A program made the translations under genes and the position numbers. The notes under the pieces were generated by a model. That model was not told the DNA's origin. It did no database searches and was given only the letters and a program-made list of their open reading frames with translations. This document shows positions 1 through 64,000 of a DNA stretch of 64,000 nt, in pieces. Origin of the DNA: Escherichia phage AV110; the sequence record OR352940.1; one strand, given 5' to 3'. Numbering within the stretch: position 1 is the stretch's first letter; the number at the start of each line of letters is the position of its first letter.

Positions 1-35
1 CACGCTCACGTTCGGCCTCTACTACGTTCTGAAGA

Positions 36-335
36 TTATGACTCATATCGTTCCTTATAACTATCAATATAGTCCTGTATGTCGAAAAACGACATTTCAT
101 ATTCTAGGGCGTTAAGAGCCCGTTCTTCAGTATAGTCAGAACCAAAGACGATAGTGATTTCACCGGGCTTCATGTGATTGAAATCGACACTAAAAGGAAT
201 ACGAGAACATACTTCGTCTGCCATATCTACGATAACACTACGACACACTTCTCTGTTAACCTGATAAAGCTCTGCAAGTTCTTCACAACGAATAACAAGT
301 TCAGTGGCAGGATTTTCTTTGATTTTAGTAAGCAT
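36..335 (-). CDS. hypothetical protein (99 aa)
   Basis: ORF at distal end of the motA-downstream minus-strand gene string; no recognisable motif. Confidence 0.45.
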   Translation of the reverse strand: MLTKIKENPATELVIRCEELAELYQVNREVCRSVIVDMADEVCSRIPFSVDFNHMKPGEITIVFGSDYTEERALNALEYEMSFFDIQDYIDSYKERYES

Positions 336-409
336 AGTCTTTACCCTTATGTTTTTGTTTGCGTTTAGATTGAAGTTCTGATTTCTTCTTGTCCTTATGG
401 ACAGAAGCC

Positions 410-637
410 TTATTGAAATCGTGTTTTGCTACAAGATTGTTCATAATGATTTATAACCTCATTTAAACATTTGTCTGTGAAAGAAAACTTTTTAGCCACA
501 GAACATTCGATAATGTGCTCTTTCAAATCTTTAGAGTCAGTATAACCCATCTCAGTAATAAAGTGGCGAATTAAAGCTTTATTCTTATCATTAACAGAAT
601 TAAAATAATCTGCTTTAGAATCAATTATTCTCATCAT
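410..637 (-). CDS. hypothetical protein (75 aa)
   Basis: ORF in packed minus-strand string; 17-nt overlap with upstream ORF end. Confidence 0.4.
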   Translation of the reverse strand: MMRIIDSKADYFNSVNDKNKALIRHFITEMGYTDSKDLKEHIIECSVAKKFSFTDKCLNEVINHYEQSCSKTRFQ

Positions 638-902
638 CTAATTTCCTTAATTGATATTGCAACGAGCCAATAATTTCTTCGTTCATTTTAATATACATGT
701 CGCGCAAGAAAGGTTTTAACCCATCACGAATAATTGCTAACGTATCACCTTTACATAAATTAACCAAATAAGGATGGTCTAAAGCATCCCAACCAGGCTG
801 ATTAGCATACATACCATAATTTTCTTCCATCATAGCATTCAGGCGTTTGATATGATTAATGTGGGCTTCAATAGCATCAATCTGGAGTTGTTTAAGATTC
901 AT
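621..902 (-). CDS. hypothetical protein (93 aa)
   Basis: ORF whose start abuts stop of upstream ORF (translational coupling); T4 arn/asiA neighbourhood by synteny, not recognised by sequence. Confidence 0.45.
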   Translation of the reverse strand: MNLKQLQIDAIEAHINHIKRLNAMMEENYGMYANQPGWDALDHPYLVNLCKGDTLAIIRDGLKPFLRDMYIKMNEEIIGSLQYQLRKLDDENN

Positions 903-1363
903 TAGTAAAGGTCCTCAGAGTAAAGTTCTTTTTCATTACCACCACGTTCAATACGTACTTGTCCAGCGTAAGTTGCAATAATCATTGCTTCTTCACGTGT
1001 CCAATAATTACTATATTGGTCAATAAACCCTTGGTCATCATCACAAACTTGTTGAGTAACTAATTGAGGTTTAACTACATCTAAAACTTCTGCCATATCT
1101 TTAGAATAATGACGAGCACCTGGAATAATAAGAGTTCGTCCATCTTTTAATTTAAAACGGTTGGCTGCGCAGACAATTCGTCGTTGATACTTTTGGTTTT
1201 CATCCCAATACAGAGTCTGCCAACAGATTTCAGGAACTTCATCTAAAACATTTTGTTCTGTATATTCACCACCGTAAGAAGCTAATTTAGCAGCCAGACT
1301 TTCCGGAGTCTCACGCGACAAAGCTTTATCTAACAGAGCTAAACGTTCTTTAAAAGTTTTCAT
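902..1363 (-). CDS. hypothetical protein (153 aa)
   Basis: ORF with ATGA start/stop overlap to upstream gene. Confidence 0.5.
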
Positions 1364-1689
1364 TTAAACCATCCTTTAATACGTTGCCAAATAGATTTTT
1401 GTGCTTGTTTATTAACACCAATTGAACGAATAACCGGTTGTGACTGCTGATATTCTTTATAATCTTCTTTATAGATTTCGTAAGCTGCATCAACAAATGA
1501 ACTGATCGCTGCCATGTAGTTTTTACGAAGGCCAAATGGCGCGTCATTATTTTCACGAATAACCGTATATTGGCCTGCTTTAATCTTTACAATTGTCCCT
1601 AAATAGGCCCCGTGGTACCAAATATCCCATCCTTCCTGAGTAGGTTCTGCACATTTACGAAGTTCGTTAATAATACTCAGCTTATTCAT
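1360..1689 (-). CDS. hypothetical protein (about 109 aa)
   Basis: ATG at 1689 preceded by GAGGAA; track start at 1710 overlaps motA 3' end and is probably an artefact. Confidence 0.5.
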
Positions 1690-1699
1690 TATGTATTCC

Positions 1700-2332
1700 T
1701 CACAGTACATTAGTTACAAGGGTAATGATTTCTTTGGACACATTAGGGAAGTCAATGTAAGTATATTTACCACCGATTTTAATCTTAACATCATTTTCAA
1801 GAGAAGTAAACAGCTTTGATTCAGTTTCTGACATGTTGTATGCAAAGATTCTAAGAGCGCCATCTCGACGAATTTCGATCTGACGAATACCTAGAACTCG
1901 TTTTGCAAATCGAACTTCCAAGTTACTACGGTTTTCACCAATTTCTTTAACTTCAACTTTATCTTTAATATTTTCAAAAACAAAGTTTGCTAGTTCATGC
2001 ATTTCAGGAGTAACTCCACGTGCTTTTCTAGTGTTACGTTTCTGAAGAAGTTCTGGAGCATTTTCTTGAGCAAATAGATCTGCGGCTTTTTGGATAATAT
2101 CCATTGCTTCGCCTGTTGCTACAAGTCCATCACCTGATTTTTCGACTAAACCTTTCTTAATCAATACACCGATGTTAGAGTTAACAACTGATGCATTGTA
2201 TTCTGCTTCCAGAGCTTCACGGACATTGGCAGCAGTGGTGAAGTTGTTCTTAATGATATAAACCATTATTGCAGCAGTTTTTTCATTCAGAGCGTTTTCA
2301 GAAGCTTTGATGATGTAAGTAACTTTAGACAT
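1700..2332 (-). CDS. motA: MotA, activator of middle transcription
   Basis: 210 aa; MSKVTYIIKAS...VVNSNIGVLIKKGLVEKSGDGL matches T4 MotA as recalled; size matches (T4 211 aa); early promoter immediately upstream. Confidence 0.85.
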   Translation of the reverse strand: MSKVTYIIKASENALNEKTAAIMVYIIKNNFTTAANVREALEAEYNASVVNSNIGVLIKKGLVEKSGDGLVATGEAMDIIQKAADLFAQENAPELLQKRNTRKARGVTPEMHELANFVFENIKDKVEVKEIGENRSNLEVRFAKRVLGIRQIEIRRDGALRIFAYNMSETESKLFTSLENDVKIKIGGKYTYIDFPNVSKEIITLVTNVL

Positions 2333-2369
2333 TTTATTTCTCCAAATTAGTATTTGTTTTGATAGGTCT

Positions 2370-2398
2370 ATAATATCATGTTTGAAGCAAAAGTAAAC
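2370..2398 (-). promoter_or_regulatory. early promoter (GTTTAC-17-TATTAT) for motA
   Basis: Minus-strand GTTTAC at 2398-2393, TATTAT at 2375-2370, followed by conserved AGACCTATCAA; the about 60-bp module is duplicated at 2691-2719. Confidence 0.5.
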
Positions 2399-2435
2399 TT
2401 TATTTTGGGCTCTTTTTCAAAAGCCCTGGTAAAAT

Positions 2436-2651
2436 TTACAAACTCATTTCTTTAATAAGGCCAATAAGTTTTGCCTTTTTAGAACGAAGCTTTTCTAAAT
2501 GATATCCGTTTGAACCGCGAACAACTAAAGAATTGATTTCAACTTCTAAGAAATTTAATTCTTCAACAAGTGCTTTACGGGGAGCATTCATACCAGGTTT
2601 AACTTTACCGAAACGAGTAGTTGTGTTTTGGGTTAATTTCATTTTAGACAT
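2436..2651 (-). CDS. hypothetical basic protein (71 aa)
   Basis: ORF starting MSK with same promoter/RBS module as motA (local duplication of about 60 bp). Confidence 0.5.
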   Translation of the reverse strand: MSKMKLTQNTTTRFGKVKPGMNAPRKALVEELNFLEVEINSLVVRGSNGYHLEKLRSKKAKLIGLIKEMSL

Positions 2652-2690
2652 TTTATTTCTCCAATTGGGTTGTTTTGTTTTGATAGGTCT

Positions 2691-2719
2691 ATAATATCAT
2701 GTTTGAAGCACGTGTAAAC
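2691..2719 (-). promoter_or_regulatory. early promoter (GTTTAC-17-TATTAT), duplicate copy
   Basis: Same module as 2370-2398, upstream of ORF 2436..2651. Confidence 0.5.
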
Positions 2720-2743
2720 TGTTTTGTGAGAAAAATGCACAAA

Positions 2744-2759
2744 GGGAGCCGAAGCTCCC
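2744..2759 (-). terminator. hairpin terminator downstream of gene 52
   Basis: GGGAGC-UUCG-GCUCCC then UUUGUGCAUUUUUC on minus-strand RNA. Confidence 0.45.
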
Positions 2760-2835
2760 TAATCATGTTTGACCAACCAATATAGCCAAATCACTAGTGC
2801 AGCTATTGCACTGAGAAATCCTAAGGCTAGGGCAC

Positions 2836-4161
2836 TCAAAGTGCCTCCAAGTCTTTAGTGTACTCTGTCACAACATCAGTAGACTTCCAATACTCATTTT
2901 CTTCTTTCTTAGCTTTAGCTTCTTCGGCTAGTTTACGTGCTTCATCAGAAGTGATATGGAAGATGTTAAGACCTACCAGTTTATCGACATGTTCTTTATA
3001 CATTTCTATTTGTGCTAGCTCTTCAGTCAAAGCTTTACGAGTCTTGCCCTGAATCACAATTTCACCGTTGATAACTTTTTTGATGAAGTGTGCCTTAGCA
3101 AAAGCCAGTTTAAATGCTTTTTCAGATTCAAGGATTTTGTTGTCAATACGTTTCTGAACGTAAGTCTTACGGACTTCAACAAAATCTTTGATTAAGTCCA
3201 CTACGTTATCGTAGACAGCTAATTTACCCTTTTCATTAATCACTGTGATGTTTTGTGAACGACGTTCGATGAGACTAAAATCTTTCATGATTTTTTCATG
3301 ACGTAGCTCTTCATCATCAGGAAGCGAGTACTCTTTACGGAACTTCACCTTAAACCCAAAGCCGTGTTCACCGCAATCATCTTCCCATGAGATTAGACCT
3401 TTGTCTTCCAACGGGTCAAGAACCTTACTCACATACGTTTCACGGTCGAATTTATATGGGATTTCAGTTATCTGCATTTGAGTGCGAGATGTGAACTTAT
3501 ACGTTCCGTGAATCTCATAACGCCCATCAACTTCATGTACTTCACCACGGAATTCCGGGAATTCAACTTTTGGCTTAGTGACATTTTTACCTTGAAGAGC
3601 TTGTAATACAGCCTTTTTTACCGATTTAAAACTATGAGGCAGAATATTTGTTGCGTAACCGGTTGCAATACCAGAGACGCCATTCAAAAGAACCGTCGGA
3701 ATAATAGGAAGATAGAATTTTGGTGGAATGTGTTCTTTATCTTCATGAGCTGGAGCATATTCAGTATCTTTATATACGTTATAGAAATTTTTACTTACAC
3801 GAGCAAAAATATAACGAGATGCTGCAGCTTTTTGGACTGTTCTAGAACCAAAGTTGCCTTGGCCATCTAACAGTGGATAGTTGTTGTTCCATGTGTTAGC
3901 CATCAATGCACCTGCATCTTGTGCAGAAGATTCACCATGGTGATAACCTAAATCTGCAACACCGCCTGCAATTGACGCAAGTTTATGAAATTTTTCTTTA
4001 TTACCACGAGCCAAATCTAACGCGCGATGAACCACAAAACGTTGAACCGGCTTAAATCCATCAATCATGTTTGGGATCGCACGGTTTTCAACGGTGTACA
4101 TCGCATATGCTAAGGCTTCGTTATCAATAATACTTTTTAGATTACGAGAATTCAATTGCAT
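2836..4161 (-). CDS. 52: DNA topoisomerase II medium subunit gp52
   Basis: 441 aa; GyrA/ParC-like N-terminal region (GFKPVQRFVV...); size and position as T4 gene 52. Confidence 0.9.
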   Translation of the reverse strand: MQLNSRNLKSIIDNEALAYAMYTVENRAIPNMIDGFKPVQRFVVHRALDLARGNKEKFHKLASIAGGVADLGYHHGESSAQDAGALMANTWNNNYPLLDGQGNFGSRTVQKAAASRYIFARVSKNFYNVYKDTEYAPAHEDKEHIPPKFYLPIIPTVLLNGVSGIATGYATNILPHSFKSVKKAVLQALQGKNVTKPKVEFPEFRGEVHEVDGRYEIHGTYKFTSRTQMQITEIPYKFDRETYVSKVLDPLEDKGLISWEDDCGEHGFGFKVKFRKEYSLPDDEELRHEKIMKDFSLIERRSQNITVINEKGKLAVYDNVVDLIKDFVEVRKTYVQKRIDNKILESEKAFKLAFAKAHFIKKVINGEIVIQGKTRKALTEELAQIEMYKEHVDKLVGLNIFHITSDEARKLAEEAKAKKEENEYWKSTDVVTEYTKDLEAL

Positions 4162-4165
4162 ATTT

Positions 4166-4306
4166 TCACCATATTAATGAACGAATAACCATTATAACAT
4201 CTGAAATGAAAAGCACTACTTGGATTAGTCCAAACATCACACCGTAGTACAGAACCGTAAGCAACAACAAGAGCCCGAAGGCTCCTGCTAAGATTTTCTT
4301 AATCAT
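4166..4306 (-). CDS. small hydrophobic protein (46 aa)
   Basis: Hand-found ORF MIKKILAGAFGLLLLLTVLYYGV..., stop 5 nt before gene 52 ATG; below track size cut-off; position of T4 ac/stp small membrane genes. Confidence 0.35.
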   Translation of the reverse strand: MIKKILAGAFGLLLLLTVLYYGVMFGLIQVVLFISDVIMVIRSLIW

Positions 4307-4452
4307 TACTCGCCTTTTAACACGTTAAAAAGAGCTAAGACCGCTAAGGTGCCTTGTGATACGGCCTGTTGAAATACCGTTGTTTCGCCTGTAACTAAAG
4401 TGTTAACGAATAAAAACGACCAACACAACAATGCAATAATCCATGATACCAT
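4306..4452 (-). CDS. small hydrophobic protein (48 aa)
   Basis: Hand-found ORF MVSWIIALLCWSFLFV..., TAATG coupling to next small ORF; follows a terminator hairpin. Confidence 0.35.
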   Translation of the reverse strand: MVSWIIALLCWSFLFVNTLVTGETTVFQQAVSQGTLAVLALFNVLKGE

Positions 4453-4477
4453 TTTAATTACCTCAAAAATAAATTAA

Positions 4478-4497
4478 AGGCCTAACTTAATAGGCCT
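4478..4497 (-). terminator. intrinsic terminator downstream of ndd-like gene
   Basis: AGGCCU stem, 8-nt loop, then UUUAAUUUAUUUUUG. Confidence 0.5.
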
Positions 4498-4504
4498 GTA
4501 TAAA

Positions 4505-4951
4505 TTAGTAACTCTGCAGAATGAATTTGAAATTATCAGCCAGAAGACGGTTCATTTCAGTGAGTGTTTGATATTCTGATGTATGGTTGCGAGTGAATGC
4601 CAGAGCCAATTGACCTTTACCATAACCAGTGGTCAGTGGTTTCATGTTCTTAGCTGCAACAAAGATTACATCATATTCAATATTGTTAGTGCCCATGGTA
4701 CGGGCTAGTTGCGAACGGCCTTGACGAATGTGAGAAAGAATTGCATCCAACCCTTGTTTAGAACGTTGACGTCCTACAAAGAATCGTGCTGCTACTTGTC
4801 GCCAATCAGATGAACCTTTAACGAAGAAGTAAAAACCTTCACGAGAACGAAACTCTTTAGAAACTTCAGAACCGTATTCGCCATTACGAACTACTGCAAC
4901 AACTTCACCGCCAACTGCCAGAAGGTCTTTACGAGTTAAATATTTGGACAT
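4505..4951 (-). CDS. putative Ndd-like nucleoid disruption protein
   Basis: 148 aa; size and position (between 52 and rIIB) match T4 ndd; sequence similarity is from memory only. Confidence 0.4.
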
Positions 4952-4996
4952 GCTAATTTCCTCAATTGATTAATGTTTTTTGTAATCCATGAGAGA

Positions 4997-5026
4997 ATTA
5001 TACTCTGCTCTCAAGAGTTTGTACAA
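4997..5026 (-). promoter_or_regulatory. early promoter (TTGTAC-18-TATAAT)
   Basis: Upstream of ORF 4505..4951; near-identical about 35-bp element recurs at 49971-50000. Confidence 0.45.
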
Positions 5027-5028
5027 TT

Positions 5029-5229
5029 TTATTCGGCTATATCAGAACGTTCAAAAAGCTCTTCAACAGTTAAACATTCAGTGTCATCTTCAATAAAGAA
5101 TCGAGTCCAACACGTTGGGGCGATACAGTTATGAGTTTGTCCGGCGATAGAAGCTACACGAATAAGCTGCTGGCCGTTATTCAGAACAAATTTTTCACCA
5201 ATTTCAACATCTTTAAAAAGCTTAGCCAT
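5029..5229 (-). CDS. hypothetical protein (66 aa)
   Basis: ORF with GGAA RBS downstream of early promoter at 5258-5287. Confidence 0.45.
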   Translation of the reverse strand: MAKLFKDVEIGEKFVLNNGQQLIRVASIAGQTHNCIAPTCWTRFFIEDDTECLTVEELFERSDIAE

Positions 5230-5257
5230 TTTGTGTTCCTCATGTTTCAGTAGGACT

Positions 5258-5287
5258 ACTATACCATAATCCTACCTTGTTGTAAAC
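5258..5287 (-). promoter_or_regulatory. early promoter (GTTTAC-18-TATAGT)
   Basis: Upstream of ORF 5029..5229; -10 followed by AGTCCTAC. Confidence 0.45.
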
Positions 5288-5289
5288 AA

Positions 5290-5400
5290 TTAAATTACAT
5301 TAAAATATGTTAAAGCCAACCATGTTCCAGTGAACGAACATGCGATGTAAAACCACGCATCACAAATTGTTCTTAGTACAATAAGAAGTGCATTTTTCAT
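5290..5400 (-). CDS. small hydrophobic protein (36 aa)
   Basis: Hand-found ORF MKNALLIVLRTICDAWFYIACSF... with GAGGT RBS and upstream TTGCTT/TATAAT promoter. Confidence 0.25.
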   Translation of the reverse strand: MKNALLIVLRTICDAWFYIACSFTGTWLALTYFNVI

Positions 5401-5424
5401 AAGTACCTCAACACAATTGAAAAT

Positions 5425-5453
5425 ATTATACAAATCATTGGGATACTAAGCAA
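5425..5453 (-). promoter_or_regulatory. sigma70-like promoter (TTGCTT-17-TATAAT)
   Basis: Upstream of small ORF 5290..5400. Confidence 0.35.
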
Positions 5454-5479
5454 CCATATTCCTATCCACATTTTAGAGC

Positions 5480-5743
5480 TCATATCTCAACTTCCGCGAG
5501 TTCCATATATCCTTTGTTGATAACCTCTTTAAGGTCTTTAGAAAGAATAACACCAAAATGGTCGTTCATATGTCCGTTAACTAAACGAGTTATTTCGGCT
5601 TCAGATGACATATAAGGCACGTCCGAGTCCCAATGAGATAGACCCAAATGGGTATAAATCATCCCTTCGTCATCTGCAGTGTTGTACATTGAAACAAATT
5701 CGCCTGTTACTTTATGTTTTGCGTAGAAAAATTTAAATTTCAT
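5480..5743 (-). CDS. hypothetical protein (87 aa)
   Basis: ORF with AAGAGG RBS just downstream of early promoter at 5770-5799. Confidence 0.5.
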   Translation of the reverse strand: MKFKFFYAKHKVTGEFVSMYNTADDEGMIYTHLGLSHWDSDVPYMSSEAEITRLVNGHMNDHFGVILSKDLKEVINKGYMELAEVEI

Positions 5744-5769
5744 GATGTTATCCTCTTTTAGATAGGACT

Positions 5770-5799
5770 ACTATATCATAGTCCTACTTAGTTGTAAAC
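5770..5799 (-). promoter_or_regulatory. early promoter (GTTTAC-18-TATAGT)
   Basis: Upstream of ORF 5480..5743; -10 flanked by inverted repeat AGGACTA/TAGTCCT. Confidence 0.45.
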
Positions 5800-5811
5800 A
5801 CTTTTATGAAA

Positions 5812-6369
5812 TTAAAGATGAAGATACCACCCGTTGTAGTTGCTCTTGCGGACGATTTTCTTTAGGTCTTCATGGTCTCCCACGAACTTTATAGAATAAG
5901 AGAAGACGTCAGGTGAGGTTTCTTTGACATCTAATATAATAATGCAATCTGCGACTCGATGGTTCAAGAAGGGCCCTATATTGATTCCATTACCACCCGG
6001 ATAATCACCACTGTATCCTGTGGTAACCGAAATCCATTTCGAATCCATCTGATGGGTCTTTACTTCTACGCGTAGACCACAGTACTTAGGATGAGCTAAA
6101 ACGTCCCATGCATACGTGTACGGGTCTTCTACGTCTTCATTACCTTTATTAACATATCCGTCTAGCCAATTTGCTACTACATACTCTGCAAAGACTGCAA
6201 CCTTACAACGTCGAACAACGTCTTCTTTTATTTGACCTGGATCTTGTTTCAACGAGTACCGAGCAGTATCAGCGATCTTAACCTTCATTTCGCTAGTCAA
6301 AAACTCATTCGACAGGATAAATGTCGGAAGACTATTCAGCCTCAACAACCCCAAGTTCGTCTTTACCAT
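5812..6369 (-). CDS. hypothetical protein in denB position (about 185 aa)
   Basis: ATG at 6369 has GAGG RBS and gives 185 aa, the size of T4 endonuclease IV; assignment by synteny only; track start 6432 overlaps upstream ORF. Confidence 0.35.
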   Translation of the reverse strand: MVKTNLGLLRLNSLPTFILSNEFLTSEMKVKIADTARYSLKQDPGQIKEDVVRRCKVAVFAEYVVANWLDGYVNKGNEDVEDPYTYAWDVLAHPKYCGLRVEVKTHQMDSKWISVTTGYSGDYPGGNGINIGPFLNHRVADCIIILDVKETSPDVFSYSIKFVGDHEDLKKIVRKSNYNGWYLHL

Positions 6370-6592
6370 AGATACCTCTGATGTGTAGTTCGCCAAAATA
6401 AATGCGGTCTCCTTCTTCAAGATATTCTGCATCTACCGGTGGGATTTCAATAACAACTTCGTCGCATTCTAACCAGCCGTAGTGTGCATCGCCAGGATGT
6501 TTTACCAATTTAGCACAATAAACTGATTTACACTTATGGTGACCACGAAGATTAGCAATTTTGGATTCTGATACGTCAAATGGATGAATCAT
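6332..6592 (-). CDS. hypothetical protein (86 aa)
   Basis: ORF immediately downstream of rIIB terminator. Confidence 0.4.
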   Translation of the reverse strand: MIHPFDVSESKIANLRGHHKCKSVYCAKLVKHPGDAHYGWLECDEVVIEIPPVDAEYLEEGDRIYFGELHIRGIYGKDELGVVEAE

Positions 6593-6612
6593 AATTACCC
6601 CTAAAGAAAAAA

Positions 6613-6628
6613 GGGGACCGAAGTCCCC
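6613..6628 (-). terminator. intrinsic terminator downstream of rIIB
   Basis: GGGGAC-UUCG-GUCCCC followed by UUUUUUCUUU. Confidence 0.65.
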
Positions 6629-6633
6629 AATTA

Positions 6634-7560
6634 TTATTCTGCAAATAATTCAGTAACGTCTGAAATTACTTCATAACGACATGTACGCATCTTAGCATCG
6701 CCATAGTCAACCGGGATGGATACAACATCACGTGGATGAACTTTAACCTTAACAACTTTATCTGAGCTAGAACCAAAGTGACGAATATATGATTTAGCGC
6801 AAACATGTAGACCACGGGAGCAGGTTTGTGTATCATCATCGTTAACACGAGTACGAGGCATTGAAACAACTTTACCTGGTGAGTTATCAAATGTACCGCT
6901 ATAACAATCTAAATAGTCTTTACGAACTACTTTCCACGCGTAGAAATGCCCATCTTCAGTGATTTCAATATCATTTGCAACCAAGAAGTCGAATAAACGT
7001 TGTACAGCTTTTTCGCTCGGGTTTTCTAACAGGTTTTCAAGGAACGGTAGATAGAATTTAAAGTCTTCGCCTTTTTCCATTGAATCAATAATACGGTTAA
7101 CCAGCCCTGAACGAATCTCTATACCTTGATAAAATAAACTACCACCTTCAATAACAACATTACCGTCAACAAACTTACTAATAGCTTTCTTGATGTTAAT
7201 AAGTTCGACAGCTTTACTAAGGTTTCCTGCGACCAGATTAGCTTTAATTTCTTCAAAATTTGCATGACTTGATGGAGTCGCATTGTATGCTACGCGTCCT
7301 TCAATAATTGAAATAAATTTAGATGACGCGTTCCATACGATTTCAGGACGATGGCCGCCGATAATAGGTTCATCATTTTCTGGAACTTCTTCAACTTTCG
7401 AAGTCTCATCTTCGGCTTTAAAATTCTTAACAATCTTACGAAGAGTATCTGTTGAAATGTCGAAGTAATCAGCAATTTCCCGACGGGTCCATTGACCTGA
7501 TTCAACCAGTCTGTAAGCTTCTAACTGTTCTTCTTTGGACAAGCATTTGATATTGTACAT
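6634..7560 (-). CDS. rIIB: rIIB
   Basis: 308 aa directly downstream of rIIA; size and position as T4 rIIB (312 aa). Confidence 0.85.
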   Translation of the reverse strand: MYNIKCLSKEEQLEAYRLVESGQWTRREIADYFDISTDTLRKIVKNFKAEDETSKVEEVPENDEPIIGGHRPEIVWNASSKFISIIEGRVAYNATPSSHANFEEIKANLVAGNLSKAVELINIKKAISKFVDGNVVIEGGSLFYQGIEIRSGLVNRIIDSMEKGEDFKFYLPFLENLLENPSEKAVQRLFDFLVANDIEITEDGHFYAWKVVRKDYLDCYSGTFDNSPGKVVSMPRTRVNDDDTQTCSRGLHVCAKSYIRHFGSSSDKVVKVKVHPRDVVSIPVDYGDAKMRTCRYEVISDVTELFAE

Positions 7561-7569
7561 AATGTTTCC

Positions 7570-9783
7570 TTATTTGGCCGCTTCCACGGCCTTCATGAAT
7601 TTAACGATTTGAGCGACCTGTTCTTTGGAAAGAGTACCACGTCGTCCCATGTAGTCTGACACAATATGATAATTGGTTTCGAATTCAATAACCATTTTAT
7701 CATCATTATCGTAAGCATTATCTTTAAGCTTATCGAAAATTTTAGCACACAATTCTAACTTCTTATTCAGGTCTGTATTAGTAGCACCTGCGAATCGATT
7801 CCATCCCCAACGATTATTTACTGTTGAGAGTTTTGCAAAGTCTTTACTGATTTCTTTGTTCTTAGAGCTAAAATACTTACTAAGGAAGTTAAGCTCTTCA
7901 TTACGAGTAATATGATTCAAATAAGGCTGTGCTCTACGACTTGGTGATACATACTCATCATAATCTACTTTATCGATTAGCGTAATATAGTCGTTAATTG
8001 ATTTTTCGAACAAGCATTCTACTTCACCAAGTTTACGAACTTTCTTAGCAATCTGTGGACGGACTACAGTGAACTCTTTAATACCTGACAAATCAGCAAT
8101 ACGGGTCAAGAAATTGGAGTCATAGTTCAACCAACCTTTATCTGAGTCAAGACATTCAGCATTAGAACGATTACGAACTATAGCATAACCTTGGATTTCA
8201 TCTGCTTCACTTGCCGGAATAAAGAGGTCTTCTGATACCCAAACGTCATTTTCATTCTTAAAGAATCGATGAGCACTTGGCGATTTAGGACGAGGCTCAT
8301 TAGTCCGTTTCCTGACTTCAATCCATGGCTTAACGATTTGTAAAAGCTCTGAAGTCTTGTACATGTTAATGTTGTCGCCATCAAAGATAACTTTAAGGCG
8401 TTCCAGAAGTTTCATTGCATCTTCGTCTGTAGGGTCAACGAATAGTACACTTTTACCAAAACCGCGTGGAACTTTACCAGTTAATTTAACCTCGTCTTTA
8501 GACATTTCAATTGAATTAAGAGCTCGCATTAATGGAACGCGGCCCTTAACGTCGTCAATAACAATTTCAACATTTTTAATGTTAATGCCAATCAGACTGT
8601 TAATTGAAATGGTTGCCGTTGAGCTACCGCTTTCACGAATACGACGAAGACGAGGGGATTCAACGATATCGTATACGACACCAAGATTACACCACTCAGG
8701 CCCCATTTTAAAACGTTTGTACAACTCAGAATAAGTTAGTTGTTCTTTAGAGTATTTCAGTGATTCAATATTAGACCCGGCCTTTTCCATGTATTTACGA
8801 GCGGTATAGCCAAGAGAATCAATTTCACGGAACACATGACGTGGGTATTTACAATCAATCCATTTCTTAGAATCTTCAGCAAATAATTTTGCATCAATTT
8901 CTGCAACACGTTTATGGATATTTGCTACTGTACGTTTATCAAATGACAATGCTTCACGAGACGGGGCTACATCTAGTTCACCCATAGGGAATTTAATATA
9001 AGCTGTAGTGCATCGTGTCATCATCCATGTTTGTTCTTTAATAACACTTCCGATTGGATATACAATACCACCGTAAACAGCCATGATATTACCGCGTTCA
9101 CCCCATGGAGCTTCCTTGGCCAAATATACATCGTCAAATTCAGGGAAGTATTTAATATCTTTAACACCACGAACTTCTGCAATATCACCTAGAGGACGCA
9201 TAACATATGCAATTTCGGATGCGAACTTTTCAAAATCTTCTGGGTTAACAGGCACAACTACTTCAACGCCGGTCCGGTCATCAGGACCCATCTTATCTAC
9301 AAAGGTCGGCTTAATTTGTGGACCCGTGTCATCTTGGTAGATTACGTAACCACGAACTTCACCGTTGTGATAAGACGTAAGGTTAAACGTATCGGTATAT
9401 GCTAGTGGAGCTTTAGAACCGAGTCCGAATCCACCAATGAAATCGTTACTCGATGTTTTAGTTGAAGCAAAATATGAGTTATAGATTCCTGGCTCTTCGT
9501 CATTACCTCGAATGGTGAAATCACTCATACCAGGACCAAAGTCTCGAACTACAAAACGTGGGTCTAAACGACCTGGAGCCTGAACAATAAACTTATCAGT
9601 GCAACCATTAAGAATTTGTCCATCGATACAGTTTGTGATTAATTCACGTACACAAGCCAATTCTTTGTTTGTATAAAGGTCATTAGACAAAATCTTATAA
9701 ACTTTGCTATTGCCTTGAATAGTAAATGCTGTGCTTTTACCACCAGAACCAATAATCGTTTCTTTAGCCGTTTCAATAATCAT
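7570..9783 (-). CDS. rIIA: rIIA
   Basis: 737 aa; N-terminal GHKL-ATPase-like region (ELITNCIDG...DFGPGM); size and position as T4 rIIA. Confidence 0.9.
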   Translation of the reverse strand: MIIETAKETIIGSGGKSTAFTIQGNSKVYKILSNDLYTNKELACVRELITNCIDGQILNGCTDKFIVQAPGRLDPRFVVRDFGPGMSDFTIRGNDEEPGIYNSYFASTKTSSNDFIGGFGLGSKAPLAYTDTFNLTSYHNGEVRGYVIYQDDTGPQIKPTFVDKMGPDDRTGVEVVVPVNPEDFEKFASEIAYVMRPLGDIAEVRGVKDIKYFPEFDDVYLAKEAPWGERGNIMAVYGGIVYPIGSVIKEQTWMMTRCTTAYIKFPMGELDVAPSREALSFDKRTVANIHKRVAEIDAKLFAEDSKKWIDCKYPRHVFREIDSLGYTARKYMEKAGSNIESLKYSKEQLTYSELYKRFKMGPEWCNLGVVYDIVESPRLRRIRESGSSTATISINSLIGINIKNVEIVIDDVKGRVPLMRALNSIEMSKDEVKLTGKVPRGFGKSVLFVDPTDEDAMKLLERLKVIFDGDNINMYKTSELLQIVKPWIEVRKRTNEPRPKSPSAHRFFKNENDVWVSEDLFIPASEADEIQGYAIVRNRSNAECLDSDKGWLNYDSNFLTRIADLSGIKEFTVVRPQIAKKVRKLGEVECLFEKSINDYITLIDKVDYDEYVSPSRRAQPYLNHITRNEELNFLSKYFSSKNKEISKDFAKLSTVNNRWGWNRFAGATNTDLNKKLELCAKIFDKLKDNAYDNDDKMVIEFETNYHIVSDYMGRRGTLSKEQVAQIVKFMKAVEAAK

Positions 9784-9795
9784 ATTTTTCTCTCA

Positions 9796-9996
9796 TCACA
9801 AGTTACGTTTAAAAATTTCTGCCACTTCAAGAAGTTCTTCTTTAGTAGCTGTATCGGTTTGTATTTTATATCGAATTTCTTTAAAGCGTTCTTTAAAGGA
9901 CTCTGCTGACTCGATATCAAAAAATCTTTGGATAAGCCGGAATTCCCGGAGCACTGCTTTATCAAAAAGTTCCAAGTCCACGTTATATGTTCTCAT
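9796..9996 (-). CDS. hypothetical protein (66 aa)
   Basis: ORF between glycosyltransferase and rIIA; position of T4 rIIA.1. Confidence 0.45.
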   Translation of the reverse strand: MRTYNVDLELFDKAVLREFRLIQRFFDIESAESFKERFKEIRYKIQTDTATKEELLEVAEIFKRNL

Positions 9997-10088
9997 AATA
10001 TTCTCTTCAGTAGATTCCTAGGGCACTATTACTAAAGACCATATAATCTATCATCTTATGTGTAATAGTGCCTCAGGCTATTCAGGAT

Positions 10089-11189
10089 TTACGCTGTGAA
10101 GATTTTATCCCACATCGCAACAACTGCATCTCGATTATACTTCTTCCATACTGCTTCAGCACGTTTAACTCGAGCTTCGTATGTGTCAGTGAATTCTAAT
10201 ACAGCTTTTGTGTAAAGCGCAACTACTTCTTTCTTAGGAGTAGAGGAATCAATTTCTACACGCACAGTATCTGGGTCATATTCGAATGTCGCGTGCGGAT
10301 AATCCTTAAAAACTAACTGAATCACAGGGACACCTTTAGAGATGGCTTCAATAGAACTATTCTCTACCGTACCTGTGTCAGGACACGTATTAATAAGTGC
10401 TTTAGCTGTTTTAAGACGTTCCATGATTTCACTGTGTGGAGCATCAATAATAACAGGATACTTAGCCGGTGGTGCCCATTTACTAGGACAGTATCCTGCA
10501 CCATTTTCGCCTAGTGCTTTAATCGCTTCAAGAGCAACATCAGTACGACGCATTTTAGTGTCATAACGTTGTGCACTAATAATCAGATCCGTCGCCGGAA
10601 GAACTTCAGGTTTCTCATTCAAACAAATAACCGGATAATCTTCGGCTTCAAACAACGGATTTGCTCGCCAATAATCATAATCAATTTTGTCAGTCAGACC
10701 TGAAGTCATATAACAATATTTGCGTTCAAATTCACGGAAGGCTTTAGTAGGAGCATAACTCTTACCACCATTCTTATGAATTTGAATAGTCTGGTCCCAA
10801 ATTTGAACAATGCCACGAGATACCGGTTCAAATGGTGTTGCCATAAAATTCTTATGAACTTTAGAGAGACCCGCGTCTTTAATTGCCTGAACGGTTAGTT
10901 TGGTCGGTTCCATTGTAACAACGAAATCATACTCATTAATGCCGGCTAGTTCAACAATCTTACGAGCCATAGTATAACTCATACCTAGACTGAATTTAGT
11001 CAGATGACCAACAGGATGATGATTAACTTTCCAATCACCAAATGTGTCATTATCAAAACCGATATAATCAATATCAGCACCGATGGACACAAGATATTTC
11101 AACACATTTAAATGTACTGCTTCAAGACCACCTTGTACACGGTCAGGATTAAATGGGACTGCACGAGATGGGATAAACATAACTTTCAT
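10089..11189 (-). CDS. GT-B fold glycosyltransferase, candidate DNA hmC glycosyl/arabinosyl-transferase
   Basis: 366 aa; GT4-like N-terminus MKVMFIPSRAVPF...GGLEAVHLNVLKYL and C-terminal E...EAISKGVPVIQ donor-binding pattern; third gene from rIIA, where T4 has gene 60/mobA. Confidence 0.6.
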   Translation of the reverse strand: MKVMFIPSRAVPFNPDRVQGGLEAVHLNVLKYLVSIGADIDYIGFDNDTFGDWKVNHHPVGHLTKFSLGMSYTMARKIVELAGINEYDFVVTMEPTKLTVQAIKDAGLSKVHKNFMATPFEPVSRGIVQIWDQTIQIHKNGGKSYAPTKAFREFERKYCYMTSGLTDKIDYDYWRANPLFEAEDYPVICLNEKPEVLPATDLIISAQRYDTKMRRTDVALEAIKALGENGAGYCPSKWAPPAKYPVIIDAPHSEIMERLKTAKALINTCPDTGTVENSSIEAISKGVPVIQLVFKDYPHATFEYDPDTVRVEIDSSTPKKEVVALYTKAVLEFTDTYEARVKRAEAVWKKYNRDAVVAMWDKIFTA

Positions 11190-11215
11190 AATTAAGCCTT
11201 ATTAAAATTAAAATG

Positions 11216-11233
11216 AAGCTCCCGAAGGAGCTT
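11216..11233 (-). terminator. hairpin after gene 39 (attenuator/terminator-like)
   Basis: AAGCUCC-UUCG-GGAGCUU overlapping gene 39 stop, followed by interrupted U-tract. Confidence 0.35.
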
Positions 11234-13049
11234 AGGACATCCATTCTTTACGAAGTTCTGAATCATCACCCATCAACATTTCAAAGAGTTCTTTCCAATT
11301 TTCAGGAAGTTTAACTACGTCGTACACAGGGTTCTGAATCATTTCACGATATTCTGACTTTTCAAGGGAGCCTAATCCCTTGATGTATCGAATACTATGC
11401 TTAGGCAGTGTATCTTTAACTTCTTCATACTCAGCTACAGTATAAAACCATTTTTGAGTTTTGCCAATTTGTGCAATAATTACAGGCGTTTTAACAAAGC
11501 GAATACGTCCTTGTTCAAACAATTCAGGCCAATTACTAAAGAAAGCAAGCAAAGCCGGATAGATACTTCCAAGACCGTCGTGATCTGCATCGGTCATAAT
11601 TGCAATATTACGATAGTTCGTATTCTCTGCCTTTTCACCAAGAATAAGACCTGTGATAGCACAGATATCGAAGAGCTCTTTGTTCTTCATCATATCAGCA
11701 TATGACATACCCCAGCTATTCATCACCTTACCACGTAATGGGAATCCGCCGTGTAGTTCACGGTCACGAACATCAATGAGATAACCAATTGCCGAATCAC
11801 CTTCTGTTAAAAACAATGTCGTATCTGCATCTTTACCACATTGGTTAGCTTTAATATGCTTATGAACCTTAGCTTTAGTTGCCTTTTTAGCTGCTTTAGT
11901 TTCTGCAGCCTTTTCTGCTGCCAATTTACGAGCTAATGCTGCTTCAACAATAGGCATAATCAAGGCTTCGTTTTTAAGAAGTGCCTGAGCAATTTTCTTA
12001 GCATCTAATTGGATATGATTACGAATATCACCATACGTTGACGTTAAACGTTCTTTAGTCTGAGAATCAAAACGCATGTTGCTCATGTCTCTAATAAACA
12101 TCAACATTGTGAGGCATTCTTTAACACGAGCTTTAGTGACTTCAATACCCTTATATTTCTTTTTAATACCCGGTAAAAGATGTTCGCAGATATCATCCAT
12201 TACACATTCAACATGATGACCGCCATTTTTAGTATGGATGTTATTCACATAAGTTAAATGACGGAAGCCATCTGGTGATGTTGTGAATGCTATAGAGACT
12301 TTATCATTTTCTTGAATGATGTTATCTTCACCAAATTGTTTAGCAAATCGTTTAAAATTACCATCAACCTTTTTACCATTAAATGTGAACTTGATATCAG
12401 GATAAACGACTGCCAATGTTTGAAGTCGGTCTAAAGTAATATCTAAATAAATTTGAGATAAATTATGCTCTTCAAATGAAGAGAAATCAGGAGTGAAGAT
12501 TACTTTAGTGCCTTTACCTTTAGATTTCTTAGAAGACCATGATTTGTTTTCCATTCCGTTTGAACAGTTAACAGTGATTTCATTTTCGCCATCTGACGTG
12601 ATGCCTGTAAACAACGTAGAGAAGATATTAGTTAAACTACTCCCGACGCCGTTCATACCACCAGTCTTGCGTTCAGAGTCATCACCAAAGTTACCACCGG
12701 CCTTTGGAATAGTCCAGGCTGCTACAGGCCCAGGAATTTGTTCATCTGTTTGGTCAGTAACTAAACCTTGAGGAATACCACGTCCGTTATCTTCCACCGA
12801 AACTTGATTATTTTTAATTTGCACATCAATTTTATTTGCAAACTTAAATGATGTACGAATAGCTTCATCAACCGAGTTGTCAATAATCTCATCGATTAAT
12901 TTAACCAGACCAGGAACATATTCAACTTGTTGATATTTACCAAACAAAAAACGCTCATGTGCTTCTTTAGCAGAAGAACCAATATACATACCACTACGTT
13001 TCTTAATATGTTCTACATCTGACAATACCTTAATTTCATTTTTAATCAT
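11232..13049 (-). CDS. 39: DNA topoisomerase II large subunit gp39 (uninterrupted 39+60 form)
   Basis: 605 aa; GyrB-like GHKL ATPase (GMYIGS, DNGRGIP, GG.NGVGSS) and TOPRIM (LFLTEGDSA); fused form as in T2/T6. Confidence 0.9.
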   Translation of the reverse strand: MIKNEIKVLSDVEHIKKRSGMYIGSSAKEAHERFLFGKYQQVEYVPGLVKLIDEIIDNSVDEAIRTSFKFANKIDVQIKNNQVSVEDNGRGIPQGLVTDQTDEQIPGPVAAWTIPKAGGNFGDDSERKTGGMNGVGSSLTNIFSTLFTGITSDGENEITVNCSNGMENKSWSSKKSKGKGTKVIFTPDFSSFEEHNLSQIYLDITLDRLQTLAVVYPDIKFTFNGKKVDGNFKRFAKQFGEDNIIQENDKVSIAFTTSPDGFRHLTYVNNIHTKNGGHHVECVMDDICEHLLPGIKKKYKGIEVTKARVKECLTMLMFIRDMSNMRFDSQTKERLTSTYGDIRNHIQLDAKKIAQALLKNEALIMPIVEAALARKLAAEKAAETKAAKKATKAKVHKHIKANQCGKDADTTLFLTEGDSAIGYLIDVRDRELHGGFPLRGKVMNSWGMSYADMMKNKELFDICAITGLILGEKAENTNYRNIAIMTDADHDGLGSIYPALLAFFSNWPELFEQGRIRFVKTPVIIAQIGKTQKWFYTVAEYEEVKDTLPKHSIRYIKGLGSLEKSEYREMIQNPVYDVVKLPENWKELFEMLMGDDSELRKEWMS

Positions 13050-13071
13050 GTTGTCTCCTCGTTATGAAGGT

Positions 13072-13098
13072 ATTCTATCATCCGAAATCTAAAGCAAA
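13072..13098 (-). promoter_or_regulatory. middle promoter (MotA box TTTGCTTTA, 12 bp, -10 TAGAAT) for gene 39
   Basis: MotA-box consensus centred about -30 with sigma70 -10 at correct spacing, upstream of gene 39; motA is present in the window. Confidence 0.5.
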
Positions 13099-13114
13099 AA
13101 GGGCCGAAGCCCTT
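13099..13114 (-). terminator. hairpin terminator upstream of gene 39 promoter
   Basis: AAGGGC-UUCG-GCCCUU then UUUGCUUU; overlaps MotA box. Confidence 0.45.
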
Positions 13115-13535
13115 ATTTAAATTTAATTTTCTGAAGTGCATCAATTGCAGCCAAACGCCCTTGTTCACTTTTAACTGTAATGACCACATCGCCTGATACG
13201 ATCACCGAACCATCAACAAATTCTATAGAGCCTTTTTTGAAATCGACAACTGTATCTGGTTCCGGAACTTCTTCAAAGAATTTAAATTCTGCACCATAAA
13301 TCAGAATATCACCTTGCATACTAATGATTGAACGTCCAGGTCCATCGGTTTCAGCGGCAATCATTGAAACACCATAACCAATCATCTCTTCTACAATAAA
13401 ATCTCTTGATAATAAAACTGTATGCAGAGTAGTGTTAAGACGTTTACCAGTCGTATTAAGAATTCTCAAGAAATTATCTTCCTGTCCTTTGATAATACGA
13501 TATTTCTTACCAACTTCAAAACCTTTAAAAGCCAT
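13113..13535 (-). CDS. hypothetical protein (140 aa)
   Basis: ORF downstream of gene 39; followed by UUCG hairpin terminator. Confidence 0.5.
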   Translation of the reverse strand: MAFKGFEVGKKYRIIKGQEDNFLRILNTTGKRLNTTLHTVLLSRDFIVEEMIGYGVSMIAAETDGPGRSIISMQGDILIYGAEFKFFEEVPEPDTVVDFKKGSIEFVDGSVIVSGDVVITVKSEQGRLAAIDALQKIKFK

Positions 13536-13537
13536 AA

Positions 13538-13717
13538 TTAACCCTTCTTAAGTAAGTCGTAAAAACCACCGTTCACATGTTTAGGAGCAGAAACCCGACG
13601 AGTAGACAGACGATGACATTCAGGGCAAACATCGTTTTCTCGTTCAGAAATTCTTTTAATTTTTTCATATTCATGACCACAATCTTCAGATTGACATTTA
13701 TAGTCGTATAACGGCAT
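13538..13717 (-). CDS. FmdB-like zinc-ribbon protein (59 aa)
   Basis: Hand-found [21 protein letters not shown]...CPEC (two CxxC pairs), TAATG-coupled to upstream ORF; below track cut-off. Confidence 0.5.
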   Translation of the reverse strand: MPLYDYKCQSEDCGHEYEKIKRISERENDVCPECHRLSTRRVSAPKHVNGGFYDLLKKG

Positions 13718-14130
13718 TATTGTTCCTTAAAGTGAGCTTTCAACATTTGATACAAAGACCATGCCTGGTCGTTATTTTTGATAGTAATCGTCATCACCGG
13801 AAATTCAGACAATTCATCAAGTTCTCCAGAGTCTTGCTCTTCAGACGCTTGATATGGATTTCCAACTTCGTCAAAGAACTCTGCTTCATTCGTGGAGAGC
13901 CAGATAAAGTTTTCATCAAGGATATCACCACCTGTCGCGTATCCAACCATGCCAGTAGATGTCACAATTTTAGTAGGACGATCAAGATGGTCAACATCTA
14001 ATACTTTAAATGGTTCCACGCCAAGACGTCGTGCATAAATCCCATTATCGGTGTGGTCCTTAATAAACTCTTCTTGGGCACGTTTATCTTTAAATTGGTA
14101 CCATGAGTTAACGCGGAATTTATTAGCCAT
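13717..14130 (-). CDS. hypothetical acidic protein (about 137 aa)
   Basis: Start taken at Met-7 (MANKF...) coupled to upstream stop; track lists 13717..14148. Confidence 0.5.
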
Positions 14131-14357
14131 TAGTAAGTTTCCTTCCAATAAGTTGTACCGTTTTCAGTGATTTCACGGAAGATACCGTAGATAGGCATTT
14201 CATCACCGAGTTTTTCGTAAACGTAAACCACTTCGGTGTAGCATAAAAATCCGGTCCAGTTTTTCTGTACAACAACTAAATCAGGATTAAACAGAACATC
14301 TTCAAACTCATCGATGTTTGAATCAGTAGTTACGTTTTTAATGATTTGACGTTTCAT
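14130..14357 (-). CDS. hypothetical protein (about 75 aa)
   Basis: ATG at 14357 with AGAGGAG RBS; track start 14402 lies inside the promoter. Confidence 0.45.
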
Positions 14358-14385
14358 AATATTCTCCTCTTGTTTTGATAGGTCT

Positions 14386-14414
14386 ATAGTATCATAGACC
14401 ACAGTTGTTGTACA
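14386..14414 (-). promoter_or_regulatory. early-type promoter (TGTACA-17-TACTAT)
   Basis: Upstream of ORF 14130..14357; -10 flanked by GGTCTAT/ATAGACC inverted repeat. Confidence 0.4.
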
Positions 14415-14939
14415 TCATTTTAGCAAAATAAAATCAACTTGTTCTGCCAATGAACGTCTGAACATTAATTGACAACTTCCGAGGATGAAATCAGGTGCTT
14501 CATAGACCGCGATGTAGTATCCTTTAGCTTTCAAGAGTTCAACATCCACCTGGTCATCAAACCATGCATAAACCGCGTCAACACTTTCAAATCCAAAATA
14601 GAACCCTTGAGCCCAATCTTCACTCAATTCAAATGTGTGCTCAATTCTATGGTATCTTAAGATATTTTGTTCAAGGAGTTTGTCTTCATTTACTGTAGGA
14701 CGATTAGGGACATTATAGTTGTCGCCGTGATGGTAGAAGTTACCTGAGAGTATTCCATGCTTATCAAGGAACTCCCATGTTTCTTCAGAGTTGTCGGTGC
14801 CCGACCAACCGTATGGCGAGCGAGGTTCTTTATTCCAAGAGGTTTCCCAAATTCTGACGGCTTTACCATCTTCGATAGCAATTCCTGGTAATGATTCACG
14901 TTGAGTACAAAAACTACGTTCTACGCGATAAACTAACAT
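14415..14939 (-). CDS. hypothetical protein (174 aa)
   Basis: ORF with GGAG RBS downstream of early promoter 14966-14994. Confidence 0.5.
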   Translation of the reverse strand: MLVYRVERSFCTQRESLPGIAIEDGKAVRIWETSWNKEPRSPYGWSGTDNSEETWEFLDKHGILSGNFYHHGDNYNVPNRPTVNEDKLLEQNILRYHRIEHTFELSEDWAQGFYFGFESVDAVYAWFDDQVDVELLKAKGYYIAVYEAPDFILGSCQLMFRRSLAEQVDFILLK

Positions 14940-14965
14940 ATTATTCTCCTCTGGTTGATAGGTCT

Positions 14966-14994
14966 ATAATATCAAAACCGGAGGAGAAGTAAAC
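14966..14994 (-). promoter_or_regulatory. early promoter (GTTTAC-17-TATTAT)
   Basis: Upstream of ORF 14415..14939; followed by AGACCTATCAA. Confidence 0.5.
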
Positions 14995-14998
14995 AACT

Positions 14999-15418
14999 TT
15001 ATGCAAAAGATGCTGGACAATATTTTTTGATTTGGAACTCAGGAACTACCATGAACTGTCCAGCGAAAACGATGTTATAAAGCTTAACACCATCTTCTAC
15101 CCATTGGTCCGAAATAAAGCCAGCAACTTGATTCGTTTTCCATGGAGACCCGTCAGTTGCAGCAGCAATAGTAAATTTGTGGTCTTTTACAACTAAAACA
15201 GACCTGCACAGTTTCCATTTGAACGCACGTTCTTCTGGCTCAATGAATTGGCTTTTAACGTAACCAATGTTACCATCTGCGTCACGAACTTTAACTTCGT
15301 TACGTCCAAAAACCGGATCACTCACAGAAAGAACTTCAACCAACTTCCCGGCAACTTTAGAGCGAGAAGCATCCGATACGTGTACATAATCACCAATAGA
15401 GAGATTTGCAATATTCAT
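14999..15418 (-). CDS. paralogous family protein, member A (139 aa)
   Basis: Shares C-terminal motif ISDQWVEDGxKLYNIVFxGxFxVV and N-terminal SxASRSKxAGxLVEV with adjacent ORF 15428..15883. Confidence 0.6.
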   Translation of the reverse strand: MNIANLSIGDYVHVSDASRSKVAGKLVEVLSVSDPVFGRNEVKVRDADGNIGYVKSQFIEPEERAFKWKLCRSVLVVKDHKFTIAAATDGSPWKTNQVAGFISDQWVEDGVKLYNIVFAGQFMVVPEFQIKKYCPASFA

Positions 15419-15427
15419 AATAATTCC

Positions 15428-15883
15428 TTAAGCTTTACGAGGAGACACATAGCGAGTGATTTCAGATTCTTTAACAACTCGGAAGTCACCTAAGAATACG
15501 ATATTGTATAACTTTTCACCATCTTCAACCCATTGGTCACTAATGAAGCCACACATAGTATCAGTTTTGCTTGGATAACCGTATTCATCGATGAAGTCAA
15601 ATTCTTTATCAGTCTGGAATTCAACACCTTTATAAAGAGCCCATTTGAACTGTACATTAGGTTCAGTAGAAGCAAAATGAGCGCTCACATGAGTTTCCAA
15701 GAATTTAGGACTTACGTAAGCGTACTGAGTATCCTGACGTCCAAAACTAGGAATGATTCGAACTTTAACTTCTTTAATACGTCCCATGCCATTTGTGCGA
15801 AGTCCGACAACTTCAACCAGACGACCTGCGGCTTTAGAACGGGATGCAGTTGATACACGCTTAATTTCACCAATAGTAATCAT
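15428..15883 (-). CDS. paralogous family protein, member B (about 152 aa)
   Basis: Paralogue of 14999..15418; start taken at MITIGEIK (ATG 15883) because track start lies within promoter -35. Confidence 0.6.
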   Translation of the reverse strand: MITIGEIKRVSTASRSKAAGRLVEVVGLRTNGMGRIKEVKVRIIPSFGRQDTQYAYVSPKFLETHVSAHFASTEPNVQFKWALYKGVEFQTDKEFDFIDEYGYPSKTDTMCGFISDQWVEDGEKLYNIVFLGDFRVVKESEITRYVSPRKA

Positions 15884-15913
15884 AATTTTTCTCTCTTTGT
15901 TTAAGTTGAATTC

Positions 15914-15943
15914 ATTATACTCCAACCATCCTTGGTTGTACAA
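15914..15943 (-). promoter_or_regulatory. early-type promoter (TTGTAC-18-TATAAT)
   Basis: Upstream of paralogue B; spacer AACCAAGGATGGTTGGAG shared with 16471-16500 and 58281-58309. Confidence 0.45.
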
Positions 15944-15945
15944 CA

Positions 15946-16440
15946 TTAATTTAGAATATTAACCACAGCACTACGTGGAACTACACTAAAATCACCTGCA
16001 TGAACAACGTTCAGAAGTTCAACACCGTCTTCAATCCACTGGTCAGTTACCCAGCCACTTACCGGTCCTGCGAACGGACGTCGAATTGAAACAGCTTTAC
16101 ACAACAAATCAGTAGGCTCAATAGGCTTAATCAGAGTACCGTACATACAAGCGATATCCATATCAATACAGATGTCTTTAACGGGTTCTACTTCTTCAAT
16201 CAACAGTTCAAAGTCGGTGCTTGGAAGGGCGGTAGTAGAAATTGTACCATATGAATTTTTAATTTCTAAGAATAACCAAGGGCCTTCAGCTTGTTTGATG
16301 AAGTTAACAATAGTAAAACTATTACCTTGAGTGGCACCTAAAATTTCACAAAACTTTTCATAAGCTCGCACTGAAGCACCGTACCAGTTGATTTGTTTTT
16401 CGTCTTTCAGGATGTAAGTAGCCGTAGTATTGATATTCAT
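15946..16440 (-). CDS. paralogous family protein, member C (164 aa)
   Basis: More divergent copy with same C-terminal motif (VTDQWIEDGVELLNVVHAGDFSVV); own early promoter; position of T4 dexA.1/dexA.2/motB. Confidence 0.55.
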   Translation of the reverse strand: MNINTTATYILKDEKQINWYGASVRAYEKFCEILGATQGNSFTIVNFIKQAEGPWLFLEIKNSYGTISTTALPSTDFELLIEEVEPVKDICIDMDIACMYGTLIKPIEPTDLLCKAVSIRRPFAGPVSGWVTDQWIEDGVELLNVVHAGDFSVVPRSAVVNILN

Positions 16441-16470
16441 AATGTTTTCCTGTTTGGTTAAGATAGAAAG

Positions 16471-16500
16471 ATTATACTCCAGCCATCCTTGGTTGTAAAC
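16471..16500 (-). promoter_or_regulatory. early promoter (GTTTAC-18-TATAAT)
   Basis: Upstream of paralogue C; spacer AACCAAGGATGGCTGGAG. Confidence 0.5.
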
Positions 16501-16505
16501 TGATT

Positions 16506-17183
16506 TTATCGCTGTTTTACACTTAACGGGTCAGGATTCTCAGGGACATCTTCAAGGCCAAGCGCATAACGCTGAGCATATTTTAACATCAAAATATCTT
16601 TAGCACAATCATGAATACTATCATGGGCAACGAATCCTTTTAGCGTACCCATCGGTAATGGACACATACTTAATCCTCGTGTCAACGAGTAAGCTTCGAT
16701 TGCCGTACGAATATCGCGTTGAGCCCAGAATTTAACCGGTTCTAATTTATCAGTATCAATATCTGGTTCAAGAACACCTTCATCACGATAGAGGTCACGA
16801 ATCAAATCGACCAAGATTGGGAAGTCAAAGCTCATACCACGGCACCACATCTGTGATTTCCATTGGTCAACTTTATTATCTCGGCAATAGTCTAAAAAGA
16901 TTTTAATGCCTTCAAGCGTAGTGACATCATCTTCAGACGGAGCCAGGTTTTTACGCGCTTCAGCCGATTGTTCTTTCCACCATTTCATAGTGGATTTAGC
17001 GAAAACTCGCTTCCCTTTCTGAGAAGCTAAATTAAATTTAATTCGCTTACCTCGTTGAACAAGTTCTTCAAATGATTCAACAACTTCAGGGTCGGAATTA
17101 TATGCAATAACCGCAAGGTCAATAACAGCCGCTTTTGATGTATTGCCGAATGTTTCAAAATCTATAATAACATCAGTGCTCAT
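16506..17183 (-). CDS. dexA: exonuclease A (DexA), DnaQ-like 3'-5' exonuclease
   Basis: 225 aa; exo I motif VIIDFETFG near N-terminus; size and position as T4 dexA. Confidence 0.8.
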   Translation of the reverse strand: MSTDVIIDFETFGNTSKAAVIDLAVIAYNSDPEVVESFEELVQRGKRIKFNLASQKGKRVFAKSTMKWWKEQSAEARKNLAPSEDDVTTLEGIKIFLDYCRDNKVDQWKSQMWCRGMSFDFPILVDLIRDLYRDEGVLEPDIDTDKLEPVKFWAQRDIRTAIEAYSLTRGLSMCPLPMGTLKGFVAHDSIHDCAKDILMLKYAQRYALGLEDVPENPDPLSVKQR

Positions 17184-17192
17184 AATTTTCTC

Positions 17193-18506
17193 TCAAATAA
17201 AATGGACGTCAAACCGTCCACGAGTTGTGCCGACATACAATAACTGTTTAGCTAATTCTGAATCGGCATAATGGATACACGGTGTATAAACAAAGGCAGT
17301 GTCAACAGACATACCCTGGGCCTTATGGAAGGTTGATACAGGTAGTGCCTTCACCTTAGTGAACATACGTTTAGCATCCCAGAATTCGCTCCATGGGGCT
17401 TTACCACCTTTATTCCAGAATTTATATGTTTCTGCTGTCTTAGCCAAAAACAAATTGAATTTATAAAGCTCTTCTTCAGAAGAAATAACCTTTATATCTT
17501 CGCGGATGTATTCTTCATCATCCCCATATGTTTCTACTGTAAGATTCCAGTATCGTATCATATATTCGCCTGAAACACCACGTGCTTTAACGAATGTAGA
17601 CGTTTCTACAGCATCTCGAATACGAACGAATTGCCCGTTATTGAAAAGCATTTCGGTCATATTTTTACCATCTAGCTTATATGTCTTAGTAAATGGCTCT
17701 TGTAGAACAATGACTTCGTCTTTAATAAATGGTTTTTCTGTTTCAAGAAGTTTTCGGCGAATAATTGAATTTAACTTGTCCACCGACTTATTTGTGAATG
17801 CCATCATTCGATTTTCGAAAAGGTCTTCAGGAGTTTTAACGACGTTAAAATAGTTCATCATATACGATTTAAGGTCTGTATATCCATGAACACCGTGTCC
17901 ATCAACTACTTTATCGTAAATCCATTTGCCATTACGAATATCAGTCGCAACATCAATAATTGGTGCATTGCTACGTTTAACTTCTGTAAGGTTGCATTGC
18001 ACGAAGTCTTTGTGAGTGAAGAAAGGACTTAGATACGCAGTTGATTCGCCTGGGTCTACCGGACGAATCTGGCATCGGTCGCCGATTCCAATTACTGTAC
18101 ACCATTTAGGGATACTAGCTAACATTATTTTAAACAGAGAACGGTCGCACATTGACGCTTCATCAAATAACAGTACACGACACAAGGCTAAGTCGGGAAC
18201 CTTTTTCTGTTCAAACAATACGTTTTCTTCGTATGTAGTTGGGTTGATTTTAAGAATGCTATGAATAGTCGATGCTTCTTGACCCGCAAGTTTGCTTAGA
18301 ACCTTTTTAGCAGCATGTGTAGGGGCTGCTAAAATAATACCTGATTCTCCTGAAGAAATAAGAGCTTCAACAATAAATCTAGTAAGGGTTGTTTTACCTG
18401 TACCAGCCGGTCCATTAATAGTTACATGATGTTTCTTTTCTTTAATAGCTTCCATAACAACGTTGAAGGCGTTTTTCTGGCCTTCAGTCAAATCATCAAA
18501 TGTCAT
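17193..18506 (-). CDS. dda: Dda DNA helicase (SF1)
   Basis: 437 aa; Walker A GPAGTGKTT, helicase motifs; size and position as T4 dda (439 aa). Confidence 0.9.
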   Translation of the reverse strand: MTFDDLTEGQKNAFNVVMEAIKEKKHHVTINGPAGTGKTTLTRFIVEALISSGESGIILAAPTHAAKKVLSKLAGQEASTIHSILKINPTTYEENVLFEQKKVPDLALCRVLLFDEASMCDRSLFKIMLASIPKWCTVIGIGDRCQIRPVDPGESTAYLSPFFTHKDFVQCNLTEVKRSNAPIIDVATDIRNGKWIYDKVVDGHGVHGYTDLKSYMMNYFNVVKTPEDLFENRMMAFTNKSVDKLNSIIRRKLLETEKPFIKDEVIVLQEPFTKTYKLDGKNMTEMLFNNGQFVRIRDAVETSTFVKARGVSGEYMIRYWNLTVETYGDDEEYIREDIKVISSEEELYKFNLFLAKTAETYKFWNKGGKAPWSEFWDAKRMFTKVKALPVSTFHKAQGMSVDTAFVYTPCIHYADSELAKQLLYVGTTRGRFDVHFI

Positions 18507-18814
18507 CGTAAAGTCCCTGCAATTGGAATACTAACAATACGGCCTGTGTCCAGGATTCGTTGATACAATCTTTGCGTCTCCGCATCTAGTTTAACGTGTT
18601 TCATTTCAAGCTTATTAAACCAGAACTTACGCGGAGTTTCGACCATTCTTAGAACTCCCATTTTTAAATCTGTTTTATACTGTGTTTTCAAAGTATCGAA
18701 AACTTTATCTGCAATATCCTTTCTAAAAAATACTGCAGGACGATGCTCATCAAGTGGAACCGGGACAGTAAATCCTTCCATATCTCGATAAACTATTGCA
18801 TATACATAAACCAT
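18503..18814 (-). CDS. hypothetical protein (103 aa)
   Basis: ORF overlapping dda start by 4 nt; position of T4 dda.1. Confidence 0.5.
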   Translation of the reverse strand: MVYVYAIVYRDMEGFTVPVPLDEHRPAVFFRKDIADKVFDTLKTQYKTDLKMGVLRMVETPRKFWFNKLEMKHVKLDAETQRLYQRILDTGRIVSIPIAGTLR

Positions 18815-18816
18815 AA

Positions 18817-19563
18817 TTAACCTTTAATCAGTTGGAATAATGATGCGCTAAGTGGTAAGCCACGTTTCAATTTTAATTTACCAATGAAACCAATCTTTTC
18901 AAAACGTTGCAGACCTTGGATAACTTTATCATATGTATCGAAAAGCGATTCAGCATCAGTTAATTTAGTTTTAGTTTTCCAGTCAGAGCCTTTAAGAAGA
19001 ACGTTGAGTTTAGTAAGTTCATGGCCTTCTGCTTGATGTGAGCCATTAATACGTGCTTTCAAAGCAACAATTCTAAGTTTAGATTCGTTAGATAAAGGTT
19101 GATTTTTCATCATGTTCGCCATATGCTTAACACGATTTTCACGTTTTGCTCGGATTTTTAAAATAGTATCATAAACATTTTTAATTTGGGCCCATTTCTT
19201 CTCGTCGAGATTAAGTTTCTCTACTTTACGGGCAGAAGGATTAGCGATACGTCTTGCAATGGCATCACGTTTCACAATAAGTTCTTCTAATGTTAAATCA
19301 GAACGAGCCGTGTTATATTTTTTCTTAACTGGGATAACATTGCCTTTAATGTAGCCTATATCATTATTAAAACGTTCTAAGGATAATTTCTCACCTTCAA
19401 CAGAGTTATTGAAAGATTCACCTGAGTAAGCGCAGACCTTTTGATCAAGAATGTTTTTAAGGTAATTAAAGTCTAAGTTAAAATCCTTAGAGCGTCTCTT
19501 CGCAGAAGCTCTGGTGTGGTCAAGACGACGATTGATTTTGTTAATTTTATTATTTGATAACAT
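18817..19563 (-). CDS. basic protein in srd position (248 aa)
   Basis: Lys/Arg-rich; position between dda.1 and modA matches T4 srd; not verified by sequence. Confidence 0.4.
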   Translation of the reverse strand: MLSNNKINKINRRLDHTRASAKRRSKDFNLDFNYLKNILDQKVCAYSGESFNNSVEGEKLSLERFNNDIGYIKGNVIPVKKKYNTARSDLTLEELIVKRDAIARRIANPSARKVEKLNLDEKKWAQIKNVYDTILKIRAKRENRVKHMANMMKNQPLSNESKLRIVALKARINGSHQAEGHELTKLNVLLKGSDWKTKTKLTDAESLFDTYDKVIQGLQRFEKIGFIGKLKLKRGLPLSASLFQLIKG

Positions 19564-19613
19564 AATATTTTCCTCTGTCTTACGGACGTTAAGGTCATTT
19601 AGCTGATAAGCTT

Positions 19614-19642
19614 ATAATATCATGCCCTCAGGTAGTGTACAC
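19614..19642 (-). promoter_or_regulatory. early-type promoter (GTGTAC-17-TATTAT)
   Basis: Upstream of srd-position gene, heading the srd-dda-dexA string. Confidence 0.4.
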
Positions 19643-19716
19643 TCTTTTTTCATAAAATGCTTTAATTTTTTATGTGTTATAATGGTTCTGAGTTCCATCC
19701 GGTTATTCCAATTCAG

Positions 19717-20325
19717 TCAGTAACTGACAATAGACAGATTCCAGATTGTATAACGTCCATCTTGAATAATAGAATCTACACGCAGTGTAGTCCCTATAGG
19801 GAGCATAAATTCACATTCGTCAGATATAAGTCTAGCATTAGACCGTCTTGTCGCTTCAGGGAAAGCTCCATTGAACTCACAAGATGGCGCAGCCAGAATC
19901 ATGTTAAGCATATGTTCACGGAAGTTGAAAGCAAATGGTGCATCTTTGATGCAGAACATATTAAATGTTCCGTAAAAATTATACGAAGCAAAGTTACGTG
20001 CTACACCGAACACTGGGCTGAAGCTCATTACTCTGTCAAATTTAATAATACTACCAATGCCTTTATCATCGAGTGTAGCCATAGTTTTCTTAGAGATTCC
20101 ACGATACATTGTCTCAGGAACAGAAGACGTCCAATTTCTACGAACGATTGAACTTAACTCCTGTTGAATACAGTCTGGCTTGTTTTCCATACACTGCCAA
20201 AGGATGCTTTGTTCATTATCGTTGAATTGACTATCAATTTCGTACTGCAATACATCTTGATATTCGGGGTTTTGAGCACGACGAACCATTTCTTCAATTT
20301 CACACTCGTTATACGGCATAAACAT
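19717..20325 (-). CDS. modA: ADP-ribosyltransferase, ModA-like
   Basis: 202 aa; R-S-ExE triad candidates (YRG, FSPVFG, ECEF); paralogue of next gene; position as T4 modA. Confidence 0.55.
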   Translation of the reverse strand: MFMPYNECEIEEMVRRAQNPEYQDVLQYEIDSQFNDNEQSILWQCMENKPDCIQQELSSIVRRNWTSSVPETMYRGISKKTMATLDDKGIGSIIKFDRVMSFSPVFGVARNFASYNFYGTFNMFCIKDAPFAFNFREHMLNMILAAPSCEFNGAFPEATRRSNARLISDECEFMLPIGTTLRVDSIIQDGRYTIWNLSIVSY

Positions 20326-20353
20326 TTAGGTTTCTCCTGTGGTTGATAAAGGT

Positions 20354-20382
20354 ATAGTATCATCATCGGAAGAGTTTGTACA
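20354..20382 (-). promoter_or_regulatory. early-type promoter (TGTACA-17-TACTAT)
   Basis: Upstream of ModA-like gene. Confidence 0.4.
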
Positions 20383-20964
20383 CTAAAAATTCAACATTTT
20401 CAAATGAATGATTTTGTATAATCGAGATAAAGGGTCATATTCTAAGTCTTCAATTTCCACAATCTCAAATCTAGAGATACCTGAGACCATGTACTCTTGT
20501 TCAGATTCAATCATATCTAGGACATCGATACGAGTTTCTTCCATAACATGCTTAGGGTTCTTTCCGGCGAGTACAATGTTAACCATGTTTTGGTAGTAAT
20601 CAAAAATGAATGGAGCATTCCTGAGACTAAGAATAGTGTACGTCTGATATTCCCATCTCCCAGAGAATTGACGAGCTGTACTGAAATCAGTTGTGAACGA
20701 TGTTACTCGTCCAGGAGACCAATGGCATCCAACAGAAAGAAGAGAAAGACGTTCTACTTCTTCTGGAGTTACACCACGGTAGAGTTCTACTGGTACTGTA
20801 GAAGTCATATGCTTACGAACAAGATGGTCTAATTCATAGTGGAAATCCGGGTCTTCCTTAGAATCGGTGCAAGCCCAGAGAATGTTTTGTTCTTGGCGGG
20901 TGAATTTGCTATCAATCAGATTTGTTAGGTATTCACGTTCTTGAAGTTCAGATTGACATGTCAT
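20383..20964 (-). CDS. modB: ADP-ribosyltransferase, ModB-like
   Basis: 193 aa; YRG, FTTDFSTA, EQEY motifs; N-terminal EQNILWAC shared with ModA-like neighbour. Confidence 0.55.
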   Translation of the reverse strand: MTCQSELQEREYLTNLIDSKFTRQEQNILWACTDSKEDPDFHYELDHLVRKHMTSTVPVELYRGVTPEEVERLSLLSVGCHWSPGRVTSFTTDFSTARQFSGRWEYQTYTILSLRNAPFIFDYYQNMVNIVLAGKNPKHVMEETRIDVLDMIESEQEYMVSGISRFEIVEIEDLEYDPLSRLYKIIHLKMLNF

Positions 20965-20991
20965 GATAGACCTCCATTTAAAGATAAGCCT

Positions 20992-21022
20992 ATCATAACA
21001 CGAGAGGAGGGAATGTAAACTA
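20992..21022 (-). promoter_or_regulatory. possible early promoter (GTTTAC-19-TATGAT)
   Basis: Upstream of ModB-like gene; spacing slightly long. Confidence 0.3.
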
Positions 21023-21180
21023 CTTTTTAAGCTTTCCTACTAAAAGTCCGTCAGGACCAGGTTGTTCTAACATGAATAAGGATGCTTTAAAAAGCAATGT
21101 CAACCCTTTCACCATTCGATACCATGTCTCAAAGTCTTTTTCCTTGATTTCTAGTAAGAATTTCTCTTTAAATTTCTCTT

Positions 21181-21369
21181 TCATTTCCAAGGACTCCATG
21201 GTGGAGGGTCATCATAATAAGAGGCAAGGTCTTTCAGGGCTTCAACAGGTAAACTAAAGCCGTGTCGTTGTATAATACTATCTAGTTCATCGACAAGTTC
21301 ACTACAATGCACTTTAGGAGCCTTGACTTCAGGCTCGTCAAACATACTCATAAGGTCCATATTATTCAC
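21181..21369 (-). CDS. hypothetical protein (62 aa)
   Basis: ORF with stop/start overlap to upstream ORF. Confidence 0.4.
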   Translation of the reverse strand: MNNMDLMSMFDEPEVKAPKVHCSELVDELDSIIQRHGFSLPVEALKDLASYYDDPPPWSPWK

Positions 21370-21826
21370 CTAAATAAAAACTAGGCTGCTCGGAGAATGT
21401 TTCTAGCGCTACACCTTTTGCCTTAAAAAAATTCCAAATAGCTCGTTGCAAATGGATTAAATCTGCTAATGATGTAATAAAGTATTTTTTGGCAAAATAC
21501 TTATGGTCTCGCTTTTCAAACAAGTCTAAACGCTTTTCAGGATTCACATAAACAGCATTTTCTGTAGATTCGTACCCTAAATCCTTTATGCCTTCTTCAA
21601 GACTAAACGGAGAATTTTTAGAATGAGTAATAGCTCCAACTCGCTCTACACGAATTTTGTAACCTTTAGGAATCTGCAATTTGCAGAATTCTTCTACGAT
21701 ATATTGCGGATTATTTAGACTTTTGTTAATGAGAATAGCTATTTCTAGTGGGGTCTTATCTTCTACTGGTATATGTTTAAACGACTTGGCTTCAAGCAAA
21801 TACATTTTAAATAACATAGCATCCAT
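21362..21826 (-). CDS. hypothetical protein (154 aa)
   Basis: ORF, coding-like composition, coupled to neighbours. Confidence 0.5.
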   Translation of the reverse strand: MDAMLFKMYLLEAKSFKHIPVEDKTPLEIAILINKSLNNPQYIVEEFCKLQIPKGYKIRVERVGAITHSKNSPFSLEEGIKDLGYESTENAVYVNPEKRLDLFEKRDHKYFAKKYFITSLADLIHLQRAIWNFFKAKGVALETFSEQPSFYLGE

Positions 21827-22032
21827 TATAATTTCCTCGATGGTTCACCCATATAAAGTTTTACAATACGTTCGCCTTCATCTTCGACGAGCTTTTCTTC
21901 ATGTTTCTGGAATTCTTTAGCCATATTCTCTTCAAGAACATCCAGCCAATCTTCTGGACCGACACCATCGTCCCAGCTTTTAAACCATTTAACTATCTTG
22001 TTCATTCGCAGCTCCCTGAGCTTGAACCACAA
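21826..22032 (-). CDS. hypothetical protein (68 aa)
   Basis: ORF coupled to neighbours. Confidence 0.4.
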   Translation of the reverse strand: MWFKLRELRMNKIVKWFKSWDDGVGPEDWLDVLEENMAKEFQKHEEKLVEDEGERIVKLYMGEPSRKL

Positions 22033-22325
22033 TCAGAATAACTTGACCCGGAATCACCAGGCCAAGACGATACGTATGAATGATTATAACTTGAAGAGCT
22101 TGAAGCGTTAACCTGTTTTGTTTTTGGTCGAATAACTTCTTCCATCATGCCGTCACCAATGTATTCCCAACTTTTTTCGTGTGTATCAGGAATAGGCATC
22201 ATACCTTCGCCTGGTTTAACAGCAAACAACTTCTTCAGCATCGTAAGCATTAATTGTTCCTCGAACAAAACGAACACCACCGTCATCCCAACGGATTTCG
22301 GCATTAAATTTGACGTCTTCACCAT
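22002..22325 (-). CDS. hypothetical protein, start uncertain
   Basis: Ser/Gly/Cys-rich C-terminus; 5' part overlaps next ORF in another frame, true start probably internal (MMPIPD, near 22202). Confidence 0.3.
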   Translation of the reverse strand: MVKTSNLMPKSVGMTVVFVLFEEQLMLTMLKKLFAVKPGEGMMPIPDTHEKSWEYIGDGMMEEVIRPKTKQVNASSSSSYNHSYVSSWPGDSGSSYSDCGSSSGSCE

Positions 22326-22443
22326 CCATCATGAATGAGTGTACGACTACATCATCATAATATCCAAGGCCGTACTTTAATGAAACTTCTTGAGCAATCA
22401 AAGCACCTAATGTGTTATTAGGTTTAATCCAACGATTTAACAT
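22216..22443 (-). CDS. hypothetical protein (about 76 aa)
   Basis: ATG at 22443 preceded by AGGAG; track start 22512 lies in promoter/terminator region. Confidence 0.4.
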   Translation of the reverse strand: MLNRWIKPNNTLGALIAQEVSLKYGLGYYDDVVVHSFMMDGEDVKFNAEIRWDDGGVRFVRGTINAYDAEEVVCC

Positions 22444-22471
22444 ATTGTTCTCCTCTTGAGTAAGTAAGAAT

Positions 22472-22501
22472 ATCTTAACACAGTTTTTAGTGGTTGTAAA
22501 C
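22472..22501 (-). promoter_or_regulatory. early promoter (GTTTAC-18-TAAGAT)
   Basis: Follows soc terminator; tgTTAAGAT element shared with 51399-51428. Confidence 0.4.
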
Positions 22502-22516
22502 TGTAGAAACAAAAAA

Positions 22517-22536
22517 AGGAATCCCGAAGGATTCCT
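22517..22536 (-). terminator. intrinsic terminator downstream of soc
   Basis: AGGAAUCC-UUCG-GGAUUCCU followed by UUUUUUUGUU. Confidence 0.65.
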
Positions 22537-22544
22537 TAAATTAT

Positions 22545-22781
22545 TTAACCACTTACTGGTGTAGGGGTAAACATTGCAGCGTTCTTAGTTTTCCAGTCAG
22601 CTGCATCAGAAACTACAGTAGAATAAGCTGCCTTTTCTGATGGAAAGATTTGGTAATGAGAATCTGCAATCCGATGTTCGTTTGAATAAATCTCAAACGG
22701 CACAGAAACTTCCATACCTTTAACTTCTTTACCTTCACCAGCAGGATGCGTAAAGGTTTTGATGTTTACATAACCACCCAT
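22545..22781 (-). CDS. soc: small outer capsid protein Soc
   Basis: 78 aa; GYVNIKTF...HYQIFPSEKAAYSTV matches T4 Soc as recalled; late promoter TATAAATA about 32 nt upstream; UUCG terminator downstream. Confidence 0.8.
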   Translation of the reverse strand: MGGYVNIKTFTHPAGEGKEVKGMEVSVPFEIYSNEHRIADSHYQIFPSEKAAYSTVVSDAADWKTKNAAMFTPTPVSG

Positions 22782-22783
22782 AA

Positions 22784-23122
22784 TTAACTCCTTTGTTGTT
22801 TAATTACAGGTGTATTTATAATGAATTTCTTCGGGACAATAAAATATCCGAATTTAGCTAATATAACAACATCACCGTTAATTATTACCGGAGAATAATC
22901 ATCTGGAGTATTAAATTTCCAGTGGAGTCTAGTATTATATCCATCAGAGCCGAATGCTTTATTAGCCGGTCTCCCGGCTTTTTGCCATGCATAAAAATCA
23001 AGTTTCATTTGCAACCCAATCAACCATATGTAGATGGTCTGATAATTGACTAACATGCTGAAGCTGATTAGACAGGAGCTTACAAATAAGCTCACTGTTA
23101 TCATTTTTAAATAGTTGGTCAA
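22784..23122 (-). CDS. hypothetical protein, start uncertain
   Basis: N-terminal third looks non-genic; C-terminal part may be a short protein starting near 23008. Confidence 0.35.
   Translation of the reverse strand: MTNYLKMITVSLFVSSCLISFSMLVNYQTIYIWLIGLQMKLDFYAWQKAGRPANKAFGSDGYNTRLHWKFNTPDDYSPVIINGDVVILAKFGYFIVPKKFIINTPVIKQQRS
22813..22820 (-). promoter_or_regulatory. late promoter TATAAATA for soc
   Basis: Exact T4 late consensus on minus strand about 32 nt upstream of soc ATG; soc is a late capsid gene. Confidence 0.6.
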
Positions 23123-23170
23123 TACGTTTCTTATGAGCTTTCTTAAGCTGACGTTTATTTAAACAAGCCA

Positions 23171-23692
23171 TTAATAACCTCGGTCTTGACGAGCAAAGTT
23201 TTCAGCATTCTTCAGATAATACAGTTTAAAGATTTCTTCAGCAGAAAGACCCAGACCTTGGAACATGTTCAGAACGAAGTGCAGAATATCAATCATTTCG
23301 AATTTAATTTCGAGCTGGTCTTCAGGAGACAGTTCATCAATACGACGATTACGATATTCAGCATGTTGTGCTTTCCATGGCTTCCACACAGAGCTAGCGG
23401 CTTTTTCACCATTGCTCATACCACCAAGTGAAGTCAGCAGTTCACGGAATTCATCATCAATATAATCTTTCTGATTACGCAGCCAATCAACAACATCGCC
23501 TGCAGTGGCCAATTCATCAGGATGTTTGTTATGTTCAGGCTTGTCATTTGCCAGGCGAACCTGTAAAGATTTCTGCATATCAAGCATTACCTGCAGTGGG
23601 TCTTTATCTTCGTGAATCAGAGCATTAAAATAAGCTTCTTCCGCTTTATCAACACCAGAAATAAGTTGTGAACATTCGTTAAAGTGTGCCAT
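23171..23692 (-). CDS. 56: dCTP pyrophosphatase gp56 (MazG-like)
   Basis: 173 aa from MAHFNEC (ATG 23692, AGGA RBS); MazG-type helical NTP-PPase, size as T4 gp56; track start uses an upstream TTG. Confidence 0.85.
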   Translation of the reverse strand: MAHFNECSQLISGVDKAEEAYFNALIHEDKDPLQVMLDMQKSLQVRLANDKPEHNKHPDELATAGDVVDWLRNQKDYIDDEFRELLTSLGGMSNGEKAASSVWKPWKAQHAEYRNRRIDELSPEDQLEIKFEMIDILHFVLNMFQGLGLSAEEIFKLYYLKNAENFARQDRGY

Positions 23693-23780
23693 TATTTTTC
23701 CTTTCAATTCAGTATAAGAGAGTTAATTCTAACATTAATTTTATAAAGCGTAATAAATAATAGGTAACTAAGGAGATATT

Positions 23781-23978
23781 ATGTTTAAACTTCCATCGTT
23801 AATCAACGCTATTAAAGGCAATAAAAAGAAAACTGCTATCGCTGCAATAGTTGTAGGTGGCATTATTTCATGGAACTTCGGGATTGCACCATTGTTAGTT
23901 GCCCATGGTATTATAGTTCCTTCTGTTCCATTGGATACTGTAGTTGATTTGGCCTTTGCTATTATAGGGCTTGTTTAA
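23781..23978 (+). CDS. small membrane protein (65 aa), plus strand
   Basis: Strong RBS AAGGAGATATTATG; two hydrophobic segments; convergent with gene 61; one of very few credible plus-strand genes. Confidence 0.45.
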   Translation: MFKLPSLINAIKGNKKKTAIAAIVVGGIISWNFGIAPLLVAHGIIVPSVPLDTVVDLAFAIIGLV

Positions 23979-24997
23979 ATCTTCGAATAACGAGATAATC
24001 TCATTTTAGCATGCAACCCACTTGAAATATTCTGTTTCATATATTCTAAAATTTCTTGTGGTGTTGCATTTTCTTTCATTACCATATCATTCACATCCTT
24101 TGAACTCCATGGAGCTCTATCCCAGAACATGACACGTTCGCCTGCATCAACTAATCGCTTCATGCGAGCTATAGTATCCGGATGCCTAGGTTCATTATCC
24201 ATTACCCATACCCGACGTTCTTTAAATGGTACCACATCTAAATCTATCGAGCCGCCTGTAATAGCGATTGCATTGGGTATGAATAAACTATCAATAGGGC
24301 CTTCCATTACCCAGACGTCTCCTTCCTTAACACGTTCAACACCATAAATTTTTGTTGCAGACTCAAACGCTTTAATAGTGATATATTTCTGAGGAGCATC
24401 TTTACGAAGTGCACGTCCTTGGAATGACTCGGCCTTCCCATCTTTATTAAAAATAGGAATCACTAAACGTGGTTCGGGGATCTCTTTCTTATACGTACCA
24501 GGTTGAATCTTGTTGACCAATTTGGGCCATTCTAATGTGAACCATAATCTGTTCCACGATTCTTTAGGAATACATCTAGACTTAACATATTTCACAATAG
24601 GATGCTCTTCAGGCAACTTGTCCAGACGAGAACAAGACGGCAAAGAATTTATAGTCTTTTTCTCTGGCTCCGGCTTAGCTTCAGGAACCTTTTCAATCTT
24701 TGGTTCCATTCTAGCTTTTTCTTTACGAACTTCCATTAGATACTCGCGATAAAGCTCTTCATCATACTCTTTTAAGTATCCGGAAATTGTATTGTGGTAT
24801 TGACAGTTATAGCAATGCACATTACCAGGAGTACCGCCATAATACCAACCGCGGGCTTTCATTGCATCTGTCTGAGAGTCGCCACAAACTGGACAACGAA
24901 ACGTTAATTTAAATGTGCTTGAATTATTGATTTGTCTAAAACGAGGGAGGTGAGAAAACGCACGATAAGCAAATTCATTATCTATCCATTCAGCCAT
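23975..24997 (-). CDS. 61: DNA primase gp61
   Basis: 340 aa; WIDNEFAYRA...FRCPVCGDS zinc ribbon and TOPRIM-like core matching T4 gp61 as recalled. Confidence 0.9.
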   Translation of the reverse strand: MAEWIDNEFAYRAFSHLPRFRQINNSSTFKLTFRCPVCGDSQTDAMKARGWYYGGTPGNVHCYNCQYHNTISGYLKEYDEELYREYLMEVRKEKARMEPKIEKVPEAKPEPEKKTINSLPSCSRLDKLPEEHPIVKYVKSRCIPKESWNRLWFTLEWPKLVNKIQPGTYKKEIPEPRLVIPIFNKDGKAESFQGRALRKDAPQKYITIKAFESATKIYGVERVKEGDVWVMEGPIDSLFIPNAIAITGGSIDLDVVPFKERRVWVMDNEPRHPDTIARMKRLVDAGERVMFWDRAPWSSKDVNDMVMKENATPQEILEYMKQNISSGLHAKMRLSRYSKI

Positions 24998-25002
24998 AGT
25001 AT

Positions 25003-25022
25003 TCTCCAGAGGCCTTAAATTA
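25003..25022 (-). promoter_or_regulatory. RNA hairpin immediately upstream of gene 61 RBS
   Basis: GGCCUUA...UAAGGCC stem followed by CUGGAG and AUG of gene 61. Confidence 0.35.
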
Positions 25023-25036
25023 ATAAGGCCATCTTA

Positions 25037-25531
25037 TCACAACTTATTAATATTTACTTTAATTCGCTTTCTTTTCTTGGAAGGAATTTGTTCGGGACCT
25101 TTATTTACAATTGCACCTGTAGTAGTTCCTGATGCAATAGCTTGAGGATTGCCGTCTGAATCACCAGCAACCATATCCTCAAATAAAGGGAGTTCTTTAA
25201 ATATTTCTTTCTGTTGTTCTTCCGTAATGTTATAGCGTGAAGCTACAGCACTCCAGGCAGACATCATTGAGGCCATTCCATTAAGACCTGGAACAGTGCT
25301 CATCATTCGCTTCATTGAACGAACTGAAGCATGAAAAGGTGTATAAGCCGCTTTCTCTTCAGGAGTGGAAGGACGTTTAAGAACACTTCCACGTTCATCG
25401 ATGATTTTGGCTTCGTATGCTTTCCATTCGGTAAAAGGTTTTTGCATTAGTCGAATAAACTTATATGCATAAACAGAATCTATTGCAGTGTTAATAATAC
25501 CCATAGGTACCTCCTGAGTATATTTAATCAA
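25037..25531 (-). CDS. hypothetical protein (164 aa)
   Basis: ORF in position of T4 61.1; basic C-terminus KKRKRIK. Confidence 0.5.
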   Translation of the reverse strand: MIKYTQEVPMGIINTAIDSVYAYKFIRLMQKPFTEWKAYEAKIIDERGSVLKRPSTPEEKAAYTPFHASVRSMKRMMSTVPGLNGMASMMSAWSAVASRYNITEEQQKEIFKELPLFEDMVAGDSDGNPQAIASGTTTGAIVNKGPEQIPSKKRKRIKVNINKL

Positions 25532-25721
25532 TTACAAAGATTGCTTTGTCACCATTTATATCTGTGACTTCATATGTAGTGCCTTCATACTGTGGAATAT
25601 TCCAAATTACACCATCATTAGCTTTTACGCTAATATGGCATTGGTGTTTTGAAACAACTTCATAATCTTCAAAACTTGTAAAAACACTAATTTTAGAACC
25701 AGTGCAAATTGCAGTAGTCAT
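25524..25721 (-). CDS. hypothetical protein (65 aa)
   Basis: Short ORF coupled to neighbours. Confidence 0.4.
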   Translation of the reverse strand: MTTAICTGSKISVFTSFEDYEVVSKHQCHISVKANDGVIWNIPQYEGTTYEVTDINGDKAIFVID

Positions 25722-25722
25722 T

Positions 25723-26382
25723 TTAACCTCGATTCATAAATGCATTAAATATTTGGTCATCAACAGAAATTTCTAATTCGACTTCAATTGCTTCAGCTTT
25801 TTCTTCAGGTGGTAATTCGTATCCACACACTACAATTTTTTCATCGATATCAAAATATACAGAAGCAATACGATTAATGTTATTTTCAGTTAAGTCCAAA
25901 TCAACATCAACATCTTTTTGGCCTACACTTAGAGGATAACTAATACGGGTTATTTTATTATCTTTAACAAAGAGTCCACCAACATACTCTGTACTACGTT
26001 TGAAGTTTACACGTTTCCGAATTGAAAGATATGATGCATCTTTACCGTGAGCTCGGCTCATAGGACATAATGAATAGCTAGAATAAGAGATGTCAAATCC
26101 TACACCTTCAATATGAGCCAACGTGTCATGATTAAACCAATTATAATCATATGCCAAATCCATTATATTGTAATATGTGAAAGGCACTGGATTAACATCA
26201 TATGTTGTACCTTTAAAATCTGCCCAGGCAACGATTTCGTTATCTTTAACAATTACAAAAATTACACCAATATGATATCCACGATTGTTTTCATCAGGCG
26301 TTATATTATAACATTGTGCATCAGGAAATTTACCGTATTTAAACGGTGGATTTTTGTGCATATAATAAATCATATTATTCAC
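25723..26382 (-). CDS. hypothetical protein in 61.2 position (219 aa)
   Basis: Position corresponds to T4 61.2, which I recall (not verified) as the anti-DarT factor adfA locus. Confidence 0.5.
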   Translation of the reverse strand: MNNMIYYMHKNPPFKYGKFPDAQCYNITPDENNRGYHIGVIFVIVKDNEIVAWADFKGTTYDVNPVPFTYYNIMDLAYDYNWFNHDTLAHIEGVGFDISYSSYSLCPMSRAHGKDASYLSIRKRVNFKRSTEYVGGLFVKDNKITRISYPLSVGQKDVDVDLDLTENNINRIASVYFDIDEKIVVCGYELPPEEKAEAIEVELEISVDDQIFNAFMNRG

Positions 26383-26668
26383 CTGTGATTTCGGTTACGA
26401 TATCTTTGTTATCGAAATTAGGGTCACAATACAAAACATAGTTGTACTGCATGGTACCACCAGACTTAAGTTGTTCAACAACTTTATTAACCATATTAGG
26501 ACGGTCTCGTTTAGTGATGTTCATGATATCAGAGAAGATTTGTTGTTCAACATCTTCTTGATTTGCAGTCATTGACCACTCACAGAGGTCTTTATCATAA
26601 CCTGCCGTAACTGGAGCCGGTGCACATGATACTGCAAGTAAGATTGCTGCCAATGATAACTTTTTCAT
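26375..26668 (-). CDS. sp: periplasmic protein Sp (spackle)-like
   Basis: 97 aa; signal peptide MKKLSLAAILLAVSCAPAPVTA; size and position as T4 sp (61.3); own early promoter. Confidence 0.55.
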   Translation of the reverse strand: MKKLSLAAILLAVSCAPAPVTAGYDKDLCEWSMTANQEDVEQQIFSDIMNITKRDRPNMVNKVVEQLKSGGTMQYNYVLYCDPNFDNKDIVTEITGE

Positions 26669-26697
26669 TTTAACTCCTTAGTTGATTTGATAGGACT

Positions 26698-26727
26698 ACT
26701 ATACTATAGTCCATCTATAATGTAAAC
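26698..26727 (-). promoter_or_regulatory. early promoter (GTTTAC-18-TATAGT) for sp
   Basis: Upstream of sp-like gene. Confidence 0.45.
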
Positions 26728-26731
26728 AAGT

Positions 26732-26980
26732 TTATTCTTTTTCGCGAATAATAATTACTTGTTGAGGCTGCTGAGCAGATTTCTTTTCGGCAACGATAGA
26801 CCAAATTAAAGTTCCAATCCAACCAACCATCGTCCAGTTAAAGAGTAAAGATACAAAGAAGATTGCTGTTGTGCTTTTTGTGCCACGAATAAGTGCGATT
26901 ACCCAAGGCAACATGTAAATGATGATTGAACCAATACCTGCGATTAAAACTGCTACTGAACTAGCTACGAATAATTCCAT
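26732..26980 (-). CDS. small inner-membrane protein, superinfection-immunity (Imm)-like
   Basis: 82 aa, two TM segments; pattern YMLPWVIALIRG...VGWIGTLIWS resembles the superinfection-immunity family; own promoter. Confidence 0.5.
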   Translation of the reverse strand: MELFVASSVAVLIAGIGSIIIYMLPWVIALIRGTKSTTAIFFVSLLFNWTMVGWIGTLIWSIVAEKKSAQQPQQVIIIREKE

Positions 26981-27008
26981 GTTAATTTCCTCTTGATTTG
27001 TTATGTTT

Positions 27009-27038
27009 ATAGTATCTTGTTTTAACTTTGGTGTAAAC
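27009..27038 (-). promoter_or_regulatory. early promoter (GTTTAC-18-TACTAT)
   Basis: Upstream of Imm-like membrane gene. Confidence 0.45.
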
Positions 27039-27041
27039 CAA

Positions 27042-27410
27042 TTAATTAAATTTGTTTAAACGTTCAATACACTGGACGTAGTTATTCGCGATTTGTTTCT
27101 GGGTAGGCTCTTTACCAGTTGTTTCAACATAGCGAATGAATGCGATTTCAGTAGCCTGTAGACAATGTTCTTTAACGCGTTGTTCTTTTGTCAATGCTAC
27201 AGTATCAGAATCACGATAACGTTGAGCATGAGCATCAGCTTGAATCATTCGATTACCTACAGTAACCGGGTCTTCCACTTCAACTTTAGGTTGCTCATAT
27301 TGTTTAACATTCGGATTGTAAATCAGTTGGCCGACGTTATTAGGAATAAAGCCATGGGCGCCACATCCGGTTAATCCAAATACCATTGCTAAAGCGATTA
27401 ATTTTTTCAT
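27042..27410 (-). CDS. lipoprotein (122 aa)
   Basis: Signal peptide with lipobox MVFGLTGC; own early promoter and GGAA RBS. Confidence 0.55.
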   Translation of the reverse strand: MKKLIALAMVFGLTGCGAHGFIPNNVGQLIYNPNVKQYEQPKVEVEDPVTVGNRMIQADAHAQRYRDSDTVALTKEQRVKEHCLQATEIAFIRYVETTGKEPTQKQIANNYVQCIERLNKFN

Positions 27411-27437
27411 TTCAATTTCCTCTGTAGTTGATAGAAA

Positions 27438-27467
27438 GATAGTAACACAGTATGTGGTGCTTGTAAA
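27438..27467 (-). promoter_or_regulatory. early promoter (GTTTAC-18-TACTAT)
   Basis: Upstream of lipoprotein gene. Confidence 0.45.
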
Positions 27468-27481
27468 CAGCTATTTTAAAA

Positions 27482-27691
27482 TTATCGAAAATCTGCTTCG
27501 AAAACTTTCTCGTCATTAACAAATGCTTTAACTAATGCTTTGTTCACTTCAGCAAGTTGTACCGCAACCCACTCGATTTCTTCACGGTCACCTGATAACA
27601 TGATATCTTTAGTGAACATCTCACCGCTTTTAAACCAACCGATAAAAGTAACTTTAGTTAATTTGCTCATATTTCCTCGCAAAATGCCCAT
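27482..27691 (-). CDS. hypothetical protein (about 62-69 aa)
   Basis: Position near T4 dmd (61.5); assignment not supported by sequence. Confidence 0.4.
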   Translation of the reverse strand: MGILRGNMSKLTKVTFIGWFKSGEMFTKDIMLSGDREEIEWVAVQLAEVNKALVKAFVNDEKVFEADFR

Positions 27692-27909
27692 TCAGCGTGA
27701 TAAACTGTAGCGCCTTTAGTATCATTCATTTGAACTACATCTACCGGAGAAATTACTCGATAGAGACGTGGTTCACCTCCATAAGAGTGTGCTGCTCGTC
27801 CTGCATAAATCTTTGCTAAACCGATATCTTCAGTAAAGAATACACGATCCAAGTTTTTCTTACGTCCAGTTTCAGACAGAACTCCTGTTTCTTCAGGAGG
27901 ACAAAGCAT
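27667..27909 (-). CDS. hypothetical protein (80 aa)
   Basis: No RBS at listed ATG; a 14-codon mini-ORF with good RBS lies just upstream in another frame. Confidence 0.35.
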   Translation of the reverse strand: MLCPPEETGVLSETGRKKNLDRVFFTEDIGLAKIYAGRAAHSYGGEPRLYRVISPVDVVQMNDTKGATVYHAEWAFCEEI

Positions 27910-27999
27910 GTTTTCGATGTTAGCTGAACTACTTGAACCGTTTAAATTCTGCTTTACAATCGATGGTTTTCATTTTGTTCTCCAGTAGTTGATAGGTCT

Positions 28000-28028
28000 A
28001 TAATAACACAACTACTGGAGAAGTAAAC
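28000..28028 (-). promoter_or_regulatory. early promoter (GTTTAC-17-TATTAT)
   Basis: Family-1 element with AGACCTATCAA. Confidence 0.45.
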
Positions 28029-28402
28029 TAAAAACGTAATTTAGATACATCTGCGTTGATTTCGTTTTGGTTTGCGTCGTATGCAATTAAACGAACTGCT
28101 TTAGATGGGTCATTCAATGCATAGAAATGATGGAACATTGCTCGAACGATATCACCATTTACGAGTTCTACCTGGATAGGAGAACCTTTTTCGAGTTGGA
28201 AATGTTCATAAGCTTTGATGGTTCGTAGATAATCAAGTTTTTGATTTCCGGCTCCAACAATTTGTACGATACGTTTGCCCGTGTTTTCCATACGAGATAC
28301 AATAGTTTTAGGAGCAAGAATAACGTAGGTTGCCAGCGGAGAAACTACTTCAACAGTTGTGTTTTCGGTGATTGCAGTAAAAATTGCTTGAGACATATTC
28401 AT
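28028..28402 (-). CDS. hypothetical protein (124 aa)
   Basis: AAGAGGAAA RBS; early promoter GTTTAC-18-TATGAT upstream. Confidence 0.5.
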   Translation of the reverse strand: MNMSQAIFTAITENTTVEVVSPLATYVILAPKTIVSRMENTGKRIVQIVGAGNQKLDYLRTIKAYEHFQLEKGSPIQVELVNGDIVRAMFHHFYALNDPSKAVRLIAYDANQNEINADVSKLRF

Positions 28403-28431
28403 AATGTTTTCCTCTTGGTTTGTGTAAGTAC

Positions 28432-28461
28432 ATCATATCATGCCTAGAGGAAGATGTAAAC
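28432..28461 (-). promoter_or_regulatory. early promoter (GTTTAC-18-TATGAT)
   Basis: Immediately after gp41 terminator hairpin, upstream of ORF 28028..28402. Confidence 0.45.
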
Positions 28462-28467
28462 CCCGAA

Positions 28468-28485
28468 AGGAGACCGAAGTCTCCT
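28468..28485 (-). terminator. hairpin terminator downstream of gene 41
   Basis: AGGAGAC-UUCG-GUCUCCU directly after gp41 stop; weak U-tract. Confidence 0.4.
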
Positions 28486-28490
28486 TTTTA

Positions 28491-29933
28491 TTAAAATTTT
28501 AACTCATTGGCTAAGCTATCTAGGTCAGCACGTGTTGCTTTGGCTTTACCTACGCGTTCCGTACGATTCACCTCTGCCTGACGCATCTGAGCACCTGCGT
28601 TTTCATTTACTGTGTTAGGTGTGTTCATGCCTTCTTGCTCAATCTCAACCCATTTCTGATTGCCTTTACGTACACCCATCAGGAATTTATTCCACTTATT
28701 CTTATCACCATATCGTGATTTGATTTGTTTGATAAGTTGTTGTTCAGCTTGTGCAAGTTCTTCGGTTTCAATTACAGCCAACATGAAATCTGCCGTTGCT
28801 GGTAAACCTGCTGATTCTGCGATATCACTCATGTTCATGTCTGAAGCATCCCATGCTGCACGTCCTACTTGAGCTGCAGTCCATAGAACTGTTTCAGATT
28901 CTACTGCTAATGCACGAAGTTCTTCTGCGATAGCTTTAACTAATGTGTAGCTATTTTCAGTGTAAACTCTGATACGACAAGACCCACAAATACCTAAGTA
29001 ATCAACCATGATTACAGATGGCACAAAGTTCTTCTTAAGTTTTAACTCATTAAGCAATGCACGGAATGTATTAGCATTAGCTCCGCCAGTAGGATACTGT
29101 TTAACTACTAAACGTCCTAATGTTGTTTTTGAACGCCATTTTTCCATCTTGGCTTTATATTCAGCATAAGATACGTTACCATCATCGATATCATCGAGTG
29201 ATACGTCAAGCATGTTTGCATCTATACGCTTAGCACAAACTTCTTCAGCCATTTCCATGGAAATATAAAGAACATTATGCCCTGTTTGAAGATAATCTGC
29301 AGCAAGTGAACAAAGGCCTAAAGATTTACCGACGTTAACACCAGCCATTAAAACGTTTAGTGTACCGGTTTCAGCACCACCTTTAGTGATTTTATTCAAA
29401 ATGTTTAATTTGAACGGGACCTTACGTGCTTTGTTCAGATAAGAAAGCCAGCGTGCTTCATAGTCTTCCATCCAGTCATGTCCAACATAACTATCAAACG
29501 AAATTGAAAGTGCTTGACGCATAATATCAGGAATAGCTCCTACGTCAGGCATTTTCTTGTTACGTTGTTCTGGAGGTAGTTCAGCATTAGACTGAATCTC
29601 AATGATTTTGGATGTAGCATTATACATCGCTTTTTGCTGGACATATTTCTCAGTTTCTTTAACCAACCATTCATGGTCTTCAGGAGTATCAGCCAATTTT
29701 TCAATTAGGTCTGAAGTTCCTTTATATTCGGCTTCAGTTAAAGAACTGTTATCTAAAGCCACCTTTAACGCATTGATAGATGGCATTGCATTATATTCGT
29801 TAACGTGGCTCTTTATAATTTTAAAGACATTTTTTGCCGGTCCACGCTCAAAATACTCAGAATCCATATAAGGCCAGACCTTAGAAAAATAAGCCTGGTC
29901 GTATACTAGATGAGACAAAATAATTTCTACCAC
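28491..29933 (-). CDS. 41: replicative DNA helicase gp41 (DnaB-like)
   Basis: 480 aa; Walker A GVNVGKS and RecA-like core; size and position as T4 gp41 (475 aa). Confidence 0.9.
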   Translation of the reverse strand: MVEIILSHLVYDQAYFSKVWPYMDSEYFERGPAKNVFKIIKSHVNEYNAMPSINALKVALDNSSLTEAEYKGTSDLIEKLADTPEDHEWLVKETEKYVQQKAMYNATSKIIEIQSNAELPPEQRNKKMPDVGAIPDIMRQALSISFDSYVGHDWMEDYEARWLSYLNKARKVPFKLNILNKITKGGAETGTLNVLMAGVNVGKSLGLCSLAADYLQTGHNVLYISMEMAEEVCAKRIDANMLDVSLDDIDDGNVSYAEYKAKMEKWRSKTTLGRLVVKQYPTGGANANTFRALLNELKLKKNFVPSVIMVDYLGICGSCRIRVYTENSYTLVKAIAEELRALAVESETVLWTAAQVGRAAWDASDMNMSDIAESAGLPATADFMLAVIETEELAQAEQQLIKQIKSRYGDKNKWNKFLMGVRKGNQKWVEIEQEGMNTPNTVNENAGAQMRQAEVNRTERVGKAKATRADLDSLANELKF

Positions 29934-29942
29934 GATAACTCC

Positions 29943-30305
29943 TTAAAAGAATTTAAATTTTTTCTTGGTTCGTTCATTAAAAGCTTGTTGTACTTGCATT
30001 GTAACACATTTTTCAACATGTGGTGCAAGTTCTGCTTTTCTGTCCTGGTCAAGAACTGCAAAGTCCATTACGATTTTACCATCAACCCAGTCTAGTTTTG
30101 TAATATAGACTATATGATGGGAACCGTCTTCAAGTGTAATCAGAATCTCTTGAATGACATTTTCCATTGCTGAACGGACAATTTTAAGAGATTCATTAAA
30201 CACTCGTTCTTTGCGAATGTCTTCCCCTTCCGAAGAAGGGGATTCATCAACGATTTCTAGATTTAAATCATCGAGATTATTCATCGAAATCTTCCATTTC
30301 GTCAA
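29943..30305 (-). CDS. 40: gp40-position protein (head assembly chaperone in T4)
   Basis: Short acidic ORF between uvsX and 41 as in T4; alternative start at 30284; by synteny only. Confidence 0.45.
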   Translation of the reverse strand: MTKWKISMNNLDDLNLEIVDESPSSEGEDIRKERVFNESLKIVRSAMENVIQEILITLEDGSHHIVYITKLDWVDGKIVMDFAVLDQDRKAELAPHVEKCVTMQVQQAFNERTKKKFKFF

Positions 30306-31449
30306 GGTCGTTTTCTATATCTGCTGCAGATGGAGCATCAGAAGTTTTAACCGGAACTTTAGTTGTTGCTTTGCAATTAATAAGGTCGTTAACAGCGTCA
30401 TCAACTTCTTTAATAGAAGAGATAGCACCTAGTTTATATTTAGTTTCAATTGCATCTCGGAAAGGTTTGTGTTTAAACAACGGTCCCCAGAATTCTACAC
30501 AATCAGTAGCTTTAGCACGCCATGATTTTTCTTCACGAATCATTTCGCCTGTTTCTTCGTCAAGGAATTCACGAGCATACCACCCGGCTTTAGGCTTAAC
30601 TACAAAACCAATTTCAGTTGCCATTTCTAACAAGCCACTGAATGGGTCAATACCGCCATCAAAATTAACCGTGATCGGGAAAGTAGATTTCTCTTTAACT
30701 GTACGAGATTTTTCTGCTTTCAACGTGAAGTCATAACCGGTCAATTCAGTGCCATCTTTAACCTGACGTTTAGAGATAAAGAATACAGTGTTAGCCGAGT
30801 AAAGAATACCTGTACCGCCACCCATAATCTCTTTAGGATACAATCCGCCAATTTCCATTGCTGTATGGTTGATTGCAACACATGGAATATCTTTAATAGT
30901 CAGATAAGGAGTCACAATACGGAAAAGAGATTTAAGTGCCTTAGCACGAGACATATCACCTACAACTTTCTCGTTCAATGCATCTTCAGTTTCTTTCTTA
31001 GATGCAGTATTACCGATTGAATCGATAAAGATAATAACTTTATCACCCCGTTCAATCGCGGCAAGCTGATTAGTCATATCAACTTTAAGTTGTTCGACGG
31101 ATTGAATCGGAGTATGAACTACACGGTCTAAATCAACACCCATTGAACGAAAATAAGATTCTGAAGCACCGAATTCTGAGTCATAAAACAAACAGATTGC
31201 ATCTTTATATTTCTTCATATACGCTGCGACCATAGTTAGTCCAAACAACGTTTTAAAGTGTTTAGAAGGAGCAGCAAAAATAGTTAAGCCTGATTGCAAC
31301 CCTGCATTCAGTGCACCACCTAATGCGATATTCAACATCGGAATACGAGTAGGGACTTCATCACGATTATTAAACAGCTTAGACTTAGTCAAGTCTGCAG
31401 TCATTTTAGAAGTAGAAGCTTTAATCAGACGAGATTTTAAATCAGACAT
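30277..31449 (-). CDS. uvsX: UvsX recombinase (RecA-like)
   Basis: 390 aa; MSDLKSRLIKASTSK..., Walker A and acidic C-terminus DLDEMEDFDE matching T4 UvsX. Confidence 0.9.
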   Translation of the reverse strand: MSDLKSRLIKASTSKMTADLTKSKLFNNRDEVPTRIPMLNIALGGALNAGLQSGLTIFAAPSKHFKTLFGLTMVAAYMKKYKDAICLFYDSEFGASESYFRSMGVDLDRVVHTPIQSVEQLKVDMTNQLAAIERGDKVIIFIDSIGNTASKKETEDALNEKVVGDMSRAKALKSLFRIVTPYLTIKDIPCVAINHTAMEIGGLYPKEIMGGGTGILYSANTVFFISKRQVKDGTELTGYDFTLKAEKSRTVKEKSTFPITVNFDGGIDPFSGLLEMATEIGFVVKPKAGWYAREFLDEETGEMIREEKSWRAKATDCVEFWGPLFKHKPFRDAIETKYKLGAISSIKEVDDAVNDLINCKATTKVPVKTSDAPSAADIENDLDEMEDFDE

Positions 31450-31547
31450 TGTATTTTTCCATAGGCATCATTATATTTTACTCATGTTTAAAAGATAAGA
31501 TGATTATATACTAAGGGTTATACAGCATTTAAAACTTTAAATGGCTC

Positions 31548-32096
31548 TTAACGAGCCCATTTGATGATTTCTGTAATCAAACCATTACGTTCGCTTGCAT
31601 TAAATCCTATAACTTTGTTAGCACCATCATGATTAAGTAATTGATATGTTTGGATTTTGTTATGAATTGCAAACTCTTCAAAATGTGAAATGACTGTATT
31701 AAAACCGAATGAAGACAAAGTAATAAGGTCGTCTTCAAAACTTTCAGTCATTTCGTTACGTGTTAAAATAATTGTGAACACATCATGGTTTTGGCAAAGA
31801 CGAACATAATCCTGTTCATAAACGTCAAGAACCGAGTCAGCATCTTGTCGAATACGTCCATAAACCCAGTTACTAATATATCCACGGTCTAACAGATAAA
31901 TCTTAGTAGGGTCTAAATAATTCAACATCGTTTCGAAACAGCCAACTTCATTTCGAGACTTAACATCGAAACGCCCATCAACTGTTCGTTTAGGGAAATC
32001 AATCTTTACATATCTTTCACTAATTTCCATTATGTCATTAATGAAAGTTGTTTTACCAGCATTATCCGGGCCATCTACTAAAATAATTTTAGCCAT
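31548..32096 (-). CDS. P-loop kinase-like protein (182 aa)
   Basis: Walker A ILVDGPDNAGKTT at N-terminus, small-kinase size; no T4 counterpart at this position. Confidence 0.5.
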   Translation of the reverse strand: MAKIILVDGPDNAGKTTFINDIMEISERYVKIDFPKRTVDGRFDVKSRNEVGCFETMLNYLDPTKIYLLDRGYISNWVYGRIRQDADSVLDVYEQDYVRLCQNHDVFTIILTRNEMTESFEDDLITLSSFGFNTVISHFEEFAIHNKIQTYQLLNHDGANKVIGFNASERNGLITEIIKWAR

Positions 32097-32097
32097 T

Positions 32098-32997
32098 TTA
32101 TTCCTCGATTACGACATCTTCATATTTAGGTATATTATACGGCGAAGAAATTAAAGCATTAAAGTAGATGAACTCACCAAGACCTGGATGGAATACTTCT
32201 TCAGGATTTTCGAAATATTGAATTTTCGGACGCCCTTTAAGAATTTGATAGTACTCTGTTTTAGTTGGTTTAAAAATTCGAATCAGCGCTTCTTCAGGAT
32301 ACTTATTTCTGTCGAAGCTATTATTTGGATCGGTTATATAAAGCGGTTGGCCTAATTGAATTGCACATTCAACCACTTGTTCAAAACGATAGCACGGGTC
32401 ACTAATTCGAAATGGATGAAAAATACCATCTAGATAAATAGGAGCCAAATCACCTACAAGACGCTGCATGATGGAAGGACGTATAACTTTCTGCGTTACG
32501 ATAATCTTATTACCATCTGCACCTGCGTTAACCAGCACTTCTTTTTGACGTTCATTCAACACAGTAGTTTGAAGTGAACGATTAACCGACAACATATCAG
32601 TTTTTAAGAATTCATCAATATAAAAACGTGGTTTATTAGGGTCTGCAGTGATATTGAAATTGAATTCCACATCAAAAGCGCCGTCATATCCAGTGATATC
32701 TGTGATTAGAAAATCACAGTCATAATAAGCAATTAATGAATCAACCACAAATCCATTTTCAGACCAGAAATATTTACGAGTGTTATACGCGTTATCTTTA
32801 TACCATAATGGAACAAACTTAAATTCTGGAAAAAGACGTTCGCATTCTTTAATATCAGATGCATTACGTGGATATGTAATCACATCACCCGGATTAGCAC
32901 GGTGCAAATGAAGTTGGAAGTTGCCATCCTTAAGGATAGCATACTGTCCAGTTTCATAAGACCGCATACTCAAGATTGGTACGCGGAAAATAGCCAT
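32098..32997 (-). CDS. protein at beta-glucosyltransferase position (299 aa), possible glycosyltransferase
   Basis: Occupies the slot between 42 and uvsX where T4 has beta-gt (351 aa); no confident motif. Confidence 0.4.
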   Translation of the reverse strand: MAIFRVPILSMRSYETGQYAILKDGNFQLHLHRANPGDVITYPRNASDIKECERLFPEFKFVPLWYKDNAYNTRKYFWSENGFVVDSLIAYYDCDFLITDITGYDGAFDVEFNFNITADPNKPRFYIDEFLKTDMLSVNRSLQTTVLNERQKEVLVNAGADGNKIIVTQKVIRPSIMQRLVGDLAPIYLDGIFHPFRISDPCYRFEQVVECAIQLGQPLYITDPNNSFDRNKYPEEALIRIFKPTKTEYYQILKGRPKIQYFENPEEVFHPGLGEFIYFNALISSPYNIPKYEDVVIEE

Positions 32998-33713
32998 TAG
33001 TCAAGGAATCCTTTAACATAATCAAAATCACGTTCAAACACATGGGCACTTACCATGGTATGAGTATAATCACCAACTTCTACACCGCATTCGTTAGCGA
33101 TATAATGAAGTAATTTTCCTTGGAGATAAAAATCCAACTGCATAACAACAGCACAGTTCTGAGAACGCATATGACAGTGGGTATAAAGCTTACCATCACG
33201 AATATAATAAGTCACTGAGTCAGTACATGGATATTCAAGTGTTTCGTCTGAATCAAGCAAAGCCTGATCAGAACTTTCTAGAATTTGGAACACAACTCTT
33301 CGGGAGTTAGGCTTCTCTTTAAGTTCTTTTAGAAGAGCTGGTAATTGAGCCGCAATGCGAGGACCATAGAAAGTGTTGAAGTTCGCCGGCAAAACATCTG
33401 ATTTTGGTTTAGAAATAAATTTAGCGACATTAGGATATGTCTTAAACGCTTCTTCTGCGTTGGTACCACCAGAAATCATAAACTTCCAGAAGTCTTCGGC
33501 ATATTCATAAGAGATGCGGTTAATACGTGGGTCGGTCATTTTGAATGATGATGGAGTGTCAACAACTACTGTCATAGACCCAATTTCATTACAACGTCCA
33601 ATACGAGAATCAGTTACGAATTCCGGGTTTTCTAAAATTTCACGATTGACTGCTTTAAATGCGGTTTGAAAATCTGCGGCTTTGATATATTTCATTGTGT
33701 TATGTTTTCCCAT
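32997..33713 (-). CDS. 42: dCMP hydroxymethylase gp42 (thymidylate-synthase fold)
   Basis: 238 aa; TS-like core with catalytic Cys context (LEYPCTDSVTYY...HCHMRSQN); size/position as T4 gene 42. Confidence 0.65.
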   Translation of the reverse strand: MGKHNTMKYIKAADFQTAFKAVNREILENPEFVTDSRIGRCNEIGSMTVVVDTPSSFKMTDPRINRISYEYAEDFWKFMISGGTNAEEAFKTYPNVAKFISKPKSDVLPANFNTFYGPRIAAQLPALLKELKEKPNSRRVVFQILESSDQALLDSDETLEYPCTDSVTYYIRDGKLYTHCHMRSQNCAVVMQLDFYLQGKLLHYIANECGVEVGDYTHTMVSAHVFERDFDYVKGFLD

Positions 33714-33755
33714 GTTTACCTCAATACAATTTATTATATACTCAATTCGTAAAGC

Positions 33756-33995
33756 TTATTTGAATTTCTTGACAATGTTGACATAACGTAAAGCTTCAGC
33801 ATCGATACTTCCAAGAACACTATGAAGAAATGCATCAGCGTAGTATTCCAATTGAACAGGTTCTTTAATCACTTTAGCCGCTTTAGTTTCAAACAGGCCC
33901 ATCAGGGCCTTTTTAAGAATTTGTTCATTAGTGTTCAGATTCATAGTCAAAATCTCTTCATTAAGTTGGTGGTTAAAAGTTTTTCTAGAAATCAT
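33756..33995 (-). CDS. hypothetical protein (79 aa)
   Basis: ORF with ATGA overlap to upstream enzyme gene. Confidence 0.45.
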   Translation of the reverse strand: MISRKTFNHQLNEEILTMNLNTNEQILKKALMGLFETKAAKVIKEPVQLEYYADAFLHSVLGSIDAEALRYVNIVKKFK

Positions 33996-35152
33996 TCCGG
34001 GTACCTCAAAGCGTCATCAGAGTTAGTTATATCAATAATAGATATAGAGTTTTCTGCTAACCCGTTTTTAGATAATTGACGTTTATAATATCTTTCACAA
34101 TATGTACACGTCGTCCCGCAGATTTCATTAGCACAATCGAAATCTGGATGTCTGAACCACCTTTTTTCTAAAAAGCCATCTAACAAAGAGGTTTCAATAT
34201 TTACTGTATGTGAAAACTCAGTTTCGTTTTCAAGAGTGAAAATAGTCTCTAAAGGCTTCCACAGTTCTAACAAATTACCTTCAAACTTTTCAGAAGCGTA
34301 TGCTTCAAGAACTTTCAAAATGTAGTCTGTGCTACCTGTACGTCCTGAAACTTTGAATTGAGTGATACCAATATCATTATAAAGTTTCAAATCTTGAGGA
34401 CGAACAAAACGAGTTCTCAACCAGTTAAATGGGTCTGTATCACGAGCTTTAATACAGTGCTGCATAGGATATCCGTTTAAGGATTTAGCATCATCAGCTG
34501 TAACATCAGTACTATGGAAAATATAGCAAGAGTCACGATAGCTACAATGTGTTGTATACCCTTTACCAGCATTAGAACAGAACTCATTTACAAGAACTTC
34601 AAATATTATATTGTTCTTATTGCAAAACTCTGCTGCACGCTTCAGGAAAGAAACTGAACGGTTCTTATGAATTCCACAGCAGACCTTTTTGATATTATAT
34701 TGGTCATGCAAGTATTTGATTTGAGTTACAGCATCGACATGTAGAATTGTTGAAACTTCAATCTCAATGTCTTTATTGACTTCACGAACAATTTCCATAA
34801 CAACAGGGTTAGCGATAGTAATACGCCATACGCCTATTGACCAAAGATACTGAACATAATCCTGAATAGCTTTCTTCTTCCACTCAACTAGTTCTCTTTT
34901 TGAACCAGGATTTATCGTGTTGAGTGTATAGTTAAAGCAAATACCTAATTCGTTACAACGTTTAACGTAATCTTCTAACATCTTTTTGTCAACGTCAGGA
35001 AGCCTAAAATCAGGTCTGGCTGCTACAAAAGCCATTTCTCTTGTAGAGCCATATACTTCGTTTATCAAGCTATTAGGATAGGTTTTATTGAGCTCTACGA
35101 TTTTATCAAGAAGAGCTAAATCAAAATTTGTTCCGATTTTAAAAGTATTCAT
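33992..35152 (-). CDS. Cys-rich enzyme of unknown function (386 aa), possible Fe-S protein
   Basis: Several Cys clusters including C-x4-C-x3-C-x2-C near C-terminus (DCANEICGTTCTYCERY); embedded in the sugar-nucleotide cluster. Confidence 0.5.
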   Translation of the reverse strand: MNTFKIGTNFDLALLDKIVELNKTYPNSLINEVYGSTREMAFVAARPDFRLPDVDKKMLEDYVKRCNELGICFNYTLNTINPGSKRELVEWKKKAIQDYVQYLWSIGVWRITIANPVVMEIVREVNKDIEIEVSTILHVDAVTQIKYLHDQYNIKKVCCGIHKNRSVSFLKRAAEFCNKNNIIFEVLVNEFCSNAGKGYTTHCSYRDSCYIFHSTDVTADDAKSLNGYPMQHCIKARDTDPFNWLRTRFVRPQDLKLYNDIGITQFKVSGRTGSTDYILKVLEAYASEKFEGNLLELWKPLETIFTLENETEFSHTVNIETSLLDGFLEKRWFRHPDFDCANEICGTTCTYCERYYKRQLSKNGLAENSISIIDITNSDDALRYPE

Positions 35153-35211
35153 TTTTTTTGCATCTCACGTTAATTGATGCGATGGTTTTTTTGCAGGTCT
35201 TACTTAAATTA

Positions 35212-35613
35212 TTATAGATTCGGTTTATACGATTTAAATGTTTCGAATTCGCCTTTATTCATAAGAGCTTTGAATTCGTCAGGACGCATAGCTTTGTCGT
35301 CGATAATCCAATCATATACTGGTTTATGTGTTAGCAAATTATGGTACTTCAAGCCAATGTTTGCCAAGTTCTGAATCAGACTTGGGAGAATGTCAATTGC
35401 TATACGACCAGGACCTACTGACTTCATACCGCGAGCAGTGTAAAGCGTTATTGTATGCCCTGCATCATACAGAGCATTAATGGCAGACACCATTTCGACG
35501 TCCGGTTTGAAGTTCACATAATCACGATTGTTATTCCACTCTGTTATACAATCATCGACATCAAAACAAAGATTAAGCATGTTTTCTACACGGTGCATTA
35601 GATTCGTTCCCAT
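35212..35613 (-). CDS. HAD-superfamily phosphatase-like protein
   Basis: Motif I LCFDVDDCIT, motif II ITLYTAR, motif III K...DD; start may be Met-6 (TAATG-coupled at about 35598). Confidence 0.55.
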   Translation of the reverse strand: MGTNLMHRVENMLNLCFDVDDCITEWNNNRDYVNFKPDVEMVSAINALYDAGHTITLYTARGMKSVGPGRIAIDILPSLIQNLANIGLKYHNLLTHKPVYDWIIDDKAMRPDEFKALMNKGEFETFKSYKPNL

Positions 35614-37283
35614 TGATGAGTGATATCGCCACCGATTGGACGATAAGAAACACCAGTTTCTTTATCAGTTAGTACCCATTTACCAGGATTTTTTGTAATC
35701 AGAGTAGCCGTTACAGGTTCTGCTACGTCATAACTAATAGAGCCGTCCTGAAGTACACGGCCCATGTTACGTAATTGCTTAGTCAGAAGTTCCATACCTT
35801 TATAATATGCGGCTACCGCTTTAAGTGGATTATTCTTGAAATAACCACCTAATGCAATCCAGATAATTGCTACAGCCAAATGATGATATTCATTAAACGA
35901 ACTCAGCTTTCCATATTTGTAAACTAATGGATTGATGTTAATAGTCACATTACAAGTTGTTTCATCAATAGTAAACTGTCCCCAGGTCGGATTAGCGTTG
36001 AATTCATCATAACCTGAAACAGCGTAAAGCACTTTAGCTTCGTCGTACAATTTCGGCCCGTAAATCTTGGTTTCGCCAAAATATCCACGAGGGTCGATAA
36101 ACTTGACTTCGCCGTTATCAGTAATCATAGTATTACTGAAGTTCGGGTCACCATGAATAACAGAGTACTGTCCCTGAGAACGGTTATGATAACGAATAAG
36201 GTGTTCTAAAGCTTGTTTCAGCATTGGCTTCAGACGTCCAATCTTAGTGTAGTTCACATGTGTGATTTTACCAAATGAATCAATCAATGGTTGAATGCTT
36301 TCACAACGATCAATAACTTTCGTATAGAATTCTTTAGTGAAATCACGACGAACAGTTTCAGGACTTACAAAATAAGTGTCTGCGCTGAATTTCAGTGCAT
36401 CTAAAATTGCATCAATAATTTGTGGACGAGCAAGACTTGATTTTGATTTAATATATTCAAATGCCGGCTTACCTTTAATGCGTTCCATTTCAAAGTTATT
36501 TTCATTAACAGAAACTAACTGAGGAACTGAATCTGATTTCACTTTCAAATACCACGAAATCTCATCTTTCTGAAGAGCTCGACCCTGTTCGGTTAATGCG
36601 AATTTAGTTACAGTTTCTTCGCCAATTTCAACTGCATTAAAACTACGGTTCAGTTCACGAACTTCATGGGCCTTTTCAAGTTTAGGCATATCACCAAGGT
36701 CGATGATATTCATAAGCTCTGATTTATTGAATGCGCCGCTGTAAAGGAATTCTACGAAATCACGTCCTTTGCAGTATTCATGAATTTCCTCATCGGTAGA
36801 ACCCATATAGAATTCCCAGTCTTTGAACTGATAAATTCCTACAACATTACCGCCTGTTTCACCTACATTAGTGATATTTTCACCATCGAAATTATACCGA
36901 CATTCATCACCCTTAACATAGATTGCGTTAACATTCCAAGACCAAGAACCAAAATCGGGAATAATATCACACCAGTTAACAATTACATTATGGCCGTCTA
37001 AATCTTTGTGTAATTTAGCAAGAGCATAAGCAGAACCATACGCTTCATCAACTGTACGAATAGTCACATTGAACCCTTCTTGCTCACAATAAGCTCGAAC
37101 AGTTTCAGCAAATTTTGAATGAACTACTACAATAATTTCATCTGCGCCAAGGTCAGAATAAATTGTATACAAATTGCTCAGAATAGTGTCTTGCTTATAG
37201 TTAACAAGCACCTTAGGAATATGATGCGTTATTGGATACAAACGAGTTGCCAGTCCAGCACCAAGAATAACAGCTTTTTTCAT
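35598..37283 (-). CDS. bifunctional sugar-1-phosphate nucleotidyltransferase / APH-like sugar kinase
   Basis: 561 aa; N-terminus AVILGAGLATRLYPIT (RmlA/GlmU-type NTase signature); C-terminus VIHGDPNFSNTMI and FIDPRG (aminoglycoside/choline-kinase Brenner and DFG-like motifs). Confidence 0.7.
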   Translation of the reverse strand: MKKAVILGAGLATRLYPITHHIPKVLVNYKQDTILSNLYTIYSDLGADEIIVVVHSKFAETVRAYCEQEGFNVTIRTVDEAYGSAYALAKLHKDLDGHNVIVNWCDIIPDFGSWSWNVNAIYVKGDECRYNFDGENITNVGETGGNVVGIYQFKDWEFYMGSTDEEIHEYCKGRDFVEFLYSGAFNKSELMNIIDLGDMPKLEKAHEVRELNRSFNAVEIGEETVTKFALTEQGRALQKDEISWYLKVKSDSVPQLVSVNENNFEMERIKGKPAFEYIKSKSSLARPQIIDAILDALKFSADTYFVSPETVRRDFTKEFYTKVIDRCESIQPLIDSFGKITHVNYTKIGRLKPMLKQALEHLIRYHNRSQGQYSVIHGDPNFSNTMITDNGEVKFIDPRGYFGETKIYGPKLYDEAKVLYAVSGYDEFNANPTWGQFTIDETTCNVTININPLVYKYGKLSSFNEYHHLAVAIIWIALGGYFKNNPLKAVAAYYKGMELLTKQLRNMGRVLQDGSISYDVAEPVTATLITKNPGKWVLTDKETGVSYRPIGGDITHQWERI

Positions 37284-37324
37284 GTTGAAGTCCTCATTGG
37301 TAAGTAGGAGTATTGTACACTATT

Positions 37325-37468
37325 CTAGTTAAAGCATTCATACTTTGCCTGTAGACCAATCATAATCCATCCAATTACAAGTGTTGGAATCATTACCGGA
37401 GCCGTTAAGCTCCAGTAGATAGTCATGGCAAGCATCAATAGTAAAAGTCCTATTGTTATTGCTTTCAT
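37325..37468 (-). CDS. small membrane protein (47 aa)
   Basis: Hand-found ORF MKAITIGLLLLMLAMTIYWSL..., ATGA-coupled to upstream SIS gene; sits where T4 has imm/imm.1. Confidence 0.35.
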   Translation of the reverse strand: MKAITIGLLLLMLAMTIYWSLTAPVMIPTLVIGWIMIGLQAKYECFN

Positions 37469-38100
37469 TGTTCGCCTCGTAACATGGCACCTAGTGCACC
37501 ACCTGGATGGAACTTAAGGAAGTCATTAGAGGTAAATCCACGTTCAGACGAAAGGTTGATAGCGAACGTATCGATAAGCGCTAACAACAATGTAGTAGAC
37601 ATTGTCGGAGCTAAAGAGTTCTCGTCAACTTCTACCGCGATACCGGTACAGAACGTATAATCAAAAAGAGCTTCGTATTCTTGTGGAATGTCAGGGTTAC
37701 AATGTAACAGAATCTGTTTAACCTGAGGACGAATCATACGAAGATGTTTAGCAACACCTATCATTTCTTCAGTCTTACCAGAACGACTGATGTGAACTAA
37801 TACATCATTAGGTGCAATAAATCCTGCGTCACCATGAGAATAATGCCCAGTGTTCAAGTACATACTTGGGATACCGAGTGAAGCAAAAGTCTCGGAAGCT
37901 TTAGTTGCGATATTAGCGTTCTTACCAACACCTGTAATAATTACTCGGCTTTCATAATTACTAAGTCCCGGGCGTCGAAGAGTTTCTAGAATAGCATTAT
38001 AACGAGCAGGGTTTTGACTAATTACTTTAGCCATAGTGGCAAGAGATGAAGCTTGTTTTACGATTGCGTCAATAGCGATAGTGATTGGTGTAGTTTTCAT
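37465..38100 (-). CDS. SIS-domain sugar-phosphate isomerase, arabinose-5-phosphate isomerase (KdsD/GutQ)-like
   Basis: 211 aa; KdsD-type SIS motifs (TFASLGIPS, HGDAGF, ISRSGKT, LAPTMSTT, GFTSNDF..HPGGALG); lacks CBS domains. Confidence 0.7.
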   Translation of the reverse strand: MKTTPITIAIDAIVKQASSLATMAKVISQNPARYNAILETLRRPGLSNYESRVIITGVGKNANIATKASETFASLGIPSMYLNTGHYSHGDAGFIAPNDVLVHISRSGKTEEMIGVAKHLRMIRPQVKQILLHCNPDIPQEYEALFDYTFCTGIAVEVDENSLAPTMSTTLLLALIDTFAINLSSERGFTSNDFLKFHPGGALGAMLRGEQ

Positions 38101-38140
38101 ATTTCTCTCATTTAATTAGTTGGCCGTCCTTGGCATTATA

Positions 38141-40852
38141 TCAAAAATCAAACATATCGAACAGAGATGCTTTCTTCTCGTAATCGAGTTTAGCTGCTGA
38201 TGTGAATCCTTCAAGTGGTTTAATAAATGTCTTCTCAAGGAGAACAGTGTAGTCCATCCAATGAAGTACGTCGTCTTTAATTAAATCTGTGATTTCAGTA
38301 CCAGAAGGCCATGCGATACATTTATCACCGAATGGGTTTCCTTCACGTAAAGGCAGAACATATACTTTTTCACCTTCTACAACTTGTGGTGCATCAATAT
38401 TACCTTTGATAGCTCGGTTATATGTCAGAATTCCACGAATATGGAACGGGCATTTAGGACCCGGGAATCCACCTACGTCATATTTAGCAATGTTATTCGC
38501 AGAAGATACCGACGCGATGCTAATATAATTCAATTGACGGAATTCTTTTTCAAACTCTTTAAAATATTCTTGTAATGATTCTTCACCTTCTTGAAGCATA
38601 CGACGAATACATTCTTTAAGAGCTTTCTGTACTGCTTTAGGAGTCGAAGATTTCTGAGTCTCTAGACCCATGATTTTGAGTTTAGGCTCAGCGTAACGAG
38701 TGCCTTCCATATCCCACACGTTTAATGCATAACGTTTCTTACCAGTCCAGAATCCACCAATACCTTTAGAACCGAGCGGAGGGCCAGCAATAGCTTCTCG
38801 GTCCATGAACATTAAGTGTTGTTTATTGTTCATGTATTCACACATTTCACGGAAACCTCTATCAATAGCAGGTTCCATACGTTCACGAGCGAACTTATCT
38901 AAGAAGTCTACCCAATGGTTGGTATCACGGAATTTAGATTCACCAACCTTATCGATAATTTTATCGGCAGATACGTAAATAGAGTCTGTATCACCATATA
39001 GAACGAAAGCTTCACCTTCTGTACCACAAACTTCATTCAGATATTCATTAACTTTACGTTCAATCCACTGTAAAGCCATTTGTCCGAATGTTGTGATTGC
39101 AGTAGCATTACGCAAATCATAATAACGGAACCAAACGTTGCCAAGTGCACCATAAAGTGAGTTGATAAGCAATTTACGGTTAATTTGTGCGGTCATACCT
39201 GCAACTTCAGTACGTTGAGCTCTAAACAACATTTCATTAAGAGATTTAGCAGACAACTTTTTAATCTTTTCTTTAATCTCATCACTGAAGTCGAAACGAT
39301 AATCAACATCTAATGGTTCGTCAACAGAAAGATTAGGATTATGCAATGCCTCTTTAATTATTTCACCATTACGTTGAGCTGCAAGCATATAACCTTTATG
39401 TTCTTTACGTTGATTAAAGACCTTAGTGATTTCAGTTGGAACTACACCATCACGGTCTTTATAATACATCATGCCGTTAGGAGAGCAACTGTACACATCT
39501 GAAGGACGTTCAGCGATTGCGTTAATATAATCATGCAATGGAGCTACTTTAAACGTTCCTGCTATTGTTTCCGGGCTAATATTCACTTGGCGAATAATAC
39601 TTGGATACAGAGATGTAAGGTCGAAACTCATTACATATTTGTATCGATTTGGAATAGGTTCCTTAACAAAAGCGCCAGGATAAGGTTGAACCGGGTGAGA
39701 ACGACCTTGTGGAATCACCTTGTTTTGTTCTTTAAGGCTATTAAAAATAATAGCATCCCAAGTTTTAATTGGACTGAACACAGATTGAATCTGAATTTTA
39801 GCATAATAACCCATGTCCAAGCTCAAGTTGATGAACTGACGCTTAGAATCAATTTGCAATACACGATACACGTCGATAATGTTATAAGAAATATATCGTT
39901 GGTGATTGCTTTCACGAAGCTTAGAAATAGGGCCGTCATATTTCAGTTTACCAACGTTCAATTCAAATTCTGAAATGTAATCCAGAGAATACGACGGTTG
40001 ATTGGTAAAAGAGAATTTTTTGTAAAGGTCAATGTAATCAAGAACAGAGATACCGAACAATGTAATGATTTCACGAGAACCATACATGTTTTCGATAACT
40101 TTAACACGAGTTTTACGATGCGGCGATAAACGTTTCGCAGTAGATTCGCCAAAAATATTCTTGATTCGGTTATACACATATGGAATATCAAATGACTCAA
40201 CGTTCCATCCAGTCAAAATGACAGGAGTTTTCTGTTGCCAGAAGTTGAGATATTCCATCAACAATTCTTTTTCGTTATCGAACGGCATATAAATGATTTT
40301 ATCGATAATTTCAGATGGAACTTCATCACCGCCTTGTTCTTGAAGCTTAGCAGCGATTTCAATAGACCATTCTTCTACATTACCATATGGAGAATTCAAT
40401 AGATCAAATACGTAGAACCTGTCGTCAATTGAGTCATAATGGGTGATAGCATCAATCGGATGTTTTGCTTGTGACGGCTCAGGGAACCCGTCCGGAGATG
40501 TTACTTCGATGTCGAAGTTAGCCACACGAATTTTTGTATGGTCGTATTTGATTTCATAGTTATAAGTGTCAGACAAATACGCCAATTTGAAATCGTCCAT
40601 GCCAAGTGCTTCAAGTCCGATATCTTCCATGCGTTTAATCCATTGGGAGGCATCACGCATATTAGCGAACAACTTACGAGTACACGGCTTACCGTAGATA
40701 TCGAAATATTTCGTAGCCTGACTTTCCGGACAATGAGCAAACAGTGATGGTTTATATTCTACTTCACGAGTACGTTCACGGCCATTAGAATCGATGTAAC
40801 GTTCAAAAATTGAATCACCAATCTGTTCAACCGTTAAGTAAAATTCTTTCAT
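38141..40852 (-). CDS. 43: DNA polymerase gp43 (family B)
   Basis: 903 aa; exo motifs FDIEV, YNIIDV, pol motifs DLTSLYPSI, YGDTDS; N-terminus matches RB69 gp43 as recalled. Confidence 0.95.
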   Translation of the reverse strand: MKEFYLTVEQIGDSIFERYIDSNGRERTREVEYKPSLFAHCPESQATKYFDIYGKPCTRKLFANMRDASQWIKRMEDIGLEALGMDDFKLAYLSDTYNYEIKYDHTKIRVANFDIEVTSPDGFPEPSQAKHPIDAITHYDSIDDRFYVFDLLNSPYGNVEEWSIEIAAKLQEQGGDEVPSEIIDKIIYMPFDNEKELLMEYLNFWQQKTPVILTGWNVESFDIPYVYNRIKNIFGESTAKRLSPHRKTRVKVIENMYGSREIITLFGISVLDYIDLYKKFSFTNQPSYSLDYISEFELNVGKLKYDGPISKLRESNHQRYISYNIIDVYRVLQIDSKRQFINLSLDMGYYAKIQIQSVFSPIKTWDAIIFNSLKEQNKVIPQGRSHPVQPYPGAFVKEPIPNRYKYVMSFDLTSLYPSIIRQVNISPETIAGTFKVAPLHDYINAIAERPSDVYSCSPNGMMYYKDRDGVVPTEITKVFNQRKEHKGYMLAAQRNGEIIKEALHNPNLSVDEPLDVDYRFDFSDEIKEKIKKLSAKSLNEMLFRAQRTEVAGMTAQINRKLLINSLYGALGNVWFRYYDLRNATAITTFGQMALQWIERKVNEYLNEVCGTEGEAFVLYGDTDSIYVSADKIIDKVGESKFRDTNHWVDFLDKFARERMEPAIDRGFREMCEYMNNKQHLMFMDREAIAGPPLGSKGIGGFWTGKKRYALNVWDMEGTRYAEPKLKIMGLETQKSSTPKAVQKALKECIRRMLQEGEESLQEYFKEFEKEFRQLNYISIASVSSANNIAKYDVGGFPGPKCPFHIRGILTYNRAIKGNIDAPQVVEGEKVYVLPLREGNPFGDKCIAWPSGTEITDLIKDDVLHWMDYTVLLEKTFIKPLEGFTSAAKLDYEKKASLFDMFDF

Positions 40853-40864
40853 TTAATTTCCTTT

Positions 40865-40880
40865 AGACGAGTTATTGTCT
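40865..40880 (-). promoter_or_regulatory. gp43 translational operator hairpin (loop AAUAACUC)
   Basis: mRNA reads AGAC-AAUAACUC-GUCU then AAGGA and AUG of gene 43; the 8-nt loop equals the T4 gp43 operator loop as I recall it. Confidence 0.6.
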
Positions 40881-40911
40881 TTTGTTTGTTGATGAACTTA
40901 TTATACTCCAA

Positions 40912-40929
40912 ATGGGACCGAAGTCCCAT
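40912..40929 (-). terminator. hairpin downstream of regA
   Basis: AUGGGAC-UUCG-GUCCCAU immediately after regA stop, upstream of gene 43 -10-like TATAAT. Confidence 0.4.
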
Positions 40930-40933
40930 TGCT

Positions 40934-41311
40934 TTAATTACCAATTGTATATTTTGCTTTCAAAGTCCAGTCATCTTTCTGTTTAAAAGAGATAACACGG
41001 AAGTTATTAGTCAGGCCAAACAGATCTTCACGAGCAGAGTCTTCAATAACAATCAAGCCCCAGTCTTCAAGCAACTGAGCAATCGAATCACGTCGCTGAT
41101 AGTCTTCACCATCAATATCAACCTGACGTCCGTCCATACGCAGCATTTCTTTAAAGTGGACGATGTAATATTTACCTTGCTTTTGGAGGATATGACAGGA
41201 CTGATAAAGAACTTTATCCTTGTTATTAGCGATGCCCATACGGGTCAGAGTCTCTTTGACTTTCAGAAAATCTTCGGGGTTCTTCAATTTAATTTCGATC
41301 ATTTTTACCAT
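40934..41311 (-). CDS. regA: RegA translational repressor
   Basis: 125 aa; [31 protein letters not shown] matches T4 RegA; position between 62 and 43. Confidence 0.85.
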
Positions 41312-41868
41312 TCCAATGCTAATTTTTTAAATTGTTTTTGTTCTTTCACATTTTTTGTAACTTCTTTGAGAAACTCATCAGTGACCATGGCCTTCAGTTC
41401 TTTAAGGACTATTGGCAACTTGTTATTTTTTTCAAGGAGCCGCTTATACTCGGTAGCATCATTCATGTTGATTGTGTAATGTTTCATCAACAGTTTGATA
41501 ACTAGTAACTCTGAAGTGTCTTCGACTAGTTTAGCCCATTTAGAGAATCGTCGGCCACGTGGAATTGCCGCCATCATATAGTTGAAGTGCGCTTCATCAC
41601 TTAATTCAGAACCGACTAAGTTCATCATGTAAACGGCTGGCATACATTCTGGGAACTGGGATAATGAGTTCTCAACCATAAATTTTGAGTAGTCGACCTG
41701 AGCAATTGACATAGATTTCTTTTCATTAATAGCATTAATGATTTTAAAGAATTCATTCTCAGGTTTTTCTTTAAACATGTCAGCACATTTTTGAATCGCA
41801 TCAGCGTCGTTAGACTTCCATGCAATTTGGTGCTCGTTAAGTTGGACGTCATCATCAAATAAGTTCAT
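41305..41868 (-). CDS. 62: clamp loader small subunit gp62
   Basis: 187 aa (same as T4 gp62); overlaps gene 44 stop and regA start as in T4. Confidence 0.8.
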
Positions 41869-41869
41869 A

Positions 41870-42832
41870 TTATTTCCAAGTCAGTTCGCAGGTCAGTTGA
41901 AGAAGCATATACATAACATGTAATTCAATATTACTTGCTAATCCATGAAACTTATTATTTTCGCCTGCAATTTCATAAAGCGAAATAATACTTTTACCTG
42001 GTGCAACTTTGTCATAACACTCAGAAACTAATTTATCGATGAACCATGAATAATCAGCGGCATATTTTGGAGCTAACGCACGAAGCTGTTTGATATCTTT
42101 ATTTTTCATTGCTTCTATGACATCATCTACCGTGCCACGATCATTGGTTACAATCGACAAAATACCTGCATCAAGAACACCTTTAGACGAGTACTGGTCT
42201 AATTGACCAATTGTACGTCGAAAGTCCGGGAAGTTCTTTTTAACCAGAGCTGCAACAACTTTCATATCAGCGATTTCGATATTTTCGTTCTTACAGATTT
42301 CAACCATGCGATGAATCATTTTCTTCATCATTGAGATTTTATCTTCTTCGGTTGGACGTCCGAATTCGATAACTCGACAACGACTACGTAACGGTTCGAT
42401 AATTCCATCGATGTTGTTGGCAGTAATAATAATAGAACAGTTACTAGAGAATTCTTCCATGAATGTACGAAGGTGACGTTGTGATTCAGCGAGGCCACTA
42501 CGGTCAAATTCATCAATAACAATAACTTTAGGCTTGCCTTCCATTGAGACTGAACGAGCGAATGCAGTTAACGGACCACGCACAAAATCAATCTTACAAT
42601 CAGAACCGTTGACGAACATCATTTCGGCATTGATATCATTACATAATGCTTTTGCTACGGTTGTTTTACCGGTACCAGGAGATGGAGAGTGTAAAATAAT
42701 ATGAGGAAGTTTTCCTTTAGATACTAAAGACTTGAATGTTTCATGGTCATACGCAGGCAGAATACATTCGTCAATGGAAGAAGGACGATATTTCTGTTCT
42801 AGAATGTGTTCTTTGGAATTGATAGTAATCAT
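41870..42832 (-). CDS. 44: clamp loader ATPase gp44 (AAA+)
   Basis: 320 aa; Walker [11 protein letters not shown], Walker B VIVIDEFD, sensor and SRC-type arginine-finger region. Confidence 0.9.
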
Positions 42833-42857
42833 GTAATTTTCCTCATTATCATTAAAC

Positions 42858-42875
42858 TGGAGGATTTCTCCTCCA
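42858..42875 (-). promoter_or_regulatory. 45-44 intercistronic RNA hairpin (GAAA tetraloop)
   Basis: UGGAGGA-GAAA-UCCUCCA between gene 45 stop and gene 44 RBS. Confidence 0.4.
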
Positions 42876-42907
42876 TAATCGTATCACAATAAACGTAAAG
42901 CTTTGAC

Positions 42908-43594
42908 TTAGAAGTCGTGAGTAGAATCGGCTTCCATCGCAATAACATAACTTACTTGAGAGCTTTCAAACTTAGCTGCAACTTTATCACCAGCTCCCCA
43001 CAACATTACTTTATAGTTACCTGGCTGGATTTTCATATTAGCCATATTGATTACGAAGTTAAAGTTATTAGAACCGTCATAATCAGTAAGAGTCAAAGAA
43101 TACTTAGGACGAGTTAGTCCGGAATCTTCAACTTTATTATAGCCATTGATAACAATTTTACCATCTTTATTTGTAATAGCAATTGTATCAATCTGAAGTC
43201 CACGTGAAACTCGAAGCAATTGTTGAAGGTCTTCAGCTTTAATTTCAGTAATCACAGAAGCCACTGGGAATTGAATTGGCTTATTAGGAAAAACAATGGT
43301 GCTCTTGTCGGCAGCAGGCCAATAAACTGTGGAACGTGTATCTGCAATTTTAATATTGCCATCAGTATGCATTGAAATTTCGGCATCGTCAGACACTAGA
43401 CTCAAAATGCTTAAGAAGCTATTCAAATCATAAAGTGCTACGTCAAAATCAATTTCATCAGAGATATTTGCTTCCGCATAAGTGGTGCCATTAACTGCAC
43501 GAGTCATAATAAATTTACCTTGACTCAGCAGAATGCCAGAGTTAATAGAGGCAAAGTTTTTCAGAATAGCGATAGTATCTTTAGACAGTTTCAT
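42908..43594 (-). CDS. 45: sliding clamp gp45
   Basis: 228 aa from MKLSKDTIAILKNF (ATG 43594, AGGAA RBS), same length as T4 gp45; C-terminal ALEADSTHDF. Confidence 0.9.
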   Translation of the reverse strand: MKLSKDTIAILKNFASINSGILLSQGKFIMTRAVNGTTYAEANISDEIDFDVALYDLNSFLSILSLVSDDAEISMHTDGNIKIADTRSTVYWPAADKSTIVFPNKPIQFPVASVITEIKAEDLQQLLRVSRGLQIDTIAITNKDGKIVINGYNKVEDSGLTRPKYSLTLTDYDGSNNFNFVINMANMKIQPGNYKVMLWGAGDKVAAKFESSQVSYVIAMEADSTHDF

Positions 43595-43636
43595 TTTATT
43601 TCCTTTCAAGACAATTCAAAGTTTATAACAAATTTA

Positions 43637-44053
43637 TTATGCAGCAACCATCTGCTTTTTAATAGCTTCAGGCAGTGATTCAATATATTCTGGAATTTTA
43701 GAAGCAACAATTTCGCCAGCTGCAATTAGTTGTTCGTCGGCATCAACACAGTAAAAATCTTCAAGGCGTTCAGAACCGTCTTTATCAAGAACGATTTTAG
43801 CACCTGCTTCGATAGAATCTTTATAGTGCTTACGCATCAAATGAATCCACATATCAGACACATCGTTATCAATAAAACCATAAATCATAAAACGAGTTTC
43901 TTGTGGCAAAGATTGGAGTTTTTTAGCACTTGCGTCATCACAATGCAGGACCCATGCTTTACGAACACGATTATGGTTATGCGGGTTAGCGTCAGTACGG
44001 ATAGAAGTAACTTTCAGATCAGCAGCGGTAAAACCTTTAGCAGTAGTAAACAT
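43637..44053 (-). CDS. rpbA: RpbA-position protein (RNA polymerase-binding protein in T4)
   Basis: 138 aa between 46/45.2 and 45 as in T4; by synteny only. Confidence 0.4.
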   Translation of the reverse strand: MFTTAKGFTAADLKVTSIRTDANPHNHNRVRKAWVLHCDDASAKKLQSLPQETRFMIYGFIDNDVSDMWIHLMRKHYKDSIEAGAKIVLDKDGSERLEDFYCVDADEQLIAAGEIVASKIPEYIESLPEAIKKQMVAA

Positions 44054-44065
44054 ATTATTTCTCTC

Positions 44066-44266
44066 TTATTCGTAGAAGTCGGTAACTGTCCATGCGGAAT
44101 TGCGATTAGACATTATTTTATTATACTCATCTTTAAAAGCAGATTTGAGCATTTGTTCAGTAACAATATGTTCTTCACCTGAAAACGTATTGGTCAAAAC
44201 ATATTTTTTAATTTCAGGGACAACGAGAAGATGTTGTCCAGTTGAATACTCCATGTTGTTCTCCAT
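44066..44266 (-). CDS. hypothetical protein (66 aa)
   Basis: Position of T4 45.2; GGAG RBS. Confidence 0.45.
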   Translation of the reverse strand: MENNMEYSTGQHLLVVPEIKKYVLTNTFSGEEHIVTEQMLKSAFKDEYNKIMSNRNSAWTVTDFYE

Positions 44267-44282
44267 TTAATTTGATGTGGTC

Positions 44283-44310
44283 ATTATAACCACATCGTGT
44301 TAAAGCGTTT
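44283..44310 (-). promoter_or_regulatory. possible middle promoter (GCTTTA box, 12 bp, TATAAT)
   Basis: MotA-box-like ACGCTTTA directly after gene 46 stop, TATAAT 12 bp downstream; same module at 59342-59366. Confidence 0.35.
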
Positions 44311-45997
44311 ATGAAACAGTCATTACAGTAAATCGTCCAACTTTGCTCATTTGCAAATGTTGTCCATAACGTTGAGGGTCATGGTCCCTATGAGAAATAA
44401 TGAACACGTTAGTATTTTGTAAACTTCCAAGAATGGTATCTATAGCCTTAACAGCTTCAGAATCAACTGCCCCATCAAAAACCTCATCAAGAATCAGAGT
44501 GTTGATTTTAACACCAGAGACCTTTTCAGCAATATCTCGCCATGTAAACAACAACGCGATATCAATGCGTGCTTTTTCACCTTGACTAAATGAAGCATAA
44601 CTAAAATCTTCACGACCACGTGATTTTATAGATTCATTGAATTCTTCATCAATAGAAAACACGTAATCAGCTTCCATAATTTTAAGATAATGGTTAATCT
44701 GCTTGTTGAACAGAGGCACATATTTTTTAATGATAGCACCTTTAATACCAGAATCTTTTAACATATCTGTGATAATACCACGATGGTATTTTTCAAGAAC
44801 GATATCCGATTTTGTTTTAATGATTTTATCAAGTTCTTTTTGAAGCAAAGCTATCTCATCGGCATGGTCGATAAATTCTGCTGAGGCTTGCTCTATTGCA
44901 GCTTTAACTTTCTTAGCTTTATCAATAGTGGCAATCATTGCTTGTTTCTTGGTACGAATATCAGATGCAAGGTCCTGTTTAGTCTTAACATTAGCTCTAT
45001 ATTCGTCCACTAGGACACTCAGATTATCTCTGTGACATGTAAGTTGCTCGAATGAGTGATTACATTCATGAAGCTTATCGGTAATCTTAGAGACAATAGG
45101 ATCACCCTGGTGCAACTGTGATGCGCAAGTAGGACATGTACCGCCGTCATGATACATCTTAATAACTTTGTTGTATGAGTCAATTTTAGATTTAATCAAG
45201 AATGCTTCTTGTCCTATCTTGTTGAATGCCTCAGTAGGGTCTTCATCAAGAACGATATTAAGTAGTCGCTCATTAGCTTCTTCGATTTCTGCTTTTAATG
45301 AACGAGCTTCTTTGGCTAGGTCGTCATACATATTCTGTAGACGCGCTACATTATCACCAGATAATTTCTTTTGACGTTCGATATTCTCGTTATAAATCTT
45401 AATTTGTTGGATAACACCATCTTTCTTGGCATCGAGAACTTGTCCCTGAGAATTAAGTTCGCGAACTTGAGACTTATTGATTTTATCCATTTCAGCGAGT
45501 GTGCCGACTTCTAAAAGGTCTTCGACAAGTTTTCTACGAGCAGGGGTGCTAAGAGCCATGAAAGGGGTATACCCTGCCGTCCCAAGCACAACGATCTGTT
45601 TAAAAGACGCGTATGACATTCCGATGCTACGTTCAAATTCTTCTTGGAAGTCACGACTGCTGGCAGATTCATCGAGACGAACACCGTCAACGGAGATTTC
45701 GAAAATATTGGGCTTTTGGCCACGTTTAATGAAGTATTTTTTATCATCGAATTCCATCCAAAGCTCAACTAAGAGCTCTTTCTTGTTCGTGCTATTAATG
45801 ATTTGTCCTTTCTTAACATCACGAAATGGTTTACCGAAAAGTCCGAAAGTAATGGCTTCTAACATCGTAGATTTACCACCGCCATTTTTACCGGTGATTA
45901 AGGTCTTTTGGACTTTATCTAATTGGATATCGATAGGATTCCCACCTACCGACATGATGTTTTGATAACGAACACGATTTAATTTAAATGATTTCAT
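44309..45997 (-). CDS. 46: recombination endonuclease subunit gp46 (Rad50/SbcC-like ATPase)
   Basis: 562 aa; Walker A GKNGGGKST, coiled-coil middle with CPTC zinc hook, signature and D-loop region at C-terminus. Confidence 0.9.
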   Translation of the reverse strand: MKSFKLNRVRYQNIMSVGGNPIDIQLDKVQKTLITGKNGGGKSTMLEAITFGLFGKPFRDVKKGQIINSTNKKELLVELWMEFDDKKYFIKRGQKPNIFEISVDGVRLDESASSRDFQEEFERSIGMSYASFKQIVVLGTAGYTPFMALSTPARRKLVEDLLEVGTLAEMDKINKSQVRELNSQGQVLDAKKDGVIQQIKIYNENIERQKKLSGDNVARLQNMYDDLAKEARSLKAEIEEANERLLNIVLDEDPTEAFNKIGQEAFLIKSKIDSYNKVIKMYHDGGTCPTCASQLHQGDPIVSKITDKLHECNHSFEQLTCHRDNLSVLVDEYRANVKTKQDLASDIRTKKQAMIATIDKAKKVKAAIEQASAEFIDHADEIALLQKELDKIIKTKSDIVLEKYHRGIITDMLKDSGIKGAIIKKYVPLFNKQINHYLKIMEADYVFSIDEEFNESIKSRGREDFSYASFSQGEKARIDIALLFTWRDIAEKVSGVKINTLILDEVFDGAVDSEAVKAIDTILGSLQNTNVFIISHRDHDPQRYGQHLQMSKVGRFTVMTVS

Positions 45998-46248
45998 ATG
46001 TATTCTCTTCGAATGAAGTCCTCTACATATTTTAACATGTCATCTCTATCAGCAAAATATTCATCTAGTTCTGCATACATAACAACACCTGGTGCATACT
46101 CACAGGTAACATACATTGTTCCAAAGAAACGAGGAGTTGATTCCTCGTAATTCTCAGTCCATTCAACGATACCAATATAACCGTCACCAATACTAAATTC
46201 ATGACGATGGATTTCATAATCAGTCTTCGTCATTATACGCATCCTCAA
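45994..46248 (-). CDS. hypothetical protein (84 aa)
   Basis: Position of T4 46.1; coupled. Confidence 0.5.
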   Translation of the reverse strand: MRMRIMTKTDYEIHRHEFSIGDGYIGIVEWTENYEESTPRFFGTMYVTCEYAPGVVMYAELDEYFADRDDMLKYVEDFIRREYI

Positions 46249-46477
46249 TACACGCTTCAGCCATTTTAAGAATAGAGCCGGGAGTATCGTTGTCCATTAT
46301 ATTAAAGCTAAATTCAATAGCCCAGTCGGTGCAGACATGAACTGCTTTAACTTCATTGCCTTCAACGCGTAATGGCTCAATCCAATACTTGATGGTGTTC
46401 TCGAATCCATCATCGTCTTTAACGTCTATTTCAACTTCAAGCCCGAGCCCAGCATTGTTAAATTCATCTAAAGTCAT
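46220..46477 (-). CDS. hypothetical protein (85 aa)
   Basis: Position of T4 46.2; coupled. Confidence 0.5.
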   Translation of the reverse strand: MTLDEFNNAGLGLEVEIDVKDDDGFENTIKYWIEPLRVEGNEVKAVHVCTDWAIEFSFNIMDNDTPGSILKMAEACIEDAYNDED

Positions 46478-47493
46478 TGTGTTGCCTCAATATAAAGTTC
46501 GTTGGAATATTTGACCAGCGCTTCTCTGTCTTCGTCTGAGATATCTGGAATCGCGTCAATATATTCTTTAATGATATCTTGAAGTGATTTAATCTCAATT
46601 TCCTGGTCATCATCAGATTCAACACTGTTATCAAATTTAGAAACCATACGAAGAGAGTGAACTACTTTTTCAAGTTCAGATTCAAACTTAGTCAACTCTG
46701 AATCAATTTCTGATACTATAACACGTACGGCTAGATTAGTATAATCAGAATAATTAATTTTGCCTTTAAACGGATAAGTGATTCGTCGATGCCATGTTGT
46801 TTCATTAGGAATAAATTCCATACGTTCAACATCAGTGTCAAATACCCAGAATCCGCGTGGGTCGTTCTCATCGCCTGCAGTAAGGGTCCATGGTGTCCCA
46901 ATATATTTGACGTTAGCAGCTTCAGAGATTGTGTGGAAGTGGCCGGACCAGACTTGTTTATAGGTCTTTAAGAAATCAGGTTCAAGCCCATGAGACTTCA
47001 TTCCTTTATAGAAATAAAAGCCATTTAATTCCCAGTGCCCAACACAATACGCGGCGGAAGAAGTCTTGATGTGCTCTAAGATTTCACCTGTATTTTCTTC
47101 ACACATCCATGGAACGATATCAATCAGACATCCGTCAAAATCTACAGTAGTCGGATGCTCGTAAATAGTAAAGTTTTCAAATTGAGTTAACAATTCAGAA
47201 ACAGTGTTAGGTGTTATTGTATTCTTAAACGCCATGTCATGGTTTCCTATCGTGACATGAACGTGAATGCCTGCTTTAGAAATCATATCAACGATTTCAC
47301 GATTGAATTCCATTGTACGATGTGTTATTGCTTTACGGACGTCAAACCAATCACCGTACTGAATCCAAGTTTTAATCCCGTGTTTCTTAGAGTATTCAAT
47401 TGCTTGTTGAATACCATCACGTTGAATATCTTGAACCCATGGGTCGTCTTGTTTGACTCCGATATGGAAGTCGCCTAAGTGCAAAATTTTCAT
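46474..47493 (-). CDS. 47: recombination endonuclease subunit gp47 (Mre11/SbcD-like)
   Basis: 339 aa; calcineurin-like phosphoesterase motifs (LHLGDFH, GDWFD, GNHD, GHWE, GHFH). Confidence 0.9.
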   Translation of the reverse strand: MKILHLGDFHIGVKQDDPWVQDIQRDGIQQAIEYSKKHGIKTWIQYGDWFDVRKAITHRTMEFNREIVDMISKAGIHVHVTIGNHDMAFKNTITPNTVSELLTQFENFTIYEHPTTVDFDGCLIDIVPWMCEENTGEILEHIKTSSAAYCVGHWELNGFYFYKGMKSHGLEPDFLKTYKQVWSGHFHTISEAANVKYIGTPWTLTAGDENDPRGFWVFDTDVERMEFIPNETTWHRRITYPFKGKINYSDYTNLAVRVIVSEIDSELTKFESELEKVVHSLRMVSKFDNSVESDDDQEIEIKSLQDIIKEYIDAIPDISDEDREALVKYSNELYIEATQ

Positions 47494-47545
47494 ATTATTT
47501 CCTCATTAGTTAATTCATTTTATCATCCGTTTATAAAGCAAAAAA

Positions 47546-47563
47546 GGAACTCCGAAGAGTTCC
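47546..47563 (-). terminator. intrinsic terminator upstream of gene 47
   Basis: GGAACUC-UUCG-GAGUUCC followed by UUUUUUGCUUU. Confidence 0.6.
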
Positions 47564-47736
47564 TATCCACATAGTACACCGTACAGAGGCTCATTTGAAC
47601 TTTTAAATCGAATGGGCTTGTACGTAATAGTTCCTTCGGCAGAAGCTTTATCATAAGACTCTTTAAAACGTCTCATTCTTTCTGCTTTGCCTTTACGGAT
47701 TTTATCGAAATTTTCAGAAGTCGGGATGTTCGTCAT
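47563..47736 (-). CDS. small protein (57 aa)
   Basis: Hand-found ORF with GAGGTG RBS, followed directly by UUCG hairpin terminator; below track cut-off. Confidence 0.35.
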   Translation of the reverse strand: MTNIPTSENFDKIRKGKAERMRRFKESYDKASAEGTITYKPIRFKSSNEPLYGVLCG

Positions 47737-47775
47737 GCATAATCACCTCTCAGAAAATACCTAAACCGATTTCTC

Positions 47776-47997
47776 TCATCGTTTCCACCATTTCTTAACT
47801 TGAAATGAATCGACCCACACGAGTTGTTTTGGGTCTGCCTTTACAATAGGCGGACAAATTTCTGTAATAGAACCGTCGTGATATTCCTTTTCAGAAATTT
47901 TAACACAAAGAGGACCTCCCAATTTAAGGGTGAACCCTGCGTTCAGCTTCAGATGTTTAAACTTTGTTTGAACTAGCGCCATTAATGATGTCCTCAA
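47776..47997 (-). CDS. hypothetical protein (73 aa)
   Basis: Short ORF in the region where T4 carries alpha-gt. Confidence 0.4.
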   Translation of the reverse strand: MRTSLMALVQTKFKHLKLNAGFTLKLGGPLCVKISEKEYHDGSITEICPPIVKADPKQLVWVDSFQVKKWWKR

Positions 47998-48280
47998 TAG
48001 CCTGACGAGTAGTAACCCACTGGATTTTAATTAACTTGTCATTGTATGGTTGTCGTAGAATATCCCGAGATTTCTTAATAGCATATTCGTAAGCTTCGAA
48101 GTTGTTTTGAATTGCTGCTTCTTGAGCATGTGCATAAAGACGGTTTAGTTCAAAACGATTCTTTTTAAGAATCTTTTCGGATTTTTTACGTGCTTCAGCT
48201 TCATTTTTCTTTTGGATTTCTTGTAGCATTTTAGCTACTGCATCTTCTGCTTCTTTATTTTCAATAATCTCGGTAGTCAT
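47957..48280 (-). CDS. hypothetical protein (107 aa)
   Basis: Charged, probably helical. Confidence 0.5.
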   Translation of the reverse strand: MTTEIIENKEAEDAVAKMLQEIQKKNEAEARKKSEKILKKNRFELNRLYAHAQEAAIQNNFEAYEYAIKKSRDILRQPYNDKLIKIQWVTTRQAIEDIINGASSNKV

Positions 48281-48281
48281 A

Positions 48282-48575
48282 TTATCTCATTAAATTAAAA
48301 TAAAAACGTCCGTCCTCTTCAATACAGAACTCGTACTCAACTGGAGTTCCATTTATCGAAAATGACACGTCATGTGGGTTCAAAGGGTCGATGTCAAAAT
48401 TAATTTTAAATTCTCGACCCAACAGTTTTACCAAATAAGGGATTGCTTCGTCAAAAGGTTCTTCTAAGTAGTTAGAGATGTCAATTGTCATCCTCATATA
48501 AAAAATCCAAACTAGGCGAATCGCTAACAACTTCCTTCTTTTCAGCCCCAGGAGCTTTATAAGCGGATTCTTCAT
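48282..48575 (-). CDS. hypothetical protein, start uncertain
   Basis: 5' part overlaps gene 55 3' end in another frame; likely starts at internal Met near 48491-48497. Confidence 0.3.
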
Positions 48576-49038
48576 AATGCGTCATTTTATCGTAGATGTC
48601 TTGAATAAACGTTTCATCTACCAACGCTACCATATCATCGTCATGACTGTCGTAGACATTATGAACGAAGTAACTATATTTCTTTGCAACTTCCTTACGT
48701 TCTTTTTTGATACGTTGGACAAAAGCATTAAAACAAGCTCGAGTTATGTATGCATGTGGGTTATTGTACTTAGTTTCGTCGAAATTATGAAGTCCCTTAA
48801 TAGAGGCTTCAATCCCATCTGCAATCATCTCCTGCTTCCAAGACTGGGTATATCCTGAAAAGTTGAAACGTTTGGACAGGCCTTCGGCGATAAGCATAAT
48901 TGCTAAACCGATAGTATCATTCTGACGAATAATTTTGTTTGGGTCTTTATTATTTAAGAGCTCCTTTTTCCACTCGATTATAGCGGCGAGAAGCTCTTTA
49001 TTATTCACATAGTTATTTTTAGGTTTTTGTTCAGTCAT
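48481..49038 (-). CDS. 55: late sigma factor gp55
   Basis: 185 aa from [17 protein letters not shown] (ATG 49038, AGAGG RBS); matches T4 gp55 in length and sequence as recalled. Confidence 0.85.
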
Positions 49039-49110
49039 AAGTACCTCTTGGCTCAATTCATAGGTCTATTATATCATAATATTTAGAGACCTATCTTAAA
49101 GCACGAGATA

Positions 49111-49380
49111 CTATCGGAGCAAACAATAAGCCTGAAACACTTTTTCCATTAAACGTTTGAACTCATGGATATCGATATAAAGCTCAGTAAGACCGGCATT
49201 ATAAAGAAAATCTAAAAAGTTCTCATGTGTTTCGTTATAGTCGCCTTCGTTTAATTGAGATACATGAGTTTCCCAAAAACCAACACCTTTAACGAATGGA
49301 AAATACGTGACTTTCATGTATTCGTCAACATAAAATTCGCCAAGCTTTTCTTCAGTTATACTGATTCGAGTTAATTTCAT
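49111..49380 (-). CDS. hypothetical protein (89 aa)
   Basis: Position of T4 55.x genes. Confidence 0.5.
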   Translation of the reverse strand: MKLTRISITEEKLGEFYVDEYMKVTYFPFVKGVGFWETHVSQLNEGDYNETHENFLDFLYNAGLTELYIDIHEFKRLMEKVFQAYCLLR

Positions 49381-49604
49381 TCTAGTTCCTTTGCTGCTTC
49401 AAGAGCAGCATCCAGCGAGTCAAATTGGTCAACGAAATCAATATTCAACGCATCGTCAACCGTAGCATATAACCACCATTGTTTGAATTCGTATTCTAGA
49501 ATAAATCCAGGACCTTCAATCTGAGGAAGACCTAGGCTATTTGTACCAACTTCGTAACCAGCTAGATGCAGGTCATTAATCAAAATTTCTGTTAATACGC
49601 TCAT
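49377..49604 (-). CDS. hypothetical protein (75 aa)
   Basis: Acidic; ATGA-coupled. Confidence 0.5.
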   Translation of the reverse strand: MSVLTEILINDLHLAGYEVGTNSLGLPQIEGPGFILEYEFKQWWLYATVDDALNIDFVDQFDSLDAALEAAKELE

Positions 49605-49933
49605 TTTACCGCCTTAACAATTTTCAAGTCAGCGAATTTTTTCTTACGTTGATTTTTCATACGACGGATAGTTTTTTCAGAGATTTCATGTTTCTGATAA
49701 GCTTTAGATTCAACACCAAATGCAGCAACGTCAAATTCAGAAAGAATATATTGTACTAGAATTTCGCGAATAGAATTACGTCCAATTTTCTGGTCGTGTT
49801 TTTGCATGATTTCATAAAGACGGAATTCCCACGCGTCAAGAACTTGAGGAGTAACAATATTGCCGGATTCCAGAAGAGCAACAACTTTATCGAAAGCGAA
49901 AGAATTAACTACGTTTTTGATTTTAGTAGACAT
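49601..49933 (-). CDS. hypothetical protein (about 110 aa)
   Basis: Start taken at MSTKIKNVV (ATG 49933, GGA RBS); track start lies inside the promoter. Confidence 0.5.
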   Translation of the reverse strand: MSTKIKNVVNSFAFDKVVALLESGNIVTPQVLDAWEFRLYEIMQKHDQKIGRNSIREILVQYILSEFDVAAFGVESKAYQKHEISEKTIRRMKNQRKKKFADLKIVKAVK

Positions 49934-49970
49934 ATTATTTTCCTCGGTTATTTTATTATCCAACGAGAGA

Positions 49971-50000
49971 ATTATACTCATCTCTCAAGAGTTTGTATAC
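49971..50000 (-). promoter_or_regulatory. early-type promoter (GTATAC-18-TATAAT)
   Basis: Repeat of the 4997-5026 element. Confidence 0.4.
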
Positions 50001-50239
50001 TATTTTTTAAGCATGAAAAGTAAGTAATTTGTATCACGTGGAGTAATATCAACACCCATATCAAAGATGCCTTTATAGATTGGGTATTTGTTTTCGGTTG
50101 TATCGAAGCTGAAACTATTTCCATCACAACTAACAGTAATAGCATCTGTTAAAATGTCATACTCAATCCTAACAATTGAATCCCCAATTTTAACGTCTAG
50201 GTGTTTTTTGAATTTGATAAAATCTAATTCTTGGGCCAT
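50000..50239 (-). CDS. hypothetical protein (79 aa)
   Basis: GAGGAAAA RBS; promoter with 12-bp inverted repeat upstream. Confidence 0.5.
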   Translation of the reverse strand: MAQELDFIKFKKHLDVKIGDSIVRIEYDILTDAITVSCDGNSFSFDTTENKYPIYKGIFDMGVDITPRDTNYLLFMLKK

Positions 50240-50270
50240 GATATTTTCCTCATTTTAAGACGATAGGAAG

Positions 50271-50299
50271 ATAATAACATGTCTTCCTATCGTTGTACA
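50271..50299 (-). promoter_or_regulatory. early-type promoter (TGTACA-17-TATTAT) inside 12-bp perfect inverted repeat
   Basis: Arms ACGATAGGAAGA / TCTTCCTATCGT (about 50260-50293) bracket the -10. Confidence 0.45.
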
Positions 50300-50302
50300 T
50301 TA

Positions 50303-50515
50303 TTAACCGAACTTTTTAGCGCCTTTCCAGCCTTCGTACATAACTGCGCAAGTCAGTAGTACAGCGTGCTGGCATTCTTTGTATTTGTAAATCCAGAACC
50401 AGCGTAAGAAGTCTTCGTCCTCAACACCGTTGAGTTTCATATTGGCAAAGAATTCGGCCCGTTCTTCACGAAGCTTTTGCGATAACATAGATTCAGGATT
50501 CATTTTGTGTTCCAC
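50303..50515 (-). CDS. hypothetical protein (70 aa)
   Basis: ORF. Confidence 0.45.
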   Translation of the reverse strand: MEHKMNPESMLSQKLREERAEFFANMKLNGVEDEDFLRWFWIYKYKECQHAVLLTCAVMYEGWKGAKKFG

Positions 50516-50634
50516 ACCCCATTTTCATCGATGAACTTAATCCAGTCATTTACAGACCATTTAGTTGTATCACCCTTTGGATTAACATTTAAAGTATATA
50601 ATCCCTGCTTAAAAAGCATTCGTTTGATATTCAT
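50500..50634 (-). CDS. small protein (about 44 aa)
   Basis: Start taken at MNIKRML with GAGGAA RBS; track ORF 50500..50727 overlaps upstream gene. Confidence 0.3.
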   Translation of the reverse strand: MNIKRMLFKQGLYTLNVNPKGDTTKWSVNDWIKFIDENGVWNTK

Positions 50635-50641
50635 AATTTCC

Positions 50642-50935
50642 TCAACTGTAACGATAACATTCGTTAGCTTTACGTTTGGCTTCAGTATGAGAAGTATTAT
50701 AATCATAATCTTCTTTACTGTAAACATCTTTTTTCAACTTACGAACTTCTTTGCGGAGTTGTCGATTCATTTCATTCTTGACTTCAGAATCAACGCCTTT
50801 CATACGTTTCCATTTATCTGAGCGGAAAATGTTTTCAACCATGACTTTGTGGCTAACACCGTCAGGAGCTTTACGCTTACCAAAATAGTCGTAATCGCGA
50901 ACTTTCAAATCTTTACGACGATATGTTTTACCCAT
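50642..50935 (-). CDS. highly basic protein (about 97 aa)
   Basis: Start MGKTYRRKDLK (ATG 50935, GAGG RBS); Lys/Arg-rich throughout, probable nucleic-acid binder. Confidence 0.45.
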   Translation of the reverse strand: MGKTYRRKDLKVRDYDYFGKRKAPDGVSHKVMVENIFRSDKWKRMKGVDSEVKNEMNRQLRKEVRKLKKDVYSKEDYDYNTSHTEAKRKANECYRYS

Positions 50936-50942
50936 AAGTACC

Positions 50943-51191
50943 TCAGAGGTTGATTGATACAATGCGTTTGATAAAATTCACTTCACTTACTGAAAGGTCT
51001 TTAAGACCGATTGATTCTAAACGCTGAGTAAGCGTCAACATTGGGATATAATCCCAATGAGTTTTATTTGCTTGATAAGTACGAACGCCATTAGCAATTT
51101 CAACATACAAATCGGAAATGGTAACGAATACCGGTCGCTCGTTATTTACATTAAGAGATAGAACAACTTTCTTTGAATCTAAACTAATCAT
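50943..51191 (-). CDS. hypothetical protein (82 aa)
   Basis: ORF. Confidence 0.45.
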   Translation of the reverse strand: MISLDSKKVVLSLNVNNERPVFVTISDLYVEIANGVRTYQANKTHWDYIPMLTLTQRLESIGLKDLSVSEVNFIKRIVSINL

Positions 51192-51370
51192 GGCTTAATT
51201 TCCTTCGCAATTGAACAGAAGATACCACGGTCACAAAGCATTTCACCAATTTCTGGATATTTGATTGAACGGTACCAAACATCCAGGTTTGAAACTTTGG
51301 TTATCTGTACTGCATTACCGTTGACAGAATAGTACTGGTCAACCTTAATTTCTTTATCTTCAATTGTCAT
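51188..51370 (-). CDS. hypothetical protein (about 60 aa)
   Basis: Start taken at MTIEDKEIK (ATG 51370, GGA RBS); track start lies in promoter. Confidence 0.4.
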   Translation of the reverse strand: MTIEDKEIKVDQYYSVNGNAVQITKVSNLDVWYRSIKYPEIGEMLCDRGIFCSIAKEIKP

Positions 51371-51398
51371 TTTATTTTCCTCTATAGTAGATGGTTTA

Positions 51399-51428
51399 AT
51401 CTTAACACATTTATTGAGGATGTAAACT
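51399..51428 (-). promoter_or_regulatory. early promoter (GTTTAC-18-TAAGAT)
   Basis: Intergenic, upstream of ORF 51188..51370. Confidence 0.4.
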
Positions 51429-51519
51429 GTTTTATGAAAATATTTTTTGATTTGAGAGGGGCACAAGGAGATAGTGAAGTGAAGATTCCAATGGATTATA
51501 TTAGAAATGAGATAAAGAA

Positions 51520-51538
51520 GACCAGGCGGCACCTGGTC
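51520..51538 (-). terminator. hairpin terminator downstream of NrdH-like gene
   Basis: GACCAGG...CCUGGUC overlapping stop codon, U-rich tail. Confidence 0.4.
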
Positions 51539-52034
51539 AATCTTCTATGATATCAGAGTCATATCCTAATGAAATCAAGGACTTTTTAAACTCTGCAATA
51601 TTCTTTTGTTTCTTATCATTTAAAAATATGACAGGATAACGAATATTAAGTGAAGTGAATCCTGCACGTTTAGCAAGAGATACGATTAAAGGACGGTCAT
51701 ATTCAATCTTACCATTGTTAGTGAGGACTTTATAAAATGTATAAGGAGCATTGAGCTCCTTTAAAAGTTTTGTAACAGTATAACATCCTGGACAACGTCC
51801 AACTTCTTCAGGGATGCCATAAACTTCAATTTTATTCTTTGGGTTCGAGTTTTGTTCCACGAGAAATAATTCCTTGATAAGCCCAGTACGGCGGGTTAAC
51901 AGAATCATCACCAGAATTTTCTTCAGGGAAATAAACCTGAATAACGAATCCGGATTCGTCAAAGGTAAAATACACTGTAGGCAGTTCACCAAGCAATTCG
52001 GAACGAGCGTTAATTTCTTCGAGGTCTTGCTCAC
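51537..52034 (-). CDS. thioredoxin-fold redox protein (NrdH/glutaredoxin-like), start uncertain
   Basis: C-terminal about 100 aa carry KIEVYGIPEEVGRCPGCY redox motif; N-terminal 60 codons overlap the upstream ORF and look non-genic; no ATG at domain start (possible GTG near 51860). Confidence 0.5.
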   Translation of the reverse strand: MSKTSKKLTLVPNCLVNCLQCILPLTNPDSLFRFISLKKILVMILLTRRTGLIKELFLVEQNSNPKNKIEVYGIPEEVGRCPGCYTVTKLLKELNAPYTFYKVLTNNGKIEYDRPLIVSLAKRAGFTSLNIRYPVIFLNDKKQKNIAEFKKSLISLGYDSDIIED

Positions 52035-52143
52035 GTCCAGCCCAAAAACTAGGATTTAAACTACATTCGTAAAAATAATAGTCATTACCAAACATATCAA
52101 AACCCTTCCAACTCTCTACCACGTACCGCTCAAAACTAATCAT
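51832..52143 (-). CDS. hypothetical acidic protein (103 aa)
   Basis: Protein-like composition. Confidence 0.45.
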   Translation of the reverse strand: MISFERYVVESWKGFDMFGNDYYFYECSLNPSFWAGREQDLEEINARSELLGELPTVYFTFDESGFVIQVYFPEENSGDDSVNPPYWAYQGIISRGTKLEPKE

Positions 52144-52145
52144 AA

Positions 52146-52361
52146 TTAAGCCTTTTTATCAAGAACAGAATTCAGTTTATTAGTAATTTTGTCCAAACGT
52201 TCATTGAATTCGCTGGAGGATAAACCCTTTTCCGGAGAAATTAAACTAATCACGAAAAATACACCAGTAAAAGGAATAAGAAAAATAGCTCCAACTGCCA
52301 TAAACAAAAAGAACGTTACAGTTGTAAGAAAATCAGCTAAACCTTTACGAAATTTATACAT
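52146..52361 (-). CDS. small membrane protein (71 aa)
   Basis: Central hydrophobic segment FFLFMAVGAIFLIPFTGVFFVISLI. Confidence 0.45.
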   Translation of the reverse strand: MYKFRKGLADFLTTVTFFLFMAVGAIFLIPFTGVFFVISLISPEKGLSSSEFNERLDKITNKLNSVLDKKA

Positions 52362-52471
52362 ATTTACCCTTAATTAACTAAGCATTGATAAGCATTAAAC
52401 TATATTGCGAATAAAATTCTGGACCAAAATTAAAAATCATATCATTTATAGTATCCATAATGTAATTCAAT

Positions 52472-52942
52472 TTAATCATGTTTCCACACCCCATCGGTAT
52501 TTGACCAAAGTCGCTGGTTATCTGATCCTCGCCACAGTTTTTTGGTCGGAAGATTTTTCTCATACTTCCCATCAATAATAACATCAACATATTTAAGCAT
52601 TTCTAGTTGTTTAATATCTTCAAACTTATATCCTGTCCACAACCAAATGCTTTTATTTGGATAAAGATTTTTTACTGTTTGAACAATGCAATGAATAACA
52701 TCTCGGTTATCAGGATAGAGAGGGTCACCTCCGGTTATAGTCAATCCTTCTATATAATCATTATTCAAACATTCAATTAATTGTTCTAGTGTTTCGCCAG
52801 TGAATGGAATACCATTTCTAGCATTCCATGTTGATTTATTATAACACCCTTCACATTTATGCAAACAACCTGTAACGAAAAGAACGACCCTGCAACCAGG
52901 GCCATTCACAAAATCGCAAGGATAAAATCTATCATAATTCAT
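52472..52942 (-). CDS. nrdG: anaerobic ribonucleotide reductase activating protein NrdG (radical SAM)
   Basis: 156 aa; radical-SAM cysteine cluster CLHKCEGC; overlaps nrdD end as in T4. Confidence 0.85.
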   Translation of the reverse strand: MNYDRFYPCDFVNGPGCRVVLFVTGCLHKCEGCYNKSTWNARNGIPFTGETLEQLIECLNNDYIEGLTITGGDPLYPDNRDVIHCIVQTVKNLYPNKSIWLWTGYKFEDIKQLEMLKYVDVIIDGKYEKNLPTKKLWRGSDNQRLWSNTDGVWKHD

Positions 52943-54756
52943 TGGTGTTTAACCCTATGCATGATTTCTTTATTTTTACCGAGATTAAATCCGCGTTCGT
53001 TCGGATTTCCCAAATAACCACAAGTTCTTCTTATTGTGTTCATCTTTTTAGGATCAGTTTCTCCGCAAACTGAACAAACAAATCCATTTTCAGTAGGAGT
53101 CATTTCATGAGTACTTCCGCATGTAAAACATTTATCTACTGGCATATTAACACCAAAATAATCTAAATGTTGTGCAGCATAATCCCATACAGCCTCAAGT
53201 CCCTTTAAATTGTTTTTCATATCTGGAAGTTCAACATAAGAAATGTGACCGCCTGTCGCAATGAAATGATACGGCGCTTCACGAGAAATCTTTTCAAACG
53301 GAGTAATATTTTCTTCTACTGAAACATGGAAACTATTAGTGTACCAGCCTTTATCTGTAACATCTTTTACACTTCCATATTTTTCTGTGTCGAGTTTACA
53401 AAAGCGATAACAAAGGTTTTCAGCAGGAGTAGAATATAAACTAAAAGCAAATCCGGTTCTTTCAGTCCACTGTTTAAGATGAGCATTCATTTTAGTTAAA
53501 ATTTCTTGTCCAATATCACGACCGACAAGAATATTCAATTCGTGAATACCAATGTATCCCAAAGACACTGAACTTCTACCGTTTTTAAATAACTCAATTA
53601 TATCGTCATCAGGTTTAAGACGAACCCCAAATGCACCTTCTTGGTAAAGAATAGGAGCAACAGTCGCTTTAACTCCTTTTAAGGAACTAATTCTACACAT
53701 CAAAGCTTCAAAACACAGGTCCATTCGTTCGTTAAATAGCTCAACAAATTTCTGTTCATTGAACTGTGTTCCAATATAAGAATCTAACGCAATACGAGGA
53801 AGATTCAGTGTTACAACACCAAGATTATTACGTCCATCAAGAATTTCATTACCAGTCGAATCTTTCCATACGCTCAAGAAACTACGGCAACCCATCGGAG
53901 AAACAGGAACTGAAGAACCGGTAATAGCTTTATTATTCTTAACCGAAATAATGTCAGGATACATTCTTTTGCTTGCACATTCTAACGCAAGTTGTTTAAT
54001 ATCATAGTTCGGATCGTCTTTATAAAGATTAACACCTTCTTCAACGAACATAACAAGCTTAGGGAAAATAGGAGTTATTCCATCACGACCAAGACCTTTA
54101 ATGCGGTTTTTAAGAATTGCCTTCTGAATCATTCGTTCAGTCCAATCGGTTCCCGTACCAAATGTAATTGTTACAAAAGGAGTTTGTCCGTTTGAACTAA
54201 AGAGAGTATTTACTTCATATTCATAAGCTTGGAATGCGTCATAGACATCTTTTTCTGTTTTAGATTGAGCATAATTCAGAATGTCTGGTATTTGCCATTT
54301 TTCTGCATCTTCAACATGTTTAGCGTATGTACGTTTAACATAAGGAGAAAGAACTTTATCGACATTCGCAAATGTAGTTCCGCCATACTGATGTGAAGCA
54401 ACCTGTGCAGTAATTTGTGCCATAATTGCAGTAGCAACGCCAATAGATTTAGGCGTTTCAATTTGAGCATTGCCTAATTTAAATCCATTCTCAAGCATCC
54501 CCTTTAAATCGACTAAACAGCAATTGGTAAACGGAAGAGCAGGAGAATAATCAATATCATGCATGTGAATGATTCCGCTTTCATGCGCATTCATAATAAA
54601 AGACGGGACCATATTTTTGGCAATGTGCTTAGACACAATACCAGCCATAAGGTCCCGTTGAGTTGGAAAAACACGAGAATCTTTATTAGCATTCTCGTTT
54701 AAAAGGTCTTTATTAGTTTTATGAATTAATCCTTCAATTTCTTTTTCAATTTTCAT
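52939..54756 (-). CDS. nrdD: anaerobic ribonucleotide reductase NrdD (glycyl radical enzyme)
   Basis: 605 aa; C-terminal glycyl-radical motif RTCGYLG and Zn-ribbon CFTCGSTHE...CSVCG; uninterrupted (no intron). Confidence 0.9.
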   Translation of the reverse strand: MKIEKEIEGLIHKTNKDLLNENANKDSRVFPTQRDLMAGIVSKHIAKNMVPSFIMNAHESGIIHMHDIDYSPALPFTNCCLVDLKGMLENGFKLGNAQIETPKSIGVATAIMAQITAQVASHQYGGTTFANVDKVLSPYVKRTYAKHVEDAEKWQIPDILNYAQSKTEKDVYDAFQAYEYEVNTLFSSNGQTPFVTITFGTGTDWTERMIQKAILKNRIKGLGRDGITPIFPKLVMFVEEGVNLYKDDPNYDIKQLALECASKRMYPDIISVKNNKAITGSSVPVSPMGCRSFLSVWKDSTGNEILDGRNNLGVVTLNLPRIALDSYIGTQFNEQKFVELFNERMDLCFEALMCRISSLKGVKATVAPILYQEGAFGVRLKPDDDIIELFKNGRSSVSLGYIGIHELNILVGRDIGQEILTKMNAHLKQWTERTGFAFSLYSTPAENLCYRFCKLDTEKYGSVKDVTDKGWYTNSFHVSVEENITPFEKISREAPYHFIATGGHISYVELPDMKNNLKGLEAVWDYAAQHLDYFGVNMPVDKCFTCGSTHEMTPTENGFVCSVCGETDPKKMNTIRRTCGYLGNPNERGFNLGKNKEIMHRVKHQ

Positions 54757-55226
54757 TTTAAACTCTTTCTAAGCTGCTTTTTGAATGAAGCTATTAATTG
54801 TGTTTTAGTATCTGATTCATTATATTCAAATCCTCTTTGAAGCATCTCGGTCATCATTTCCTCTTTACCTAGTCTTGAGAACTCTTTAGTTTTGTCTGGA
54901 ACAAAATTAGGATGGATATTATTATCAGAATAATCTTGTTTCAAATAAGCGAGAAGAGCTTCAAGCCATTCTAGGTAGTCGACATCACGGCCTTTAAGAC
55001 CAGAACGGTTGAACTTATGCTTCATTTGACCTTCTGCTGCGTTGCACAGAGAACAGAGTAATCCACGAACTCTACCGGCTTTTGGCCCGTTTAATTCATG
55101 GTCGTGGTCAAGATGGTTACCTTGAACATCAGGGTCTAATTCACGGTGGCAAATAGGACACTTACCGTTCTGTGCATCATAAAATTTTTGTTTTTCTTCT
55201 TTATATTTTGCGCCTGATAATAACAT
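54753..55226 (-). CDS. 49: endonuclease VII gp49 (Holliday junction resolvase)
   Basis: 157 aa; CPICHREL...HLDHDHELNGPKAG...CSLCNAAEG zinc/HNH-like core matching T4 endo VII; identical C-terminal tail as recalled. Confidence 0.9.
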   Translation of the reverse strand: MLLSGAKYKEEKQKFYDAQNGKCPICHRELDPDVQGNHLDHDHELNGPKAGRVRGLLCSLCNAAEGQMKHKFNRSGLKGRDVDYLEWLEALLAYLKQDYSDNNIHPNFVPDKTKEFSRLGKEEMMTEMLQRGFEYNESDTKTQLIASFKKQLRKSLK

Positions 55227-55231
55227 GATAA

Positions 55232-55256
55232 ACCCTTACCTTAAATAGATAAGGGT
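55232..55256 (-). promoter_or_regulatory. RNA hairpin occluding gene 49 ribosome-binding site
   Basis: 7-bp stem ACCCUUA/UAAGGGU with 11-nt loop; 3' arm contains the AAGGG Shine-Dalgarno 6 nt before the gene 49 AUG. Confidence 0.4.
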
Positions 55257-55261
55257 ATTTA

Positions 55262-55675
55262 TTAACTTAAACGTCTTTCTAAATATTCAATGTATTCTGC
55301 GGCTGCTTGCATCAGGTTACCTTCATAGCCGTCGTTATTTTCTTGTCCGGCTAATTTAGCTAAAGCATAAGAAATACGTTCACCTTCGAATTCGCCAAGT
55401 CCACCATCACAAACTACTTGGTCAATTTCTTCGAGTTCATCTATTGAATGGGATTCCCAGAAGCACCAAAGAGAAGTATCACGGTCATAGATGCAAAGTT
55501 TCTCACCTGTGTTCAACAACACTTCGATAATGCCATGGTCGCCATAACCATCTTCGGTAGTAGTACCAATTACCTTGATGATCGTATCTTTCTTTAATTC
55601 AGGAAACTTGACTTGTAGTTCTTCATCTTCTTTAACAATCTTGAACCATTTACCGCGAGTTTCAGAAATATTCAT
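55262..55675 (-). CDS. hypothetical acidic protein (about 137 aa; pin position)
   Basis: Start taken at MNISETRG; track ORF N-terminus overlaps next ORF; sits where T4 has pin. Confidence 0.4.
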   Translation of the reverse strand: MNISETRGKWFKIVKEDEELQVKFPELKKDTIIKVIGTTTEDGYGDHGIIEVLLNTGEKLCIYDRDTSLWCFWESHSIDELEEIDQVVCDGGLGEFEGERISYALAKLAGQENNDGYEGNLMQAAAEYIEYLERRLS

Positions 55676-55676
55676 A

Positions 55677-55874
55677 TCAATATTCTCTATAAAAGTTACG
55701 ATGAGAACGTTTAGCTTTGCGAAGCTGACGTTTAGTAGGACGAACTGTAAATGGTTGTCCAGAGAAAAAATTCGGATCGGTTTTAATAAGCAAATACCAA
55801 TCATGTTTACCATTTTTTAATAAACGGTACAATAATTTAACTTGCATAATAATCTCTTCCCATTTCCATATCAA
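55677..55874 (-). CDS. hypothetical basic protein (65 aa)
   Basis: ORF; an alternative 55-codon acidic ORF overlaps in another frame. Confidence 0.3.
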   Translation of the reverse strand: MIWKWEEIIMQVKLLYRLLKNGKHDWYLLIKTDPNFFSGQPFTVRPTKRQLRKAKRSHRNFYREY

Positions 55875-55975
55875 TTAATTCATTTATTGAAGGTTCATCA
55901 TAACATGGTTCTTCGTCGTTGTAAACCGTTTTGACGTCTGGCTCGACAGTCTCCCATCGAGCAGAATACCACGGT

Positions 55976-56332
55976 TTAACCCCGGAGTTTATTGAGCTCT
56001 TCATAATCAATCCAGGATTCTAGCCCTGACGGCAGGTCACATTCAATGTTCCACAGAAGCTCTTCAATGGCTTGCAGGCGATTATATTCTTCAACGGTAA
56101 TGGTAACCATTGGTGCAACCGGTTCTGCCTTTTTAACCATCATATCGTTCATCAGGACGTAAAGGTCATCACGAACGACAGTGTCGTTCCAACCCCATGA
56201 TTTGGCTTCGTAAGCTAATGATGAAGGGAGCACATTTAAAACTTCAATAATAGTTGGAGCATCAGGACCAAGTTCATTGGCACAAACTTCGTATACATCT
56301 TGGAAATCTTTAAGATTTAATGAATATGTCAT
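55976..56332 (-). CDS. hypothetical protein (118 aa)
   Basis: ATGA-coupled to nrdC. Confidence 0.5.
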   Translation of the reverse strand: MTYSLNLKDFQDVYEVCANELGPDAPTIIEVLNVLPSSLAYEAKSWGWNDTVVRDDLYVLMNDMMVKKAEPVAPMVTITVEEYNRLQAIEELLWNIECDLPSGLESWIDYEELNKLRG

Positions 56333-56592
56333 TTAAAATATTCTCGTAGTTGGTCAAAGCCACCGATCGAAGTTCCATCAGGAGCAAACACTTGAGGCAT
56401 AGTCAATCCGACTTGTGATTCACGTCCAAGCTTAGTCAGAAGCTCAGCAATTTTTTCTTCATCGAATACACCTTTTTCTGGCATAACATTAATGAATTCG
56501 AACGGCTGTTTCTTAACAGTCAGCAATCGTTTCGCATTATCACAATAAATGCATTTATGAATAGTAGAGTCATACCCGTACACTTTAAACAT
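56329..56592 (-). CDS. nrdC: thioredoxin NrdC
   Basis: 87 aa from MFKVYGYDSTIHKCIYCDNAKRLL (ATG 56592, AAGGAAA RBS), CxxC active site; matches T4 nrdC as recalled. Confidence 0.85.
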   Translation of the reverse strand: MFKVYGYDSTIHKCIYCDNAKRLLTVKKQPFEFINVMPEKGVFDEEKIAELLTKLGRESQVGLTMPQVFAPDGTSIGGFDQLREYFK

Positions 56593-56998
56593 TATTTTTC
56601 CTTTCATCGATTAAATATGCAATGCCAAATACAATACATGTAATAAAACCTGTGATACAGATAGAAACCAACAACACCGTACCAAAGAACCAAATCAAGT
56701 TATCTTTAGTAGTTTGTTTGATATCCATCTCACGAATTTCTATAGCTATCGTATCACCTTTATTCAGAAGCGTATAAAATGATGGAGATACACGCCTGTC
56801 AAAAACTCGTCCTTGCTCATCTTTATAAACTGCAATAAATTCTAATTTAGAATATTTTCCTGTAGATTGACCTGAAATTAATTCCACTACCTCCACAGGA
56901 ATTACTTTAGTTTCCATGTAAGTATTCTGGCTGTTCCAAATGAATGGAATGATGGCAAAAACTAAAGCTGCGATAAAACAACGAAGGCTATATCTCAT
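56585..56998 (-). CDS. membrane protein (137 aa)
   Basis: N- and C-terminal hydrophobic segments; position of T4 nrdC.1. Confidence 0.5.
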   Translation of the reverse strand: MRYSLRCFIAALVFAIIPFIWNSQNTYMETKVIPVEVVELISGQSTGKYSKLEFIAVYKDEQGRVFDRRVSPSFYTLLNKGDTIAIEIREMDIKQTTKDNLIWFFGTVLLVSICITGFITCIVFGIAYLIDERKNNV

Positions 56999-57303
56999 TA
57001 TAATGTTCTCTCAAATTTATGGAAGCATTTACGGCATTTCAATTTCAAGTTATCAGTGGTCCAGTTAACCAGTTGGACTTGGATAGTTCCACATTCCGGG
57101 CATGGATGTTTTGCTGCCGATTTGGCAGCATTTTCACGTCGTTCAACCATTTTCATTATTTCGTTCCATGCCGGAGGAACGAACTCTTCTTCACCGTGGA
57201 TTTTATCTCGCTGAACAAATTCGATCTTTGAACTATCGTCAATAAACTTAACCAAGCCATGATTAGTGCTCATATCAATATCCTCTAAAAGACGTAGTTT
57301 CAT
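56998..57303 (-). CDS. zinc-ribbon protein (101 aa)
   Basis: C-terminal CPEC...CRKC pair. Confidence 0.5.
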   Translation of the reverse strand: MKLRLLEDIDMSTNHGLVKFIDDSSKIEFVQRDKIHGEEEFVPPAWNEIMKMVERRENAAKSAAKHPCPECGTIQVQLVNWTTDNLKLKCRKCFHKFERTL

Positions 57304-58253
57304 TATAACACCTCAATGGCATTTCGTAAACCATCCGCTTTCGCATTCAGAGCTTTTAACGATTTAGTTTGTTCTGCAATCTGGGCTTCGACTTCTTTCA
57401 GACGAGATTTGAGATATTCGCGTTCTTCTCTTAAGTTATCAACTTTTTCTGCTTTAGGCTCTTTAATAGGCTTAGGCTTATACTCGTTAGGGTTCTTCAA
57501 CTTAATTTGAATGCGAGAACTGTATAACATTGAACCATTAGCTTCGGTTTCATCATACATTTCTACCACGTCCATGATTCTTAACATCATGCGAAGTTTA
57601 TAAGACAGCGAACGAACGGTTTTGTTGCGCTTATTAATTTCTTCGGCTTTCATGGTACCGAGATTACGTGAGTAGTAATAAGGAACCTGGATATCAATTG
57701 ATAATGATGCGTTACCATTACCGGTTGGTTTGAATACTGCAGTAACCCAATCTTTAACATGAACTTTATTTGTACGATCATCGCCGCCTGTGAATAATTT
57801 ACGAGAATGTTTAAAAAGCATATTCACTTGGTTATTGAATTCACAAGCAAATTTATCAGCAAATTTAGTTTCAGGAATGGTAGATAACCAATCAGCCAAA
57901 TGAGTCTTTTTAACATCATTAACAATAGTGAATTCAACCAAATCGGTTTTAGATGTCACAGATTTAATAAAGCTCGGCTTCATAAAGTTTTTAATGTTAT
58001 CGCGAGCTACAGTAGAAGATAATAAACGAGAACGTTTAAACCATTGAAGCAACGTCCCTAACGAATGAGAATACGCATTTTGAGTATCTTTACAGATATG
58101 ATTTTCTTGGCCTATGTATGTACCAAAATCGCGAAGAATACCACTTACTACATCTCGGTGTGGAACATCAAATCCTAGTGCACCAGAAGCACGTTGGGCA
58201 TGAACGTTAGCGATAAGACCTGCAAAGTATTCAATGTAATGTGAACGTGTCAT
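57303..58253 (-). CDS. hypothetical protein with C-terminal coiled coil (316 aa)
   Basis: Heptad-like charged C-terminus; early promoter upstream. Confidence 0.5.
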   Translation of the reverse strand: MTRSHYIEYFAGLIANVHAQRASGALGFDVPHRDVVSGILRDFGTYIGQENHICKDTQNAYSHSLGTLLQWFKRSRLLSSTVARDNIKNFMKPSFIKSVTSKTDLVEFTIVNDVKKTHLADWLSTIPETKFADKFACEFNNQVNMLFKHSRKLFTGGDDRTNKVHVKDWVTAVFKPTGNGNASLSIDIQVPYYYSRNLGTMKAEEINKRNKTVRSLSYKLRMMLRIMDVVEMYDETEANGSMLYSSRIQIKLKNPNEYKPKPIKEPKAEKVDNLREEREYLKSRLKEVEAQIAEQTKSLKALNAKADGLRNAIEVL

Positions 58254-58280
58254 AATATTTTCCTCTCGTTAAGATAGATT

Positions 58281-58309
58281 CATTATACTCCAACCATCCT
58301 TGGTTGTAC
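58281..58309 (-). promoter_or_regulatory. early-type promoter (TGTACA-17-TATAAT)
   Basis: Upstream of ORF 57303..58253. Confidence 0.45.
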
Positions 58310-58310
58310 A

Positions 58311-59306
58311 TCATTCCTTAAGAAGTTTTACTACTTGAATAAGATTAGCTCGTTCTGTTTTATTTTTACCATTTAAGCCTGCTAATCGTGAGATTTCATC
58401 GTCGGTCTGTTGAATAGTTACATTAAGTTCGTTAATCAAAGCTTCAAAGTATTTGATTTGCTCAGCATGTTTTGATTCAAATTTCTGAACAGGAATAACG
58501 TCTTGGTTTAGTTCATCAATAAGGTCTTTAAGAGCATCTTCTTGGTTGATATCATATTCAACTTCTTTTATTTCTTCAACGAGCTCGTCTTTATATCTAA
58601 CGTCTTTTAGTCCTGGTGCTGGTCCTGAAATCTCTTCTTTAAGAGTACAAACATACCCAATACGGTATCCAATGCCGTCTCGCTTGATATCAACTTCGTC
58701 GATAAATCCACAATGTTTAAGACCAGAGCCGATTAGGTCAAAATATCCTTGACGTCGTCCTTCAAACGTTACACGAACTACTAAGACAGTTTTGCCACCA
58801 ACCTTTTGAAGCTCACATTTATAAAAGTCTGTTGAACCTGAATAACTTGGATGAGTTTTAAAGTTCATCTGACGATCTAGGCCCATTTGTAAACGTGCTG
58901 TTACGGCCATAAAACGTGTTTGGTTCTCGTTAAGATGAGCAACAATCCATTTCAAAGGCATTTTACACTGTTCACGACCGAACAAATCGGTACGTCCTAG
59001 ATTACGCAGGATGTTGTTAGAGTTAATCATCGACAGAACGTTAAGTTTATTCAGCGCGCTGAAGATTCCATCAGCCATTGATTTTCCATAACCTTTACAC
59101 GCTTTAATAAGTGCTCGCGGCAGATTAGTATAGATTTCAGACGGCATATGAAAATCAAATTTACTAGTCAGTAATTGATGAACTTGGATAGCAATTTGCT
59201 CATAATTAAGTGCTCTGCGATCGTTATGGTCTTTAAACCACACTTTAATCTGTGAAGCACATAAACCGTTAATTTCATGTTTTACCGCATCAGATGTAAT
59301 GCTCAT
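58311..59306 (-). CDS. hypothetical protein with C-terminal coiled coil (331 aa)
   Basis: C-terminal 80 aa acidic coiled coil; MotA-box middle promoter upstream. Confidence 0.5.
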   Translation of the reverse strand: MSITSDAVKHEINGLCASQIKVWFKDHNDRRALNYEQIAIQVHQLLTSKFDFHMPSEIYTNLPRALIKACKGYGKSMADGIFSALNKLNVLSMINSNNILRNLGRTDLFGREQCKMPLKWIVAHLNENQTRFMAVTARLQMGLDRQMNFKTHPSYSGSTDFYKCELQKVGGKTVLVVRVTFEGRRQGYFDLIGSGLKHCGFIDEVDIKRDGIGYRIGYVCTLKEEISGPAPGLKDVRYKDELVEEIKEVEYDINQEDALKDLIDELNQDVIPVQKFESKHAEQIKYFEALINELNVTIQQTDDEISRLAGLNGKNKTERANLIQVVKLLKE

Positions 59307-59341
59307 AACTATTTCCTCAGATTGAATTGGAACTCAAAACC

Positions 59342-59366
59342 ATTATAACCCGTCCTTGGGTAAAGC
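59342..59366 (-). promoter_or_regulatory. possible middle promoter (GCTTTA box, 13 bp, TATAAT)
   Basis: ACGCTTTA box after stop of 59369..59896, upstream of 58311..59306. Confidence 0.35.
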
Positions 59367-59368
59367 GT

Positions 59369-59896
59369 TTATGCGTGAACCGTCTTTAAACGTTCTTCAA
59401 ATTTCCGAAGAGTACTAATACGTTCTGCTTTCTGTTTTGTATAGTTTGCAATACGTTCTGAAGTGAGAGCGTATCGTTCGTTTACTGTTTCTTTCATGAA
59501 GTCAGGGATTTCACGAGAAGCTTTAATTTCATCAAACTTATCGAGTACTGCCTGGTCTTCAGCGATTAAATTTTCATACATCTCGATATCTTTCTTGATA
59601 AACTCGATATCTTCCTGGGTTACTTTGGATAAACGAGATGCTTTATCCTTTTTGTACTGCTCGTTAGTTTCACGAGACCAGAATAATGTACGTTTTTTGT
59701 TAGTGTTTTTGTAGACTTCCGCAATTCCAACTGAATCGATGATAACAATCCAATTCCAGCGAGATTTGAAAATCTGACCTCCGTCTACGGTAATCTCGTT
59801 ACCATAAGCAACGTCATTAAAGAACTTGCTTTGTGCTTCAGATTTAAATTTTCCGTCGTTATAATTTACCAGGTTGAAAATATCTTTAGCGTTCAT
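59369..59896 (-). CDS. hypothetical protein (175 aa)
   Basis: GGAGGT RBS and early promoter upstream. Confidence 0.5.
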   Translation of the reverse strand: MNAKDIFNLVNYNDGKFKSEAQSKFFNDVAYGNEITVDGGQIFKSRWNWIVIIDSVGIAEVYKNTNKKRTLFWSRETNEQYKKDKASRLSKVTQEDIEFIKKDIEMYENLIAEDQAVLDKFDEIKASREIPDFMKETVNERYALTSERIANYTKQKAERISTLRKFEERLKTVHA

Positions 59897-59923
59897 GTTT
59901 TACCTCCAGTAGTTGATAGGTCT

Positions 59924-59952
59924 ATAATAACATAACTATAGACCTTGTAAAC
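59924..59952 (-). promoter_or_regulatory. early promoter (GTTTAC-17-TATTAT)
   Basis: Family-1 element with GGTCTATA/TATAGACC inverted repeat around -10. Confidence 0.5.
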
Positions 59953-59954
59953 AA

Positions 59955-60242
59955 CTAAAAGAAACTTTTTTCGGTATTTTTTCCACTGAACCAAACAGAC
60001 TTCGGGATTTTTTGTAATTTTTCAGATTTAAGTTTCTCTTCCTGTTCTTTCTTATATACACCCTTGTCGTACTGGAGCATCTCTATGGCATTCTTTTGCA
60101 AACGATCTAAGGTAATTAAGGCTTTAGTTTTTCCTTTCAAGGAAGAGTCCTGGCGAACCTCCTCACTATATTGCATCGTAGAACTAACCATACGATGAGC
60201 ATACAGTTCGACTGCGGCTTTATTTTTTTGCATAAAATCCAT
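59955..60242 (-). CDS. hypothetical protein (95 aa)
   Basis: AGAGGA RBS. Confidence 0.45.
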   Translation of the reverse strand: MDFMQKNKAAVELYAHRMVSSTMQYSEEVRQDSSLKGKTKALITLDRLQKNAIEMLQYDKGVYKKEQEEKLKSEKLQKIPKSVWFSGKNTEKSFF

Positions 60243-60379
60243 AACATATCCTCTTTGATTTGTACATCATTATTTTAAATATTTCTATGCCCTCAGTAGG
60301 TTCCTGGTGTCCTTCTTTGAGGTAAGCCATATGATTATTCATCTTTATGGCTTTTGTTACCTCAGAACTTCCTATAAGC

Positions 60380-61381
60380 TTATTTCAGTAAAGTTACTTC
60401 AGAGATTTCCTCCCAACCATCTTTATCAGTTGAAATAAAATCTGCTACATAAAGAGCGGTACGTAATGATACATTGCGAAGACGAGATACATTAGCCTTC
60501 ATCCAGGACAATGCTTTATACGTTTCTGCATCAGTCAGACCACGTTTCTGCATCATGTCAGTAGATAATATTACATCTTCAACTCGAACCATAATCTCTT
60601 CATTAGAGTGTACTCCAAGGTCGAGATACACTGAGCGAGATACTAAAGCTTGAAGGTGTGGAGCAAGTTTCGAACCGCGTTCTAACTCTTTATCGATATC
60701 AACGTTTGTAATGAAAACGATAGTACCTTCAAACTCAAATTCTTTATCAATACCCTTATCATCGAGATAAGATGACGCAGTGCTCCAACAAACTTTGCGT
60801 TTATCTCCAGTATCTAATGCTGCTTTAAGAAGATTCAAGATGTCCATATCTGAGAATACGTCAACGTCATCGATTAAGAGAACGCTGTCTGCATCACGGT
60901 TGAGCCAAAGTTGTTCGTAAAGGCCAATACCAGAGATTTTACCATTAATGCTTTTGTATTTGATGAAACCATTATCATTAGCATTATTAAGTGCTTTATC
61001 CAGAGAATACGTCTTACCAATACCGGCTGCACCTGAAATAATGAGTGAACGAATTTTGCCATCGATAATGCCATTCGTCATCATGTTCATTACTTTAAAG
61101 CGTTTGTTGATACGAGTTTTCATATCTTCAGTGCTTTCAACAACTGCAACTGGTGATGTCTCAACTCCTTCCATTACGATGTCTGATTTGAAGACCCATA
61201 CTCCACGTTCAGAACCATCAATCATAACGAAAATTTTACCGTCACCTAAGTGGGAACATTCAGGATTAAGCTTTGCTGGGAACCAGGTCTTTGTGGCAAC
61301 ATAAGAACCAGAGATTTCGTTATTACGATAGATACCTTTTTTGATTTGAACGTTGAACATTTTATTCTCCAATTTACTCAT
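60380..61381 (-). CDS. P-loop NTPase, AAA-like (333 aa)
   Basis: Walker A ISGAAGIGKTYS, Walker B VLLIDDVD, sensor-like TIVFITN; own promoter. Confidence 0.6.
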   Translation of the reverse strand: MSKLENKMFNVQIKKGIYRNNEISGSYVATKTWFPAKLNPECSHLGDGKIFVMIDGSERGVWVFKSDIVMEGVETSPVAVVESTEDMKTRINKRFKVMNMMTNGIIDGKIRSLIISGAAGIGKTYSLDKALNNANDNGFIKYKSINGKISGIGLYEQLWLNRDADSVLLIDDVDVFSDMDILNLLKAALDTGDKRKVCWSTASSYLDDKGIDKEFEFEGTIVFITNVDIDKELERGSKLAPHLQALVSRSVYLDLGVHSNEEIMVRVEDVILSTDMMQKRGLTDAETYKALSWMKANVSRLRNVSLRTALYVADFISTDKDGWEEISEVTLLK

Positions 61382-61398
61382 TTCGTTTCGATAGGTCT

Positions 61399-61427
61399 AT
61401 AATAACATATCCTAAAAGCATGTACAC
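61399..61427 (-). promoter_or_regulatory. early-type promoter (GTGTAC-17-TATTAT)
   Basis: Family-1 downstream motif AGACCTATCG; upstream of P-loop NTPase gene. Confidence 0.45.
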
Positions 61428-61447
61428 TACTTTTTTAAATATTTTAA

Positions 61448-61463
61448 CCCCCTAAAGGGACCC
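61448..61463 (-). terminator. hairpin terminator downstream of secreted-protein gene
   Basis: GGGACC-UUCG-GGUCCC; weak U-tract. Confidence 0.4.
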
Positions 61464-61477
61464 GAAGGTCCCCACAT

Positions 61478-61759
61478 TTACTTATCGCACTTAGCAACAT
61501 AATTAGGCATATCACAGAATACAGAGCGAGTAACTACTCGGCCCTTTGTCCATGCTTCAGTCGCTTGTCCGGCCGTGCTATTAATATAGCTTGATTTAAT
61601 GTTCTCAATACCTTGAGAATGTGATGCATTTACCGAACCATTGGAAGGCCCAGAAGACTGGTTACCACCAGCTCCTGCACTACCGCTGGCTGCACCCGTG
61701 GTAGCACCAACAGAGAATGTCATCATTACTGCGAATAAACCAATTGCTAATTTTTTCAT
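61478..61759 (-). CDS. secreted Gly/Ser-rich small protein (93 aa)
   Basis: Signal peptide MKKLAIGLFAVMMTFSVGA; low-complexity G/S/A/N region; late promoter TATAAATA about 33 nt upstream; hairpin terminator downstream. Confidence 0.5.
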   Translation of the reverse strand: MKKLAIGLFAVMMTFSVGATTGAASGSAGAGGNQSSGPSNGSVNASHSQGIENIKSSYINSTAGQATEAWTKGRVVTRSVFCDMPNYVAKCDK

Positions 61760-61790
61760 ATTTACCTCAAGTTAAGGGTTATTTATCTAC

Positions 61791-62780
61791 TTATTTATAG
61801 TAAGAATTATGATTTTCGAGATAGACTTGCTCAAGGAAATCATCCCAGAAACTCATATCTACTTTTTGTTGCATACCATTCTTGGCAGCTTGTTCTGACG
61901 CATGTTCAACTTGGTCAACGATATCTTCTAGGAATTCTTGTACAGTTTTAAACGTATGTTTACCAAGCTTAACATCGAGAATAAATGGAGCATCCTGAAG
62001 TGGGTAAACCAGGTCGCCGGTTTTGTAAATTTCTAATAGTTGAAGTCCACCACGACATGCATGACTCAATGCTTTCCAGTCAATACCTTCGTTAGCTTCT
62101 GCCTTACGAGCACGTTCACCGTAGTTCTCTTCCAGTTTAACCAGGATGGCATTGAACTCTTTATTGGTTAACGTATCTTGGAATTTACGGTCTAACAGAT
62201 TATAGAATGTTTGCTTACCTGTTTTCTCGTTTTCGGTTTCAACCCACGAAGCAAATTCACCTACAGGCAGAACATTCTTCATATGTGATAAACGAATTAC
62301 TGCACCATTATCAAAGTATTGTCCCCATTCATTAGAACGTTTAAGGGCTTGACGAAGAACAGCCAGTCGAGAACCCTTGACACCGTATTTAGAAGCTTGC
62401 TTACGGACATACCCTAAATAAGATTTCATGTTAGTGGTATAGAAGCGAGACCTGTTATCTTGAATATACTTCCATACATCAGGCAAATCAGATTTAACTA
62501 CTAGACTTTGCGGAGTGTGAAGCATATCTAATGCGACGGTTTCACCATCCGCAGCTAGTTTAAAGAAATATTTGAGACTATACAATTCATGGTCTACGTC
62601 GTCTTTTGTGTTCTTAGAAGATGTGTTATTCGTGTTCTTGCTCATGTGTTCTTTAACGTTACCGGTCAAAATATCACGAGCATGAGGGATATAAATTTCT
62701 TTAAAATCTACGTCAGATTCAGGAGTAGACGTTCCATAAAGGTGGCTACCAAAGTAGCCTTTCATAATTGTTTTCATCAT
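61791..62780 (-). CDS. Pol-beta-superfamily nucleotidyltransferase-fold protein (329 aa)
   Basis: N-terminal GS-x10-D-x-D signature GYFGSHLYGTSTPESDVDF. Confidence 0.55.
   Translation of the reverse strand: MMKTIMKGYFGSHLYGTSTPESDVDFKEIYIPHARDILTGNVKEHMSKNTNNTSSKNTKDDVDHELYSLKYFFKLAADGETVALDMLHTPQSLVVKSDLPDVWKYIQDNRSRFYTTNMKSYLGYVRKQASKYGVKGSRLAVLRQALKRSNEWGQYFDNGAVIRLSHMKNVLPVGEFASWVETENEKTGKQTFYNLLDRKFQDTLTNKEFNAILVKLEENYGERARKAEANEGIDWKALSHACRGGLQLLEIYKTGDLVYPLQDAPFILDVKLGKHTFKTVQEFLEDIVDQVEHASEQAAKNGMQQKVDMSFWDDFLEQVYLENHNSYYK
61792..61799 (-). promoter_or_regulatory. late promoter TATAAATA
   Basis: Exact late consensus about 33 nt upstream of the secreted-protein gene 61478..61759. Confidence 0.5.
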
Positions 62781-63250
62781 TTAGCCTTATATTCAAGAGT
62801 AGGACAGACTTTTTCTTTACGAGCTTTAAGGTATTCACCTATTAATGATTTCTTACGTTCAATAGGCTCAAGTCCATTTTTAATTCGTTCTTGGTTTTGT
62901 GCAATGAGCTCAACTTCTTTATAATACTTCCGCTCTCTGTATAAGTCGATTAGCCACGGTATGCCTAATACTAAAACTATAGAAATACCAACACATAATG
63001 CAATGAATAAAACACCTACACCAATTGAGGCCGGAACTAATGTCCATAAACTACTAAAGACAAAGAATTTAGTTAAAATTTCCTGGCCAACGATTGTGGC
63101 CGCTGCTAAAATCGCAAATCCAATAATCGAAACAAACAATACCGGGAGAAACGTTTTCCAAAAATAAGCACACAACGTTTTCGGGCGATTCCATGTACTA
63201 TTAAACGCGGTATAAATTTTAAAGTGCCAAGAGTTTTCATTGATAATCAT
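62777..63250 (-). CDS. membrane protein (157 aa)
   Basis: Multiple hydrophobic segments; basic C-terminus. Confidence 0.5.
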   Translation of the reverse strand: MIINENSWHFKIYTAFNSTWNRPKTLCAYFWKTFLPVLFVSIIGFAILAAATIVGQEILTKFFVFSSLWTLVPASIGVGVLFIALCVGISIVLVLGIPWLIDLYRERKYYKEVELIAQNQERIKNGLEPIERKKSLIGEYLKARKEKVCPTLEYKAK

Positions 63251-63259
63251 AATAATTCC

Positions 63260-63802
63260 TTATTTCAAAGTTGGGATAATAGAATCGAGATAAGCTTTAA
63301 GAGCAACTGCCTCATCTTTGTCTAATGTAATGATATGTTGACGAAGGTCATCAATTTGGCGAATAACTACGACATCACCGTCTTCATAAGAAGGATTAAC
63401 GCCTAGGACTGTTGTATAGTCAGGGCGGTCCTGATTTGTAATAAAAGCATTACGGCATTTAGCCCATTGAAGTTTGGCCTTTTTGGCTGTTTCAGATTCC
63501 ATTAATTCTTTCACCTTATTGACAAATGTTTTCCAATTATTAATAGAAAAACATTCGTCTTCAGTTTCGATATTAACCCCACTATAAAGTCCGTGATAAA
63601 AACGAACTTGAAGGTCTTCATCAATGTTAATTACAGATGCATGGCCGGGTGGATTGAGTTTCAAAATCTTGTCCAGTTCCATAGGAAGAATAGTAGCAGC
63701 ATCATCTTCTTGTGTCAGAACATACACATAACCACGTTTTTCGATACATAAATCACCAAACAACTCGGTTGTTTCAATTACAGTTTTCATATTATTCACC
63801 AA
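63260..63802 (-). CDS. hypothetical protein (180 aa)
   Basis: ORF. Confidence 0.5.
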   Translation of the reverse strand: MVNNMKTVIETTELFGDLCIEKRGYVYVLTQEDDAATILPMELDKILKLNPPGHASVINIDEDLQVRFYHGLYSGVNIETEDECFSINNWKTFVNKVKELMESETAKKAKLQWAKCRNAFITNQDRPDYTTVLGVNPSYEDGDVVVIRQIDDLRQHIITLDKDEAVALKAYLDSIIPTLK

Positions 63803-63971
63803 TTAAAGTTTCAACAAAATTCACCAAATCATTCAGACAAGCATCAACCTGTTTTTCATAAAAGTCTTCGTTATCATTTACTGCATGATAAGCTACATCA
63901 TTCAAATCTGAATCGGCTTCACGTAAGTCACGGATAAGGTCCATCAATTTATTAGCTTGTTCACGGGTCAT
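63792..63971 (-). CDS. small acidic protein (59 aa)
   Basis: Hand-found ORF MTREQANKLMDLIRDLREADSDL... at window edge; coordinates +-1. Confidence 0.3.
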   Translation of the reverse strand: MTREQANKLMDLIRDLREADSDLNDVAYHAVNDNEDFYEKQVDACLNDLVNFVETLIGE

Positions 63972-64000
63972 TTTACCATACTCGTTTCAATAAGATTCAC

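Follow-up and report, generated by a model that had tools for sequence, protein, structure and literature searches.

PeSLs (promoter-early stem-loops) were defined in RB49/phi1 (Arbiol 2010, PMC2839356). Such an element combines a strong early promoter, preceded by AT-rich sequence, with a stem-loop that takes one of five positions, and its 3′ end carries a Shine-Dalgarno (SD) sequence and ATG. They concentrate in hyperplastic regions and mediate the insertion, deletion, and replacement of ORFs, and one phi1 PeSL stem-loop terminates transcription about as well as rrnB T1 (PMC2839356). PeSLs were later extended to T4/PST and KVP40/nt-1 (Comeau 2014, PMC4122927). A second described system comprises the T4 genes e, soc, 49, and I-TevI, in which hairpins with an internal promoter bury the SD (reviewed in PMC3014915). 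For the early promoters themselves, a preference for C at -3 to -1 was noted in RB69 (Nolan 2006, PMC1524935), and "additional regions of consensus" were mentioned for T4 (Hinton 2010, PMC2988021).

The window analyzed here is a 64-kb (64,000-nt) stretch of Escherichia phage AV110 (OR352940.1). Every long ORF in it lies on the minus strand, and the gene order is that of the T4/RB69 early region, running from the rIIA-proximal genes to gene 43, gene 55, and nrdC. The 3 kb around position 50.26 kb were 97 to 99% identical to many Escherichia/Shigella genomes of the RB69-like Mosigvirus, with vB_EcoM_G53 being the closest match (98.8% identity). Sequence and gene order identify the window as the early region of a T4-type phage, an RB69-like Mosigvirus. 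No Rfam family matched at the gathering threshold across the whole window.

We propose that the early promoters of the window belong to composite early-promoter/stem-loop cassettes of T-even phage, of the same kind as the PeSLs, a reading to which we give a probability of about 0.65. Five of the seven features that define PeSLs were tested and found in the window: a sigma-70-type early promoter with a spacer of about 17 bp and an AT-rich upstream region; a stem-loop within or adjoining the promoter, in about one-third of the promoters; an SD and ATG located 20 to 45 nt past the -10 in 27 of the 28 sites; about 30 similar copies in 64 kb among small early ORFs; and a location at the edges of segments that are inserted, deleted, or replaced in close relatives. 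The other two defining features are termination or attenuation of upstream transcription by the stem-loop and mini-circles that arise when neighboring copies recombine. The arm placement in the window matches the PeSL subclasses described as lying "between -35 and -10" and "overlapping the -10". There are also differences. PeSLs were published for RB49/phi1, T4/PST, and KVP40/nt-1, whereas the window comes from an RB69-type Mosigvirus. The phi1 PeSL stems are polyG/polyC, whereas those of the window are AT-rich, varied, and without U-tracts. In addition, the published legend shows the PST/T4 stem immediately before the promoter; in the window and, according to our own scan, in T4, the arms are part of the promoter itself. 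On the evidence of sequence and arrangement, then, these promoters are an RB69-type instance of the published PeSL cassettes, an already known kind of element.

About 30 early promoters of the GTTTAC type are predicted in the window, all of them on the minus strand. The pattern GTTTAC-N14-20-TAnnnT occurred 26 times, compared with 6.5 expected, and nearly all of the occurrences were on this strand. A scan with the generic sigma-70 consensus did not discriminate (65 sites versus 62.9 in shuffled sequences), so that a T4-specific position weight matrix was needed. This two-block matrix, trained on the -35 and -10 regions only, matched 28 sites on the minus strand of the window and none on the plus strand. 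The corresponding numbers in the first 50 kb of T4 were 13 and 0, these T4 promoters being our own predictions, with the T4 record (AF158101) carrying no promoter features. The aligned window promoters show an A-rich stretch at -44 to -39, and they have in common with T4 early promoters the GTTTAC -35, the TGn, the TAnnnT, an A-tract at -40, and the preference for C at -3 to -1.

An earlier note on this DNA had described a conserved motif downstream of the GTTTAC-type promoters. The motif is real and strand specific: TA...T....CTATC was found 14 times on the minus strand of the window and never on the plus strand. In promoters aligned on the -10, the information was 1.0 to 1.4 bits per position for C at -3, C at -2, T at -1, A at +1, T at +2, and C at +3, where +1 is a predicted start placed at the usual 7-nt distance from the -10. 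Five of the 28 sites in this logo had been picked because they carry the motif; of the other 23, for which the -35 and -10 were the sole basis of selection, 13 have YYTATC in place. Past the -10, the window consensus reads A-G-A-C-C-T/A-T-C-A-A (the slash marks the predicted start). An independent set of 34 non-redundant T-even promoters, taken from T4 and IMG/VR fragments and picked without reference to the downstream motif, yielded A-g-a-C-C-T/A-T-C-A-A-A at lower information. The same consensus is thus recovered, more weakly, from T4 and other T-even promoters, and it is much sharper in this phage than in the T4 promoters of our own scan. The AGACCTATC motif is the promoter's own discriminator and start-site consensus, unusually sharp here, and no separate element. 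Of the two features that the earlier note had considered together, the downstream motif therefore reduces to the known T-even consensus, whereas the palindromes, described below, occur well beyond chance.

Table 1. Predicted early promoters and related sites in the window. Numbers in parentheses designate promoters by the position of the -10.
Feature	Positions	Strand	Elements
Early promoter	61388..61427	-	GTGTAC / TATTAT / AGACCTATCG; no inverted repeat
Class A promoter (59929)	59913..59952	-	GTTTAC -35; arms AGGTCTATA 59945-59937 / TATAGACCT 59926-59918; TATTAT 59929-59924; then AGACCTATCAACTACTGGAG
Early promoter (58287)	58271..58311	-	AACCAAGGATGG(T/C)TGGAG family, with 16476 and 15919
Further early promoters	50685..57331	-	-10 at 57307, 55902, 51404, 50701
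Flagged element (50276)	50260..50300	-	-35-like ATGTAC 50300-50295; 12-bp inverted repeat, left arm ACGATAGGAAGA 50293-50282, loop CATGTTATTA 50281-50272, right arm TCTTCCTATCGT 50271-50260; TATTAT -10 50276-50271; SD GAGGAA 50251-50246; ATG 50239
CAAACTCTT-family promoter (49976)	49960..50000	-	GTATAC -35; GAGAGA 49986-49981 / TCTCTC 49970-49965; TATAAT 49976-49971 in loop
Site upstream of gene 55 homologue	49057..49094	-	TATAAT 49073-49068 between arms ATAGGTCT 49094-49087 and AGACCTAT 49067-49060; GTTTAC -35 absent
Weak class B promoter (28437)	28409..28461	-	TTCCTCT 28452-28446 pairs with AGAGGAA 28415-28409
Class B promoter (28005)	27978..28028	-	GTTTAC; spacer TTCTCCAGTAGTTG 28022-28009 pairs with leader/SD CAACTACTGGAGAA 27991-27978; TATTAT 28005-28000
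Early promoter (27444)	27428..27468	-	CTTTCTATCAACTACAGAGG
Class A promoter	26687..26727	-	GTTTAC; GGACTATAG-TATAGT-AGTCC hairpin, fold z = -2.3
Promoter (20997)	20971..21020	-	CCTCC in spacer; GGAGG SD
Early promoters without strong inverted repeat	19603..22501	-	-10 at 22477, 20359, 19619
Early promoter (16476)	16460..16500	-	Spacer family of 58287
Early promoter (15919)	15903..15943	-	Spacer family of 58287; TTGTAC -35
Class B promoter (14971)	14944..14994	-	Spacer TTCTCCTCCGGTT pairs with AACCAGAGGAGAA (SD), 13 bp, one C.A mismatch
Class A promoter	14375..14415	-	ATGTAC -35; GGTCTAT 14400-14394 / ATAGACC 14387-14381; TACTAT 14391-14386
Class A promoter (5775)	5759..5799	-	GTTTAC; TAGGACTA 5786-5779 / TAGTCCTA 5770-5763; TATAGT 5775-5770
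Class A promoter, paralogue of 5775	5247..5287	-	GGTAGGATTA / TAGTCCTAC fold, one U.G pair, predicted z = -2.5
Second CAAACTCTT-family promoter (5002)	4986..5026	-	TTGTAC -35; TATAAT 5002-4997; arms GAGAGC/TCTCTC
Two near-identical promoters (2696, 2375)	2359..2719	-	...TTCAAACATGA TATTAT AGACCTATCAAAAC...

The element first flagged in this DNA lies at 50.26 kb, where the minus strand reads ATGTAC-A-ACGATAGGAAGA-CATGTTATTA-TCTTCCTATCGT, and the perfect 12-bp pair reported around the -10 is indeed present (ACGATAGGAAGA/TCTTCCTATCGT; 50260-50293, with a 10-nt loop). The -10 carries a TG extension and lies in the loop, its last base being the first of the right arm; the -35-like hexamer is weak. 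The predicted +1 is at about 50264, and the ATG downstream opens a 79-aa ORF. For the promoters 59929, 28005, 14971, and 5775, the start is predicted at about 59917, 27993, 14959, and 5763, respectively. Folded as RNA, the hairpin has a predicted energy of -16.7 kcal/mol with z = -5.1. The inverted arms described at 59.9 kb (AGGTCTATA/TATAGACCT, 9 bp) and 5.8 kb (TAGGACTA/TAGTCCTA, 8 bp) also exist. Those at 14.4 kb exist too, but as the 7-bp pair GGTCTAT/ATAGACC, the 8-mer quoted for them being wrong.

For each promoter, we searched the region between -12 and about +33, which begins with the -10, for the longest stretch perfectly complementary to the spacer. Of the 28 window promoters, 8 have arms of at least 7 nt and 6 have arms of at least 8 nt (permutation p < 0.001), compared with 9% and 3%, respectively, in mismatched spacer-downstream pairings and 6% and 1.8% at random positions. 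An enlarged, non-redundant set of 92 promoters combined those of the window with promoters of T4, of three relatives within Mosigvirus, and of T4-like fragments in IMG/VR. Part of it came from pattern-based fetches, whose patterns left the spacers free except for the CAAACTCTT family, which shrinks to a few entries once de-duplicated. In this set, arms of at least 7, 8, and 9 nt occurred in 30, 21, and 15 promoters, compared with 6.5, 2.7, and 1.2 in permuted pairings (P < 0.0005).

These counts bear on the suggestion that the palindromes arose by chance or simply follow from the promoter consensus, with its near-palindromic -10 and AT-rich sequence. Matches of 4 to 6 nt are indeed common in mismatched pairs (mean, 5.0), and perfect hairpins are mildly enriched across the window as a whole (24 versus 15.6). 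The permutations that gave the above values, however, kept the consensus; direct and reverse-only controls showed no excess; a complement-only control showed a modest one (8 versus 3.3); and the arms covary clearly in orthologues and paralogues, as shown below. Chance is thus largely refuted as an explanation of the palindromes, and we consider it extremely unlikely. The palindromic enrichment that had been suspected at these promoters holds, with 30 cases against 6.5 expected among the 92 promoters.

An inverted repeat is present in about one-third of the early promoters, and two-thirds are without one. The left arm always lies in the -35/-10 spacer, and the position of the right arm sorts the repeats into two geometries. 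In class A (19 of the 30), the right arm begins between -10 and -1 and the -10 is inside the loop; in class B (11 of the 30), it begins between +1 and +11, usually over the SD. The arm sequences vary by promoter, with AGGTCTATA, TAGGACTA, ACGATAGGAAGA, GAGAGA, TTCTCCAGTAGTTG, TTTGGTACAGGT, and GGTCTGTAGGA, for example, each having its own complement. The symmetry center is not fixed, lying at about -16 to -11.5 or out in the leader.

This geometry speaks to the possibility, raised by the earlier note, that the palindromes or the CCTATC are binding sites of a phage or host protein, e.g., an early shut-off factor. In favor of this reading, how T4 early promoters are shut off has been described as unknown (Hinton 2010, PMC2988021; Uzan and Miller 2010, PMC3014915), and the conserved CCTATC has a fixed position across the predicted start site. 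However, no single conserved palindrome at a fixed position, as a protein operator would have, was found among the promoters compared. Their arms are unrelated, the symmetry center is variable, the arms covary (with G.U pairs) instead of being conserved, and most promoters have no palindrome at all. CCTATC, for its part, is not palindromic and is adequately explained by the discriminator and the initial transcribed sequence. Strings resembling TATAAT-AGACCTATCAA were also seen in non-T4-like viral contigs with a TTGACA -35, and some of these matches may be due to chance. A common protein-binding site is hence unsupported for the palindromes, and we regard the protein reading as very doubtful.

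Evidence that pairing itself is maintained came from the CAAACTCTT-(6 nt)-AGAGTATAAT-(6 nt′) family, which has two copies in the window (49976 and 5002) and is also found in many T4-like contigs and at the T4 motB promoter. Across 21 distinct sequences, standard pairs made up 99.2% of the 126 pair cells, four of the six pairs had changed on both sides, and none of 500 shuffles reached the observed values; these are raw counts over sequences that ignore kinship. The pairing fell to 55% or less when the partner was slid. Eight of the cells were G.U and none was A.C. In the 5002 copy, the innermost pair is a C.T mismatch. A scan with TATnATAGACCTATCAA matched many non-T4 contigs. With 16 specified bases and a very large collection, part of these matches is probably due to chance, and only those with a T4-type -35 were used.

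Similar changes were seen elsewhere. PhAPEC2 and Ec2 have T in place of the spacer C at 14971, which makes the stem perfect. Downstream, the promoters at 59929 and 28005 are identical over 20 nt, but each spacer is complementary to a different part of this segment. The stem at 50276 is conserved across Mosigvirus lineages and its loop is not: one pair is A:T in the window, G.T in phage SF, and G:C in phage 55, UGJNEcP1, and p000v, so that GATAGG...CCTATC of the window reads GGTAGG...CCTACC in the latter three. The same cassette occurs with a canonical GTTTAC and TATAGT in Kosakonia phage 305, in a different gene context. A related-locus search with the 79-aa ORF gave only two loci, and a scan anchored on the end of the upstream gene added few orthologues of this site. 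Taken together, the covariation suggests that pairing is selected for within one strand of sense polarity, the simplest candidate being RNA. Single mismatches in the wider promoter set (four G.T versus two A.C) are too few to separate RNA from DNA, and the strand-specific RNA signal thus rests mostly on the CAAACTCTT family.

The loop at 50276 behaves differently from its stem. The window's CATGTTATTA (50272-50281) is found as its exact reverse complement, TAATAACATG, in JK42 and phiE142, and the loop AGTGTTA of phage 55 and p000v appears as the exact reverse complement TAACACT in UGJNEcP1. About 82 of 125 matching records were at least 95% identical over the 77-bp query, consistent with the loop orientation of the window, and about 11 of 60 sampled records carried a flipped-loop signature in two places. 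In Ec2-ASingh, a 3-nt deletion in the loop shortens the spacer to 15. These inversions show that inverted-repeat or hairpin events occur at this site at the DNA level. Minute inversions in hairpin loops have been described for chloroplast non-coding DNA. The case at 50276 is like them in that a short loop between perfect arms is present in both orientations in near-identical genomes. It is unlike them in that the flipped loop carries the promoter -10, which exists in only one orientation, so that orientation decides whether a promoter-like site is there at all.

For this reason, we kept as the main rival a DNA-level origin of at least some of the paired changes, in which the palindromes would be by-products of hairpins that short inverted repeats of a highly recombinogenic phage adopt in replication, with template switching correcting the arms and flipping the loops, and would have no RNA function. 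Besides the flipped loops, it is favored by the single mismatches seen, which are all of the transition type, and hairpin or inverted-repeat events in DNA could yield paired changes without selection. It leaves unexplained, however, why a third of the promoters have repeats and why the left arm is invariably in the spacer. Furthermore, hairpins persist with differing arms across T4, Mosigvirus, and Kanagawavirus, G.U is tolerated and A.C absent in the best-sampled family (CAAACTCTT), and class B arms track the SD and leader. A search of IMG/VR for a flipped-loop version of the CAAACTCTT family returned only unrelated hits. On balance, we think a purely DNA-level origin unlikely, and PeSL-type cassettes whose stems are selected for pairing remain our preferred reading.

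Predicted folds were in line with pairing in RNA. When the region from -36 to +12 was folded, z was below -2 in 8 of 27 promoters, and the main promoter hairpins reached -13 to -21.5 kcal/mol, with z of -3.5 to -5.4. The highest stability was predicted for the 14-bp class B stem at 28005 (-21.5 kcal/mol). The promoter at 50701, which lies within a coding sequence, gave an imperfect hairpin fold with z = -3.95. Since the 5′ arm lies upstream of the predicted start, the stem-loop should form only in read-through RNA from an upstream promoter; the cassette's own transcript would start inside the repeat, without that arm.

One role for such read-through structures would be that of terminators or attenuators of upstream transcription, the published PeSL function. 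The phi1 precedent (Arbiol 2010, PMC2839356) favors it, and the 50276 hairpin bears a "terminator" annotation in one related record. The promoter-embedded hairpins, however, do not have the GC-rich stem followed by a U-tract of an intrinsic terminator: their stems are AT-rich and of 6 to 14 bp, with loops of 8 to 25 nt, none has a U-tract, and the terminator scan of the window called none of them. The window's true UUCG-loop terminators were found by that scan or by the hairpin survey. One such hairpin (28487-28466) lies directly upstream of the 28437 promoter. The terminator role of the GC-rich phi1 stem may not apply here, class A hairpins included, and we judge termination to be an improbable explanation of the repeats as a whole.

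Masking of the ribosome-binding site (RBS) is a second candidate role. The SD at 28005 was predicted to be unpaired with a probability of 0.24 in the long transcript versus 0.57 in the short one, and SDs were likewise predicted to be less accessible in long transcripts at 14971, 28437, and 20997, the last being occluded only in read-through RNA (0.09 versus 0.56). General masking of SDs in read-through RNA was at best weak: compared with shuffled upstream sequence, the promoter region gave a mean z of -0.39, and 4 of 27 cases were significant. We therefore keep the masking reading for class B only. Class A hairpins leave the SD uncovered, and attenuation, insulation, and stability are possible roles of their stems.

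In its predicted folds, class B shows the hallmark of the T4 RBS-sequestering hairpins, namely, an SD that is paired in upstream transcripts and free in the proximal one. As in T4 e, soc, 49, and I-TevI, the promoter lies inside the hairpin, a helix formed in long transcripts would hold the SD, and the proximal transcript, which has no 5′ arm, should be translatable. In the T4 genes, the internal promoter is late or middle and translation is late only, whereas here it is an early sigma-70 promoter and would give early-only translation. By this comparison of models, class B would work like the T4 hairpins and is not a member of their group, its internal promoters being GTTTAC-type early ones. 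Early-only expression of class B genes would be the mirror image of the T4 lysozyme hairpin.

The proposed cassette is ordered as follows: an A-rich upstream stretch, a GTTTAC-type -35, TGn plus the -10, AGACCT/ATCAA, a short A/C-rich leader, the SD, and the ATG. In about a third of the cassettes, the -35/-10 spacer, which is least constrained by the promoter, would be shaped to complement one of two regions, the discriminator and start site in class A or the leader and SD in class B. In class B, the stem would bury the SD, so that the ORF is translated solely from its own early promoter, as the predicted folds and the analogy with T4 e/soc/49/I-TevI suggest. In class A, it may act as an intercistronic structural or attenuator element. 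A further-reaching picture, which we offer tentatively and consider possible at best, has the spacer as an anti-leader/anti-SD arm of self-insulated cassettes, with early-only translation in class B and an inversion of the 10-nt loop at 50.26 kb that switches the -10 on or off from one near-identical phage to another.

The other suggestion of the earlier note, that promoter cassettes spread by recombination, was supported by the comparison with relatives. The whole window was mapped against PhAPEC2, phage 55, and Ec2-ASingh, yielding 28 breakpoint ends of indels or replacements. Thirteen of these were within 60 bp of a promoter, whereas 5.9% (1.7 ends) would be expected, and four events are flanked by promoters at either end. 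PhAPEC2 is missing the 79-aa ORF that the 50276 and 49976 promoters enclose. A 71-aa ORF (2436-2651), flanked by the near-identical promoters 2696 and 2375, is missing from Ec2, which has one copy of the promoter. The 58287 promoter is present in two copies in phage 55 and Ec2, with an additional gene of about 1 kb between them, and an indel of about 200 bp in both phages begins just upstream of the -35 of the 27444 promoter. At three of the four promoter-bounded junctions, the HSPs overlap, which shows that the crossover took place within repeated promoter sequence.

Sequence reuse among the promoters agrees with this. The earlier note had spoken of a few near-identical families; promoters are indeed reused, but their similarity is mosaic, with pairs sharing the spacer, the downstream part, or both (2696/2375, 58287/16476/15919, 59929/28005, and 49976/5002). 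Since the cassettes are repeated, homologous recombination among copies of 50 to 70 bp inserts, deletes, and swaps the small ORFs that they flank, as the comparison with relatives shows.

The finding has no bearing on the mechanism of early-promoter shut-off, and the cassettes are not a new kind of element. PeSL-type composite cassettes have been proposed to drive the shuffling of genes in variable regions of T4-type phages, therapy phages included, and the window adds an RB69-type example in which the stems appear to be selected for pairing, occur in two geometries, and are found at indel junctions. If RBS masking works as predicted, dozens of small early ORFs would be movable between genomes with their timing kept, and each moved ORF would bring along both a promoter and insulation against transcription from upstream.

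Upstream of the 79-aa ORF, the 10-nt loop of the 12-bp inverted repeat, which holds the -10 box, was present as exact reverse complements among near-identical phages, and a 7-nt loop of the same hairpin was likewise inverted in a second lineage. The difference is a minute inversion between the 12-bp arms, by which the promoter-like site arises or is lost.

Features located in the window and, for the loop, the comparison loci
Feature	Coordinates	Strand	Details
TTCG-loop hairpin (UUCG tetraloop)	47564-47545	-	
TTCG-loop hairpin (UUCG tetraloop)	40930-40911	-	
TTCG-loop hairpin (UUCG tetraloop)	30242-30223	-	
TTCG-loop hairpin (UUCG tetraloop)	28487-28466	-	
TTCG-loop hairpin (UUCG tetraloop)	22537-22516	-	
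Loop of the 12-bp hairpin	50272-50281		compared in L123 (JK42), L043, L046, L005, L009, L126
Middle-promoter-like site	44274-44307	-	MotA-box-like CGCTTTA, 12 nt, then TATAAT
TATAAT between 8-bp arms ATAGGTCT/AGACCTAT	49060-49094	-	5′ of gene 55 homologue
Perfect 10-bp inverted repeat TTTTAGCAGC/GCTGCTAAAA, 10-nt loop	18305-18334	-	within dda-like ORF
RB69ORF040c homologue	about 27930-27975	-	3′ of the early promoter at 28005

An inverted repeat embedded in the early promoter was likewise found in T4 (at 6630, 7215, and 20612, all on the minus strand), with 13-bp arms at the cef promoter (ATCAGTAGTTGAT/ATCAACTACTGAT), GGGACC/GGTCCC flanking TATAAT at the motB promoter, and 10-bp arms at the dmd promoter (GACAAGACTA/TAGTCTTGTC). 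In the window, the -10 box of the middle-promoter-like site upstream of the 45.2-like ORF is looped out between the arms of an inverted repeat with a perfect 8-bp match (GATGTGGT/ACCACATC), and the site resembles, by analogy, the "PmSL" elements reported for nt-1. The TATAAT site preceding the gene 55 homologue lacks a GTTTAC -35 element; TGCTTTA lies 23 nt 5′ of its -10 box, a distance exceeding that of the canonical MotA box.

All five TTCG-loop hairpins of the window have perfect 8- to 9-bp stems, three of them with a T-run on the 3′ side. They look like the real intergenic terminators or stabilizers, a separate set from the inverted repeats that lie within promoters. Elsewhere, the RB69ORF040c homologue is missing approximately 11 nt relative to PhAPEC2, and this deletion causes a frameshift beyond codon 14; from the internal ATG at 27909, an 80-aa ORF begins anew.

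The TATAAT-AGACCTATCAA string was also found in viral contigs outside the T4-like group (IMG/VR loci L054-L122), some of which have a TTGACA -35 element and an SD sequence with an ATG downstream. Part of these IMG/VR matches are probably due to chance. TATAAT-AGACCTATCAA may represent a start-site context of strong phage promoters in wider use.

Follow-up and report, generated by a model that had tools for sequence, protein, structure and literature searches.

The nrdC.3-to-mobD.1 counterpart of Escherichia phage AV110, a T4-type accessory region of conserved backbone genes and variable cassettes

Introduction

In phage T4, the segment from nrdC.3 to nrdC.11 and mobD.1 is flanked by nrdD, 49, pin and nrdC on the upstream side and by rI and tk on the downstream side. 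A transposon screen of T4 scored nrdC.1 to nrdC.11 and mobD.1 all as "Non-essential", and a genome-reduced T4 loses nrdC.1-6 and nrdC.11-mobD.3, which are spontaneously deletable segments. The assignments of nrdC.10 to the AAA proteins and of nrdC.11 to the nucleotidyltransferases (NTases) have been in print since 2006. Three counter-defence genes of T-even phages lie within a few kb of this position: T4 nrdC.5 inhibits the Dsr1 (SIR2) defence, and T4 nrdC.1 and T6 gp49.2 are published as acting against Septu and OLD, respectively.

Hyperplastic regions of T4-like phages carry PeSL cassettes, in which early-promoter/hairpin repeats are placed between small accessory genes and insertion/deletion joints lie inside two such repeats (Arbiol 2010; Comeau 2014). 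For the NTase, the closest described enzymes are the RlaP proteins (PF10127), whose catalysis needs three strictly conserved Asp residues; the RlaP study placed T4 NrdC.11 in cluster 5 of this family. The biochemistry was established with Pseudomonas enzymes only, which add one or two NMPs to RNA 3'-OH ends, prefer mimics of cleaved tRNA and restore aminoacylation. Bacterial RlaPs extend damaged RNA 3' ends by one or two nucleotides before ligation.

Results and Discussion

A Mosigvirus counterpart of a T4 accessory region

The window analysed here is a stretch of 64,000 nucleotides from Escherichia phage AV110 (OR352940.1). By its DNA identity of 97.6% to sequenced Mosigvirus genomes it is assigned to Mosigvirus, and it matches 834 phage records. 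Between positions 57303 and 63802 nine genes are encoded on the minus strand, and all ORFs were confirmed at their coordinates:

57303..58253, minus strand: nrdC.3-like protein, 316 aa; N-terminal part helical, C-terminal helix long and strongly conserved (coiled-coil-like)
58311..59306, minus strand: nrdC.6-like protein, 331 aa; conserved heptad-rich C-terminal helix
59369..59896, minus strand: nrdC.8 homologue, 175 aa; 83% identical to T4 nrdC.8 (BLASTP); phrog_2274
59955..60242, minus strand: nrdC.9-like protein, 95 aa (DUF7203); Pfam PF23833, E = 2.3e-22
60380..61360, minus strand: nrdC.10 homologue, AAA+ ATPase, 326 aa; N-terminal beta-rich domain (~1-64), AAA+ core and helical lid
61478..61759, minus strand: small protein of secreted type, 93 aa; Gly/Ser-rich, with a signal-peptide-like N-terminus and two C-terminal Cys; phrog_2243
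61791..62780, minus strand: nrdC.11 homologue, Pol-beta-superfamily nucleotidyltransferase, 328-329 aa; 78% identical to T4 nrdC.11 (BLASTP)
62777..63250, minus strand: membrane protein, 157 aa; 2-3 predicted membrane spans; phrog_944
63260..63790, minus strand: mobD.1 homologue (y05I family), 176 aa; 45% identical to T4 mobD.1 (BLASTP)

Two of the reading frames extend further when delimited mechanically. The ATPase ORF reaches 61381 (333 aa), with a likely start at M8 (61360) as in T4 and RefSeq p000v, and the mobD.1 ORF runs from a TTG to 63802, with a likely ATG start at 63790 as annotated in p000v.

A previous sequence-only reading had described a 6.5-kb block with these genes and motifs, all of which were recovered, and had found no gene that maps to recognised T4 functions. 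The latter view has to be corrected: seven of the nine have homologues among the named, uncharacterised T4 ORFs (nrdC.3, nrdC.6, nrdC.8, nrdC.9, nrdC.10, nrdC.11 and mobD.1; 29-83% protein identity, BLASTP), and the T4 order is kept. Gene order, strand and flanking genes agree with those of the T4 segment. The two regions differ in that T4 nrdC.1, nrdC.4, nrdC.5 and mobD are absent from the window, that the position of mobD, a homing endonuclease gene, is taken by the gene for the 157-aa membrane protein, and that an additional gene for the 93-aa secreted-type protein is inserted between nrdC.11 and nrdC.10. Moreover, the nrdC.7-like gene adjoins nrdC in the window, whereas in T4 it is located between nrdC.6 and nrdC.8.

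The block is therefore a known and already recognised T4-type accessory region and no new nucleotidyltransferase-ATPase system. We consider it, with a probability of about 0.7, to be the Mosigvirus counterpart of T4 nrdC.3-to-mobD.1, part of the dispensable, early-transcribed accessory DNA, prone to swapping, that lies between nrdC and rI/tk. It would be a mosaic of genes with promoters of their own and not one machine. Its genes would be expressed early and would adapt the infected cell. The nrdC.x names and the labels "thioredoxin", "clamp loader" and "helicase loader" might instead point to housekeeping functions in nucleotide metabolism or DNA replication. Such a role is very improbable, as the names are positional only and searches of Pfam and NCBIfam linked no protein of the block to a thioredoxin, reductase or replication family. 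All T4 homologues are non-essential and the deletable segments cover part of them, among known structures the ATPase comes closest to MoxR-type proteins and not to clamp loaders, and the cassette part of the block is confined to few genera, a distribution ill-suited to core metabolism.

Conserved backbone and variable cassettes

For the comparison of relatives, 42 loci with an ATPase identity of at least 57% were used. The genes for the NTase and the membrane protein occurred side by side in 39 of these loci; 31 had nrdC.9 (DUF7203) downstream of their ATPase gene, and 29 had mobD.1. Between nrdC.10 and nrdC.2, different genera carry unrelated sequence. The comparison shows a conserved backbone in enterobacterial and Acinetobacter T4-like phages, consisting of mobD.1/y05I, the membrane protein, nrdC.11, nrdC.10 and nrdC.9, and a hypervariable run of cassettes with nrdC.8 and the nrdC.6-like and nrdC.3-like genes.

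Five spacers of the block contain promoter-like sites, which share the repeats D1, D3 and D7 (promoter scan and sequence):

58254..58310, minus strand: promoter with embedded small stem-loop (TGTACA-N17-TATAAT; CAACCA/TGGTTG); joint of the absent nrdC.5-type cassette
59307..59368, minus strand: promoter-like element upstream of the nrdC.6-like gene (GCTTTACCC...TTATAAT)
59897..59954, minus strand: early-promoter/stem-loop composite (GTTTACA-N16-TATTAT with an 11-bp hairpin across)
60243..60379, minus strand: spacer directly 3' of the ATPase gene; strong hairpin and partly degraded promoter repeat
61382..61477, minus strand: terminator-like GC hairpin with UUCG loop (GGGGACC-UUCG-GGUCCC and U-run), followed by the ATPase early promoter (GTGTACA...TATTAT)

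Each gene, or nearly each, is provided with a promoter of the early or middle type. The promoters and terminators annotated by the authors of the SA79RD genome are placed as in the window spacers, with a T4 middle-promoter-like element at the site equivalent to 59307..59368 and terminators at the equivalents of 60243..60379 and 61382..61477. The composite at 59897..59954 matches the PST/T4 PeSL consensus TTTACW-N17-TAYWAT and contains a 42-nt repeat (D1) that recurs in the element preceding the ATPase gene; the hairpin of the composite has a folding energy of -16 kcal/mol (z = -3.46). The hairpin at 60243..60379 is stronger (-20.8 kcal/mol, z = -4.75), and this spacer holds the repeats D3 and D7, common to other promoters. 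In 61382..61477, which carries D1 and D3, the 56-nt stretch as a whole shows no folding advantage over shuffled sequences (z = -1.36).

Judged by its repeats, the spacer at 58254..58310 is a hybrid. In a related locus (L010), an nrdC.5-type cassette is bordered by two promoter repeats; the left half of the spacer matches the one upstream of the nrdC.5-like gene and the right half the one downstream. Homologues of this gene are carried by about 133 phage records, and none was found in the entire 64-kb window. The cassette was probably lost, or never gained, by recombination between promoter/stem-loop repeats, and from the sequence pattern we infer that gain and loss of cassettes in general would proceed via short repeats of this kind. 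As in PeSL cassettes, a promoter consensus, adjacent stem-loops, repeats between small accessory genes and a hybrid insertion/deletion joint inside two repeats were all found. In contrast to PeSL cassettes, the hairpins of the window lie within or beside the promoter and not always upstream of it, and, judged by folding energy, the one found at the deletion joint is weak (z = -0.07).

Cassette proteins and the counter-defence setting

The block was previously proposed to be a candidate host-interaction island. This proposal is reasonable but already known, because the T4 homologues are non-essential and counter-defence genes nearby in T-even phages have been published. The accessory character of the block, its own promoters and its neighbours agree with the proposal; novelty could not be upheld, and no gene inside the block has a demonstrated or reported phenotype. 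The text of the T4 transposon screen names nrdC.1 and none of nrdC.3-.11, and in one comparison of the screen, reference versus delta-rnlA, the adjusted p is 1 for all block homologues. NrdC.5, NrdC.1 and Gp49.2 have the genomic neighbourhood, early expression and dispensability in laboratory hosts in common with the block, whereas homologues of these three proteins were not found in the window.

The two large proteins of the cassette run had been credited with C-terminal coiled coils. Both indeed end in long helices, and the heptad score of their C-terminal parts, a crude measure, exceeds that of 95% of shuffled sequences. The nrdC.3-like protein (phrog_1435, function unknown) is 56% identical to T4 nrdC.3 over its full length of 316 aa (BLASTP). 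Its AlphaFold2 model, which is poor overall (pLDDT 56), contains a helix at 275-315, and the family is narrow with just 33 clusters among 5.8 billion proteins. Even narrower is the family of the nrdC.6-like protein (phrog_2257; 29% identity to T4 nrdC.6, BLASTP), with four clusters and, in another search, six representatives among 1.84 billion proteins; its C-terminal motif DDEI-RL...K-K-ER...LLK is invariant. For the third protein of the run, the nrdC.8 homologue, the Pfam search gave no match.

Profile comparisons place nrdC.3 and nrdC.4 in one homologous group: the nrdC.3-like family HMM matches nrdC.4 at 29.8 bits, and hhalign aligns the two family profiles over 209 columns (probability 97.5%, E = 5.9e-12). 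The combined nrdC.3+4 profile is colinear with the nrdC.5 profile over 167 columns, with a probability of 30% (E = 5.5e-4) that is below any safe threshold for homology. No profile link was obtained between the nrdC.6-like family and nrdC.3, nrdC.4 or nrdC.5 (hhalign probability to nrdC.5 0.4-4%). NrdC.5, with about 300 aa and a C-terminal coiled-coil-like helix, is built like both large proteins, whereas its homology to the nrdC.3/4 family is borderline only (hhalign 30%) and to the nrdC.6 family absent.

The nrdC.3-like protein, and possibly the nrdC.6-like protein as well, may act like the neighbour NrdC.5 by binding and neutralising particular host defence proteins. Going further, we tentatively raise the rather doubtful idea that NrdC.3, NrdC.4 and NrdC.5 form one fast-diversifying early family with a variable globular head and a conserved coiled-coil tail, each member neutralising a different bacterial defence. 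If so, the action of NrdC.5 on Dsr1 would be the first case to be solved in an NrdC.3/4/5 inhibitor family, the nrdC.3-like protein of the window would inhibit a further defence system, perhaps together with the nrdC.6-like protein of the same build, and the cassette borders would let phages exchange inhibitors of this type.

Nucleotidyltransferase and AAA+ ATPase

The Pol-beta-type NTase postulated earlier was corroborated. Its GS-x10-DVD motif (FGSHLYGTSTPESDVD) was found; across 14 homologues, with identities down to 50%, G11, S12, D23 and D25 do not vary, nor does a third Asp (D85). The protein belongs to phrog_388 ("nucleotidyltransferase", E = 2.9e-126), and the Pfam model of RlaP aligns with its N-terminal ~150 residues only (residues 7-152; E = 5.7e-13, 49.6 bits, gathering score 23); no solved structure in the PDB was matched by sequence. 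By model and motif, the phage NTase is a member of the RlaP family and shares the GS...DxD and the third Asp with PfRlaP and PaRlaP of Pseudomonas. The phage gene is not adjoined by an RNA ligase gene (RtcB or 5'-phosphate ligase) or an rtc operon, a neighbourhood looked for as a mark of RlaP genes. The closest annotated relative has no ligase gene annotated within ~4 kb on either side of the block, and over the following 29 kb its sole product called "RNA ligase" is ~21 kb off. In the related loci no ligase was found within 10 kb among the ORFs recognised by similarity. Neither an RNA ligase nor a kinase gene is thus found close to the block.

Membership in the RlaP family would fit a counter-defence against RNA-cleaving toxins. 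The backbone of y05I, membrane protein, RlaP, AAA+ and DUF7203 could possibly represent a phage module for responding to RNA damage, as a complement to the kinase/ligase repair of T4, a weaker reading than that of an NrdC.3/4/5 family.

The proposed AAA-like P-loop NTPase likewise stood. Within the 333-aa ORF, the motifs GAAGIGKT and LLIDDVD are represented by G110, A111, G113, G115, K116, T117, D164 and D165, all invariant in 35 homologues, and Walker A, Walker B, sensor 1, Arg residues, the alpha-beta-alpha core and the helical lid are all present. The nrdC.10 homologue is a generic AAA+ protein. Its best structural matches are of the MoxR type (NorQ, CbbQ), at 10-14% identity and with other AAA+ clades, the NtrC type among the best, scoring nearly as high. 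Unlike MoxR-type ATPases, it has no VWA-domain partner gene and carries a phage-specific N-terminal beta domain. It may function as a MoxR-like remodeller, independent of the NTase.

The combination of NTase and ATPase had also been taken as a sign of a defence-like system. A coupled two-component module of the defence or counter-defence kind, with the ATPase perhaps loading the NTase on its substrate or regulating it, would agree with the neighbouring genes in T4 and Acinetobacter phage Konradin, the adjacency in 39 of the 42 loci with close ATPase homologues and the wide occurrence of both genes in Straboviridae (1311 records for the ATPase and 1519 for the NTase). It would also agree with bacterial RlaP genes in rtcBA operons, which are controlled by the AAA+ activator RtcR, and with the NtrC-type domains among the structural matches. 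However, a further gene lies between the two, together with a terminator-like hairpin and a promoter. The adjacency is seen in none of 37 loci whose ATPase homologues are more distant, and it is lacking in Aeromonas phages, Vibrio phages and metagenomic relatives. None of the nine proteins matched a PADLOC defence model at E < 1e-3; the weakest hits, for the nrdC.3-like protein (0.0028) and for an nrdC.2-like ORF flanking the block (0.0035), are noise. Because of the separate promoter/terminator elements and the missing adjacency in distant relatives, NTase and ATPase are not regarded as a coupled pair, and the module is quite unlikely.

As a separate observation, the backbone genes keep their adjacency in 39 of the 42 loci. 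Functional coupling might lie behind this, which counts against the explanation as a mosaic accessory region.

Smaller proteins and a possible role at the envelope

The membrane protein and the secreted Gly/Ser-rich protein predicted earlier are both encoded. The 157-aa product has hydrophobic stretches at 29-60 and 62-105, and the stop codon of its gene overlaps the NTase start codon (ATGA). The 93-aa product combines a hydrophobic N-terminal segment with a remainder in which Gly, Ser, Ala, Asn or Thr make up 58% of the residues. The 157-aa protein has no match in the T4 nrdC-rI region and the 93-aa protein no T4 counterpart (BLASTP).

Both proteins might act at the envelope, in superinfection exclusion or the timing of lysis, like Imm, Sp and RI of T4, whose genes are located at no great distance. 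We regard this role as unlikely. It would be in line with the signal-peptide-like and membrane-spanning segments, with the PHROG category of phrog_944 ("moron, auxiliary metabolic gene and host takeover") and with the lysis-inhibition gene rI at a distance of ~1-4 kb in related loci. Sequence similarity to characterised exclusion or lysis proteins, however, is absent, and the role covers two of the nine genes only and is compatible with the main explanation, a mosaic accessory region.

Among the remaining small proteins, the nrdC.9-like protein is 31% identical to T4 nrdC.9 (BLASTP). The mobD.1 homologue matches the Pfam models T4_y05I_N (E = 1.1e-39) and T4_y05I_C (E = 1.8e-19) of a family described as putative transcription factor. 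For the 93-aa protein, a YbgS-like Pfam match was obtained under the cut-off (22.6 versus 27 bits).

Gene Content of the Block and Its Counterpart in T4

The stretch 57303-63802 of Escherichia phage AV110 (the block) comprises nine ORFs on the minus strand and has a GC content of 34-40%, like its flanks. Identities were determined by BLASTP against the T4 proteins of the same region.

ORFs of the block in window order, with identity to the T4 protein
57303-58253, minus strand: 316 aa, nrdC.3 homologue, coiled-coil protein, 56%
58311-59306, minus strand: 331 aa, nrdC.6 homologue, coiled-coil protein, 29%
Third ORF, minus strand: 175 aa, nrdC.8 homologue, 83%
Fourth ORF, minus strand: 95 aa, nrdC.9 homologue (DUF7203), 31%
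60380-61360 (mechanical ORF to 61381, 333 aa), minus strand: nrdC.10 homologue, ATPase, 77.5%
61478-61759, minus strand: 93 aa, phrog_2243, no T4 counterpart in this region
61791-62780, minus strand: 329 aa, nrdC.11 homologue, nucleotidyltransferase (NTase), 78%
Eighth ORF, minus strand: 157 aa, phrog_944, no T4 counterpart in this region
Ninth ORF (mechanical ORF 180 aa, better start at 63790), minus strand: mobD.1 homologue, 45%

The features named in the sequence-only reading were all recovered: GAAGIGKT and LLIDDVD in the 333-aa protein, FGSHLYGTSTPESDVD in the 329-aa protein, heptad-rich helices at the C-terminal end of both large proteins, extended hydrophobic stretches in the 157-aa membrane protein and, for the putatively secreted 93-aa protein, a signal-peptide-like N-terminus followed by a remainder of 58% Gly/Ser/Ala/Asn/Thr. 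Nor is the block unmapped, since seven of the nine ORFs have BLASTP homologues in T4 and the flanking genes are arranged as there, with nrdD, endonuclease VII, pin and nrdC upstream and, in relatives, rI and tk downstream. It is equivalent to the nrdC.3-to-mobD.1 segment of T4, the ORFs of which have positional names and are for the most part uncharacterised; the assignments of nrdC.10 as AAA protein and nrdC.11 as nucleotidyltransferase have been in print since 2006. Better starts than those of the mechanical ORFs are M8 (61360) for the ATPase and the ATG at 63790 for the mobD.1-like gene, and the NTase possibly starts at its second Met.

Over its full length the block is 97.6% identical to sequenced Mosigvirus genomes. 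Matches were obtained in 834 phage records, and in 150 of these they cover 80% or more of the block. Between 56000 and 64000 Rfam gave no match at E ≤ 0.1. The 93-aa protein resembles YbgS, an enterobacterial family, below the threshold (22.6 bits, cut-off 27), a resemblance by which its gene could be host-derived.

Conserved Backbone and Exchangeable Cassettes

For the comparison of gene neighborhoods, 79 viral loci centred on ATPase homologues were collected and split by ATPase identity into 42 closer loci (at least 57%) and 37 more distant ones. Within the closer loci, several genes recur in a fixed order: the membrane protein and the NTase in 39 loci each, nrdC.9 in 31 and mobD.1 in 29. 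Between nrdC.10 and nrdC.2, recognisable nrdC.3-.8 genes are confined to the T4, RB69 and JS98 groups, and the remaining genera have unrelated genes there. The families of the two large proteins are very narrow: the nrdC.3-like family consists of 33 clusters and the nrdC.6-like family of four, the latter with six representatives among 1.84 billion proteins in an exhaustive HMMER search, all from one narrow phage family.

Five spacers of the block contain promoter-like sites with common repeats, and two of the spacers form strong hairpins (z = -3.5 and -4.8). These elements fit the consensus of promoter-early stem-loops (PeSL), TTTACW-N17-TAYWAT, which have been described as driving cassette exchange in hyperplastic regions of T4-like phages; the authors' own annotation of SA79RD, a close relative, has promoters and terminators at equivalent places. 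In AV110 the block genes would be candidates for early expression. The nrdC.8 and nrdC.10 promoters have a 42-nt repeat in common (59905-59956 and 61390-61431, 79% identical, ending ATGTTATTATAGACCTATC), whose nrdC.8 copy forms an 11-bp hairpin across the -35 to -10 region. A gene encoding an nrdC.7-like membrane protein (56585-56998, 41% to T4 nrdC.7) is a further relocated cassette: it adjoins nrdC, whereas in T4 it is flanked by nrdC.6 and nrdC.8.

Absence of an nrdC.5-Type Cassette

Most relatives align to the block as two pieces with about 1 kb of extra sequence between them. This extra sequence is a gene of 319 aa between the nrdC.3-like and nrdC.6-like genes, which is homologous to T4 nrdC.5 (25% identity, E = 1e-10) and is carried by 133 phage records. 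Across the whole 64-kb window the nrdC.5-type gene, nrdC.1, nrdC.4 and mobD are all absent. In a relative with the cassette (L010, 9770-10890), it lies between two copies of a promoter/stem-loop repeat of about 30 bp, and the window spacer 58254-58310 joins the left half of one copy to the right half of the second, a hybrid as expected of recombination between the flanking repeats. As between loss and gain of the cassette, the direction is one that we infer.

Three genes of the region in T-even phages have reported functions. T4 nrdC.5 makes cells with the Dsr1 defence infectable again, T4 nrdC.1 has been reported as a Septu inhibitor and T6 gp49.2 inhibits OLD. Because of these reports, the wider 49-nrdC.x region is experimentally supported as a counter-defence region. 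None of the three genes lies inside the block, and two of the three are missing from AV110. Without the anti-Dsr1 nrdC.5-type cassette, nrdC.1 and nrdC.4, AV110 is predicted to differ from its relatives in sensitivity on Dsr1 or Septu hosts.

As tabulated in a transposon screen, every gene of T4 nrdC.1-.11 and mobD.1 is non-essential, and a genome-reduced T4 is devoid of the segments nrdC.1-6 and nrdC.11-mobD.3. For nrdC.3,.6,.8,.9,.10,.11 and mobD.1 no reported phenotype was found in the literature; one comparison in the HIDEN-SEQ supplementary tables shows none for these seven genes either.

The NTase and the ATPase

The NTase matched the Pfam family RlaP (PF10127) with 49.6 bits (threshold 23), and its residues G11, S12, D23, D25 and D85 are invariant among 14 homologues with identities down to 50%. 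By sequence it can be assigned to the RNA-repair family RlaP. According to a 2025 preprint, two characterised Pseudomonas RlaPs extend RNA 3'-OH ends, but not DNA, by one or two nucleotides, favour mimics of toxin-cleaved tRNA, and restore aminoacylation of a tRNA short of one anticodon-loop nucleotide; T4 NrdC.11 is placed in RlaP cluster 5. A role in RNA repair had been predicted earlier by comparative work on jumbo phages. Bacterial RlaP genes adjoin an RNA ligase gene, whereas the phage NTase gene does not, and in the annotation of the close relative p000v neither pseT nor rnlA occurs within 29 kb of the block. By analogy, the phage RlaP may repair RNA ends, which fits counter-defence through RNA repair.

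The ATPase has 885 homologues and occurs in 1311 phage records. Invariant positions include Walker A, Walker B, a sensor-1 Asn and several Arg. In a confident AlphaFold2 model (pLDDT 89) the AAA+ core is preceded by an N-terminal beta domain and accompanied by a helical lid, with structural relatives among AAA+ proteins of unrelated phages, e.g., Roseobacter phage RDJL Phi 1. The protein is a putative remodeller. ATPases of this type reach far beyond the T-even phages, with homologues of 33-45% identity in aquatic metagenomic viral contigs (IMG/VR, L050-L088) and Vibrio phages; jumbo-phage copies (e.g., RaK2) are devoid of the N-terminal beta domain. PDB sequence searches with the NTase, its profile, the ATPase and both large proteins returned chance-level matches only.

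The combination of NTase and ATPase had been taken as a hint of a defence or counter-defence system. This argument fails on the separate promoter, the lack of PADLOC matches and the lack of an NTase near distant ATPases. Between the two genes of the window lie the 93-aa gene, a GC hairpin (UUCG loop, U-run) and a separate promoter. The NTase lies immediately upstream of the ATPase in 39 of the 42 closer loci and within 10 kb of it in none of the 37 more distant ones. Both genes are neighbors in one Acinetobacter phage, but are not adjacent in one Aeromonas phage or in two Vibrio sequences, one from a phage and one a contig. No conserved ATPase partner was found in the distant loci, whose neighboring genes are unrelated to those of T-even phages, and all ten proteins, when scanned with PADLOC and NCBIfam, gave nothing meaningful, with no match to any PADLOC defence model. 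We think that NTase and ATPase are not one system and that the pairing should be avoided.

The reading as a host-interaction island is accordingly retained in part: the region is accessory and the NTase fits RNA-repair counter-defence, but there is no new system and the pairing falls away. The block is a textbook example of a T4-like accessory region, probably with a role in host adaptation. Its gene content varies among otherwise near-identical phages and probably contributes to host range, which is relevant to the choice of therapeutic phages and wherever new inhibitors of bacterial defences are sought. Nothing in these results alters the present view of T4-like phages.

Coiled-Coil Proteins and NrdC.5

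Profiles for nrdC.3,.4,.5 and.6 were built from the collected loci. Homology of nrdC.3 and nrdC.4 is evident (hhalign 97.5%, E = 5.9e-12; HMMER 29.8 bits). Their combined profile gave a colinear alignment with nrdC.5 at a borderline probability of just 30%, and the nrdC.6 family had no profile link to nrdC.3,.4 or.5. A single paralogous family of all four was rejected, as only nrdC.3-nrdC.4 is supported. The coiled-coil proteins and NrdC.5 have a real common build, about 250-300 aa followed by a conserved C-terminal helix; shared ancestry is a lead, not a finding, and the coiled-coil proteins are putative defence inhibitors. Foldseek matches of the poor AlphaFold2 model of the nrdC.3-like protein (pLDDT 56) to T4-like phage proteins (TM 0.3-0.4) were set aside.

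The reference nrdC.6 of T4 (L003, 4067-4894) encodes 275 aa without the conserved C-terminal coiled-coil of its homologues (...DDEIFRLSGL..KAK.ER...LLK), and the gene is longer, 891 nt, in the T4D annotation of the HIDEN-SEQ supplement, which together suggests a frameshift or strain difference in the reference.

Database Labels and Flanking ORFs

In many GenBank records all nrdC.x ORFs, up to eight each, are tagged 'thioredoxin', and in others 'helicase loader' or 'clamp loader'. These labels are unfounded, as family searches give them no support, and appear to stem from gene names given by position; nrdC.8 is also handled as a nucleotide reductase in one recent paper. The nrdC.2 homologue (56998-57303, 51% to T4) has a zinc-ribbon-like motif, CPEC...CRKC, and a weak, sub-threshold match to the zinc-binding family YnfU (20 bits, cut-off 36). 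Directly upstream of the mobD.1-like gene lies an ORF of 59 aa (63792-63971), which is called 'helicase loader' in the RefSeq record of p000v and whose match to T4 mobD.4 is no more than marginal (E = 0.005). Its stop codon almost abuts the ATG of the next gene.

Follow-up and report, generated by a model that had tools for sequence, protein, structure and literature searches.

The nrdC.10/nrdC.9 junction

The DNA analysed here (64,000 nucleotides of Escherichia phage AV110, OR352940.1; referred to below as the window) comes from a T4-like Mosigvirus (Straboviridae), and all of the genes around the spacer under study are on the minus strand. Positions 59300-61500 were searched by megablast, which matched 687 phage records; the closest, at 98-99% identity, were Mosigvirus JS09, mar005P1 and SA79RD along with others. 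The spacer is located at 60243-60379 (137 nt, minus strand, read in the sense direction from 60379 to 60243) and extends from the TAA stop codon of nrdC.10 (60380-60382) to the ATG of nrdC.9 in the nrdC-mobD region. With nrdC.10 and nrdC.9 both encoded on the minus strand, the sense RNA is the reverse complement of the letters quoted when the hairpin in this spacer was first noted.

The upstream gene, nrdC.10 (60380-61381, minus strand, from the open reading frame list), is the homologue of T4 y05F and encodes a P-loop/AAA-like protein of 333 amino acids, whose matches to AAA-family Pfam models were weak and under the gathering cut-off. It is followed by nrdC.9 (59955-60242, minus strand), encoding 95 amino acids with a match to Pfam DUF7203 (E = 2e-22), and by nrdC.8 (59369-59896, minus strand); all three assignments agree with the gene order in RB69, Bp7 and T4. 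NrdC.9 is 92% identical to its RB69 counterpart from residue 8 onward, while the first seven residues (MDFMQKN, or MDFMQKI in most relatives) were found only in phages which carry the gap. The Shine-Dalgarno (SD) sequence of nrdC.9, GAGGA, lies at 60249-60253 (minus strand) and is marked as a ribosome binding site in the record of phage Mizar. The start region as a whole, AUAUGUUAUGGAU (60238-60250), appears to resemble the AU-rich GUUAUG core of the sites bound by the T4 translational repressor RegA.

Many Mosigvirus GenBank records label nrdC.6, nrdC.8, nrdC.9 and nrdC.10 as 'thioredoxin'. A Pfam scan of the four proteins found no thioredoxin domain, and the label has apparently spread from the gene-name prefix nrdC.

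The spacer had been described as longer and more structured than typical gaps in this DNA. It is long relative to the median intergenic gap in the window (31 nt), but 13 of the 103 gaps are at least 137 nt, and by structure (z-score approximately -2.5) it ranks only 12th of the 36 gaps of at least 60 nt. This genome has many stable stem-loops between its genes; the structure of this gap exceeds chance expectation, yet it is unexceptional.

Structure of the hairpin

The nested imperfect hairpin which had been noticed in the spacer is real. Its core is at 60318-60364 (minus strand) and reads in the sense direction (U)GAGGUAA, a CAAAA bulge, GCCAUA, a 14-nt loop, UAUGGC and UUACCUC(A). On the plus strand, TGAGGTAA (60318-60325) pairs with TTACCTCA (60357-60364) in the outer helix and AAGCCATA (60324-60331) with TATGGCTT (60346-60353) in the inner helix, the 5-nt bulge between the two being TTTTG on this strand. 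The hairpin begins 16 nt past the nrdC.10 stop codon and is 34 nt upstream of an AT-rich block. RNA folding, which had been suggested as a check, gave -18.5 kcal/mol for the core hairpin and -27.7 kcal/mol for the sense strand of the whole gap (z = -2.6, with 1 of 200 shuffles as good); the corresponding values for the antisense strand were -25.6 and z = -1.8. The 50-nt segment containing the hairpin was in the top 0.2% of 12,791 such segments on each strand of the window.

The lower stem can possibly be extended (60309-60368, minus strand) by pairing GUUCU (60364-60368) with AGGAC (60309-60313). In the single-sequence minimum free energy (MFE) structure GUUCU pairs instead with GGAAC (60300-60304), but the AGGAC register fits 100% of the variants described below, with a U.G to C-G change in 5 haplotypes, and the same 5 disrupt the GGAAC register. 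The lower stem may in this way make use of the remnant of a second, decayed hairpin (see the following section).

As had been stated, the full hairpin is not followed by a U-tract, and this applies to both strands: the sense strand continues with AAAGAAGG, which has no U in the 8 nt past the stem, and the plus strand with AGAACTTC. The hairpin has already been tagged as a WebGeSTer-predicted terminator in GenBank record OL960576, and it is similar to intrinsic terminators, including the WebGeSTer 'hairpin without U-trail' class, in its stability and in its position shortly after a stop codon. It differs from them in its large loop, its bulged and AU-rich stem (5 G-C among 13 pairs) and the U-free sequence which follows. 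An intrinsic terminator in the usual sense (G+C-rich stem, 3-8 nt loop, U-tract) was rejected on these grounds, the terminator scan also being silent, and with no U-tract efficient intrinsic termination is unlikely.

The only site at which a stem is followed by a run of U is the inner hairpin as read on the plus strand, where GCCAUA...UAUGGC leads directly into UUUUGUU. The sense-strand CAAAA bulge thus corresponds to a plus-strand U-run immediately 3' of the inner stem, and the T4 junction hairpin likewise has UUUUUGUCUU after it on the antisense strand, both of which would suit a terminator of antisense (plus-strand) transcription. We consider such a role very improbable: the inner stem has only three G-C pairs and a 14-nt loop and was not called by the scan, the U-run is deleted in phage TH12, and the plus strand of the window has essentially no genes and no late promoter (TATAAATA), the two copies of this sequence in the window both being on the minus strand and outside the gap.

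The earlier note had proposed that the spacer may encode a small RNA. An independent gene, whether for a small RNA or a small protein, would be in keeping with the gap being stable, structured and conserved. When positions 59800-60800 were scanned against Rfam, no family was matched, the best E-values (1.5-7) belonging to unrelated snoRNA and lncRNA models with scores far under gathering. Consensus scans of both strands called no promoter and no terminator within the gap, and neither a MotA-box middle promoter nor a late promoter was seen there by eye; the small-RNA reading is thus left with neither an Rfam match nor a promoter- or terminator-like site in the gap. A small open reading frame of 40-45 amino acids (60220-60342, minus strand) does start at the AUG in the hairpin loop; a PHANOTATE-based annotation calls it as a coding sequence in ST2, and another record has a hypothetical protein under the gap. 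Its ATG is changed to ATT in three phages, S143_2 has an in-frame TAG, most genomes carry one A more in an A-run, which shifts the frame, and an SD sequence is absent. Taken as a gene in its own right, for RNA or for protein, the spacer element is the least probable of the readings considered here. For the hairpin, the most likely identity is an ordinary stem-loop between two genes of a T4-like phage, rather than a small-RNA gene.

Two other identities were tried and rejected. A dispersed repeat (REP-, ERIC- or MITE-like) is contradicted by the presence of a single copy per phage genome, with none elsewhere in the window and none in 5,426 complete E. coli genomes. A fusion of nrdC.10 to nrdC.9 by read-through or frameshifting is contradicted by the sequence, in which the open +1 frame across the gap never meets the nrdC.9 frame.

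The 3' half of the spacer is a decayed promoter module

Local alignment identified a degenerate copy of a terminator/early-promoter module at 60238-60313 (minus strand), that is, in the 3' 73 nt of the gap, at about sense positions 67-137, and in the first bases of nrdC.9. The intact paralogous module lies upstream of nrdC.10 at 61382-61477 (minus strand), where a terminator is annotated in SA79RD. It comprises a UUCG-looped hairpin (GGGGACC-UUCG-GGUCCC; 61457-61473, minus strand), an AT-rich block (AAAATATTTAAAAAA), a -35 hexamer TGTACA (61421-61426, minus strand), a spacer with a MotA-box-like TGCTT and an extended -10 region (TGTTATTAT, then AGACCTATC). The two copies are identical at 51 of 75 positions (score 47, compared to 22.2 +/- 3.8 for shuffled sequences, of which 0 of 5000 scored as high), and two 12-mers of the gap recur with equal spacing in the spacer upstream of nrdC.10.

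The decayed copy (all on the minus strand) consists of a hairpin remnant (GGACACCAGGAACC), an AT-rich block (AAATATTTAAAA; 60273-60284), a -35-like TGTACA (60261-60266) identical to that of the intact neighbouring module, a promoter spacer (AGGATATGT) between this hexamer and the -10, and a truncated -10, TATGGA (60238-60243), which overlaps the nrdC.9 start codon. The AT-rich AAATATTTAAAATAAT followed by TGTACA is common to both copies. Along with AAATATTTAAAA and TGTACA the gap copy keeps AGGATATGTTAT; the arms of the UUCG hairpin are no longer complementary in it, and the TGCTT at the MotA-box position is gone. It breaks off in the middle of the -10, where TATGTTAT continues with GGATTTT in the gap and with TATAGACC in the intact module, so that the would-be -10 is without its final T and includes the nrdC.9 ATG. 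Homology to the module stops exactly at this start codon, and in the alignment the SD of nrdC.9 falls opposite the promoter spacer of that module. By alignment, the 3' half of the gap is thus shown to be a decayed and truncated paralog of the module situated 1.1 kb upstream, and nrdC.9 to have its ribosome binding site and start codon in what was formerly promoter sequence. No homologue of the 5' 66 nt, which bear the hairpin, was detected in the window, in the phage collection or with nhmmer.

Modules of this type are repeated across the window. The motif TATGTTATTATAGACC, allowing up to 3 mismatches, had 11 matches where 0.87 were expected, mostly on the minus strand, which holds about nine such modules; intact members are found 0.3 and 1.1 kb from the gap. 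In several intact modules a hairpin is present upstream of the AT-rich/-35 region, and many of the most stable local folds of the minus strand fall on these modules. Early promoters of the family were seen on the minus strand at 2365, 2686, 14381, 14961, 27995, 49063, 59919 and 61394, with the pattern GTTTAC(A/T), 14-16 nt, then (C/T)ATG(A/T)TATTATAGACCTATCAA; several are preceded by hairpins (two of them UUCG-looped) and several have a TGCTT MotA-box in the spacer.

These modules were compared with, and fit, the PeSL (promoter-early stem-loop) cassettes of T4-type phages described by Arbiol et al. 2010 (PMC2839356) and Comeau et al. 2014 (PMC4122927). PeSLs have the layout stop codon, AT-rich region, sigma70-like promoter, stem-loop, SD and ATG; the position of the stem-loop varies, and the five positions described include one upstream of the -35 (PMC2839356). 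Their stem-loops reduced expression of a downstream lacZ about as much as rrnB T1, and the cassettes mediate insertions and deletions between close relatives (PMC2839356). They fill the intergenic intervals of hyperplastic regions, their stem-loops behave in reporter assays as terminators or attenuators, and through recombination they bring about both the gain and the loss of ORFans (PMC2839356, PMC4122927).

The gap shares with these cassettes its placement between a stop and a start codon, an AT-rich block upstream of the sigma70-like -35 hexamer TGTACA, a stable stem-loop at one of the five described positions (upstream of the AT-rich/-35 region) and a junction which varies by indels among close relatives. 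It also differs from them. The consensus -10 (TAYWAT in T4-type phages, at approximately 17 nt) is missing, TATGGA overlapping the start codon; the SD is inside the former promoter spacer and not downstream of a promoter, which makes the usual action of a promoter cassette impossible; and the stem-loop is AU-rich, bulged and about 45-60 nt long, with a sequence unrelated to the G/C-rich or UUCG stem-loops of the intact modules. As to repetition, the 3' half of the gap has paralogs and the junction is polymorphic, whereas the hairpin-bearing 5' half is single-copy. Read against the cassette layout, the hairpin is shown to occupy a stem-loop position of such cassettes, that of one PeSL subclass, after the upstream stop codon and ahead of the AT-rich/-35 region, and it is this position alone which suggests a PeSL origin for the 5' 66 nt. 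We read the gap as a composite cassette between genes which is restricted to this lineage and lies in a hyperplastic (indel-prone) part of the genome.

A clear indel of PeSL type was observed about 1 kb from the hairpin. G2469, JM17 and JM10 carry an extra gene of 72 amino acids (similar to RB69 ORF102c) between two promoter modules; in G2469 this locus is at 2262-2657 of sequence L008, and its counterpart in the window (61382-61477) is one chimeric module with the crossover inside TGTTATTATAGACCTATC.

Junction alleles, sequence variation and possible role of the hairpin

The gap was found in about 143 Mosigvirus records, at one place in each and with 95.7-100% identity. Other phages gave nothing beyond short AT-rich matches, and an exact-pattern scan of IMG/VR returned no copy, the one IMG/VR copy bearing the C61A variant. 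Scans of IMG/VR and metagenomes with an NrdC.10 alignment yielded further junction types and no intermediate form of the hairpin. In RB69, phiE142 and Logan contig L011 the gap is absent and the two genes are joined by 7-12 nt (TGA-GGAAATT-ATG or TAAGTTGAGGAAATTATG; the RB69 junction is TGAGGAAATTATG). In ECO111 5-P the junction is occupied by an ORFan of 80 amino acids (L006, 1245-1764), which had no Pfam match; NrdC.9 of this phage is only 55% identical to that of the window, while the end of its nrdC.10 is 98.5% identical. Towards the 3' end of nrdC.10, the RB69 reference sequence (NC_004928; L002, 2515-2575) contains one G more (aactGgataa), as a result of which the annotated coding sequence stops 44 nt before the homologous stop of phiE142 and the window; either a frameshift or an error in sequencing accounts for the difference.

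At the same junction, and with DUF7203 downstream, T4 (NC_000866; L029, 450-543, minus strand) has an unrelated-looking spacer of 94 nt with its own hairpin (GGCAGUUCA-13 nt-UGGACUGCC; -23.4 kcal/mol, z = -3.7), which is also stable and without a U-tract on the sense strand. Deep homology of the two spacers was considered and rejected: it was suggested by eye, and global alignment gave a z of approximately 3.3, but nhmmer with the Mosigvirus profile missed the T4 spacer, which was for that reason excluded from the covariation analysis. In other genera, unrelated hairpins with UNCG or GNRA loops, or full promoter cassettes, directly follow nrdC.10. The junction is therefore an indel hot spot, at which a stem-loop after nrdC.10 is common but not universal. 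Some T4-like contigs (L044, 2181-2900, and L060) carry an open reading frame of 239 amino acids between nrdC.10 and a T4-type spacer, with a start overlapping the nrdC.10 stop (ATGA). A GIY-YIG assignment was suggested by eye for its beginning (KYYYGRH...SYVGSG) and was rejected since there was no Pfam match.

Variation was assessed among the most divergent copies of the gap, which were fetched and gave 17 haplotypes. A structure conserved among homologues, which had been put forward as a check, did not emerge: RNAalifold and pair counts found no compensatory pair changes and 2-4 one-sided compatible changes among the 17 haplotypes, a test without power here because the sequences are at least 95.7% identical and shuffle controls equalled the observed values. 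Stem positions were changed as often as loop positions, and the 14 observed substitutions had a mean ddG no lower than random ones of matching type (P = 0.72). The compatible or stabilising variants were U6C (U.G to C-G, 7 haplotypes), U14C (5 haplotypes), C81U, which adds a pair, and C54U (G-C to G-U); the common ones, U6C, U14C and C81U, are neutral or stabilising for the fold. Substitutions which break stem pairs (U33C, G53A and C61A) each occurred in a single haplotype. In TH12 (MT446390, a record flagged UNVERIFIED; L017, 1201-1332) the 5-nt CAAAA bulge is exactly deleted, leaving a perfect stem of -31.6 kcal/mol. Segregating sites numbered 16 of 139 in the gap and 100 of 430 at third codon positions of the flanking genes (Fisher p = 0.002), which corresponds to odds of about 0.43 despite divergence-biased sampling, and pi was 0.023 in the gap compared to 0.060-0.069 at third codon positions. 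The spacer is thus under some constraint or is younger, with nothing specific to indicate constrained pairs.

These data bear in both directions on whether the hairpin does anything at all. The spacer could be a neutral fossil, the scar of a cassette recombination or of the loss of an inserted gene, in which the hairpin is an incidental quasi-palindrome with no function. The 3' half of the gap is demonstrably dead as a truncated promoter copy, RB69-type relatives which lack the gap retain both genes, the structure score is mid-range among gaps of at least 60 nt, and there is neither covariation nor sparing of the fold by substitutions, three of which break stem pairs. Correction of quasi-palindromes by templated mutation is a mechanism known from T4 mutagenesis, and the exact deletion of the bulge in TH12 is what it would be expected to produce without selection. 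We regard a functionless scar as a serious rival, somewhat less probable than the reading favoured below. Against it, segregating sites are scarcer in the gap than at third codon positions, the destabilising variants are all confined to single haplotypes while the frequent ones are neutral or stabilising, the hairpin is among the most stable local folds, and stem-loops recur after nrdC.10 in other genera.

The reading that we favour, with a probability of roughly 0.45, is that the hairpin represents the stem-loop of a PeSL-like cassette which has decayed, and that it acts as an attenuator or as a protector of an mRNA 3' end. On this reading nrdC.9 would be transcribed by read-through from the nrdC.10 promoter (61399-61426), as part of a polycistronic early mRNA. 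The local promoter looks dead and nrdC.9 needs transcription from upstream, a need with which the missing U-tract is consistent. The hairpin would then serve as a leaky transcription attenuator, as a barrier to 3'-to-5' exonucleases which shields the nrdC.10 message, or as both, and it would also undo the close coupling of translation found in RB69 (TGA-GGAAATT-ATG).

Two further comparisons are the intercistronic stabiliser hairpins of bacterial operons, such as the REP stem-loops between malE and malF, and the RNase III sites between the early genes of T7. The gap shares with them a stem-loop between co-transcribed cistrons which is followed by AU-rich single-stranded RNA, a likeness in shape only, and differs from the REP stem-loops in not being a repeated element. 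Providing the upstream message with a protected 3' end is, by this analogy, a candidate role. The interpretation in the earlier note is supported in part. A regulatory site, the second possibility raised there, is plausible: the cassette layout, the truncated PeSL copy in the 3' half and the variation below that of third codon positions speak for it, while the absence of covariation and the failure of substitutions to spare the pairs do not.

A more ambitious version, which we regard as unlikely, would make the hairpin a newly evolved and functional cis-acting RNA insulator, working by attenuation, as a barrier to exonucleases or as an RNase III-type processing site, which took the place of the decayed UUCG terminator. 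The same event would have turned the spacer and the -10 of the dead promoter into the ribosome binding site and the start codon used by nrdC.9. If true, it would be a documented case of a promoter becoming a translation start.

What can be regarded as new in the favoured reading, a decayed PeSL-like cassette with an attenuating or protecting stem-loop, is modest, namely the recognition of the spacer as a chimeric decayed cassette whose promoter remnant now supplies a translation start. PeSLs and intercistronic hairpins in T4-type phages were already known, and this hairpin had been annotated automatically before. T4-type phages routinely have stem-loops between their early genes, and the hairpin matters little by itself; its context is the useful result. 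The spacer would record the remodelling of a hyperplastic region, in which a cassette was copied or recombined into the junction, its promoter function was lost, and its remnant now gives nrdC.9 a ribosome binding site and its first codons. The three natural alleles of the junction (tight coupling, hairpin spacer and inserted ORFan) offer a ready comparison for the effect of the stem-loop on expression.

A quite unlikely further role, drawn by analogy, is in RNA processing or translational control, the hairpin being cut or bound (for instance by RNase III, or by RNase E in the AU-rich tract) so as to give nrdC.10 and nrdC.9 each its own stability or rate of translation. RNase III cuts at the intercistronic sites of T7, which the gap hairpin may resemble. 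The hairpin of about 60 nt is built of two helices, and its internal loops are asymmetric; some 19 stacked pairs are interrupted by a bulge of 5 nt and an internal loop of 5 nt, and 46 nt of AU-rich unstructured RNA follow before the SD. Part of the hairpin (AAAAGCCAUAA) could pair alternatively with the nrdC.9 start region (UUAUGGAUUUU), 10 of 11 nt being complementary, and in T4 the sequence just past the nrdC.10 stop is similarly predicted to pair with the nrdC.9 SD. The long-range pairing in the gap falls well short of the local hairpin in strength and may be due to chance, and covariation, as noted, is absent. In the MFE structure of the T4 spacer it is GCCUUC which pairs with the SD GGAGGU, and this could mask the SD until translation from upstream opens it. 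Where T4 has GCCUUC, GACUUC is found in many T4-like contigs.
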